A stretch of 46,364 nt of DNA, the filler included, from Jimgerdemannia flammicorona (taxonomy: Eukaryota): the NCBI GenBank assembly GCA_003990765.1. It is 2 parts of 2 records of this genome, joined end to end, with 100 filler letters (N's around TTAATTAATTAA, not from the genome) between each part and the next. Parts side by side here need not be neighbours in the genome. Positions count along the whole stretch, not along the records: positions 1 to 23,134 come from RBNJ01001154.1; 1 more part is not named here. One strand, written 5' to 3'. Numbering within the stretch: position 1 is the stretch's first letter; every line of letters begins with the position of its first letter. Below, one piece after another: positions 1 through 46,364 of the stretch. The position numbers were made by a program, and so were the translations under genes. Below the pieces are notes generated by a model. The model was not told where the DNA came from and did not search any database. It saw only the letters and a program-made list of their open reading frames with translations.

Positions 1-660
1 TGAGAAGAGTAAAGAAGGCTTCAATAAGACCTTCTTCATCTTGACTTGCTGGGTGTAGTGCAAGGAGTTCGGTGAATAGGGTTTCGCCTATTTGCTGGTT
101 TAACTGGAGTATTTCTTTCTTGGAATGAAGTTTGTCCCACTTGTTGCAGGTATGGAGGTCAAATTGTCCTTGTACGTCAGGTTCAATTCTCTCCAGATTG
201 TCAGATGGTTCAGGATAAATTCTAGTTCAGAGGTTGGGCTTTATACCAACTTGTAGGAATTCTTAGAAGGGTTTGTAGCGGGGTGAGGAAGCATCTTGAA
301 GTGGAATTGAATTGTAAACCACTGCTACCAAGTTGTTAGAGGGTTGCTTTTTAGGGTAACCGTTACATAGTTCTGGAAGGGTTTTCTGGAAGTTCTGGAT
401 ATTCTGGAAGACTATTTTCTTATGGTCAAGATCAATTTCATATGGAGTACATCCTCTACGCTTATTGATTTCAAGATCGGGTTGACATCTCAACCAAAGT
501 CCCTTTTTGGACTAGTTCTGGATGTTCAGGATTTTCCATATTTCAGGAAGTTCAAGAAACTAAGACCAGCTTAGTTGAATTGGTGTATCGCTGCAGACAA
601 TACCCAATTAGGAAATTTCGTGATGGGGTTAGGAGTAGGACCTAACAGAGAGCAGATTTA
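1..660 (-). pseudogene. Possible decayed ORF of unknown function downstream of the TATA box
   Basis: The frame of track ORF 263..493 continues both ways through scattered stops (IVCSDTPIQLSWS*FLELPEIWKILNIQN*SKKGLWLRCQP... and ...EEGLIEAFFTLL). No recognisable motif. Confidence 0.35.
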
Positions 661-817
661 CTTAAGAGTAGTTTGTGGGTTATGGAACAGGTTTATTTGC
701 TATTCATGATATTGCTATACTAGAAGTATTTGTGTGAAGGAGTATTGTGGGGAAGTATTCAGGAATGTTCTTATGTGTTCAAGTCTGTTCAAGTCTGGAA
801 TTCTGAGGTCTGGGGGA

Positions 818-956
818 GGGGGTATTTATACTAGTGAGGGGCTATCTGGACTATGCTAGATATGGATATAGTACTAAGTGCTTTGCTGAGTCAGAATGCA
901 GTCACATAGTACAAGTGTGATCTGACATGTCAAGAGATTGTCTGACTGCTGAGTCA
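818..956 (-). promoter_or_regulatory. TATA box with two upstream TGACTCA (Gcn4/AP-1-type) sites
   Basis: TATAAATACCCC on minus at ~818-830; TGAGTCA at 887-893 and 950-956 within an imperfect repeat of ~63-bp period. Confidence 0.45.
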
Positions 957-1019
957 GTTCACAGTCACATCATACAATGCTAATCTAACTATACTATGAC
1001 TGCTAGGCTATTTATGAGT

Positions 1020-2117
1020 TTAAGCACTGTCTGGGTAGTCTTCGATGACATCACCATCGATTGCATCATCTCTGATGAAGTAGTCATCTAGGAATAATGG
1101 TTTGTGGATTACTTCTCCTTATTCACTGAGGTAATAGTATATTGGAACTTTGTCTCCATCCCACAGGATAGCATCATCTGTCTTGTAGGCTGGATAAGAT
1201 GTTGGTGGGTGAAGGATGAGTGTATTGTCTTCGCTTTCATTAGATTCACTGTCTGCGTACCTTCTATAGGTTACAGCACTATGAGTTGCAGGGTTGTAGT
1301 AAGCTGGCAGCTGTGGTTCATGTCACTCATACTCAGGTGGTGGAGTGGTTGGTTCAATCTCGAGGGTTGTCTGGAGGTACAGGTTGTGTTCTCCGGTCTC
1401 CTCATTATAGTTGAAGTAGTCGGGAGTGAACACAGGTTGGTATTTATGCCAGTGGTCATTGTCCCAATAAGTCTCGTATGCAGTTATGAACTGTTGCAAG
1501 TTCATCGGCAAGTTTGGCAGTGTGATCAGGGTTGGCAGAGATCCTTGGCTAGAGGTCATGTCGGCGTCAGAGGGATCATTGTCTTCTGCTTCATCTTTGT
1601 CGAAGTAGATTATATCATAGACATCCTTCATGGCATATCCAACTTGAGGCATTTGCAGGATATGGTCATCAGGGTGTGGGAAGGTTCTGTCTGTGGTCTG
1701 CACATATTCGAGGTACTTGTGGTTGAGTTCTTGTATCATGTCATCGATTTGGCTGTAGGACAGGGTAGCAATCATTTCGCTGGTAGTAACTCGAAGGCAG
1801 GGAATAAAGGTATTGTACTCATAGAAGAGTTCTCGATGTTTGCGGGCGATGAGCTTCTGGTGTTGAGACATCTGGGTAATGTCTGTATCATGGTGGTGTT
1901 CGACTATGTCTTCCAGGAGACAGCCAATCTGGTAGTAGCTTGAGATTTGTCCAATTCAGTGGGCCTCACTAAGCATGTTCAGAGTGTTCTATTGGGCTTC
2001 CACAAAGTAGAGGAGTACTAGGCTATGGATATTCATGAGGGGCAGAGGGGGTGTGGCTCAGTTGACAATGGCATTCCAAATGTCAGCACAGATACGGTTG
2101 TAGATCTTGGTGGTCAT
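1020..2117 (-). pseudogene. Decayed ~365-aa ORF, distant homolog of the Gypsy U3 ORF
   Basis: ATG at 2117 to TAA at 1020 in one frame with no frameshift. Five internal stops (TGA, TAG, TGA, TGA, TAA), each one C>T from a sense codon. Includes track ORF 1323..1871. Confidence 0.75.
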
Positions 2118-2194
2118 GTTTGTGTGTTTGGAAGTTGTGGTTGTTGTTTGTGTATTTGTTTTGGTTCTCTGATTTGATGCATCTCAGTGCTCAG

Positions 2195-2300
2195 TATATA
2201 TGCATTTGGTCCTGATTGGTAAGATTCCGTTTGTGTAAATCTTGTATTCCGTGACTTCGTATTGACTCAGCTTTGTGCGCTGTGACTTCAGTTTGACTCA
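2195..2300 (-). promoter_or_regulatory. Putative promoter of the 2117 ORF
   Basis: TATATA at 2195-2200, ~80 nt upstream of the ATG; CCAAT at ~2215-2219; TGACTCA at 2263-2269 and 2294-2300; A/C-rich leader before the ATG. Confidence 0.45.
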
Positions 2301-2330
2301 GCTTCATGATCAAGCAGATGATTTCCAGAT

Positions 2331-2393
2331 TTGTTCAGAGGTCGCATGTAATTTCGGTGGCTTGTTCAGAGGGTGACATGTAATTTCGGTGGC
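2331..2393. repeat. Tandem repeat, 2 x 31-32 bp
   Basis: ttgttcagag...catgtaatttcggtggc occurs twice. Confidence 0.85.
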
Positions 2394-2544
2394 TTGGAGG
2401 TTGTGCGCTTACAGGGAGTTAGTCTAGAGGTATATAAGACAATAAGGCTGAAGAGAAGAGAAAGGTAAGTGCTAGAAGGACTAGTAGGTCAATGGCTAGT
2501 AGGGCTGATATAGGAACTAGTAAGACTACTGCTAGGCAGAAAAG

Positions 2545-2652
2545 TAACTACTGATAGTGATATAATAGGAGATCTGGTAAAAAATCTAGATATAACTACT
2601 GATGATAGTATGATGGAAGATCTGATAAAAAATCCAGATATGACTACTGATA
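2545..2652. repeat. Tandem repeat, ~2.3 x 48 bp
   Basis: taactactgat...gatctg.taaaaaatc.agata is repeated. Confidence 0.75.
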
Positions 2653-2657
2653 GAGAG

Positions 2658-5600
2658 AGAGTCTTGTCAGGCTATTGATATAGCTATTAGGATATATTAT
2701 ATTAGATAATAAGTAATGGAAGAGAAAAAGTAGAGTAGGGGATAAGGAGGTAGAAGAAAGAGAGAGGGGTTAAAAGAGAAGTTTGAACTTCAAGCCAATC
2801 AACCAAACTCAATTGAGTAGTTACAATATTAACAGGGTATCCTTTTTTGTGAATCAGAAAATTGGCCAAGGACTGACATTCATCAAATCAATCATGGTAA
2901 GATAAATAGAGTAATAATAGACAAAAAGTCTTATTTATAATATATAGATATAGTGTCTTCCTAAGGTGATTGCTCAACCAGTCAATAAACTATATACTAT
3001 GTAGAAATTTGGCAAAGTAACCTATACAGAATAGTGCAACTCAGATTTCTAAGTCCAAGTAATAGTATGGTCCAGCAGACAAGACTTTTCATTTAATATG
3101 ATAATGCAGAGGGTATATGGTATCAAAAATTGAGGTCAAGTCCATAATTGCAGATGTAAAGATAATCAAGTTGTCAATAAATTAGCAGAACTTTAGCCAA
3201 GTGACAATGACTCAGCTAAGTAAATGATCAGGCACTTGCAAGGCATACAACTTATGAGCAAAGCTAATAAGATTAGTAAGATCCAGAGTACAATTTGTAT
3301 CTATAGCAATATTAGTTACTGAGCAAAAGGAACTAATGGTAGATATGAATGTCATATGAGTCATAACTATACAGACAAGGCCTAAAACAGCTTCAAGTAG
3401 TAAAGAGCCAGAGGGGAATACTATAGTTAATAAAAAGGTAAGGCAGTCTATATATTCATCTAGTGTGATTCTAGTATAGAATATAGCAAAATCTCTAGTA
3501 GTGATGAAATAGCAAGCTGACATGTCTAGGTAGTACAATCAAACTAGTTATAAAAGTTCTAATATATTATGTAGAGGTAAATAATATGAGTAATCTACAT
3601 TATGGTATAGATGGGCCAACTATAGATGGAGAAAGCAAGATAGAAAATATGAAATCTTAGTTGTGGAAGAGTTAAAAGCTCTAATAATAGGGCATTATAC
3701 TATGCAAGCCTATTTGTATATCTTGAATAATATATGAAATACTAGTAACTTATTATTATTAGACTCTATAAAGTAGTTCCAGATTGACATATAACTTATA
3801 TCATTGATATAGAACTTCAATAGACCCATCAGGTCTAACCTCACCAATTTCTTAATATTATTAATTATAGAGATACATATTATTCACATATACAGGATTG
3901 TGAAGAAGAAACCAAAAACTGTCAAGATATAGAGCATATAGAATTATAGTGAACTCTAGATTTTTGTCAGTAAGACAGACTGTAAAGTCATCATGAGTAT
4001 AAATATCTTTAAGAAGGCATTAGAACTTCTTCAGTATAAGTATGCTGGATATATTTATTGTGGGTCAGATAGCTTGATTTAATATAGCACTCATATGAAG
4101 CATAATTTGTATATTTTTCATATAGTGTGGTAGTTGCTATTTTGATGACACCTAGGTAGAGATCTCTGAGATTTCATTAGAATTACTTATAGAGGTCCAG
4201 AAGATAGCAAGGTTGAGCCACTATTGGAATAGTGACAACAAAATCAGATCAATAGTACTGTTTATCAATACCAACCTGAGGAGAACAAACTTAGGACCAA
4301 AGTTCAGCATATATATATGTAAGTTTAAGGGTAAGTCAAGATAGAGATATATTAATAACAAAGCTCTCCTTAGTAAATATCTGAAACTAAAGGATAACAA
4401 ACTGACTTAAGCATGAACTGAAAATAGTAGATATGAAGGCAAAATCCTGAATTAGTGTCAAGACTACTACTCAACATGAAATAGAGATATTAGGGCCAAA
4501 CCATGCTACCAGGAAGTCATAAAAAACTCCTAGGCTAGAGACCTCTAGTTTTTTGAAGCTAGAGGACAAACATTACTGGTATTGTGCCAGATAATATAAT
4601 TTTTGACAGTAGTATACTTGTTGTACTGTAGTACAAATACCCTGATAGTGCTCTTAGATGAGCAGCTCAAAGTCAATAAGTGGCTGGTCCTAGTAGAAGT
4701 GGAGAAAATAGACAAAAAAGGAGAAGTTCTTTATACTCACTTGATCTCTTTTATAGAACCCACTGATGCAGTAGAGGCTAGGGAGCAAGGATCCAATAGG
4801 CCTTCATAGGTACACTGAGATATTCAGAACAGTTGCAGTAGTTCAGTATAGTAGAGACTGAAGTCATACTTACTATCTTAGTCTTTCTCATAGTCTCCAC
4901 AAGTATAATAGTTAAGGGTCAGGTTGGAGATACTCTTTTTTGACTGGACAGAATCAGTAGCAGTAAAAGTAAATATATACTTAGTGCTCAGAGTAACTAT
5001 TTCAGGGTACTTCCCAAGCTTCTCAACTATAACTTTGCAGATAGTAACTGCAATCTCTTGAAGAAATGAGAAAGCAGAGACTATTAGATAAATGGTAGCA
5101 GCAGTGGCCTTAGTGGTAGTGGTTTTTTCCAGTTGGTAAAACTAATATACAATAACATCAAAACTATGAAGGAGGAAGACATTAGCCTTTGCTTGTTCAG
5201 CAGTAGTGATAATGGTCATATTCTTACTAAAACCTTACATGAGATCCTGAAAAATTTCAGGGCCTCTGTGGATACAGATATAGTAGAGTCAATTTTGGTA
5301 TACTGGTCCTTAGCATATGTGGCAGCAGTGATATTCTTAGTCACAGCAGTCTTGATTATAGCCTCAGTATAGCACTTAGCTTCTATAGAAGTAGTAGCAA
5401 GAGCTATAGTATACTATTCCTCTCTAAGGAGAGCAATCACAGCAGAAACCTTTTTAGAAGAGGTAAACTTCCAGTTGGCAACTTGGACCCATAAGAAGTT
5501 AGTGCAGCACTCATATATAGTAGCAACCTTGAGGACATAGAGTACTTTAGTACAAGCAGTACAGAAGATAGCAGGGATCTCAGCAGAGATAGCAGTCAAG

Positions 5601-6228
5601 TAGATAGCCAGATCATTAAAGTTTACCAAATTGATGAAAAAAGCAGAGGAGATAGTAGTATCACTATTTATATTCATATTATCTATCATATTGTTTATTA
5701 TTAAATATATAAATAATAGAAGAAAATGTTATATTGAGATGTAATGCTGATATAGCAGATATGAAGATTAGTAGTAAAAGTCAAACAGAAAGTGATCATA
5801 ATCAAGCTTATGTAAATTTCATAATAGAGCAAAAAGATAGAATAAAGTGTTTTCTAAAGCAAGATGCAATTAATCTATAATCTACTAATAGCATTACAAT
5901 ATATAATAGTCTTTATTCAAATTGATAAATAAGATTTAGTTACAAAAAATATAGATCTAACCCCAGAATTCTGAAATTGGAATAGTGTTTATAAGACCCA
6001 GATCTTGATCCAATCTAAACAGTAGTCTGAATCAGATTTTGTCAATCTATGTATATAATAGGCTATTAAAAATCCAATATAGAAATGATTGATAAAAGGT
6101 ACTAGTAATATGATCAAAATATGTTATACATATATAAATAATACTAAAAATGAAACTAGATTAATAATGGTCATGTGTAGTCATATAATTATCACTTATA
6201 GGTTTAAAAATACAAAAAATTGCTGGAC
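2658..6228 (-). mobile_element. Penelope-like retroelement, inverted arm A
   Basis: Reverse complement of 6378-11734 (ignoring insertions) along its whole length; carries degenerate PLE RT motifs. Confidence 0.85.
2770..5689 (-). pseudogene. Decayed Penelope-like RT ORF (arm A)
   Basis: RDFAIFYTRI (motif A), NIAIDTNCTLDLTNL (GIAMGTNCAPxLANL), FIDNL (F/YIDD), YLDLEI, SNHL (SNHP), KGYP. Confidence 0.8.
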
Positions 6229-6425
6229 AATCTTCAGTATGAGACTCTAGGCCTGATATCTATATATCTATACTCTATAATACCTATCTACCTCTACTCA
6301 CTTCACTCACTCTAGTGTCAAGGCTTTACTCTGCTCTGGTTATAAGGCTTTAGGTCTAATATCTATATCTTTGAGTATCAGTAATTTTTAGGTTTTTAAA
6401 CCTATAAGTGACAATCATATGACTA
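6178..6425. repeat. Centre of the palindrome: ~150-bp spacer between inverted arms
   Basis: tagtcatataattatcacttataggtttaaaaa pairs with tttttaaacctataagtgacaatcatatgacta. The spacer holds a ~28-bp direct repeat (6238, 6341) and recurs at 11888-12090. Confidence 0.85.
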
Positions 6426-6476
6426 TAGTCTGTCAATAATATATAATAAGTTTCATCAAAATCTGCCAAGCTTTCA

Positions 6477-6479
<3 letters not shown>

Positions 6480-6516
<37 letters not shown>

Positions 6517-6610
6517 GTTACTTAGACTTTGCTATTTATTACCAGTTTATTGAAATAATTACAGTACCCCCTCTCACTACTCAATTCCCATAGGAGTACT
6601 CCCCCTATAC
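6480..6610 (-). mobile_element. Short poly(A)-tailed retroposon fragment (SINE or 5'-truncated LINE)
   Basis: ~34-T run then atagttacttagactt and TTTATT (AATAAA on minus). Similar start to the 44167 insertion; absent from arm A. Confidence 0.6.
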
Positions 6611-9600
6611 TATATATATGACCATTATTGATTTAGTTCTGTTTTTAGTATTATTTATATATATATAATATATTTTGATCATGTGACTGATATCTTTTCC
6701 TGATTATTTCTATATCAGGTTTTTAATAGTCTATTATGTACATAGATTGACAAGATCCAATTCAGACTCTGTTTAGATCAGATCAAGGTCTGAATCTTAT
6801 AAATACCATTCTAATTTCAGAATTCTGAGATTAGATCTGTATTTCTCATAACTAAACCTTGTTTATCAATTTGAATAAAGACCATTACATATTGTAGTAC
6901 CATTAGTGGGTTGTAGATCAATTGCATTTTACTTTAGAAAATACTTTATTCTATCTTCTTACTCTGTTATCAAATTTATATAAGCTTGATCACTTTCTAC
7001 TTGACTTTTACTACTGACCTTCATATTTACTATATTAGTATCATATCTCAATATAATATTTTTCTCTATTATCTATATGTTTAATAATATATAATATGAT
7101 AGATAATATGAATGTAAATAACAATACTGCTATCTCCTCTGCTTTTTTTACCAATTTGGTAAACTTCAATAATCTGGTCATCTACTTGGCTACTATCTCT
7201 ACCAATATCTCTACTACCTTTTATACTACTTATACTGAAGTACTCTATACTCTCAAGATTACCACTATGTGTGAGTACCATACTAACTTCTTGTGAGCCC
7301 AAGTTGCCAACTGGAAGTTTACCTCTTCTAAGAAGGTTTCTACTATAATTATCCTCCTTAGAGAGGAATAGTACACTATAGTTCTTACTACTGCTTCTGT
7401 AGAAGCTAAGTATCATACCAAGGTCACAATTGAGGCTACTATAACTAAGAATATCATCACTGCCATATATGCTAAGAATCAGTATACCAAAATTGACTTT
7501 GCTATATCTGTATCCATAGAGGCCCTGAAATTTTTCAGGATCTCTATGGACCTTATATAAGATTTTAATAAGAATGTAGCCATTACTACTACTGCCAAAT
7601 AAGTGAAGGCTAATATTCTTCTTCTCTGTAGTTTTGACATTGTCATGTATCAGTCTTGCCAACTGGAAAAAGCCACTACCACTAAGGCTACTACTGCCAC
7701 TATCTGCCTGACAGCCTCTGCTTTCTTATCTCTTTAAGAAGGGATTACAGCTATTACCCACAAAGTCATAGTTAAGGAGCTTGGAAAGTACTCTGAAATA
7801 GTTACTCTAGATGCTAAGCATATGTTTGCTTCTGCTACTACTGATTCTGCCCAGCTGAAAGAAAGTGTTCCCACTACCCAACCCTCAACTATTGTGCTTG
7901 CAGGGACTATAAGAAAGGCTAAGGTAGTGAGTATAACTTTGGCCTCTACTGTGCTGAATTGCCACAACTATTCTAAATGTCTCAGTGTGCCTATGAAGAT
8001 CTATCAGAGTCCTTGTCTTCTAGTCTCTACTATATCAGTGAGTTCTATAAAAGAGATCAAGTGAGTATAAAAGACTTTTTCTTCTCCATCTGTTTCCTTT
8101 ACTTCTACTAGGATTAGCTATTCATTAACTTCAAGCCACTTATCTAAGAGTACTGCCAGAGTATTTATACTATAGTACAACAAGTATACTACTGCCAAAC
8201 ATCATATTGTCTAGTATAATATTAGTAATATCTGTCCTCTAACTTCAAAAAACTAGAGGTCCCAAGCCTGGGAGTTTTTTATGACTTTCTAGTAGTGTGG
8301 TTTGGCCCTAATGTCTCCATTCTATATAGAGTAGTGGCCTTGATACCAATTTAGGATTTTGCCTTCATATCTACTCTTCCCAATTCACACTTAAGTCAGT
8401 TCTTCATCTTTCAGTTTCAGATGTTTACTGAGAAAAGCTTTATTACCAATATACCTCTATCTTAGCTTACCCTTGAGCTTATATATATACTGAACTTTGG
8501 TCCTAAGTTTGTTCTCCTTGAGTCAGCATCAATAAACAGTACCATCAATCTGATTTCATTATCATCATTCCAACAATAGCTCAACCTTGCTACCTTCTGG
8601 ACCTCTTGACAATATTCTGGAGATCTCTACCTAGATACCATCAAAATAGTGATTACTATACTATATGGAAAATATGCAAATTATACTTCATATGAGTGCT
8701 ACATTAAATCAAGCCATCTGACCCATAAAGAATATATCCACATACTTATACTAAAGAAGTTCTGATGCCTTCTTAAAGATATTTATACTCATAATGACTT
8801 TACAGTCTATCTTACCAATAAAAATCTGGGGTTTACTATAATTCTGCATACTCTATATCTTGACAGTCTTTGGTCACTCCTTCATAATCCTGTATATATG
8901 AATGATGCCTCTATAATTAATAATATTAAGGAATTGATAAGATTATATCTGATGGATCTATTGAAGTTCTGTATTGATAATACTAGTTATATGTCAATCT
9001 GAAACCATCTCATAGAGCCCAACAATAGCAAGTTACTAATATTTCATATATTGCCCAAGATATATAAAGAGACTCATATAGTATGGTGCCCTATCATTGG
9101 AGCTTTTAACTCTCCTATGACTGAGATTTCATATTTTCTATCTTACTTTCTCTATCTATAGTCAGCCCATCTATACTAAAATGTAGGTTACTCATGTTAT
9201 TAATCTCTATATAATATGTTAGAACTTTTACAACTAATTCAATCAGACTATCTAGATATATCAGCTTGCTGTTTCATCACTACTAGAGATTTTACCATAT
9301 TCTATACCTGAATTACACTAGATGAGTATATAGACTATCTCACCTTTTTGTCAACTGTGGTATTTCCCTCTGATACTTTGCTACTTAAAGCTATTTTAGA
9401 CCTTATCTATATAGTCATAATTCATATAATATTTATATCTACTATTAGTTCCTTCTACTTAATAACTAGTACTACTATAGGTATAAATTATACTCTAGAT
9501 CTTACTAATCTTACATATTAGCTTTACTTGTGAGTTTCATATCTTACAAGTACCTGATCATTTACTCAGCCAAGCTATTACTGCCAGGCTAAAGTTCCAC

Positions 9601-9910
9601 TGATTTATTGATAACTTGATCATCTTTATGCCTGTGATTATAGACTTGGTCTCATTTTTTGATACTATTATAATAGTGACCCCAGAATGATGACATCAGC
9701 ACAGGAGATGGCCTTTCCTTGCAAGCCACCAGATTGGAACACAAGAAGATCATATGGTATACAAGATGAGCAATAATGACCAACTGTAAGTCATTGTGAC
9801 CACAGTACAAGCATTCTGAAGAATATAAAAGAAGGATCAAGGAACCGCAGTAGCAGCAACTAACAAGAACCACCAATCCCAAAATAGCTCAAAGACTTAC
9901 CACAAATGAA

Positions 9911-10725
9911 ATGCCTGCTGTCCACCAAACCTCAAGGTCAAGGAACCACCAAGGTATCTCAGTTGAAGAAAGAATATTCCAAGACATCAGAAGAGCCATA
10001 AGAACTCACTCAAGAAGGACTCCTAGTGTCAATCTGGGTACTGCAGACCCCTATCACTTTATCCTCTACTGCTGTGAAATGGAAACAAGGATCACCATTG
10101 CTACTGAATGCCTCCAAATGTGGCAGGAGTATGAAATAGGAAACCTCCTCTGCCAGGAGTTCCCACAGGCCAGTACTCAAGAGCTACAAGATGCCACTCC
10201 TATAGATATATGTGAAACAAGGACAGCTAAGAAGATCTATCAGATCTTTAGGCATGTAACATGGTCGATCTCCAACTTGGAGTATGTTAGAGTCTCAGAT
10301 TTCAGAGACCTATCATCCCACCATATCAATGCACTAGAAGCCAGAGTGACTATAGAAGCCCAGTCCACTATTACCCTCAATAGTGATAAAGTAGAAGACT
10401 TCTGGTCCAGGACAACCCAGACCAATTCCTGCAAGGGTTGATCTCAGTATTCTAAGGCCCAAGCATCCAGGTTTGATCTCTCCAAGACCCCACATTTGTC
10501 CCCTATTTTGTAGAAGAGAATCTCATAGACTGGAGAGCTTCAGATCTTGTTCCCGATTTCCCCACTGCTGAACATAATGATGTCATCAGTGATGACATCA
10601 TCCCACATAACATTGAAGTATACGAAATGTGTGACCTATATGACAAATTCATGGATCTTATCTCCTTCAGTAATGATGATGATGATGATAATAAAGTCCC
10701 TATGGTCCTGAACTTTCTGCTCTAA
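9911..10725 (+). pseudogene. U3-encoded ORF, copy 1
   Basis: Open for 176 aa (MPAVHQTSRS...); a ~10-bp deletion near 10405 shifts the frame; ends MVLNFLL*. Confidence 0.75.
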
Positions 10726-10732
10726 GTTCTTT

Positions 10733-10935
10733 GTTATACTGGATAATGCCAGCACCAGTATTCTCATGTAATACTGGATAATGCCAGCACTGGTATTCTG
10801 AGGTGATGTGAAATTGTTCCAACACTGGTATTCTTATGTAATACTGGATAATACCAGCACTAGTATTCTGAGGTGATACAAAATTGTTCCAGCACTGACA
10901 TTCTGATGTGACACTGAATTATACCAGCATCCTGA
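10733..10935. repeat. U3 tandem array, ~35-bp unit x ~6
   Basis: Variants of gtaatactggataatgccagcactggtattct between the ORF stop and the TATA box (~11027). Confidence 0.8.
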
Positions 10936-11887
10936 ACCTATACAACTATCAGTGCCAACCCTAGGACTTAGTAGTTTTAGAATTTATATTTAGCTTTATA
11001 TCTTAGCAACCATTGAATTATATTTTGTATAAATATCCCTCTTATTTCCTCTAAAATAAAGTTAGTCAACTCAGTGCAATACACACACTTCCTTGCAAGC
11101 AATCTAAGAGATAATAAGATAGTTAAAGATAAGAAGTTTGAGGACTATAAGACCTTGAGAAGGCACTCCAATAAGAACTTGCTTATAACAAACTTGAGTT
11201 AGTCTAAGAGATACATCTTGAAGAGAATCTGGTATATTTGAAGAACTCAGTGACCACTATGTGATACTATATACTCTCTCTCCATATTATTGTATCAAAT
11301 AAGAAGTCTTGTCTGCTGGATCATGCTATTACTTAGACTTGAAAATCTGAGTCACACTATTCTGTATAGGCTGCTTTATCAAATTCCCACATAGTATATA
11401 GTTTATCAACTGATTGAGCAATTACCCTAAGAAGACACTATGTCTATATATTATAAATAAGACTCACCACCTATTACTACTCTGTTCATCTTACTGTGAT
11501 TGGCTTGATGAATATCAGTCCTTGGCTAATTTTCTAGTTCACAGAAAAGGATACCCTATTAATGTTATAATCACTTAATTGAGTTTGGTTGATTAGCTTA
11601 AGGTTTGAACTTCTCTTTTAACCCCTCTCCCTTTCTCTCACCCTCTCCATCCCCCACTCTACTTTTCTTCTCCCATTACTTATTATCTAATATAATATGA
11701 TATAATAGCTACATCAATAGTCCAACAAGACTCTATGTACTGCTATACTTTATTTTGGTTTCTCTGAGGCCACCTAATGACCAATCATCACCCAGAAGAA
11801 TAGTTTTATCATTCTTAATATAGTCTCAAATACCAGTTTTACTTTAAGACCTCCTTGAGATCACACTGCTAATATATGCTATATGAT

Positions 11888-12153
11888 GTTTAAAAACACC
11901 AAAAATTGCTAGACAACCTCTAGTATAAGGCTCTAGACCTAATATTTACATACTTATACTCTGTGATATCTATCTACCTCTGCTTGCTTTATTCATTCTA
12001 GTGCTGAGGCTCTACTCTTCTCTAGTCACAAGACTCTAGACCTGATGTCTGCACCTTTGAGTACTGATGATTTTTAGATTTTTAAACCTATAAGTAATAA
12101 TAATATAACTACATAACTGTCATTGGTCTAGTTCTGTTTTTAGTATTGTTTAT
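11888..12153 (+). repeat. Downstream direct repeat (pseudo-LTR-like) of the PLE leader, part 1
   Basis: Matches 6203-6425 plus 6612-6658; split by E1. Confidence 0.8.
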
Positions 12154-13717
12154 TATCACATAGTGGTCACTGAGTCCTTCAAATATGTCAGATTCTCTTC
12201 AAGGTATATCTCTTAGACTAACTCAAGTTTATTATAAGTAAGTTCTTATTGGAGTGCCTTCCTAAGATTTTATAGTCCTTAAACTTCTTATCTTTAAACT
12301 GTCTTGTTATCTCTTTAGATTGCTTGTAAGGAATTATATATAAGTGAACTTGACTGACTTTATTTTGAAGGAAATAAGAGAGATATTTATATAAAATATA
12401 ATTCAATGATTGCTAAGATATAAAGCTAAATATAAATTCCAATAATTAAATAAAATACTAGAATACAGAAAACTACAGTTGTCAGTACAGATTCCAGTAT
12501 TGGTACAGATAGTTATACAGATTTAGGATGCTGGTATAATTTTAGTAATATAGGAAAAGAGTGCTAGAAAAATTCTAAGTCACATAAGATCAGAATGCCA
12601 GTAAAGGAATAACTGTTATACAGGAAAAGAATGTCAGCATAATTTAGTATAACCAAGAGACTTAGAGCAGAAATTCAAGACTATGGAGGCTTTATTTTCA
12701 TCAGAGGTCAGAATGTCTTTAAAAGAGATGAGATTAGTTTCATTACATATTTCATATATATATATCACATAAGATGATATTATTGCCAATGACATCATCA
12801 TATTTGGCAGTGGGGAAATCAGGGGCTCTCTAATCTATGAGGTTCTCTTCCACAAAATAGAGAACAAATGTGGGGTCTTGGAGAGGTCTGACCTGGATGC
12901 TGGGCCTTGGAATGCAGAGTTCAATCCTTGCAGGAATTGTTCTGGGTTGTTCTGGAGGATGGAATACTAGAACTCTTCTACCTTATTACTATTAATAGTA
13001 ATAGTGGACTGGGCTTCTATTGCCACTCTGACTTCTAGTACATTAATATGGTAGGCTGACAGATCTCTGAAGTCTGTGACTCTAGTATACTCTAAGTTGA
13101 GGATTGATCATGGTACATGTCTGAAAATCTGATGAATCTTCTTAGCTATTCTTATTTTATATATATCCATGGGAGTGGCATCTTATAGCTCTTGAGGGCT
13201 GGCTTGAGAGAATTCCTGACAGAGGAGGTTTCCTATTTTGTATTCTTGCTATATCTGGAGGCATTCAGTAGCAATAGTAATTCTTATTTCTATCTCACAA
13301 TAGTAGAAGATATAATGGTAAGGGTCACTAGTACCCAGGTAGACACTAGAAGTCCTTGTGGTGCAGGTTCTTATAGCTCTTTGGATATCTTGGAACATCC
13401 TTTCTTTGACTGAGAGGCCTTGGTAGTTCCTTGATCTTGAGGTTTAGTGAGCAGCAGGCATTTCATTTGTGGTAAGTCTTTGAGCTATTTTAGGATTGGT
13501 GGGTCTTGTTGAGTTGCTGCTACTGTGGTTCCTTGATCCTTTTTTTATATTTCTCAAGATGTTTGTATTGTGGTCCCAATGACTTATAGTTGGTCATCAT
13601 TGCTCATCTTATAGCCTGGATAAGTCATGCTGTATGATCCTCTTGTGCTCCAATCTAGTGGCTTATAAGAAAGGCTGTCTCCTATACTGATATCATCATT
13701 CTGAGATCATTATTACA
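12154..13717 (-). repeat. E1 3' LTR
   Basis: TGTAAT start next to the PPT; homologous to 19424-20983. Confidence 0.92.
12662..13461 (-). pseudogene. U3-encoded ORF, copy 2
   Basis: MPAAH*TSRSRN... colinear with the other copies. Confidence 0.7.
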
Positions 13718-14034
13718 TCTTTCTTCTGAATAAGGATCTTCTTAAATATCCTTATTTATTGGTCCAGTCCTGAAATATTTGCTGATCCTATAACCTCTGA
13801 TAGGAGGTCAAAAAGTGGTGTTTATGGGCTAGCATCTTCTCTATGTATTTTGGCATAATAGTGAAGGGTCACTCTCTTCATATAAAGCAAGGGCCTGATT
13901 CTGATTTTGACCAATTAGTTGATGGTTTGAACTTCTCTGGCTTTGAAAGTCTCACAGATAAGTATGTAGTTATTGGTACTATATCTCTTAGAGAATGGTC
14001 CAGACAGATTGTCTGCTAGTCATGGGACATGCTG

Positions 14035-17000
14035 TTATGATTCATAGACTAGAACCTCACAGGTAGTCATCATGTTTTGCTTCTCTTATATAAGTTTATA
14101 GTACTTCTTGAGTCTGTTCCTATGTATAATAGTAGGCAGTATAGTCTCTGAGAGTTTTTTAAGCCAGAAGGTAGTTCTTTTGATATCTTGTACATAGAAG
14201 AGTCCTTTCTATTTGAGCTCCAGTTTTTGTGACCATGAGGCTTCTACTATATTTTGATACAGTAGAACCTTTTATCCAATTTGGATGGGTTCTAGAGTCT
14301 TGTGATTCTTTTCTGCATTCTTTCTCATCAACACTTGTAACTTGATGATGTAATCTTCAGCCTTCTTCCTAATTTGGTATAGTCTCTGGATTTCTGAGTC
14401 AACCCATCTCCAAGTTAGATCTAGATTTGTAGCTGAGGTTCCATCAGAATCTTCTTCTCTGAAGAGTAGTTCTCTTGGGGTAAAGTGTACTCTGTGACCA
14501 TATGTCTCATAAGACAGAGAGAGCAGTTGGGAGGTAGTTATCCCAATTCTTATATGTGTCTGAGATCTTTGCTAAGATATTCTTAAGAGTCTTGTTAGTT
14601 CTCTCTGTCTGTCCATTTTCTTGAGGGTGGTATATGGTGGTCTTGATGTGCTGAATTATATATTTCTGATATATTATCTCATAGAATCCATTGATAAATT
14701 CTGTGCCACAGTTTGTGGTGATTTGCTTTAGTGTCTTATATGTAGCAGCAGATGATTTCTCGATATAGGAAGTCAGTTATAAAGAGGACATTGGCTTCCT
14801 GTAATACTCCTGCTTCTATCTATTTGATAAAGAGGTCTATAATAACTATAATGTAGCAGTTTCCTGATAGTATTACTGATAGTAGTCTAATAATATCTAT
14901 TGTGATATGGTAGAAGGGGATAGGCTCAATTCTTGATGACCTGGATACCTGGTCTTACTAATCTTATTTTTGTTTTTAGCACTTGTCACACTCTTTGACA
15001 AATTGATACAGGTCTTCTTCCATCTTGGGCCACCATATAGTTCTTCTTGTCTTGTTATATATGTTGGTTCCTCCTAGGTATTCTTGTTTGTATACTTTCT
15101 TCATTACTTAATACTTCTTATGTTCAGATATTATAAGCTTTTCTCCTTTTCTGAGTGTGGTATTGTCTAGTTCAAACTGTTTCCAAGTCTGATTGATGAT
15201 GGTGATTATCTAGGGTTCAAGATAGTTGGGTATCTTCTACTACCCAAGGTAGCTGATTAATCTATAGTATAACTCCTTATTCAGGTTGAATAGTCTTGAT
15301 GGGGGTGTTTCAGAGTATCCTTGAGAGTATATCAGTATTGGCATTGGTTTTTTCTGGGTGATACTTGATAGTACAGTCATACTCTTACAGCCTGTAGATC
15401 CATCTGGTATATATTTCTTTGGGATTCAGAGTGTGGAATAGTCAGACAAGAGCAGAATGGTCTGTTTGAATAGTGAAGTGTTTCTCAGCTAGGTAGTAGT
15501 GGAACTTGTCTACTGCCCAAACTACTGCTAAGCATTTGAGCTTGCATAACTTATAGTTCTGTTCTACTCCATGAGTATCTCAGCTTATATAGGAGATGAC
15601 ATATTTATGTCTATCTTTCTTCTAAGCTAGGGCTGCTCCAAGTTCTATAGCACTTGTATCTGTCTACAGGATAAACTCTAGGTTCCAATCTGGTCTTTTG
15701 AGGATAGATGCTTAGATCAACCTAGTCTTGAGTTCATTGAAGGTTTCTTTATATTGCTTAGTCCATTCAAATTTGGTCTCCTTCTTCAGTAGCTCATAGA
15801 TAGGTGCTGCAATGTTAGAGTATCCTTTAATGAATCTTCTATAGTAGGAGGCCAGTTCAAGGAAGGCATGAACTTCTGTAGTTGTTCCGGGTCTTAGATA
15901 GGATACAATAGCCTCAATCTTCATAGAGTCTGTGTAGATTCCAGTCTGGTTAATGAGGTGTCCTAGGTAGGTGATTTTCTGAGCTGCAAACTTGCACTTC
16001 TTGGGCTTAATATAGAGGCTATACTCTTTGAGCTTCTTGAGGACTAGCTGTATATAGTTGACATATTTCTGTACAGTATTGCTGAAGATGATCATATCAT
16101 CAACATAGACAAAGAGCCATTTTCTGATCACATTGCTAAAGACTCTATTCATCATTAACTGAAAACTTGCTGGGGCATTGCACATTCCAAATGGCATTTG
16201 CAGGTAGATATAGGTGGCATCAGGTGTGATGAAGGCTGATTTCTCACCAACATCTTGAGTGAGACCAATCTGATGGAAGCCTGAGAACAGATCCAAGGTG
16301 GTATAGTATTTGGCTTTACTTTTAAGAGTGGTAAGGATTTCTTGAATATTTGGCAAGAGCTGTCTATCCTTCTTGGTGATTGCATTGAGCTTCCTTTAGT
16401 CAATGCAGAGTCTTGGAGCAAACTCTCCAGACTTGCTTTCTTTCTTTAGGGCAAAGACAATGAGTGAAGCCCAGAGACTGATAGCTTGCTTGATGATTCC
16501 AGCTTCTTCCATTTCCTTGAGTTCTGCTTGCAGTTATTCTCTATAGACAAGTGGTATAGATCTGGCTTTCTAGTAGATAGGCTTGATATCACTGGTGTCA
16601 ACTTCATAGTAGTACTTGAGTTCTTGATTATAGATATCTCTGAAGTCTGTAGCAAGTACTTCTTTATTCTGATGCAGGATCTTGAGAAGTTATTCTTCCA
16701 GGAGAAAGTTTTCTCCAATGGTATATGTGTGCTTGTTCTGGTCCTTATCTTTCTTGTACTCAAGTTTGGTAATCTTGATGGCAGTATAGGCTCCTCTTCT
16801 AGTAGATCCAAAGCCTTGTTCTCCTCTCTTGATCTTGATGAGTTCAATGGCTTCAGTGAACTTGGGCTTCTTGATTTTATAGATCAGCATCTGGCCAATC
16901 CTGTCATACTTCTTGACTTCAAATGGGGTAGTGGGGTTGTGATTCCTGACTATGAGGAAGATCTTGCCAGTGTAATCAGGGTCAATTACTCCTCCTTTAA

Positions 17001-19303
17001 CTGAGATTTCACTTTTGGCCAGATTACTCCTGTCTTGATAATTCTGATATAGTTCTCTAACAACTTGACTCCAATTCCAGTGCCAAGTAGAGTAGTGGTC
17101 TGTGGTTTGAGGGTAGCATCTTGAATGTTGGCAAGGTCTATTCTTATGGCTCCTTCAGTCTTGTATTCTGAGATCTTGGTTTTGAGGTGAAACTTCTTGA
17201 CCTTGAGGGTGATGTCTGGTTTTTGTTTCTCCTTATCATTACTGTCAGCTTGAAGCTCTGGGGGCTGGTCATCTTCTTTGGCTTTCCTTTTTGCTTCAAC
17301 AGCTTCTTGCTCATGCTTCTGTTGGTGGATTTTCCTGACTTCACTGATATAGGACCAGCAGTCATTCAGGTGTTCAGAGCAGTACATCCTAGTACTATGG
17401 AAGCATCTTTCTTGAGGGGTATAGCCATCAATGATCTTATTGTACCACTGCTCATCTGTGAGCTTGGGTGTCTTATTCTTATTCTTGTTCACTGAGTGTA
17501 TGAAGACTTCTGTGTCCTCTTCATCTCCTTCCTCTATATCTGATAGAACTCCTTTGTAGACATTGATAGAGAGTTATATCTTTCTTCCTCTATAGTTGAT
17601 CTGCATCTTCTGGACATTGAGATCAATAATGGCCTTGGCCTTATGAAGCTATTGATTGCCAATGAGGATGTCATAGTTGGTGGCACTTGTAACAATCATA
17701 TCTACTGGAATGGTAGCTCCTCCTATCTTGATAGAGACTTCTTGGATTTTGCTAAGAGGGGTAGCTCATGTACCATCTGCTGTGACATAGACCATCTTGG
17801 TGGACTCTTCAATGTCTCAACCTAGGCAGTCAATTGTCCTTTTACTCATGAAACATCCTCCAGCATCAGTATCAATGATGGTATCAAAGATACAATCTTC
17901 AATCTGATATGGGGTATAGGCTGATGTTTTGTACTGATCTTCAGATTCTTTGTCTAAGTCTTCTTGATTATCTTCTTGTGCATTGTGAGCTTCTATGATC
18001 TTGTATTCTTGGTTCTTGACAGTGGTTGCAAGTTCTACTCTCAACTGCTGTCTGAAGGCAGGGACTTTGGCTAGCTATCCAAAAGTAGCATTGACCTTCT
18101 GTTTCTTAAGATCTTTGTAAATATCATACTGGTAGATCTTGGTCTTATATAGCTTCTGTTTCTTCTTGCTTTCACTTTCTCCTAAGACTAGAGTAGTACC
18201 TTCAATGATTTGGTGAGCAGCTTCATCTAACTCTATATCTTGATCAATCTTCTTAGGTTGGATCTTACTTTGAATAGTGATAGCTGGGGTCTTCTTTGGT
18301 CTTCCAACTGGCTTACTGTTGCTCTTCTTGTCATAGAGCTTAGACTGGGTTCTGGTACCTTCAGTAGCAGGGTAGAATTCAAGCTCTTCATAGTATTCTT
18401 TATCATCAGTATCACCAATCTCCTCAATAACTACTGTATTGGTTTGTTCTCTAGTTCTGGTAATATTACTTGGTTGGGCTTTGTGTCTTGTTTTGGTCAT
18501 ACAACTCTTTGCATAGTGGCCTTCTTCTCTACATCTGAAACATGTAATATTGCATTCTTCTGTAGTAGCTGCAAATCTCTATACTGGTCTCCTGTTAGTG
18601 CTTTGGACTTCTCTAACAACATCACTAAGATATGTAGTCATCTTGGCAAACTGTTTGGTAAGTTCCTCCACTGGGTCAGCTTTGGCTATCTTGGGGGTAG
18701 GTGGGGATGGTTGTCTGTTTACAACTATAGTGGGTATGATACTGATTGGCTTTATAGCTCTATCTTGATGCTAGTTATTTTCTCTATTGAGTATTCAGCA
18801 GAGTGTCTGGCAGTCTAATATCTCTGTGCAAAGACCACTTTCTGATCAAGAGTCAATACAGCTGGGATAGATCAGATTGCTAGAGCAATTTCTGAGTGAA
18901 CTCCTTTAAGAAAGGTTGAATCTACTATTTGTTCCTTGAGGTGGTTATCATAGCCAGCCAAGACAATCTGGTGGCAGATTCAGATATAGAATAAGTTGGA
19001 ATCTTTACTGAGTCTCTGGCAGATAGTATTGAGTTGATCCTTGAGAGCTTGCTTGATCTCTTCAGTATAGTATGTAGTTCTGAGAAAGGTCTTCATGTTG
19101 GAAAGTCTGGCTATACCAGTATCAGCAATAGTGGCTGTATTGAACTTATCTCTGACAGGTCCTCTGAGACTGACTAGTAGAAGAGCCAATTGTGCATCCA
19201 TATTGAGGGCTCATATAGTGGCAAATTATTCAAAGTCTTCAATGAAGGTCAGAATTGACTCTTCAGTAGTATATCTATAGAATGTGAGGAGACATATTTC
19301 CAT
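14035..19303 (-). pseudogene. E1 gag-pol with many stops
   Basis: CCHC knuckle CFRCREEGHYAKSC ~18505-18545; protease IIDTDAG ~17870; RT LDLFSGFHQI/MPFG/YVDD in 15712-16356; RNase H TDHSAL ~15455; integrase core and GNRLKKY-like tail 14035-15150. Confidence 0.93.
16795..17205 (-). pseudogene. dUTPase domain within E1 pol
   Basis: EYKTEGAIRIDL, GTGIGV, GVIDPDYTGKI, DRIGQML, KRGEQGFGST (trimeric dUTPase motifs). Confidence 0.9.
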
Positions 19304-19423
19304 CTTGTCTTGAATTCTTACAGGAGTAACTCTTGTAGTCAGAGTAGTTGTTGTGGTAGTTGTTTGTTTTTTAGCTTGAAAGTGAGGGATTCATCTTGAA
19401 TCACTAGCCAATGAGTACCAAGT

Positions 19424-20983
19424 TGTTATGTAGTGATTACTGAGTCCTTTAAATATATCAGATTCTCTTCAAGATATATCTCTTAGACTAACTCAAGTTT
19501 GTTATAAGTTTTTATGGAGTATCTTCCTAAGGTCTTATAGTCCTCAAACTTCTTATTTTTAAATTGTCTTGTTATATCTTTAGATTGCTTATAAGGAATT
19601 ATATATAAGTGAACTTGACTGACTTTATTTTGAAAGAAATAAGAGGGGTATTTATACAAAATATAATTTAATAGTTGCTAAGATATAAAGCTAAATATAA
19701 ATTCCAATAACTAAATAAAATACTGGAACACAGAAAACTACAGTTGTCAGTACAGATTCCAGTATTGGTACAGATGGTTGTACAGGTTCAGGATGCTGGT
19801 ATAATTTTGATGATACAGAAAAAGAGTGCTGGAATAATTCTGAGTCATACAAGATCAGAATACTAGTGAAGGAACAGCTGTTATATAGGAAAAGAATACT
19901 AGTATAATTCAGTGTAACTAAGAAACTTAGAGTAGAATATTCAAGACCATGGAGGCTTTATCTTCATCAGAGATCAGGATGTCTTCAAAGGAGATGAGAT
20001 TAGTTTTGTTATATATTTCACATATATCACATGGGATGATATCATCATTAATAATATTATCATATTTGGTAGTAGGGAAATCAGAGGCTCTCCAATCTAT
20101 GAAGTTCTCTTCTACAAAATAGAGAACAAATGTGGGGTCTTGGAAAGGTCTGACCTAGATGCTAGGGCCTTAAAATGTGGAGATCAATCCTTGCAGAAAT
20201 TGATCTGGGTTGTCCTGAAAGATGGGATACTGGAACTCTTCTATCTCATCACTATCAAGGGTAATAGTAGACTGGGCTTCTGTTACTACTCTGGCTTCTA
20301 GTGCATTGATACAGTGAGCTGACAGATCTCTGAAGTCTGTAACTCTAGTATACTCTAAGTTGGGGATCAATCATAGTGTATGCCTGAAGATCTGATAAAT
20401 CTTCTTAGCTATTCTTATTTTATGTATATCTATGGGAGTGACATCTTGTAGCTCTTGAGGGCTGGCTTGAGAGAATTCCCAGTAGAGGAGGTTTTCTATT
20501 TTGTATTCTTACCACATTTGGAGGTATTTAGTAGTAATAGTAATTCTTGTTTCCATCTTATAGTAGTAGAGAATATAATAATAAAGATCACCAGTACCCA
20601 GGTTGACACTAGGAGTTCTTGTGGTATAGGTCCTTATGGCTCTTCAGATGTCTTGGAACATTCTTTCTTTAACTAGAGACCTTAGTGATTCCTTGACCTT
20701 GAGGTTTAGTAAGTAGCAGACATTTTATTTATGATAAGTCTTTGAGCTATTTTGGGATTGGTGAGTCTTGTTGAGTTGCTACTACTGTGGTTTCTTGATC
20801 CTTCTTTTATATTCCTCAAGATGTTTGTATGTATTATGGTCCCAATAACTCATAGTTGGTCATCATTGCTCATCTTATATTCTGAGTGAGTTATGCTATA
20901 TGATTTTCTTGTGCTCCAATCTGGTAACTTATAAGGAAGACTATCTCCTATACTGATATCATCATTCTGAGATCATCATTACA
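19424..20983 (-). repeat. E1 5' LTR
   Basis: TG...CA termini; followed by the PBS-like sequence. Confidence 0.92.
19927..20723 (-). pseudogene. U3-encoded ORF, copy 3
   Basis: Contains IPNLEYTRVTDFRDLSAHCINALEARV (track 20170..20370). Confidence 0.7.
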
Positions 20984-20987
20984 TTAT

Positions 20988-21410
20988 ATATATATAATAT
21001 GTTTTGATTACATGACCAATATCTTTTTCTGATCATTTCTATATCAGGTTTTTAATGGTCTATTATATGTGTAGATTGATGAGACTTGATTCAGACTACT
21101 ATTTGGATTGAGTTAAGATCTAGATCTTATAAATACTATTTCAATTCCAGAATTCTGAGGTTAGATTTGTATTTCTTATAACCAAATCTTATTTATCAAT
21201 TTGAATAAAGACCATCACATATTGTGATACTGTTGGTGGGTTGCAGATCAATTGTACCTTGCTTTAGAAAATACTTTATTCCATCTTCTTACTCCATTAT
21301 AAAATTTATATAAGCTTAATTACTTTCTGCTTGACTTTTACTACTGACCTTCATATCTGTTATATCAGCATCATATCTTGATATAATATTTTTCTCTATT
21401 ATCTATACAT

Positions 21411-21443
<33 letters not shown>
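20988..21443 (+). repeat. Downstream direct repeat of the PLE leader, part 2, ending in (AAT)n
   Basis: Matches 6659-7090, stops just before the ORF start, then ~10 AAT units. Confidence 0.8.
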
Positions 21444-21447
<4 letters not shown>

Positions 21448-22801
21448 GATATCTACTATCAATCCTTCTTATCTTATCAGCTACTCCTCTAAATTCAAAT
21501 ATCTTCCTTTCTCAAAAACAAACAGCCAGTGTCCAGCTAGCCCCACCTATATAGCTATAACCTAACTCAAAGTAAGCTACTTATTTCTAACCCCTCTCAC
21601 CAATCTATCTCTCAGATCCTCCCATTGACTTCTCTCATCATCCTCTCTCCTCACAACACCCAATCTATCTCCAACTATCAACTAAAAGTCTCCAAACACC
21701 TCACACTCTCTCAGCATTTTGAGGGGGTTCTGTGTATAAGTTCTTTACTTACTCACTCTGAATCTATTCTGTCTTCTGTTAGCTAGTTGGGGGGTTTTTC
21801 TTTGCCTCAGACCTTTGTTTGGAGTTCAGAGAGCTATTCCTTATTCAGTCCTAGTATTGCTAGATCTGATATATAAGTGTGCTCTCATGTATAGTTATGA
21901 TGATCTAGCCTTAGTGAATAGATAAGTCTAGTCTATATAGTGAGAGTTAGTATATCTAATATATATAGTAGAAATAGTGAGACTGCAGGACAATTCAGTA
22001 GCCTAGATTAATAGGAGAGTAATGTCTGATAGGTAGTAGGGGAGAGTTTTGGCCTATATAGTCTAGATTCTCTTCCAATAAAATCTACAGAACTCTGAGT
22101 CCATAAAATAAAAAAAATAAAGTACTGCACTAAAACAGAAATACTCCCGATATAGCTAAAGGTACTAGAAATTATGAAAAAGTAGAGAAGACATCAATCT
22201 GATACCAATAAAGGAGCAACTTATCACTATTACCTCTCTCTCACTATCTTGCAATAGGTACAGCAAACCAACCTGAGGTAGAAAAGATATAAGTTGTAGA
22301 AAGTAGACTTAGAAGGTTGTCTACCAAACTTTATGACCAGGAAGATAGTGGAGAAAGGTTTTTGTTATAATTTTTATTTATAATAGATATATAATTTGAG
22401 ATACTTTATAGCTCTAAGCTATAACTAATTTATTTTTTTCTTGAGAATTAGATAGAATAACAAGAATAAGATGAGACAAATATGAGATATTTAAATAAGA
22501 CAAGATGAATTAATGAGATAAGAAGACTAATAATTAAAATAGAAGAAATAAGACTTAAGATAAAATAGAATAAAATAAAATAGATAAATAAATAAAATAA
22601 ACAATTAAGATAAAATAAAATAATCAAGATAATTGAGATAGGATAAACTATAATTAAAATAAGATAAATAAATAATAATAATTGAGATGAGATAAGATAA
22701 ATAATAATTAAAATAATATATAATAGATACTGATTTAGAAAATAATTAAAATAAGATAAATAACTGAGATAAACTAAAAAGAATAAATAATAACTATATA
22801 T

Positions 22802-23134
22802 TGTGATGGTACAGCCGAATTTGGAAAAAGGAAATAGGGAATAGACACTTGATCGCACCCATTCCCAAAGTAGTATAGCCTTATAGTTAGCAGTCCTCGA
22901 TTTCGACATTGTCTAATTTCTTAGACATTGTCTAAATTTTAGACATTATCCAAATCGAATACCCCGATTTAGCATAGCATTTAGACATTGTCTAAATGTT
23001 TCAACAAAGTCCAAATGACTCATTTATTATTACTTAGCCACCCTCTCATAGCTAGCAAACTTGTATAAATAACCCAGTATCTTCGAGTGAATAAACCTCA
23101 GATCGAAATAGTTCAAAGCAAAGAGATAGCAAAG
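22802..23134 (+). mobile_element. Younger LTR-like fragment truncated by the gap
   Basis: TGT start at an abrupt composition change; CpGs retained; repeated ttagacattgtctaa; TATAAATAACCC at ~23064 followed by AATAAA. Confidence 0.5.
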
Positions 23135-23234
23135 NNNNNNNNNNNNNNNNNNNNNNNNNNNNNNNNNNNNNNNNNNNNTTAATTAATTAANNNNNNNNNN
23201 NNNNNNNNNNNNNNNNNNNNNNNNNNNNNNNNNN
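23135..23234. other. Assembly gap with artificial six-frame-stop linker
   Basis: 44 N + TTAATTAATTAA + 44 N. Confidence 0.95.
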
Positions 23235-23933
23235 AAAAAAAAAAAAAAAAACACCATTACCATTATCATCTCTCTCCGAATACCCAAACCCAGGCACTTA
23301 AAAATAAACCACAAGCAATTGTACCTTCCTCAACTCCCACGTTACTTTCTTCGATCCTCGTAGCTTCGACCCATTTCTTTCACAACGCCTTCCGCCCTGT
23401 CCTATTGTCCGCAACTCGCACGATAGCGTGGTACACCACAGCCAAACAGACACTGGCCACAACTATCACACACCCAATTATACGACACAAGCGCCACATT
23501 TTATTCAACCCGGGCCAGTGGAACAAGATCGCGGGCAGACACTAAATCAAGGGGGATGAAATGAAACGCGAATGTAAGAGGAGATCAAGGAGGCGGATGG
23601 AAAGGCTACCTTCGGGCTACGAAATCTCTGGGGGGAGGGGGATGGAAGGGTATACGCTGTGCAAAAGATTTTTGGGATTAAGAAGGGCCATAAGTATTGC
23701 TAGGATAATGTGGTAATCGTGTGAGGGAGTGTTTGTGCGTGCATGAGTGATATATACATGAACAAGCAGGATAATCAGGCCGAAACGAATAATGTTATAC
23801 GGAAAACGGAAAAAGGAGGCGAGCGAGAAAGGAATATGTAACAAATTCCTTCAATACAACTGCAATTTTAACAAGAAGCAATCCCCTCCCCCCCGATTCA
23901 CAGCCCGGTCGACATTGTTCTAACATCCTGTAC

Positions 23934-26168
23934 CTACACATCGTCGTCATCCTCCACACTCTTCCCCGCCTTTCCAGACCCCACGACGACCTCAGGTTCT
24001 CTGCATTTGATAAACTCCACCACCATGTCCCCACAGCCACAAGACTCAAGAACCCCAACATAAAATGTACTCTGACAATCCATGGGAATTCTTCCTCGTC
24101 CAACGCCCAACTATACAGAGTCCCGCACAATGCCGGTCCGATGGCCCTCATTCCGCTAGCCATGCACTGCGCGAATCCGTTGATGGTTCCAAGAGTGCTG
24201 AGAGAAGATGCTGAATCGGAAACAAGGATCATGGAGCTGGTAAACACGATCACGCTGCACATGGTCTTGCCGGCCAGGCATACCATGAGTCCGGCCCAGA
24301 CGTAGGGGACATGGAGATGGCGCAGAAATCCCTGACTAAAGTAGAGTGGGATGTAGACGGCGAGCGCGAAGCGGAAGACGGCGAGGGTTCCCCAGCGACG
24401 CTGCAAAGGAGCAGCTGCATGACAAGAGTCATTATGCCGGCGGCGGAGAGGGAGATGCCGATGTCATTGGAGGTGAAGCCGAGACCGCCCTCGGAGGGTG
24501 GAGTTGCGGCCCAGATGGAGTAAAGCCCGTCGTACATGACGGTTTGGAAGCAGACGAGGATGTAAGCAGTAATGATAATGAGGACTGGGCGAGTCAGCAC
24601 TGAGCGGAAGGTCAGTTTGCTGGGTTTGGATTTCGGTTTGGATCGAAAAGCGGTGACAGTGATGGTGGTGGTGTTGAGTGTCGGGGTTGGGGAGGGGGGA
24701 AGGGTAGAGGACATGAATATGGATGGAGTTGAGAGGACAGGAAAGGTGTTGTATTCGGGGACGCCGGCGCCGGAGGGCGTGATTCCAGACATCATGGCCG
24801 TCGCTCTGCGACCTCGCCGCCTTCATCACTTTCATCCTCATTGTTCGAATCCCTGCTCTTCGTACCCAACGTCTCCTCCAGAAAAAAGATGCCAAACACC
24901 ACTCCAACAGTGCACAAACATGTGCCGGTGAAACATGGCAAAAAGTATGGGTTTGCCTCAAGCAAGGTCGTGATCCATCCTCTGCCGCCAAACACTGCGG
25001 GGTACTTTTCAACAGGGTGAGTGAGGAAGCCACCAAGGATGGGGCCGAAGATGGACCCTAGGCCGTACATGAGCGGAAGAAGGGAGAAGGCACGGGCGTG
25101 TTGGTTGGACGAATGATCAACTGTCAGCTCAGCGACCATGGACTTGAGAGCACCGATGTTGCCGTTCAGCAGGCCGCAAAGCGAGCGCAAGGCGAGCGCC
25201 CAGGTATATGAGTGTGATAAGCCAAAAAGGAGGATTGAAATGATCGTGCCAGTCATCCCGATGAGTATGATGGGCAACGACCTGCATATGGGTAGGTGGA
25301 TGGGTAGATGGATGGGTAGATGGATGGGTAGATGGATGGGTAGAGATGGGGATGGGTGAGTGAAAGGTATGAGGAGCTGTTTCGTTGAACAGATCATTGA
25401 GAGTCAAGGGAGAGAAACCTTACCGATTCGGTCTGATAGATATCCCATGGAAGACCTAGTTAATTGATGAGTCAAGAGGGAATTTTGGTAAGGGACGTCA
25501 GTTCCCGCTAAATCTAATTTGATAACTAAAATGATGTCTCAATTGAAGAAAATGAACCTAGCGATCTCTTCTCAAGGATTACAAATCACATTGTGACCCC
25601 CTTCTGATCCCTTGTTTATCTTTTCCATTCCACCTATACTATGATTTTGGTCGCATGATGCCACGAGATAAGTCCACCCACAACATCATTTTGGTCGTGT
25701 GATATCACGAGATAAGCATTGGTTTTGTGAATTGGGCGATGGCGAAACTCGACAAGATGTAACCGACGTAGAATCCAATCTTGTTGGGGTCATCAGTGAC
25801 GTTGTAGTCTCTCACCATCTGTGTGAAGATACATATGAGAAGGGGGAGGGGGTTATTAAACAATTAGATAGTACAAAAGCATGCCAATAAAATAAACTAA
25901 ATAAAATAAAATAAAAAAAACGTGCAAGCCGCAAGAAATACGGACAACGAGCGTTACTTACAAAGTAGACAAAGGGGAATAGGATGGTGAAGTAGACAGG
26001 TTCCTGGAATGAGGGGGTGGGTGGTTTCAGTGAACAGGCCATAGGGACGAAGGAGAGCTTGCGAAACGAAGTCACTCATGGTGGTTTATACATACAGCAA
26101 AGCGACAGACACAGAATGAACAACTGTCTCGTGGGAAAAGGTAGATGTTTTTTTCCGGCAGTTCCCAT
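23934..26168 (-). pseudogene. MFS transporter (DHA1/ZIFL-YCR023C-like), intron-containing and frameshifted
   Basis: Exons ~26168-26096, 26003-25962, 25818-~25727, ~25455-25424, ~25281-23934 with GT/AG. Motifs CRFA|EP, IGFYVG, W(G)YLSDRIGR, GLLNGNIG, GGLGF, LGTING. About six frameshifts. Confidence 0.85.
25288..25345. repeat. Intronic 12-bp minisatellite x ~5
   Basis: (atgggtagatgg)n next to the intron acceptor. Confidence 0.9.
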
Positions 26169-26493
26169 GGTTGGATTTTGGAGTGTATGTGGGTATGGAT
26201 GGCAGGGTATAGAAGACAGAAGATGTGAAGGGATCCCAAAGGGATAGCGCATTAAAGACGCATATTACTCGATTAGGCAATTACATATATATATATCATA
26301 CAATTACAGAATTCATTGTACACCCAACATCTTGTCCCCTTTCCCTTACACTCAATTATCTTCGCTATCATACAGTTTTACTCACACATTCATCATTAAA
26401 GCATAGTCATCATTACAACCACCAATAATTACAATAGTAACATATAAATACATATGTACAAAAAAAAAAAAAACTATACAAATTGCGCCGACC

Positions 26494-28035
26494 ATGACGC
26501 ACCCCTGCAACTCTTGCCAGGTCTGCCATACCGCAGGTGATGACTTCCCTGGACGACATTCTATCAGCTCAAATACGTACCCCTTATCTCATAACATGGA
26601 GGCTATCATGGCCGCCATCACAGCATATACTGAAGGGGACAATGACATTTTAACAACTCTTCTCCAACTCCATGAACATTGCAATATACTGTGACATTCA
26701 CCTGAACTCACTGCAAGCGCATCCACCAGACTACCATAGGTGGATTTCAACTGGGACACCTACATCGCCAAGCAAGACCAACTAATTGTCACTCTACACC
26801 GCCACCTCAAAAAAGCCCAAGCTCTACCTCTTCTGACCACTATCATCAACCTGGCATCTGACCCTGATTATCTCACTGACCCTGAATCTCTGGGCACTGC
26901 ACCAGTGGCGTCTGTGTCGCATCTGGCACCAATTTCAGTTTCGGGCATAGGTGTACCCACAATGCGAGTTTCAGGCATTCCTGTCTCAGATATTTTCATA
27001 CCTCAGTCACTGGAGCTTCCCACTTGGCAATCTTTATCTATAATGGTCCAGCCAGTCTTTTGGCCATCATTACCACCTGCTGCCTTTCCATTTCCAGTAT
27101 TGCCAGACCCTTCTGGTTTCCAGCACCCACCTACTGACATTCCACTTACTACCTACTCTGGCATCCCACCTCTATTTCTGGCATCCAGCTACTTTCCTTA
27201 TGTGGCAAGCTCTGTGAGACCTTCTACTACTATGACTATGCTACCCACCTCTATGGCTGCCCCGATACCCATAGGTGCAGTCCCAGGTGCATTCTTTTTT
27301 CCTTCTGCATATGATAGCCCCAACCTCACCAAGTACTTGAGTGTAAACCCCACTATGGTCTCTGCCATTCTCCACAATACTTTTCGACTATGAGATCTGG
27401 GAAAACTAGTTATTTGCTCCCCTTCGACCCTTGCTCCTCCTGATCCTCATTTTATTGAGGAGGTCAACTCTACCACCCTCACACATGTCTTACAGCCACG
27501 AGAAGTTGCCATGGTCAAGGATTTCCCCCATCTTCTTGTGCTACTTGGCCCTTTGTTACTATATTTCAGCATACTCTATGATGCATTTCCAGGCCTTACT
27601 GACCCAACAGCATTCTTTCACTATATCTCCAACCTTATCTACCTAAACAGCAATTATCAATGGGAGGCAATACTCGATTATCACATTGAGTTCCATACAT
27701 GACAGATACCTACCCCTCTCTCTCATATATCATATTTGGTATGGGCTACTCAGAATGGTGAACTTATGTCTTTGCACCTACTCTCTTGATCTCTGTGCTG
27801 TCTCACTGGGTCTGCCTCATCCATTGCTTGTTCACTGAGAATCTCTCCTCCATCACAACTACCTCGGTGCAACCAGTCTTATCAGTCATCAAATGTATGC
27901 TGTATATTTAACTATATCAATTGGAATGGTACTGTTGACCTCTCCTTAACTGGCTGTACCTACCAAAACTGTCCTTACCAACATCTATGCTCCCATTGCA
28001 CAAAACTATATGGCATATTTGAATGTACATTATAG
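26494..28035 (+). pseudogene. Ngaro ORF1 (gag-like)
   Basis: One frame through stops; Pro-rich middle, YQWEAILDYHIEFH, C-terminal Cys/His finger (CTYQNCPYQHLCSHC). Confidence 0.75.
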
Positions 28036-28149
28036 GATCCTGTGAGTAAATCAGTAGACCTCATTGTAGTTCCCCCTTCTACTCCATCAACAAGACCCCC
28101 TCTTTCTACTCCTTTAACATTACTTCCCCCTTGACCATCTAATACCTCC

Positions 28150-29720
28150 TTCTTCTTCCCTCTCACCACCCCCCTGATTTTGGCCAAAAACATCCTGGAC
28201 ATCTTCTCTCTTCCAAAAACCTCTCTTTGAGCTGATATATAGATATTGGTATTCCAGGACTTCCCTGACTACTACTTATTATCCACAATCTTACTTGCAT
28301 TATGTCAAGGTATTTATATTGGCTTCATGGGCATATACTATGCTCAAACATGTCGCAACTTACCTTCTGCACATGCCTTTCCTCAGATAATTTTAGATAA
28401 CATTACAACTGAAATTGCTGCAGGCCACATCACAGGCCCATTCTTCCACCCTCCTTTCCAAAACTTTCAGGCTTCCCTACTGGGCATGGTGCAAAGAAAG
28501 GTTCTGTCAAATAGCACTGCATTCACCACTTATTGTGGCCCTATGGCATGTCAGTCAATGATGGCATTTTACCTGACAATTTTACTCTTAAGTACACAGC
28601 CTTTGACCAGGTACTCAACATCATACAATGACTTGGTAGAGGGACCTTACTCTTCAAAATAGATCTGGTCAATGTTTTTTGATATATCTTGGTATATCCA
28701 GAAGACTGGGAACATCTTGGCTTTCATTGACACATCCTTTTCTACTTCAATCAGTTTCTCTCATTCAGCCTATGCTCATCACTATTTCTCTATAATGTGT
28801 TTGGGGAGATGCTGGAATGGCTGTTCAAGCACCATGGTCTGGAAGACATCGTCTGATATATTGATGATACACTGGGTGTCTGCCACTTCTCAGGCATCTG
28901 CTCTGCTGCAGCTCCTCCTATCAATCTGCCATACCATCAGTTTTTCAGTATGGGATGAGAAGATTGAAGGCCCCTTGATCTGTATCCCCTTTTTGGATAT
29001 TGATATTGATACCAATGACATGGAAGCATATCTTCCAGAGGGAAAAATCCAAGCCATCCTCACCATGATCTCCAGCTTCTGCAGTCATTCTAACCAAGCA
29101 ACTGTTATAAAACAGGAAATACTCTCACTCATTGATTCCCTCTCCTTTGCATGCTGCATTATTCTGTAAGGTCAACTCTTTCTCTACCACTTCATTGATA
29201 TTTTAACCTCTATCACTTACCCAGACCACTATATTAACTTATCAGCAGACTTTTTTGCTGATGGAATGGGGTTGCAATAATCACACCTTGGGAAGAAGTC
29301 ACCAATAACTGGTTTTAGACAGATGCCAGTAGCACTTTGAGCTTCACTGTCTTTTTTGATAGAACTTGGTTTGCTATCTCTTGGCCAGCAGAACTCCATT
29401 CTGAGGATATTCAATTTAAGGAATTATATGCTGTTGTGGTCCCACCACTACTTGGGGTCCATACTGGTGCTTTTGATGTATTTGCATATAGACAACCAAG
29501 CAGCAATATCATGTATTAACTCGAGTACCTCTCATAACTCCAAACTCCTCAAGCTACTATACTAACTGTTGTTTTTAGGTGCATTATATTCATTTTAGTT
29601 ACATGCATCATACATCTCCTCTCACCTCAATGTCATTGCTGATGTATTGTCCTGTCTTGATTTCTCCCACTTCCACACTCTTGCCCCTTATACAGATCAG
29701 ACCCCTACTATACCAGGCTC
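28150..29720 (+). pseudogene. Ngaro RT and RNase H
   Basis: GHITGPF..PPF, IHHLLWPYGMSVNDGI, FKIDL, YIDD ~28857, TDAS ~29318, IQFKELYAV, IDNQAA, NVIADVLS. Confidence 0.88.
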
Positions 29721-29729
29721 TCTCTCTAC

Positions 29730-30690
29730 TATGGTTTTCCACCTCTTGCTGCATTCTTCCTATGGCTCAGCCTGGCAGACTCTATACAACAGATATATTC
29801 CACCAGTTAATGCAGCTTCATCAACTTCTGTACTGCTAATAATCTCTACAACTCAGATGGTTCTCTTCTACCAGCCTCTGAACATTGTTTGATTCTATGG
29901 ATATCTACTCTGGCTCTCCAATATCTATACCCTGTTACCATCAAGATATACCTCTCTGTCATCTACTCTCTCCATATTGACATCAGTCTTCCTGACCCTC
30001 TGGATGGCTTGATTCAACTCCCCTGAGTCCTCTGGAGCATCAAATGCTAGCTCAGTGAACCTCTCTCTCAACCATGCCTCTCTATCTCTATCTCCATTTT
30101 GGTATGGATTCTTTCTTTTCTCGACCTCTCTATTGAAAACCACCTTAATTTTGCAGCAGCCATTATACTCACATATTTTGGATTCCTCTGGTCAGATGAA
30201 TTCACCTGGAGCTCTTCATTATTCAACCCTACTACCAACCTTACCTGCTCAGCTATATGGTTCATGCCCTCTATATACAAACCCTCCTATATCTCTCTGA
30301 CTATCCCTTCATCTAAAACTGATCCATTTCAAAGAGACACCACTCTCTATATTGCTTGAGTACCTACTAGTACCCTATGTACCATCTTTCTCCTCCAAGC
30401 TCTCTTTCTCTCCTTCCCTGCTCTGTCTGATTTACTACTTTTCTGATGTACTTGTGACACCCCATTTTCTTGTACTTGACTCTTATCTGGCCTACAGCCC
30501 CTCCTCACTACCATTGGGCTCTCAGAATTAATGTTTGCTGATCATAGTTTTCATATTAGAGCTGTCTCTGATGCTGCCAAAGTGGGGTTCTTAGACTATG
30601 AGATTCAAATTCTTGGACAATAGCATAGTGATACCTATCAACTATATATTTGGATGCCAAAATCCCACATACTTTACCTTACATTGGCTT
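29730..30690 (+). pseudogene. Ngaro tyrosine recombinase
   Basis: FGFLWSDEFT (FLRxGEF), SKTDPF, DHSFHIRA (GHSFRIGA), ILGQ*HSDTYQLYI (LGRWxSxAYxxYI). Confidence 0.88.
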
Positions 30691-30719
30691 TAGCATCATA
30701 TGTACCTGATACTCTCTGA

Positions 30720-31030
30720 TCATGATACAGAATTAGTTCATGATAATCTGCATAGGATGTGCTTACTAATATTTGATCCCAAGTGCAGGATTCTATGACC
30801 ATGATTAAGTCTTCACCACCATGATACGGAATTGGTCCATGATGATCTGCATAGGACATGCCTATTTCAGGCCTTATCCTTAGACTACATTAGTGCAGGA
30901 TTCTATGACCATGGTTTGGTATGGCCCACTATGATGTAGAATCAGTCCATGATAATTTGCATAGGACATACCTTATGAGGTGAGTTCCAAGACTATGGTA
31001 GTACAGAATTCTATGACTATGGTCTGGCAT
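30720..31030. repeat. Three ~100-110-bp tandem units in the Ngaro 3' region
   Basis: catgatac.gaatt.gt.catgat.atctgcatagga...gattctatgaccatg at ~30721, 30820, 30930. Confidence 0.85.
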
Positions 31031-31984
31031 TTACTCTTCAATCTATCTCTATTCTATTCTTTTACCCATGTAGGACTCTTACTTATAGGCATATATTTCA
31101 GGCAGATATAATGACTGTGAGATAAGTTCTAATCTCTTTGGGCTGGATTCTTTGGATCTGACCAATGCAATGCATTCAAGATAGAAACATTCCTCATGTA
31201 TGCATTTGTCCAAATACACAAACTTATACTCATCTAATTTGTTATCATATATGATTTAGTATAAGGGTGGTAGCCATGAGAGGACATGGGTTATTGAAGA
31301 AGTAAGACAGAGATTTAATGAAGGGATCCCAAAGGGATAGCATGTTAAAGATGCATATTACTTAATTAGGCAATTATATATATATATATCATATAATTAC
31401 AGAATTCATTGTATGCCCAACATCTTGTCCTCTTTCCCTTATGCTCAATTATCTTTGCTATCATATAGTTTTACTCCCACTCACCTCTCTATTCATATAC
31501 ATATTGTATGTTGGGTTCTTTGGAACTGACTGATGCAATACATTCAAGACAGAAACATTCCTCATACATATATTCACCCAAATACACAAACTTATACTCA
31601 TCTAATTCGTTATTATGTATGATTTAGTATAAGGGTGATAGTTATGAGAGAGCATGGATTATCAAAGGAGTAAGATGGGGATTTAAGTTGGAGTGAAATT
31701 GTTTCATTCAGGGAATTTTGTCATAAGAGTCATATCTCACACAGATTCCTTGGTAACTCAATGTACCTTGTTTGTTGTCACATATTTCTACAGATATATA
31801 CAGCTTTTATTCAATAAACAATATCCATGACCCTATTGCTTCTTGCCTCAATAGGATGGATGGGCCTTTTAGTCAAGGGGCATAATATACAGAACTCTCC
31901 CCACCATCCACCACTCTCTTCTCCTACTCTCTCCTCACCACTCTTCTCTCCACACCACTCTCCTCTCTCCCTACCCTCTTCCCA

Positions 31985-32760
31985 TAAGTACCTGATCACC
32001 CTCAAGTTCTGTGCCCTTGCCATTGCCAGCAGTCCTTCCCCCCCCTGACATTTTTTTGCTCTTGTCAATCCATGTCCATCCATAACACACATAGACTCAC
32101 TCTTAAGTGAAATAAAACTGCTACTAATCTCAACTGCCTAATTAAGGTTACTGCTATTAACTATGCCATTGAGGCCAATAAATTTGACATCAAAGGATTC
32201 CCTACAATCAAAGTATTCTAGCCAGAGTATAAGGAAGACAAAAAGAGCTCTATTAAGAAGTTCTCTGATAGGATATTCTTTTGATTTATAGGATTTGTTT
32301 GGCCTTATATTAATACTTGACAAATTTCATCTCAGAGTTTGTACAAAGCCAAAGCTATTGTTAATTATCTCTTTTTAATAATAATCTCTAATGAACAATT
32401 AGTCAAAAGTAGAATTGCTAGTAAGTTCTTCAAAAAGACTATCTCCATAGATGACTTTCTGGTATTTATTTTTACTTAGTTAGTCACTTACTCTAAACAG
32501 AATATAACCCTCCTGAAACCCCTCCTTTTCACCAATAAGCTCATAATACTGATATTATACAAGATACTTTTGGTAAACTTTAACAATTACATACTATTGG
32601 ATAAGGAGTATAATACAGATCTGACTATTATTAAGCAGTTCTATGCTAAAGGATTATCTATAATCATTGTTATTCTAGTTGATAGTGAGGGCATTGTATA
32701 TGATAGTAGGCAGAATTGAAAATGTTTCAAGAGAGATTTGAAAAAGAGGTCAAAAGAGAG
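31985..32760 (+). pseudogene. Heavily mutated PDI/thioredoxin-family (Mpd1-like) gene remnant with introns
   Basis: KFCAL..HCQ (EFYAPWCGHCQ), LTLK*NKTATNLNCLIKVTAIN, FDIKGFPTIKVF, KAKAIVNYL, KKTISIDDFL, LLFTNK..LYK; GT..AG intron at 32462-32500. Confidence 0.75.
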
Positions 32761-34058
32761 GAGGAGCAGAAGAAGGTTGTTTATTATTATCAAGAGTACA
32801 CAGTTGTAGTATTTTGAACAATCTCATTTGTCTCCAATCTTTCATTATAGTTAACTCAATAATTATTGAGATTACTTCTCAATCTGTACTTATAACCCAT
32901 TGTCTTTCTTTCTCTAATTCTGATAATACTTCTATCTCAATCTTACAACCAAATGATCTACTGATAGCTGCAGTACATATAACTACTTTTCTCTTACTCA
33001 TATTTCTCAATTGATATATATTTGATCTTAGCTCTATATATAGAAATAGTTAGAGTATATCATATAAAGAGTAATTAGTAATTAGTAGTTTGAGAAGATA
33101 GAGGATAGAAATGAGTTATTTAGTAGAGATAAGTAGTTGCATGAGTTCTTGATTGATCTTTACTAGATATTTAGATAGAGTAGTATAGAATAGATTTATT
33201 ACTATAAGTAGAAAAGTGAAATAAAGGTTAAATTAAATGAAACTGTATAAATAATAGAGAAAAATATTTTGAATTAGATTGAAAATTATAAACTATTTAT
33301 CATTATAAGTATATTGTTTTTCTCTTTTTCTCTTAAATGATAAAATAACTATATATTGATAAAACTATCATATTCTTAATATCTAATACTAAATGCAAAT
33401 TATGTTGAACTTTGATAAAAGCTGACTATTAAACTAAAATTTAGAATAGTCCTAAGCAGGAGAAGTATACTTGTAGATGAATCTCTATTCTTTAAATTAA
33501 TCAATAGAGTTTTATATAAAAGCATTCTCACATAGTAGTGTTTTGCCACTATACTATCAAAACAGACATCTGAAGCTATAAAGATTTAATATTAATAAGT
33601 AGAGATTCAATATAGAATTTATCTAGATAAAAGAGTATTTAATAGAGTTATTCATATAGACTATTGTAAAGAAATATCTAAAATATAGATAAGAGTTAGT
33701 CATAATACATAAGTGGAGTTTATTTTCTATTAGTGAATATTTTATAGATAACTTTTTATAAGTATATTTCTATTGAAATACTAATTTTCAAAATTATATA
33801 TTGAAATAGTGACTTCAGAATGATAACATCAGTATAGGAGACAGTCTTTCCTTACAAGCCACCAGATTAGAGTATAAGAAGATTATATGGCATGACTCAC
33901 CCAGACTATAAGATGAGCAATAATGACCAACTGTGAGTTATTAGGACTATAAGACAGACATCTTGAGGAATATAAAAGAAGAATTAAGGAAATACAGTAG
34001 TAGCAACTTAATAAGACCCACTAATCCTGAAATAGCTCAAAGACTTACTACAAACAAA

Positions 34059-34883
34059 ATGCCTGCTGCTTGCTAAATCTCAAGGTCAAGGAATCATCAA
34101 GGCCCCTTAGTTCAGAAAAGAATATTCCAAGATATCTGAAGAGTTATAAGAACCTATACTACAAGGACTTCTAGTGTCAACCTAGGTACTAGTGACCCTT
34201 ATCATTATATTCTCTACTGTCATGAGATGGAAACAAGAATCACTATTGCTACTGAATACCTCCAGATGTGGCAAGAATATGAAATAAGAAATCTCCTCTA
34301 CCAGAAATTCCCTCAAACCAGCTCTTAAGGCTACAAGATACCACTCTTATAGATACATATATATGAAATAAGGACAGCCAAAAAGATTCATCAGATCTTC
34401 AGGCATACACTATGGTTGATCTCCAACTTGGAGTATACCAGAGTCTCAGACTTCAGAGATCTGTCAGCCTACTGTATCAATGTACTAGAAGCCATAGTAG
34501 CTACAGAAGTCCAGTCTACTATCACCCTCAATAGTGATGAGATAGAAGAGTTCTGGTATCCCATCCTCCAGGATAATCCAGATCAATTCCTGCAAGGATT
34601 GATCTCAGTATTCCAAGGCCCAAGCATTCAGGTTAGATCTCCCCAAGACTCCACATTTGTTCCTTATTTTGTGGAAGAGAATCTCATAGACTAGAGAGCC
34701 CCTGATCTCCTTGCTCTCCCTACTACCAAATGTGATGATGTCACTGGCAATGATGTCATCCTGCATGATATATGTGAAATGCATGATGAAGTATATGAAA
34801 CAGATGAAATATTCGCAGACCTCATCTCCTTTGAGGACAGTGATGAGGATGAAGCCCCCATGGTCCTGAACTTTCTGCTCTGA
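34059..34883 (+). pseudogene. U3-encoded ORF, copy 4
   Basis: MPAAC... to MVLNFLL*; includes track 34416..34694. Confidence 0.7.
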
Positions 34884-35515
34884 GTTCTTAGTGATACCGA
34901 ATTCTGCCAGCATCCTTTTCCTATATGACAGTTAATCCTTCCACTGATATTCTGATCTTGTGTGACTCAGAATTCTTCTAGCATCCTTTTCCTGTATTAT
35001 TGAAATTCTACCAGCACCCTGAACTTGTACAACTATCTGTACCAATACTGGAATCTATACTGGCAACTGTAGTTTTCTGTGTTCTAGTATTTTATTTGAT
35101 TATTGGAATTTATATTTAGCTTTATATCTTAGCAACTATTGAATTATATTTTGTATAAATACCCCTCTTATTTCCTTTGAAATAAAGTCAGTTCCTCTCA
35201 GTATAATACATACAATTCCTTGCAAGCAATCTAAAGAGATAATAAGACAGTTTAAAGATAAGAAGTTTGAGGACTATAAGATCTTGGAAAGGTACTTCAA
35301 TAAGAACTTGCTTATAACAAACTTGAGTTAGTCTAAGAGATATACCTTGAAGAGAATCTGATGTATTTGAAGGACTCAGCAACCACTATGTGATAACTTA
35401 GTATCTATTGGCTGGTGATTCAAGATGAATCCCTTACTTTCAAGCTAAAAAATGAACAACTACCACAACAAATACCCTGACTACAAGAGTCACCCCTGTA
35501 AGAATTTAAGATAAG

Positions 35516-38500
35516 ATAGAAATATATCTCTCTACATTCTATAGATATACTACTGAAGAGTCAATCCTGACCTTCATAGAAGACTTTGAACAATTTGCCA
35601 CTGTATGGGCTCTCAACATAGATGCACAATTGGCCCTTCTACCAGTCAGCCTTAGAGGACCTGCCAGAGACAAGTTCAATATAGCTACCATTACCAATAC
35701 TAGTATAGCCAGACTTGCCAATATGAAGACCTTCCTCAGAACTATATACTATACTGAAGAGATCAAGCAAGCTCTCAAGGATCAACTCAACACTATCTGC
35801 TAGGGACTCAGTGAAGATCCTAACTCATTCTATATCTGAATCTGCTACCAGATCTTGGCTGACAATGATGACTGCCTCAAGGAATAAATAGCTGATTCAA
35901 CCTTCCTTAAAGGAATTCACCCTGAAATTGCCCAAGCAATCTGATCTATACCAGCTGCACTGATCCTTGATCAGAAAGTGGTCTTTGTATAGAGATATTT
36001 GACTGCCAGATACTCCATCAAACATTCAATAGAGAAAATAACTGGCATCAATATGGAGCCATCAAAGCCAACCAGTATTATACCCACTATAGTTGTAAAC
36101 AGACAACTATCCCCATCTACCCCCAAGGCAGCCAAAGCTGACCCAGTAAAGGAACTTGTCAAGCAGTTTGCTAAGATGACTACACATCTTGATAATATTG
36201 TTAGAGAAGTCTGAAGCACCAACAGGAGACCAGTACAGAGATTTGCAGCTATTACAGAAGAATGCAATATCATATACTTCAGATATGGAGAAGAAGGCCA
36301 CTATGCAAAGAGTTGCATGACTGAAATAAGACATAAAGCCCAAATAAGCAATACTACCAGAACTAGAGAATAAGTCAATACAGTAGTCATTGAGGAGATT
36401 AGTGATACTGATGAAGAAGAATACTATGAAGAGTCTGAATTCTACCCTGTTACTGAAGGTACCAGAACCCAGTCCAAGCCCTATGACAAGAAGAGCAACA
36501 GTAAGCCAGTTAGAAGACCAAAGAAGACTCCAGCTATTACTATTCAAAATAAGATCCAACCTGAGGAGATTGATCAAGACATGGAGTTAGATGAAACTGC
36601 TTATCAAATTATTGAAGGCACTACTCTAGTCTCAGGAGAAAGTGAAAGCAAAAAAGAACAGAAGCTGCACAAGACCATGATCTACCAGGATGATATCTAC
36701 AAAGATCTCAAGAAACAGAAGGGCAATGCTACTTTTGGACAACTAGCCAAAGTCCCTGCCTTCAGATAGCAGTTGAGAGTAGGACTTGCAACTACTATCA
36801 AGAACCAAGAGTATAAGATCATAGAAGCTCACAATGCATAAGAAGATAATCAAGAAGATTTAGGTGAAGAATCTGAAGACCAGTACAAGACATCAGCCTA
36901 TACCCCATATTAGATTGAAGATTGTATCTTTGATGCTATTATTGATACCAGTGCTAGAGGATATCTCATGAATAAGAAGACAATTGACTGCCTAGGCTGG
37001 GACATTGAAGAGTCCACCAAGATAGTCTATATCATAGCAGATAGTACATGAGCTACCCCCCTAGGCAAGATCTGAGAAGTCTCCATCAAGATAGGAGGAG
37101 CTACCATCCCAGTAGATGTGATTGTTACAAGTACCACCAACTATGACATCCTTATTAGCAACCAATGGCTTCACAAGATCAAGGCTATCATTGACCTCAA
37201 TGTCCAGAAGATACAGATCAACTATAGAGGAAGAAAGGTATGAGTCTCTATCAATGTCCACAAAGGAGTTTTACCAGATATAGAGAAAGAAGATGAAGAG
37301 AACACAGAAGTCTTCATGCACTTGATGAATAAGAATAAGAATAAGACACCTAAGCTCACAGATGAGCAGTGATACAATAAGATTATTGATGGCTATACTC
37401 CTCAAGAAAGATATCCCATGGTACTAGAATGTACTGCTCTGAACACCTGAATAACTGCTGGTCCTGTATCAGTGAAGTCAGGAAAATCTGCCAACAAAAG
37501 CATGAGCAAGAAGCTGTTGAAGCAAAAAAGAAAGCTGAAGAAGATGACCAGCCCCCAAAGCTTCAAGCTGACAGCAATGATGAGGAGGAATAAGAACCAG
37601 ACATCACTCTCAAGGTTAAGAAGTTTCATCCCAAGGCCAAGATCTCAGAATACAAGACTGAAGAACTATAAGAATGAATCTTGCCAGCATTCAAGATGCT
37701 ACCCTCAAACCACAGACCACCACTCTGGGTACTAGAATTGGAGTCAAGTTACCAGAAAACTATGCTAGAATTATCAAGACCAGGAGCAGTCTGATCAAAA
37801 GTGAAATCTCAGTTAAAGAAAGAGTAATTGACTCTGATTACACTAGTGAGATCTTTCTCATAGTCAGGAATCACAACCCCACCACTCTATTTGAAGTTAA
37901 GAAGTATGACAGGATTGGCCAGATGCTGATTCATGAAGTCAAGAAGCCCAAGATCACTGAAGTCATTGAACTCATCAAGACCAAGAGAGGAGAACAAGGC
38001 TTTGGATCTACTAAAGAAAGAGACCAAATTCAAATAGACCAAGGAATGGCAAGAAACCTTCAATGAACTCAAGACCAGATTGATCCAAGCACCCATTCTC
38101 AGAAGACTAGATTAGAACCTAGAGTTCATCCTGCAAACAGATGCAAGTGCTATAGAACTTGGAGCAGTCCTAGCTCAGAAGAAAGATGGACATAAATATG
38201 GTATCTCCTATATAAGTCAAGGTACCCACAGAGCAGAACAGAACTACAAGTCATATAAGCTAGAATGCTTAGCAGTAGTTTGGATGGTAGATAAGTTCCA
38301 CTACTACCTGGCTAGGAAATACTTCACTATTCAAACAGACCACTCTGCTCTCACCTAGCTATTCCACACTCTGAACACCAAAGAAATATATGTCAGCTAG
38401 ATCTACAGGCTACAAGAGTATAACTGTACTATCAAACACTACTCAGGAAGAACTAATGCCAATACTGATACACTTTCAAGAATATCCTAAAACATCCCTA

Positions 38501-39761
38501 TCAAGACTTTTCAATATAAATAAGGAGCTATACTATGGATTAATCAGCTACCTTAGGCAGCAGAAGATACCCAACCACCTTGAACTCTAGACTATCACCA
38601 TTATTAACCAGACTTGGAAATAATTTAAACTAGACAACACCATACTCAGAAAAGGGGGAAAGCTCATAATACTCAAATACAAGAAGTATTAAGTAATGAA
38701 GGAAGTATACAAACAAGGATACCTAGGAGAAACTAACACATATGGCAAGATAAAAAGAATTATATAGTAGCTCAAGATGGAAGAAGATCTGTACCAATTT
38801 GTCAAAGGGTATGATAAGTGCCAAAAATAGAAACAAGATCAGTAAGACCAGGCACTCAAGTTATCAAGAATTGAGCCTATCCTCTTCCACCATATTGCAA
38901 TAGATATCATTGGACCACTACAGTAACACTATCAGAAAACTACTATATTACAGTTATTGTAGACCTCTTTACCAAATGGTTAGAAGCAGAAGCATTACAA
39001 GAAGTCAATGCTCTCTCTATAGCTGACTTCCTATACCAAGAAATCATCTGCTGCTATAAGACACTAAGACAAATTACCACAGACCATGGCACAGAATTTG
39101 TCAATGGATTCTATAAGATAATGTATTAGAAATATAAGATTCAGCATATCAAGACCACTGCATACTACCCTCAAGGAAATAGGCAGATAGAGAGAACCAA
39201 CAAGACTCTTAAGAACATCCTGGTGAAGATCTCAGATACATATGAGAATTGGGATAACTACCTCCCAACTGCCCTCTCTGTTCTATGAGATATACAGTCA
39301 CAGAGTACACACTTTACCCCAAAAGAACTACTCTTTGGAGAAGAAGATTCTGATGGAACCTCAGCTATAAATCAAGATCTAACATAGAGATAGATTGACT
39401 CAGAAATCTGGAGACTACACCAAATCAGGAAGAAAGCTGAAGATTATATTATCAAGTCACAAGTGCTGATAAGGAAGAATGCAGAAAAGAATCACAGATC
39501 CTAAAACACATCCAAATTGGAGAAAAGGTCCCACTGTATTGAAATATGGTAGAAGCCTCATGGTTATGAAAACTGGAGCCCAAATGGAAAGGACTCTTCT
39601 ATGTGCAAGATATCAAGGGAACTATCTTCTAGCTTAGAAAACTCTCAGAGACCATACTGCCTACTATGGTATACAGGAATAGACTCAAGAAGTACCATGA
39701 ATCTATACAAGAGAAGTAAAATGTAATGACCACCCACAAGGTTCTAGTCCATGAATCATAA
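35516..39761 (+). pseudogene. E2 gag-PR-dUTPase-(RT deleted)-RH-IN
   Basis: Colinear with E1; dUTPase VIDSDYTSEI..RGEQGFGST joined at ~38010 to the RT/RH connector; LQTDAS RNase H; integrase TDHGTEF. Confidence 0.92.
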
Positions 39762-40333
39762 CAGCATGTCCTGTGACTAGCAGGCAATTTGTCTAGACCA
39801 TTCTCTAAGGGATATAGTACCAGCAACTACTCATCAGTGAGACTTTTGAAGCCAGAGGAGTTCAAACCATTAACTGATTGGTCAAGATCAGAATTAGGTC
39901 CTTGCTCTATATGAAGAGAGTAACTCTTCACCATCATGCCAAAATATATAGGGAAGATGCCAGCCCATAAATACCACTTTTCAACCCCCCTGCCAGAGAT
40001 TATAGAATCAGAAAATTTTTCAAGACTGGTCCAATGAATAAGGACATTCAAGAGAAGATCCTTATTTAGGAGAAAGATGTAATGGTGACCTCAGAATTAT
40101 GACATCAGTATAGGAGACAGCCTTTCCTTGCAAGCCACCAGATTGAAGTATAAGAAGATCATATAGCATGACTCACCCAGGCTACAAGATGAGCAATGAT
40201 GACCAACTGTGAGTCATTGGGACCATAAGACAGACATCTTGAGGAATATAAAAGAAGAATTAAGGAACTACAGTAGCAGCAACTCAATAAGACCCATTAA
40301 TCTCAAAATAGCTCAAAGACTACTACAAAAAAA

Positions 40334-41154
40334 ATGCCTACTGCTTACCAAACCTCAAGATCAAGGAACCACCAAGGCCCCTCAGTCCAGAAAGGATGTT
40401 CTAAGACATCTAAAGAGTCATAAGGACCTGCACTACAAGGACTTCTAGTGTCAACCTGAATTCTGGTAACTCTTATCATTATATTCTCTACTGCTGTAAG
40501 ATGGAAACAAGAATCACCATTACTACCAAATATCTCCAGATGTAACAAGAATATGAAATAGGAAACCTCCTCTGCCAGAAATTCCCTCAAGCCAGCCCTC
40601 AAGAGCTACAAGATGCCACTTCTATGGATATATATGAAATAAGGACAGCTAAAAAGATTCATCAGATTTTCAGACATGCACTATGGTCGATCTCTAACTT
40701 GGAGTATATCAGAGTCTCAGACTTCAGGGATCTGTCAGTCTGCCATATCAATGTACTAGAAGTCATAGTAGCTATAGAAGTCCAGTTCACTATCACCCTC
40801 AATAGTGATGAGATAGAAGAGTTCTGGTATCACATCCTTTAGGACAATCTAGATTAATTCCTACAAGGATTGATCTCAGTATTCCAAGGCCCAAGTATCT
40901 AGGCCAGACCTCTCTAAGACCCTACATTTGTCTCTTATTTTGTAAAAGAGAACCTCATAGACTAGAGAGCTTCTGATCTCCTTACTCTCCCCACTGCCAA
41001 ATTTGATGATGTCACTAGTGACAACATCATCTTATATGATATATACAAAATATATGATAAAGTATGCAAAATGGACAAAACATTCCTGGACCTCATCTTC
41101 TTTGAGGACAGTGATGAGGATGAAGCCTCCATGGTTCTGAACTTTTTACTCTGA
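40334..41154 (+). pseudogene. U3-encoded ORF, copy 5
   Basis: Includes track 40624..40842; ends MVLNFLL*. Confidence 0.7.
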
Positions 41155-43365
41155 GTTCTTGGTGATACTGAATTCTGCCAGCATTCTTTTCCTATATAAC
41201 AGTTAATCCTTCTACTAGCATTCTGATCTTATATAACTCAGAATTCTTCCAGTATTCTTTTTCTGTATTATCAAAATTCTACTAGTATACTGAACTTGTA
41301 TAACCATCTATACCAATACTAGAATCTGCACTGACAACTGTAGTTTTCTGTGTTTCAGTATTTTATTTAGTTATTGGAATTTATATTTAGCTTTATATCT
41401 TAGCAACTATTGAATTATATTTTGTATAAATACCCCTCTTATTTTCTTTGAAATAAAGTCAGTTTCTCTCAGTACAATATATATAATTCCTTATAAGTAA
41501 TCTAAAGAGATAATAAGACAGTTTAAAGATAAAAAGTTTGAAGACTATAAGATCTTGAGAAGACACTTCAATAAGAACTTACTTATAACAAACTTGAGTT
41601 AGTCTAAGAGATACACCTTGAAGAGAATCTGACATATTTGAAGGACTCAGCAACTACTATATGACAATATAAAAGATTTTCTAATATTAAAGAATGATAT
41701 TATATCTCTAGAGCCTAAGTTATTTCAAATTATCTAAAAGAAGTTTCAGAAGTAGAATATTATATATTTATTTTAGATACATAAATATATTACTTTTTTA
41801 TTAAATCTATAATAAATAATCTATATATACTTGTATAATTTCTTAACTATTATAAAATAAAAATAATATCTAAAGTACTTAAATTATTATTTTTATAGTT
41901 TAATATATAGATTTTAATTATAATTATTTGGCTTTTAAGAAGCATTTAAAATAAACTTAATTTAGAACTAAATATTAAATATAATATTATAGAATTAATA
42001 TTATTAAAATTATTATTATTAATATATTATTAGTAATTATTAATTTTTTAATAAAATCTTTAAAAATAATTAAATAAATATTTTATAAGATAGTTATATA
42101 TTTTAAAGTTATATAAAAGACTAATATTTAAAATTTATTACTATCTTCTTACTAGCTTATAGTAAAAGTAATAATAATCTTTATTTTTTAAATAGTATTT
42201 ATTTGTAGCTAAATTAAACTTCAAAAATAAAATTTTTAATAATTTATTTTTAATATAAAGAATTTAATAATAAAGATAAAACTTAAGATTCAAATAAATT
42301 AGCTCTTGAGTTCTTGTTTCAATCTCTTGTTTTAAGTTTTTATTTTGAGTTATTTTTACTTATATTTTAATAAAATGATATTTAATTTTATTATACGTAA
42401 ATTTGTTGAAAAGCTATAATTTAGAAACTTCTATTAAGTATACATATATATTAAATTTAGATATTATTTTATTAAAATATGAGTAAAAATATTATATCTT
42501 GAATTACTAATATATAATATAGTATAGAATAGTTAAGATATATACTAATTAACTAAATAAATTTATAGCTTATAGTGTATTTAATTTTTGAATAAGATAA
42601 AAAGATAAATTATATAGATTATTATAATATAGCAGATATATACTAGTAAAAGTATAGTAGATTTCTTTATATTGAATACTTGATCTTCTTTGTCTTCTCA
42701 GAGTCTTTAGGTATAGAAATAGATAAGTTTGAAATATATCTGTCTACAGACTTACTAGTTTCATATCTCTTTGCTTAAACTATTTTGATTTTCTAGATAC
42801 TGAGGATATTTAGATAGGTTTGCTAACTATATAATAACTAAGTTGAGATTTGTTTTTCTATAAGTTATTTATATAGTTGTGAGATCTATATATATATATA
42901 TTGTATATCTATATAGTCTATACAATTGTGAGTTTTATATAGTTATACTTTTGTATAATTATAAAGATTATATAACTAAAAGATTGAATAACTGCTAAAC
43001 TATAATACTGTTATATTATATCAGAAATTAGATTCAGATATTACATATAATAAAATATCTATTATCTAATTATTATTACTAATTTGAATCAATATTAACA
43101 ACTTTCTCCTAAATAAGAGATTTTATCTCTGAATTGCCGTATTTAATCTTCTATACTTTGATCAATTATATATTCTTATACTGTATGGTCTGCTTAATTA
43201 TATTCTCTCAATGAGGTCTTTTCACTTGTCAGAAATCTCCTAAGACTACTCCTCAGAAATAGACCAGGGCTTGCTCATTATCTTTAAATAGTTTGTAGAT
43301 CTACTTGGTAATACATAGTGATTTGGGTGTAAGATATCTGATTCTTGGTAATCTACTCTCTTTAG

Positions 43366-43921
43366 TAGTGCTCCGAATGAGTCAATCCGGAGGGGATCCG
43401 GATTCGAATCAACGATTGTTTTGATTTCCAAATTAGACAATTAAATGTTTACATCAATAACTCGATGAATAATCATCCAAATTTGATGATCTTGGTGTCA
43501 TTTGAAAGCCCTTAATAAGGCCTTTCTAATGATACTAAGAACATTATAATTGGATTATGCATTGTCGAGATGTTAAGGAAACTGTTCCATTTGACGAAAT
43601 TTCCAAAATTGGCAAATCAAAATTGGTGATTCAGATGTTTTCCTTCATAACTCAGCAACACATGATTCGATTTCAATGTTCTTGGTATCATTAGATAGGC
43701 CTTATTAAGGACATTCAAATGACACCAAGATCATCTAATTGGGATGATTATCTATCGAGTTATTGATGTAAACATTTAATTGTCTAATTTGGAAATCAAA
43801 ACAATTGTTGATTCGAATCTATCCAGATGGGATTCAAATTCCATCCAAGTTGATCTAGATGGAATTCAATCCAAATCAATCCGAATTCCATCTGGATTAA
43901 ATTGACTCATTAGAAGTACTA
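43366..43921. mobile_element. 556-bp palindromic non-autonomous DNA transposon (hAT-type MITE)
   Basis: 8-bp TSD CTCTTTAG (43358-43365, 43922-43929); TIR TAGTGCTCCGAATGAGTCAAT / ATTGACTCATTAGAAGTACTA; long internal inverted arms. Confidence 0.9.
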
Positions 43922-44144
43922 CTCTTTAGTTATATCTTTTTTCTTATTTAGTAATTATTCCAACTTGAAGTGCTCTTAAAACTCAGCATGATTTTGGTAG
44001 GCTCCAAAGTATAAAATATATAATATAATAGGTGGGTCTATATGATACTTTGAATACTGGTGAAGGATTCCTCTATAGCTGGTAACTTAGTAGAATACTA
44101 TTATCTCTCTATAGCTTACTGAGTAGTACTTGTGATCTTGAGAG

Positions 44145-44162
44145 CTATAGCAGTACTTTATT

Positions 44163-44228
<66 letters not shown>

Positions 44229-45231
44229 TATAGTCTCTTAGACTTCTTCCTTTATTAAAACACCCATCTATCTCATATATAATATACTGAGCCCACTCCT
44301 AACCAATCCCCCTAGGGGGGACTCAGTACTTCATTGGTTAGCTATGATATGTACTTCTTGAGTTAGTTTTAGTAGATGGTAGTAGAGATAATTATACCTA
44401 ATAGTTTTTATTGCTAAAAGATAGTTTCTTTTATATTTTATACAAGATAGAGTTCTTCCCACTTGAGCTCTAGTTGTTATAACTTTGAAGCTTCTATTTT
44501 ATTCTAATATATTAGAACTTTATCTCTTATCTTGATAATCTTTAAGAACTTAGATCTTCTCTATATTATTCTATATATTATAATATCTATATCTTAATTA
44601 TATAATCTTTCACCTTATTTCTTATTTGGTGCACTCTCTATATCTTAGTGTCCAATTATTTCTATACTGTATCTCATTAGATAATAGAGTTTTTTCAGAA
44701 CTTTCTTCTCTAAACAATAATTTCTAGGAGATAAAGTAGGTACTTTGTAATTATATATCTCAGAGAGATAATACTATTAGCAGATAGTGGTCCCAATTTT
44801 TATAGTTCAAATATACCAAATCTTATACTTCTTATAGAGATACTTAAAGAGCTGATTTATAAATTTTATTTCTCTATTCATTATTACTTTCTCTGAAGTC
44901 TTAAATTAGTAGATAATTTCTCTATAGAAGAAATCAGTAATTGACTATTTATTGACTTCTTTGAGGAATCTTACTTCTATTGATTTTATAAAGAGATCTA
45001 TAATAGCAATAACATATCAGTTACCAGTCAATATCAGGATTAGGAGACTAATTATATTTATTACAATATGAGCAAATAATACTGATTCTAGATCTGCTGA
45101 CTCTAGTATTTGATTGCTTCAATTTTTGGTATTTATTATAGATCTTAACAAATTATCTGATATCTTCTACTATTCTTAACCACTATATTTTTCTTCTTAC
45201 TTTATCATAGATATTTGTTTCTTCTAGATAG
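44145..45231 (-). pseudogene. Older, very decayed Gypsy integrase of a related family
   Basis: GN*YVIAIIDLFIK, TDFFYREII, NWDHYL, ELKWEELY, LKKYI; colinear with the E1/E2 integrase. Confidence 0.8.
44167..44323 (-). mobile_element. Short poly(A) retroposon (SINE or 5'-truncated LINE) with ~16-bp TSD
   Basis: ~60-T tail; AATAAA on minus; CAGTACTTTATTGGTT (44151-44166) versus CAGTACTTCATTGGTT (44324-44339). Confidence 0.8.
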
Positions 45232-46364
45232 TGTAATAGTGACCCCAGAATGATGACATCAGCACAGGAGACAGTAATTCCTTATAAGCCACCAGATTGA
45301 AGCATAGAAAGATTATACAGCATGACTCACTCAGACTATGAGATAAGTAATGATGACCAACTATGAGTCATTGTGACCACAGTTCAGATATCTTGAGGAA
45401 TATAAAAGAAGGATCAAGGAACTGCAGTAGTAGCAACCAACAAGACTTATCAATTCTAAAATAGCTCAAAGACTTACTACAAATGAAATGCCTGCTGCTT
45501 GCCAAACCTCAAGGTCAAGAAACTACCAAGGCACCTCAGTTGAGGAAAGGATGTTCTAAGACATCAGAAGAGCCATGAGGACCTACACAAGAAGGACTCC
45601 TAGTGTCAACCTGAGTACTAGTGACCCTTATCACTATATCCTCTACTACCATGAAATGGAAACAAGGATCACCATTGCTACTGAATGCCTCTAAATGTGA
45701 CAGGAGTATGAAATAGGAAATCTCCTCTACTGAGAGTTCCTATAGGCCAGCCCTCAAGAGTTATAAGATACCACTTCCATGGATATACATGAAACAAGAA
45801 TAGCTAAGAAGATCTATCAGATCTTCAGGCATGCACCATGGTCAATTCCCAACTTAGAGTATATTAGAGTCTCAGATTTCAGAGATCTGTTAGCCCACTA
45901 TATCAATGCACTAGAAGCCAGAGTGACTATAGAAGCCCAGTCCACTATCACCCTCAATAGTGATGAAGTAGAAGACTTCTGGTATCCCATCCTCCAGGAT
46001 AACCCGGACCAATTCCTGCAAGGATTGATCTCAGTATTCCAAGGCCCAGGCATCTAGGTTAGACCTCCCCAAGACTCCACATTTGTCCCCTATTTCATGG
46101 AAGAGAATCTCATAGATTAGAGAGCCTCTGATTTCTCTGCCAAATGTGATGATATTATTAGTGATGACATCATCCCACACAACATATATGAAATGTCTGA
46201 TCTATATGATGATGACAAGACAGATGAAATATTTGCAGACCTTATCTCCTTTGAAGACATCCTGACCTCAGATGAGAATGAAGCCTCTATGGTCTTGAAC
46301 ATTCTGCTCTAAAGTTCTTTAGTTATACTGAATTATACCAGCACTCTTTTCCTTTTTTTTTTTT
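45232..46364 (+). mobile_element. Gypsy-family LTR (solo or 5'), inserted in the old integrase, running off the right edge
   Basis: TGTAATAGTGACCCC start with no PPT upstream; a T run begins at ~46353. Confidence 0.88.
45488..46312 (+). pseudogene. U3-encoded ORF, copy 6 (274 aa, no frameshift)
   Basis: 825 nt from ATG to TAA in one frame; internal stops fall at codons read as Gln/Trp/Arg in other copies; acidic C-terminus. Confidence 0.8.

Follow-up and report, generated by a model that had tools for sequence, protein, structure and literature searches.

A chromovirus with a reading frame in the U3 region of its LTR

The DNA analysed here, referred to as the window, is a 46,364-nucleotide stretch from the Jimgerdemannia flammicorona assembly GCA_003990765.1. 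Its left end is occupied by a long terminal repeat (LTR) retrotransposon, family A, the 5' LTR of which spans positions 334..2413 on the minus strand (2,080 bp, TGT...ACA); copies of this LTR share both ends, whereas their flanks are unrelated. Three nucleotides past the LTR end lies a primer-binding site (PBS; 319..330, minus strand) for initiator tRNA-Met, complementary at 11 of 12 bases in the window copy and at 12 of 12 in the full-length copy L013, as judged against the 3' end (including CCA) of the genome tRNA gene with a CAT anticodon and an A1:U72 pair (L178, L180). Beyond the PBS, the internal region and gag begin (1..318, minus strand); this part runs to the contig end and is 91-92% identical to the matching part of full-length L013 and L017. 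The succession of LTR end, PBS and gag start identifies the window copy as a 5' LTR and provides, together with the gag-pol genes of other copies, the leftward retroelement context expected by an earlier sequence-only reading of this DNA. Target-site duplications of 5 bp were found on four distinct family A solo LTRs (L005, L010, L026 and L071), the window copy itself stopping at the contig end, and a purine tract (PPT) precedes family A 3' LTRs.

Full-length family A elements (L013, L017, L023 and L028) encode dUTPase, protease, reverse transcriptase (RT), RNase H, integrase and chromodomain. Pfam searches with L013 recovered zf-CCHC, dUTPase, aspartyl protease, RVT_1 and Chromo (E-value of 3.7e-18), and the CCHC knuckle was also read in the L013 translation; RNase H and integrase were recognised by motifs in translation. 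Family A is a chromodomain-containing Ty3/Gypsy element, that is, a chromovirus.

The LTR carries, in minus-strand orientation, a 365-codon open reading frame (ORF) at 1020..2117 (ATG at 2117, stop codon at 1022-1020). Five in-frame stops, at codons 20, 43, 54, 265 and 333, make the window copy a pseudogene; a stop-free natural copy of 365 aa is present elsewhere in the genome. Given that the ORF begins 297 bases into the window LTR (289 bases in the case of L092) and that 190 bases separate its end from the main TATA box, it lies in U3, where it takes up over half of the 2.08-kb LTR. Two parts can be distinguished in the product. The N-terminal part is an all-helical domain of ~140 aa (1698..2117, minus strand), delineated by leave-one-out profiles, a library search and a structural model, within which a sub-domain with a helix-turn-helix (HTH)-like motif (residues 56-140; 1698..1952, minus strand) is indicated by weak structural matches and conserved columns, and a putative recognition helix (residues 85-98; 1865-1824, minus strand) by alignment columns. 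The remainder is a family-specific C-terminal tail of 225 aa (1023..1697, minus strand), which by its composition is acidic and rich in proline and aromatic residues (50 D/E, 7 K/R, 24 P and 30 F/W/Y) and, on this ground, is a candidate activation domain.

The 1,098-base ORF stretch is a high-copy repeat: the 40 copies scored out of 4,212 candidates match near full length at 91-100% identity. Six copies in 370 kb sampled blind at contig starts would translate into ~3,750 per genome (231-Mb assembly), a rough figure given that contig starts are a non-random sample. LTR pairs of family A are 87.7-93.9% identical over comparable 1.0-1.3 kb. Two copies, L006 and L007, are internally deleted, with ~1 kb between the LTR-derived parts.

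Other features of the window

Family B, the comparison element, is represented in the window by a U3 ORF with an open 5' part at 9911..10438 (plus strand) and by further copies near 13461 and 20673 (minus strand) and near 34059, 40390 and 45488 (plus strand); a stop-free natural B copy encodes 279 aa. The window also holds a broken ORF of family D in two parts ~700 bases apart (43169-43333 and 44029-44166, minus strand), in the form that follows integrase; close to where it starts there is a long run of T. At ~13800-14100 (minus strand), family B seems to carry a second decayed ORF of ~100-150 codons, located between the integrase end and the 3' LTR. Elsewhere, a 3-kb repeat of decayed coding-like sequence is present as two inverted copies that are 80.5% identical (3125-6174 and 6618-9660), and decayed ORF fragments at 26700-30400 (plus strand), read by eye, resemble a DIRS/tyrosine-recombinase-type retroelement. 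Only one host gene was clearly recognised in the window, a GC-rich, intron-containing major-facilitator transporter gene at 23795-25403 (minus strand; MFS_1, E-value of 1.3e-9).

Homology between the A and B reading frames

The sequence-only reading had proposed that the A ORF is a distant homologue of the U3 ORF of family B, citing six collinear protein blocks and no obvious similarity at the DNA level. The blocks do follow one another in the given order in a single minus-strand frame (residues 8, 21, 33, 61, 90 and 105, starting at window positions 2096, 2057, 2021, 1937, 1850 and 1805), and the A LTR is indeed dissimilar to the B and C LTRs in nucleotide sequence (best blastn E-value of 0.4). 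A shuffle test on the pairwise A-B alignment, by contrast, does not bear the proposal out, the score being at chance level. The Smith-Waterman score of the stop-free full-length copies (40) is reached by 254 of 1000 shuffles, that of the N-termini by 36 of 1000 and that of the window A copy against window B copies by 850 of 1000; BLASTP yields an E-value of 0.078 and no significant match in the tail.

The failure of the pairwise test means that the A-B link needs intermediate families, and at the profile level the homology is above chance relative to shuffled controls, in the same register as originally proposed. Residues 1-150 of A were scored with a profile from which A had been left out (B, C, D and F), yielding 25.9 bits for the stop-free copy and 21.3 bits for the window copy; neither score was reached by any of 1000 shuffles or 1000 local shuffles (P of about 1e-9 to 1e-10). 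With each family left out in turn, the remaining families recover A at 25.9, B at 54.8, C at 60.6, D at 51.7 and F at 15.4 bits (each score reached by 0 of 1000 full and 0 of 1000 local shuffles). Family C is a clear homologue of B. On the window copy, a B-only profile gives 3.6 bits (12 of 1000 shuffles) and a B+C profile 6.8 bits (2 of 1000); it is the inclusion of family D that makes the link to A firm. A six-frame search of 0.91 Mb with the B+C profile found family D, with A copies just behind (E-value of 0.006), and the addition of D to the profile brought A to an E-value of 4.5e-7 over the whole domain and exposed family F. Comparison of A with B+C+D by hhalign aligns A26-132 with B38-147 at an E-value of 7.7e-4, with a probability of only 25.

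The homology is confined to the first ~140-150 residues: A151-365 scores -2.1 bits against the N-terminal-domain profile, a value reached by 617 of 1000 shuffles. The acidic sequence noted behind the blocks in both ORFs is there, B having 31 D/E versus 7 K/R in a tail of 129 residues, but the two tails have only this composition in common and not their sequence.

The pairwise score at shuffle level and the low hhalign probability are what one would expect if the two ORFs were unrelated and the blocks a product of chance, or if A were no real gene. Such a reading is hardly credible in view of the leave-A-out profiles and the blind 0.91-Mb search, the bridging protein P0039 described below, and the density of stops in the A ORF, which is 4-6 per 1000 codons in frame versus 40 and 82 in the other two frames. 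That the A-B homology and its element context are real we consider nearly certain.

Distribution of the domain across Gypsy families

The domain was found in five Gypsy families (A, B, C, D and F) from three RT clades. In the RT tree, A groups with two other chromoviruses (L131 and L156), B with D (support of 100/99) and C with F (92/87); the RTs of A and B are 37% identical. Profile search of the examined stretches of L131 and L156 revealed no ORF with the domain. They represent a second chromovirus family, with ~100 additional codons behind the chromodomain (L131:8560-8900 and L156:250-560). Elements of all five families encode a dUTPase (L013, window 16690-17154, L123 and L149), which is located ahead of the protease in A and behind it in B; no chromodomain match was obtained for family B.

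The position of the ORF differs among families. Families A, B and C carry it in U3, where it begins 241 bases into the LTR of B and 207 bases into that of C, whereas in D and F it lies right behind integrase and ahead of the purine tract, starting within a few bases of the integrase end. The pol DNA of B and D is common up to the integrase end and divergent beyond it. At locus L139, an internally deleted element, an F-type RT passes straight into the 3' end of the accessory ORF, followed by a PPT. On the plus strand of L130 (~1070-1300), the first half of the domain is matched weakly, at 14.4 bits, in what is possibly a sixth family.

Pairing of the ORFs departs from that of the RTs, with a B-C score of 146 versus 75 for B-D and 31 for C-F, and a second motif behind the domain is common to B and C. 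This pattern suggests that the U3 cassette was exchanged between the B and C lineages or, alternatively, that an old paralogue was kept. Because the ORF tree is poorly resolved (a quick-method tree in which 10 of 43 branches are starred and the group holding B and C is supported at only 86), it does not fix the number and direction of ORF moves.

A locus from another data set, L181, bears on the order of these states. Its B-type ORF, in which 109 of 256 aligned residues are identical (43%), is free of stops and retains the TATAAAAG box of B and the leader ahead of the ATG, with a score reached by 0 of 2000 shuffles; a PPT-like tract and TGT come immediately after the ORF. L181, the only external member for which a locus was obtained, looks like an internal, promoter-bearing state and a possible source of the U3 state, the internal position being deduced from motifs in one 1.5-kb contig that lacks pol. 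In the B and C LTRs, tandem repeats in variable number (35-bp units in B) are located behind the ORF stop and ahead of the main TATA box (window 10732-10929, L041:2430-2470 and L109:2518-2735); the B units start with TGT, like LTRs, and might be relics of an older LTR boundary.

Relatives in sequence databases

Searching 1.84 billion representative sequences with the five-family profile returned 57 matches at an E-value of 0.001 or lower, three of which (P0027, P0050 and P0063) were discarded, being either unrelated or driven by repeats. About a dozen of the 57 lie near one of the five families. The others are divergent proteins without a name, for the most part encoded on short metagenomic contigs, as looked up for 20 of them. 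Outside the five families, the domain is carried by about 50 divergent unnamed proteins. P0039, which was held out as a test, bridges A to the other members. A profile of 37 external proteins, constructed without those close to B, C, D, F and A (P0003, P0008, P0010-P0016, P0023, P0029 and P0032) and without fragments (P0035, P0044, P0055 and P0062), assigns 51.6 bits to A, 46.1 to the window copy and 65.3 to B, with 0 of 300 shuffles reaching each score, although the test is not fully independent, as the external proteins had been picked with a profile that included A and B. Among 46 aligned sequences, the conserved columns (A numbering) are Y62 (aromatic in all 46), G65 (41), A91 (40), K93 (R/K in 41) and F98 (43).

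None of the sequence searches linked the domain to a named family. Pfam gave no family for A and B at an E-value of 10 and none for 50 proteins at 0.05; across 53 members, no Pfam family was matched by more than one member and no PHROGs family by more than two. DUF3102 (PF11300) is not among the 25 of 47 Pfam families listed for the 53 members, and its Pfam model produced 0 candidates in the genome. Sequence search of solved structures (PDB) reached a best E-value of 0.2, an Atlas search with B1-165 returned unnamed clusters only, and word-based homologue searches recovered only close relatives (1 of 618 and 8 of 1162 candidates). No member was found among 8000 scored proteins of 600-2000 residues, which is weak evidence as regards fusions, and for the genomic context of one distant external member, 0 of 95 pattern matches were confirmed.

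Purifying selection followed by decay

In a set of 23 A copies assembled independently of protein searches, variants found in at least four copies comprise 50 non-synonymous and 71 synonymous changes, versus 93 and 57 for private variants (Fisher p of 0.0009); across all 48 A copies, the respective ratios are 71:116 and 89:54. The non-synonymous deficit is seen in both the domain and the tail. The pol control consisted of only five copies and had no shared class. The A ORF was under purifying selection while the element spread and decayed after insertion. None of the 23 unbiased copies is stop-free, implying that the protein may be rare at present. Taken with the leave-one-out profiles and the RT tree, the selection test upholds the original view of an old, selected protein family common to separate LTR-element lineages.

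The decay is uneven: in family A copies, C-to-T changes affect 22.9% of sites at CpG versus 2.7-7.9% in other contexts, a bias that inflates the apparent age of the elements. Heavy CpG change of this kind is expected from host DNA methylation, and plant VANC proteins offer a work-alike for an element protein that counteracts silencing. The ORF product could be conceived of as an anti-silencing or chromatin factor, as opposed to a classical activator, which would attach to the DNA of the element and there prevent or reverse methylation or heterochromatin imposed by the host. The thousands of copies reached by the families fit this idea, as does the restriction of the conserved core to the DNA-binding-like domain, a long tail being absent from 21 of 40 external members. 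On the other hand, Pfam searches detected no catalytic or chromatin-reader domain, the copies were methylated and decayed all the same, and acidic-aromatic tails such as those of A, B, C and F would better suit an activator. On balance, we find an anti-silencing role rather unlikely. Acidic tails are present in these four families and in 17 of the 40 external members; family D, like the 21 external members, has almost no tail, and activation therefore cannot be a universal function of the domain.

Predicted fold and candidate DNA-binding motif

AlphaFold models of A1-140 (pLDDT of 93.7) and of the matching family D sub-domain (pLDDT of 95.8) are all-helical. Comparison of the D sub-domain with 48,161 chains placed SopB, VirB, SopB and P1 ParB in the top four positions (SopB, Z-score of 5.0, rmsd of 3.5 and 73 aligned residues; VirB, 4.7, 3.5 and 72; second SopB, Z-score of 4.5; ParB, 4.5, 4.3 and 75), with KorB at a Z-score of 3.8, and most of the further rows are HTH proteins. 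For A, SopB appears at ranks 2-3 (Z-score of 4.0, rmsd of 4.2, 82 aligned residues) and VirB at rank 4, these rows (Z-scores of 3.7-4.0) coming behind an unrelated photosystem chain with a Z-score of 4.0. The ParB-family scores of 4.0-5.0 (rmsd of 3.5-4.5 over 72-82 aligned residues) all fall below the level at which the structural tool is trusted, which is 8, or ~13 when the fold is helical, and unrelated rows score equally high. Foldseek produced no match at an E-value of 0.001 against PDB or BFVD, and the ParB family is absent from its best 50 PDB rows.

In HTH proteins, the recognition helix follows a turn with a hydrophobic residue, starts with an N-cap and bears basic residues. The corresponding turn and next helix, aligned across 53 members, display a hydrophobic residue in 49 and an S/T/N/D N-cap in 37, with R/K in 20, 20, 22, 46 and 32 members at the respective columns. 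The first helix of the motif is only one turn long in A. Models and columns together weakly suggest that residues 56-140 of A form a ParB-like HTH, a putative DNA-binding domain. Proteins containing DUF3102 recur in the BFVD results (ranks 3 and 32, and 1 and 4; E-values of 0.47-2.8, non-significant), and the Atlas feature search lists HTH_3, DUF3102 and plasmid-partition clusters, also with non-significant scores; a remote kinship with DUF3102 is possible.

The cluster ranked first by Atlas is labelled as a translation repressor (PF01818; score of 0.93, 146 of 256 shared features). Basic helices are also able to bind RNA, and one may envisage a post-transcriptional or particle-associated role, in RNA binding, in control of translation or copy number, or as a helper of nuclear import or integration. 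The start of the D and F ORFs so close to the integrase end would fit a pol-linked product. Nevertheless, 146 shared features fall short of the 170 expected of true family members, the top structural rows are DNA-binding domains, and the U3 position with a candidate upstream promoter parts the ORF from pol. We regard this option as unlikely.

With the structural likeness to ParB being weak, the HTH resemblance could also be incidental, and the protein could be directed at the host or at other elements, for instance by excluding competing elements or by manipulating the host cell, in a role like that of mouse mammary tumour virus (MMTV) sag, which, as described in the consulted part of the source, is the best-known U3 ORF and acts on the host (PMC12548423). 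Neither a signal nor a membrane segment is evident by eye in the stop-free A and B sequences, Pfam and solved-structure searches gave no sequence link to sag, and the conserved basic face falls on the putative recognition helix, all of which argues that a host-directed factor is quite improbable.

Promoters of the LTR and of the ORF

The sequence-only reading assigned the ORF its own promoter and pointed to TATAAATACCCC behind the acidic part. The motif is present at the 3' end of U3 (819..830, minus strand), where sequence and conservation mark it as the main promoter of the LTR. It lies 190 nt downstream of the stop codon of the ORF, is directed away from this gene and cannot drive it. In B, TATAAATA[CT]CCC follows four of the six copies in the window. 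TATAAATA is retained in 32 of 33 LTR copies, as is an AATAAA located after the main TATA (697-692, minus strand); of the TGAGTCA/TGACTCA sites ahead of TATAAATACCCC (887-893 and 950-956), one is kept in 32 of 33 copies and the other in only 6 of 33.

What was cited as the promoter of the ORF is thus an ordinary LTR promoter, but an own promoter is plausible through other motifs, upstream of the ATG. The candidate region, defined by sequence motifs and their conservation (2195..2300, minus strand), includes two TGAGTCA motifs (2300-2294 and 2269-2263, kept in 31 of 31 and 32 of 33 copies), presumably AP-1/Gcn4 sites, a CCAAT (2219-2215, 32 of 33) and a TATA-like box (2202-2195) 78 nt before the ATG, which is kept in 40 of 47 distinct copies and is separated from the ATG by a CA-rich leader. 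Family B has TATAAAAG at a similar distance before its ATG and C is without a clear equivalent; in D, TATAAAAG occurs 86 nt before the start, within integrase codons, and may be due to chance. Contigs from two sequencing runs, only guessed to be RNA, cover parts of the LTR and ORF and cannot give level, strand or starts.

A proposed regulatory role

The reading that we favour, which is plausible although short of probable, is that the ORF encodes a DNA-binding transcription regulator of the element, organised like the Tas protein of foamy viruses. The ancestral place of the ORF would have been internal, between pol and the PPT, with a TATA promoter of its own, and a shift of the LTR boundary would have carried promoter and ORF into U3, probably at least twice (in A and in B/C). 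Every LTR, solo LTRs included, would then hold a self-contained cassette. The protein would be nuclear and would bind DNA through its putative ParB/KorB-like HTH, the acidic tail may recruit the transcription machinery, and the outcome would be control of the promoters of the element itself, most likely their activation, in the way known from foamy-virus Tas.

A broader proposition, which we put forward tentatively and consider somewhat doubtful, is that the domain defines an unnamed, widespread family of retrotransposon transcription factors with a ParB/DUF3102-like HTH derived from bacteria or phages and, in part of the members, an acidic activation tail, and that this family was swapped among distant Ty3/Gypsy clades and moved into U3, along with its promoter, more than once. 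If this HTH-family reading is true, thousands of solo LTRs were once self-contained regulator cassettes with a Tas-like feedback loop, an arrangement otherwise known only from complex retroviruses. More generally, should the protein be a trans-acting regulator, retrotransposons would have independently evolved the complex-retrovirus strategy of encoding a transcription factor. Even if the guess on function is wrong, there remains an apparently undescribed accessory domain family for transposable element annotation to recognise.

For most additional ORFs of LTR retrotransposons no function is known, and LTRs are regarded as non-coding. In the present case, a single domain with a confident model and a candidate DNA-binding surface connects a chromovirus with two Gypsy clades outside the chromoviruses and with ~50 divergent proteins from other data sets. 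It is a real, selected and apparently undescribed accessory domain of Ty3/Gypsy elements, in this case situated in the U3 of a chromovirus LTR. New in this work are the controlled A-B link, the spread over five families and three clades, the internal B-type locus and the hypothesis of an HTH-like fold.

Comparison with known systems

In its CCHC gag, dUTPase, protease, RT, RNase H, integrase and chromodomain, as well as in its TG...CA LTRs, 5-bp target-site duplication, PPT and initiator-tRNA PBS, family A resembles fungal chromoviruses, from which it differs in that more than half of its LTR is filled by a selected ORF. Some fungal Gypsy elements carry a dUTPase and an additional ORF of unknown function, the place of which relative to the LTR is not given in the consulted part of the source (PMC2864245). 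Term look-up in the accessible parts of PMC3248453 and PMC3601003 found no LTR-encoded ORF, and neither the domain family nor a fungal-retrotransposon U3 ORF is reported in the literature listings and the abstract openings covered, a scope outside of which are subscription journals, Repbase and Dfam.

The ORFs of D, F and L181 share their place (between pol and the 3' LTR), orientation and family-wide conservation with the aORF-3S class of additional ORFs (PMC7264820). The review of such ORFs lists examples ahead of gag and in the part from pol to the 3' LTR, with none inside an LTR, suggests regulatory and nuclear roles, and mentions an own promoter for the antisense gene23 of Grande (PMC7264820). 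The present domain differs from that class in not being env-like, but soluble, helical and without a Pfam family, and in its location inside U3 in A, B and C.

SopB, VirB, KorB and ParB itself provide the top, albeit weak, structural rows for residues 56-140 of A and for the D sub-domain; unlike the ParB family, the proteins described here have no CTPase or C-terminal dimer domain, possess two additional N-terminal helices and obtain no Pfam match. A parallel in organisation is offered by foamy-virus Bel1/Tas, which is likewise a 3' accessory gene with its own promoter (a candidate one in our case), a DNA-binding part (putative in our case) and an acidic C-terminal part, and the acidic activation domain of which, according to the consulted portion of the source, has little homology between species (PMC517496). 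The internal promoter of Tas is outside U3, as far as that portion describes it, and the likeness to A would be one of working principle rather than of demonstrated homology.

With MMTV sag, finally, the A ORF shares the property of a sense ORF that fills most of U3 and is present in both LTRs and in solo LTRs (PMC12548423, consulted in part). Sag is a retroviral superantigen that acts on host immunity, whereas here a retrotransposon gene is involved, the domain of which is also found outside LTRs; no sequence or fold link of A or B to sag or env was found, the A model being all-helical and soluble. The series from internal to U3 positions may nonetheless serve as a model for how LTRs grow by gene capture, a question that MMTV sag also poses.

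Follow-up and report, generated by a model that had tools for sequence, protein, structure and literature searches.

A conserved accessory gene probably lies wholly within the long terminal repeats of a Ty3/gypsy retrotransposon family in Jimgerdemannia flammicorona

Results

The six LTR copies and their host elements

The ~1.6-kb LTRs of a Ty3/gypsy family in Jimgerdemannia flammicorona probably (we put the probability at about 0.8) carry, wholly within them, an accessory gene that has evolved under selection; it would belong to a new, narrowly distributed family and be open in active relatives, and the six copies in the window, by which we mean the whole stretch of 46,364 nucleotides analysed here, would have been killed after insertion. 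Every LTR copy contains the same sense frame of ~274 codons, which is wholly within the LTR and starts ~250 nt inside it. A reading of this DNA from sequence alone (hereafter the sequence-only reading) had reported one sense ORF in six LTR copies, and our analysis confirmed this, with ORF starts identical to those that it had given. The coordinates of all of the features are listed in Table 1.

Table 1. Coordinates of the LTRs, elements, reading frames and putative control regions in the window
Feature	Coordinates	Strand	Remarks
Solo LTR	9669-11266	+	TSD CTAT
Ty3/gypsy element A, full	12154-20983	-	TSD ATAA; 3' LTR 12154-13717, 5' LTR 19424-20983
Ty3/gypsy element B, full	33802-41666	+	TSD ATAT; 5' LTR 33802-35395, 3' LTR 40078-41666
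Sixth LTR, cut by window end	45232-46364	+	First 1,133 bases; contains ORF 45488-46312
LTR ORF, copy flagged in the sequence-only reading	45488-46312	+	274 codons + stop; 8 premature stops; no frameshift
LTR ORF, solo LTR	9911-10725	+	2 premature stops in aligned frame; frame lost at a 10-nt deletion near 10405
LTR ORF, element A 3' LTR	12662-13461	-	6 premature stops; 3 frameshifting indels
LTR ORF, element A 5' LTR	19927-20723	-	7 premature stops; 1-nt deletion
LTR ORF, element B 5' LTR	34059-34883	+	4 premature stops
LTR ORF, element B 3' LTR	40334-41154	+	8 premature stops; 1-nt deletion
Upstream TATA-like box ATATAAAA	33970-33977	+	88 nt before ORF ATG, element B 5' LTR; candidate ORF promoter
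Downstream TATAAATA box and AATAAA 26-27 nt later	35154-35186	+	About 210 nt before LTR end
Variable tandem repeat	10732-10929	+	35-nt unit, 5.7 copies in solo LTR; between ORF stop and downstream TATA box

When positions 45201-46364 were compared with the window by blastn, the five other copies were recovered at 79-80% identity. The boundaries of the LTRs were set from their TG..CA ends and matching 4-bp target-site duplications (TSDs), and the structure of the elements was derived from a self-comparison of the window. Two full Ty3/gypsy elements contribute four of the six copies, one for each LTR, and the others are a solo LTR and a copy cut by the window end; the two copies with ORF starts at 13461 and 20723 have minus-strand orientation. 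The solo LTR interrupts one arm of a repeat that is duplicated in inverted orientation, and the other arm presents an uninterrupted paralogous empty site at ~3117-3125.

The elements have the direct LTRs with TG..CA ends and short flanking TSDs that are expected of Ty3/gypsy, together with a gag zinc knuckle, RT before integrase, a PBS after the 5' LTR and a polypurine tract before the 3' LTR. In element A, Pfam matches on the minus strand were obtained for zf-CCHC (18075-18578), dUTPase (16690-17154) and RVT_1 (15712-16395), while Integrase_H2C2 and rve were found on a metagenome contig, L001, which aligns to 38344-40453 and 15456-13342 of the window. In element B, the PBS region comes directly after 35395, and a polypurine run directly precedes the LTR at 40078. 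The polypurine tract ahead of the LTR reads AGGAGGAAGA, and the letters TGGTGCCC... begin 3-4 nt past the LTR end. No chromodomain was found at the integrase C-terminus, since the end of the 462-aa integrase of L001 matched only Integrase_H2C2 and rve above the cut-offs. By these sequence features, the family is a non-chromoviral, dUTPase-bearing Ty3/gypsy lineage. Pfam searches with the other ORFs of the window gave nothing except MFS_1, and no Rfam family was found in the window, which also has a short-intron MFS gene with 53% GC; an Atlas comparison of the MFS fragment returned a mixture of eukaryotic and bacterial clusters. This gene, the TE-specific hypermutation, the presence of relatives in soil metagenomes and the occurrence of dUTPase-bearing gypsy elements in fungi (PMC2864245) agree best with a fungal host, although bdelloid rotifers also have dUTPase elements (PMC5408684). 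When four contig-only sequencing runs were compared with 38300-41800, many short contigs that were 80-99% alike were obtained, and un-decayed PBS letters in these runs remained a loose end behind 41667. Contig cover over 40991-41341 was thin, a blank that carries no evidential weight.

Decay of the reading frame

None of the six ORF copies in the window is intact; the solo LTR has the longest uninterrupted stretch, 176 aa at 9911-10441. Frameshifting indels occur in five of the six copies; in that at 34059-34883, a 1-nt deletion and a 4-nt insertion put about 8 codons out of frame. There are 35 premature stops in total, distributed over 20 codon positions, and at every one of these positions one or more of the other copies have a sense codon. 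The sequence-only reading had argued that the stops differ between copies and are single transitions, and that the ancestor was open. The open ancestor is upheld, but 9 of the 20 stop positions are common to 2-4 copies, and single transitions from CAA, CAG or TGG account for 18 positions, the remaining two (codons 27 and 192) being an arginine codon in the intact homologues. The shared frame holds 4-9 stops per copy vs. 10-30 in the other five frames, and mononucleotide shuffles of the last copy gave 15.8 +/- 3.7 stops, with 9 or fewer in 3.9% of 2000. A tblastn search of the window with four family members matched the six LTR sites and no other place, and the copy at 45488-46312 matched the homologue P0003 at E 9e-112.

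From L001 to the window copies, C>T change reached 57-58% at CpG, 29-30% at CpA, 20-25% at CpC and 5-8% at CpT, and CpG o/e was 0.00-0.01 in the elements vs. 0.81 in the neighbouring MFS gene. Judged from these patterns, all six ORF copies in the window are dead through TE-specific C>T hypermutation. Hypermutation targeted at TEs probably killed the six copies after insertion, and active relatives probably keep the ORF open. Being wholly inside the LTR, the ORF occurs in the solo LTR too; the earlier suggestion that it survives in solo LTRs is correct in this physical sense, but the copy found here is dead, with its 10-nt frameshift and two stops.

Intact homologues and selective constraint

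Intact homologues of 271-342 aa were found among metagenome proteins, and they fall into four subfamilies with identities down to ~29%. Of 189 candidates in a first search, 6 proteins reached E<=0.01; 5 reached E<=0.001 in a profile search of 1,835,955,588 representatives, and a second profile search returned 12 among 8000 candidates. Full-length open members are P0003 (271 aa), P0010 and P0012 (323 aa), P0020 (342 aa) and P0022 (325 aa), and the identities of the last four to P0003 are 55%, 54%, 41% and 29%, respectively. P0020 is encoded on a contig of 4,848 nt and P0028, which is also divergent, on one of 19,434 nt. The relatives found are unannotated metagenome calls throughout, with no named genome record among them. 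A search for fused forms of 600-2000 aa scored none among 8000 candidates, which is weak evidence. An MP(A/P) start is kept in all four subfamilies and a ...LNF.L end in three of them, and the residue pattern is conserved. With a base composition like that of L001, each of these frames would stay open by chance with a probability of 9e-7 to 2e-8. A closed consensus had been named in the sequence-only reading as a result that would speak against a gene; the natural intact homologues are, on the contrary, open.

A scan of metagenome DNA revealed one locus, L001, which shares 83-84% identity with elements A and B. Its open 462-aa integrase frame ends at 1420, 316 nt ahead of the LTR, with a polypurine run in between. 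The LTR starts with TGTAATGG at 1737 and continues with a TATA-like TATAAAGG at 1905 and the ATG of the ORF at 1989; this ATG has an A at -3, is the first after the TATA box and lies 569 nt after the pol stop, and 40 codons are open to the contig end. The LTR context was seen for the window subfamily and L001, while the three divergent subfamilies are known as metagenome-predicted proteins alone. Neither the ORF profile nor the integrase had a match in viral contigs, and genome contigs yielded a 15-residue chance match (L002) and nothing else.

Of the 10 lineage-level indels in the ORF, 9 had a length divisible by three, vs. 0 of 7 among indels private to one LTR of a pair (Fisher p=4e-4) and 1 of 15 among lineage-level indels elsewhere in the LTR (p=5e-5); these events were identified manually in a single MAFFT alignment, and triplet repeats in the acidic tail may slip in threes without selection. 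Substitutions that predate insertion were distributed over codon positions 1:2:3 as 15:15:33 (binomial p=0.0014) and those that postdate it as 86:50:83, and both the codon-position contingency test (p=0.056) and a McDonald-Kreitman-like table (17:17 vs. 116:59, p=0.08) were marginal. In the window copies, omega was 0.24-0.38 between lineages vs. 0.35-0.47 in the neutral within-element LTR pairs, an order that was reversed in both shifted frames. The constraint for which the sequence-only reading had proposed a dN/dS check was thus seen in the indel phase and weakly in the substitutions of the window copies. We regard it as very likely that the LTR ORF is a real, selected gene inside the LTR.

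Features of the encoded protein

The acidic tail described earlier was confirmed, with a pI of ~4.05-4.12 in the intact homologues; it is variable and bears acidic-hydrophobic motifs of the DLIxF type. The N-terminal 45 aa are arginine-rich, with a pI of 11-12 in 3/4 full-length members. No membrane segment was found in 4/4 full-length members (maximum 19-residue Kyte-Doolittle value 0.64-1.07), which have 0 to 6 cysteines each. The AF2 model was mostly helical but of low confidence (pLDDT 52.6 and pTM 0.45 with 16 sequences; pLDDT 34.5 with 8 sequences). The protein is predicted to be soluble, with a basic N-terminus, a helical core and an acidic tail.

The view that the protein resembles no Gag, Pol or Env domain was borne out. 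Pfam-A gave no family at E<=1 for three read-throughs of the window copies, and the best E value among 16 family members was 0.088, with no credible match; hhalign against the Gag of the element itself gave a probability of 0.1%, indicating that the two are unrelated. Neither Pfam nor the PDB sequences (no match at E<=10) revealed a match to a described LTR-element domain, and PHROGs and NCBIfam gave no match. With the low-confidence model as the query, Foldseek found nothing in the PDB at E<=0.001, and the best result of the VIA wide fold search (Z 5.1) fell on a single long helix and was uninformative; the best Atlas score, 0.83, was below the stated noise level. By these comparisons, the protein family is new, representing a conserved gene in the LTR of a plain gag-pol retrotransposon.

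The layout alone, with an arginine-rich N-terminus and an acidic tail bearing DLIxF-type motifs, fits the acidic-activator class. The charge layout and motifs hint at a trans-activator or anti-silencing role, to which we give a low probability; the product would then be a soluble, probably nuclear regulator of the element, acting as a transcriptional activator or as a counter-silencing factor.

Anatomy of the LTR

The ORF lies inside the LTR, where a placement in U3, as for Sag, is plausible, and the LTR contains two candidate TATA boxes. The upstream one, ATATAAAAG, is conserved at 88 nt before the ATG and was missing from the sequence-only reading. It is present in 6/6 copies, at 9823, 13550 (minus strand), 20812 (minus strand), 33970, 40246 and 45400 (45400-45407), and L001 has its TATA-like letters there. 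The downstream TATAAATA box was found in 5/5 copies that reach it, at 11028, 12391 (minus strand), 19656 (minus strand), 35154 and 41425, and together with the AATAAA it is a candidate genomic promoter and poly(A) signal. Conservation between subfamilies is lowest in the tandem-repeat stretch, which resembles a U3 enhancer region, whereas the best conserved part of the LTR extends from 100 nt before the downstream TATA box to the LTR end (0.89 identity between lineages).

As the gene lies inside the LTR, past the polypurine tract, reverse transcription places a copy at either end of the element, and solo LTRs retain the gene. The upstream TATA box allows two readings, one in which it is the ORF's own promoter and one with a long R. 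We favour the former, in which the ORF probably lies in U3 with its own promoter. The genomic promoter would then be the downstream TATAAATA box, with the AATAAA 26-27 nt on and a short R. The ORF would have its own ~1.2-kb mRNA, running from the upstream TATA box to the poly(A) site of the LTR; a complete expression unit would then be present in any LTR, even a solo one.

Alternative explanations

In the other reading of the LTR, the upstream TATA box is the sole promoter, U3 is ~200 nt long and the ORF lies in a ~1.2-kb R, where it comes first among the cistrons of the genomic RNA; polyadenylation in the 5' LTR would yield the ORF mRNA, and read-through of that site would yield the genome. 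We consider this anatomy unlikely and the division of transcripts that goes with it no less so, even though the TATA box 88 nt before the ATG is kept in 6/6 window copies and L001 and the ORF starts at the first ATG after it, with an A at -3. Yeast-type (fungal) poly(A) signals combine an efficiency element with a positioning element, and TATAAATA followed by AATAAA 26-27 nt on would fit these as well, which would put the ORF in R. However, such an anatomy would require 1.4-kb strong-stop DNA and bypass of the 5' LTR poly(A) site, we know of no ~1.2-kb R of such a kind, and the tandem repeats before the downstream TATA box and its AATAAA spacing agree with the usual U3-enhancer/TATA/short-R layout.

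Other explanations concern the nature of the gene. Least of all do we expect an Env-like or Sag-like membrane or secreted protein; the position downstream of pol and within the LTR recalls MMTV sag, as outlined in an excerpt of PMC2664473, but there is no hydrophobic segment in 4/4 full-length members, cysteines range from 0 to 6 in each, no Pfam match was obtained at E<=1, and the predicted fold is helical and soluble. An improbable scenario, though less so, is that a transduced or exapted piece of a host gene, or a gene of another element, is carried as a passenger with no role in the element and is conserved by its youth or its original host function. LTR retrotransposons do capture varied extra ORFs, such as the bdelloid ORF3s (PMC5408684, in part), and the family is narrowly distributed. 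Against this, no relative outside the family was found among 1.84 billion representatives, in Pfam or in PDB sequences, tblastn with four members reached the six LTR sites of the window alone, and the retention of frame and start in four subfamilies, with identities as low as 29%, points to a long residence under selection. It is very improbable that there is no functional gene at all and that the frame is open by chance or because constraint on a promoter or enhancer in the DNA, or on a different frame, keeps it so indirectly. One decayed copy taken by itself differs only modestly from its shuffles (3.9% at 9 or fewer stops) and the substitution tests in the window are marginal, but the 271-342 codons that stay open in four diverged subfamilies (with a chance of 1e-6 to 2e-8 for each frame), the closure of all five other frames, the indel phase (9/10 in the ORF vs. 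0/7 and 1/15) and the conservation of the residue pattern and of both protein ends speak for a gene.

Discussion

Comparison with other genes in or near LTRs

Sag is a membrane glycoprotein, whereas the LTR protein has no hydrophobic segment and no sequence match in Pfam, which presumably includes a Sag model. Foamy virus Tas is a DNA-binding activator that has an acidic activation domain and is expressed from an internal promoter, and by analogy the gypsy ORF may have a Tas-type layout, with its own promoter and an acidic tail. HIV/SIV nef and foamy virus tas/bet likewise have regulatory or accessory functions and extend from the 3' end into the LTR; they overlap it partly, whereas the gypsy ORF is entirely inside. 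No likeness to Nef or Bel-Tas was found in Pfam, in PDB sequences or by Foldseek (E<=0.001), the fold query being a low-confidence model with which a kinship of fold is possible.

MMTV sag is a superantigen ORF inside the U3 of a 1.3-kb betaretroviral LTR, and nef and a bovine foamy virus ORF are counted among LTR ORFs in an excerpt of PMC2664473. As far as that excerpt goes, MMTV sag and the gene described here are both long sense ORFs wholly in an unusually long LTR, past pol and the polypurine tract and duplicated at the ends (PMC2664473). However, the carrier here is a Ty3/gypsy retrotransposon without env and not a retrovirus, and the ORF differs from MMTV sag in having its own TATA box inside the LTR. 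An Env-like ORF3 of the errantivirus or Athila type was considered and rejected, as there is no membrane segment and the ORF lies ~250 nt inside the LTR and not between pol and the 3' LTR.

Lineage-specific genes have also been added to Ty3/gypsy-like elements in the case of the bdelloid Vesta, Juno and TelKA ORF3s (PMC5408684) and the extra ORFs of plant Ogre elements (PMC6431247), and the ORF3-bearing bdelloid families carry dUTPase as well (PMC5408684), in the portions of these sources consulted. These ORFs are, however, internal: pol (or gag) precedes them, the LTR follows, and solo-LTR formation removes them, whereas the gypsy ORF is inside the LTR, and the LTR protein is without GDSL, DEDDy, TM or env features. 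Among fungi, PosPlaTy3 of Postia placenta, elements of Phanerochaete and Tmt1 of Tuber likewise combine gypsy with a dUTPase, which lies in some of them between PR and RT, and the excerpt of PMC2864245 that describes these dUTPase elements makes no mention of an LTR-borne ORF. Tmt1 and other named fungal elements are chromoviruses according to part of PMC12581995, whereas the integrase here ends without a chromodomain. An open-access phrase search found retroviral cases alone and no LTR retrotransposon with a sense gene in its LTR; a description elsewhere is possible.

Implications

LTRs are usually regarded as purely regulatory DNA, and accessory genes in LTRs are textbook knowledge for a few retroviruses (sag, nef). 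The present finding would mean that solo LTRs, commonly counted as dead scars, can stay coding units, that TE masking hides an entire protein family from annotation and that Metaviridae may have acquired 'complex' regulation independently of retroviruses. One small soluble protein and one LTR promoter would also make a clean, testable system. A bolder and doubtful proposal is that each LTR would be a self-contained gene, with a TATA box, an ORF of 271-342 aa and a poly(A) site, and that hundreds of LTRs, even solo ones, could express a trans-acting nuclear regulator. If this were true, the regulator would act on the promoter of its own family or against silencing by the host, and it would have evolved independently as the retrotransposon equivalent of the regulatory genes of complex retroviruses (Tas/Tax-like), with the host answering by TE-targeted C>T hypermutation.

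The LTR ORF and its decay

The sequence-only reading held that the ~1.6-kb gypsy LTRs share one sense ORF of ~274 codons, and that its stops differ between copies and are single transitions. The same sense frame was present in all six LTRs, starting where that reading had placed it, and none of the six copies in the window is intact. In the aligned frame, 35 premature stops (2, 6, 7, 4, 8 and 8 per copy) occupy 20 codon positions, at every one of which some other copy keeps a sense codon, and five of the six copies carry frameshifting indels; the window copies are long dead. The shared frame contains 4-9 stops per copy versus 10-30 in the five other frames. Single transitions (C>T or G>A of CAA, CAG or TGG) explain 18 of the 20 positions; the other two coincide with arginine codons in the intact homologues. 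Stops do not always differ between copies: 2-4 copies share one at nine of the positions, a sign of recurrent mutation at hot spots. An out-of-frame ATG found 5 nt 5' of the ORF start in four of the six copies (45483-45485 and the same site) is a C>T decay product and not a gene feature, because L001, a metagenome contig from a relative of elements A and B, reads ACG there.

L001, which is 83-84% identical and far less decayed, served as the reference for measuring decay of the window elements. C -> T changes had reached 57-58% of CpG, 29-30% of CpA and 20-25% of CpC sites, falling to 5-8% at CpT, and reverse changes amounted to 0-8%. The elements had a CpG observed/expected of 0.00-0.01, compared with 0.54 for L001 and 0.81 for a neighbouring MFS transporter gene. 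This profile is that of transposon-targeted hypermutation, methylation-driven or RIP-like, and it accounts for the C, H, Y or stop codons found here in place of the arginines of the intact proteins. It is specific to transposons, because the MFS gene stands as an island among transposons at 0.00-0.30. The three frame pieces of that gene suggest short introns, and its product contains an HLPI x4 peptide repeat. Another decayed repeat with long broken frames (CpG observed/expected 0.13) had no match in Pfam; one piece of it carries the motif '...GHITGPF..PPF...LLGMV.RK', which may be one of those of tyrosine-recombinase-type fungal elements.

The host elements

A blastn self-comparison found the ~1.6-kb repeat six times, and LTR boundaries were defined by TG..CA ends and matching 4-bp target-site duplications (TSDs). 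An unclassified AT-rich repeat without a match in a Pfam search occurs as an inverted pair (~80% identical), and the solo LTR interrupts its second copy; because the first copy keeps the uninterrupted empty site (~3117-3125), the insertion point and the 4-bp duplication are exact. The LTR pairs within elements are only 86-87% identical, and therefore both full elements are old.

Features of the window
Feature	Position	Strand	Remarks
AT-rich repeat, first copy	2658-6174		
AT-rich repeat, second copy	6618-11734		
Solo LTR	9669-11266		TSD CTAT
Element A	12154-20983	-	TSD ATAA; LTRs 12154-13717 and 19424-20983
dUTPase, element A	16690-17154	-	
tRNA-Lys(UUU) call	22342-22432		91 nt
N runs	23135-23178, 23191-23234		at join between two records
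MFS transporter host gene	23795-25403	-	apparently intact; three frame pieces; 53% GC
Decayed repeat	26400-31000	+	
Element B	33802-41666	+	TSD ATAT; LTRs 33802-35395 and 40078-41666
dUTPase, element B	37662-38066	+	
Inverted pol-region fragment	44351-44766	-	66% identical to 39282-39695
Sixth LTR	from 45232		1,133 bases before window end cuts it
Reported ORF copy	45488-46312	+	
12-base T run	46353-46364		closes window; sixth LTR diverges there from relatives
Conserved ATATAAAAG box	offset ~160-180 from LTR start		ATG 88 nt downstream
Variable region with tandem repeats	after ORF		35-nt unit, 5.7 copies in solo LTR
Conserved TATAAATA box	after variable repeats		AATAAA 26-27 nt later, then ~210 nt to LTR end

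The internal regions encode gag zf-CCHC, dUTPase and RVT_1 (Pfam), and Integrase_H2C2 and rve were assigned through the aligned contig L001 (Pfam); the domain order is that of gypsy. A Pfam domain check that included the L001 integrase revealed no chromodomain, and the membership tests class the element as non-chromoviral Ty3/gypsy. Its undecayed primer-binding region, TGGTGCCCATTGGCTGG, begins 3-4 nt past the LTR end (L001, loose ends behind 41667). The dUTPase domain (E 3e-15 in the element A copy, Pfam) lies in pol, upstream of RT. Just upstream of the sixth LTR, an inverted pol-region fragment is the remnant of a more distant relative in the same element group. Passages of published work report gypsy elements with dUTPase in some fungi (PMC2864245) and dUTPase-bearing elements in bdelloid rotifers (PMC5408684).

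Intact homologues and the place of the gene

The host was taken to be most probably a soil fungus, perhaps an animal, and for this reason natural intact homologues were used to judge the open frame, in place of a consensus or reverted sequence. With an X-read-through of the reported copy as query, 6 of 189 candidates scored as homologous proteins (E 2e-111 to 1e-32); all 1.84 billion cluster representatives, searched with a profile, gave 5 at E<=0.001, and a second profile search gave 12 among 8000 candidates. They fall into four subfamilies, with full-length members of 271, 323, 342 and 325 aa, the last three being 55%, 41% and 29% identical to the first (P0003, a metagenome protein). An N-terminal MP(A/P) is common to the four subfamilies, three of which end in an acidic run followed by ...LNF.L. 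Under the L001 composition, the chance probability of frames so long staying open is 9e-7 to 2e-8 each. A longer fused form was not found by search, which is weak evidence.

In L001, the integrase frame, open over 462 aa, ends at 1420 and is followed by a polypurine run, AGGAGGAAGA, and by the LTR start at 1737. The ORF ATG, with A at -3, comes at 1989, after a TATAAAGG box at 1905; no ATG occurs between them, and 40 open codons follow up to the contig end. L001 holds the gene in its place within an undecayed element.

Selective constraint on the ORF

The neutral control consisted of the differences that separate an element's two LTRs, which post-date insertion; those common to both LTRs are older than it. 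Of 10 indels that distinguish lineages within the ORF, 9 had lengths divisible by three, the exception being a 10-nt deletion in the solo copy, compared with 0 of 7 indels confined to a single LTR of a pair (Fisher p 4e-4) and 1 of 15 lineage-level indels in the non-ORF LTR (Fisher p 5e-5); these events were hand-called on a single MAFFT alignment, and the acidic tail has triplet repeats, where slippage by threes needs no selection. Counts at codon positions 1:2:3 were 15:15:33 for pre-insertion substitutions (p=0.0014 vs one third) and 86:50:83 for post-insertion substitutions. Two weaker tests gave p=0.056 (contingency of fixed vs private substitutions by codon position) and p=0.08 (N:S 17:17 vs 116:59). 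Nei-Gojobori omega was 0.24-0.38 between lineages versus 0.35-0.47 in the neutral LTR pairs, a modest gap whose order flips in shifted frames. The window itself records constraint on the ORF.

The encoded protein

The protein had no matches in Pfam, PHROGs, NCBIfam or PDB sequences, a direct comparison with the Gag of the element showed no kinship, and it has no membrane segment. Membership tests placed it outside the Sag, Nef, Bel and Env families. The first 45 residues are arginine-rich (pI 11-12 in three of four full-length members), and the conserved core, residues ~45-215, is predicted to be helical. The strongly acidic tail already noticed from the sequence was confirmed (pI ~4.05-4.12, variable length), with acidic-hydrophobic motifs of the DD[IV][IV]..D[IV]I and DLIxF types. 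The AlphaFold model was weak (pLDDT 52.6 with 16 sequences) and fold searches with it gave only generic long-helix matches, so the proposed function, a trans-activator or anti-silencing protein, would be read from the layout alone.

LTR anatomy and possible expression

Between lineages, the best conserved part of the LTR starts 100 nt upstream of the second TATA box and runs to the LTR end (0.89); conservation is intermediate in the ORF core and 5' part (0.82-0.85) and lowest in the ORF tail and spacer (0.68-0.83). If the LTR follows the usual layout of repeats, TATA and a short R with the poly(A) signal at or before the start site, the ORF would lie in U3, as the sequence-only reading proposed; we infer this placement. 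The upstream TATA box is then a candidate promoter of the ORF's own, from which any LTR could yield a ~1.2-kb mRNA. Instead of U3 placement, there may be a single upstream promoter with a 1.2-kb R.

Long sense ORFs inside LTRs are known from MMTV (sag), primate lentiviruses (nef) and a bovine foamy virus, according to passages of PMC2664473. The extra ORFs of LTR retrotransposons described in parts of two further papers, the bdelloid ORF3s (PMC5408684) and that of Ogre (PMC6431247), lie in the internal region. Phrase searches of open-access text turned up no case of a conserved sense gene within the LTRs of any LTR retrotransposon, which is no proof of absence. The earlier observation is correct, and the intact homologues, the placement in L001 and the indel phase uphold the core of its interpretation: the LTR ORF is a real gene, an uncharacterised accessory gene borne by the LTR.
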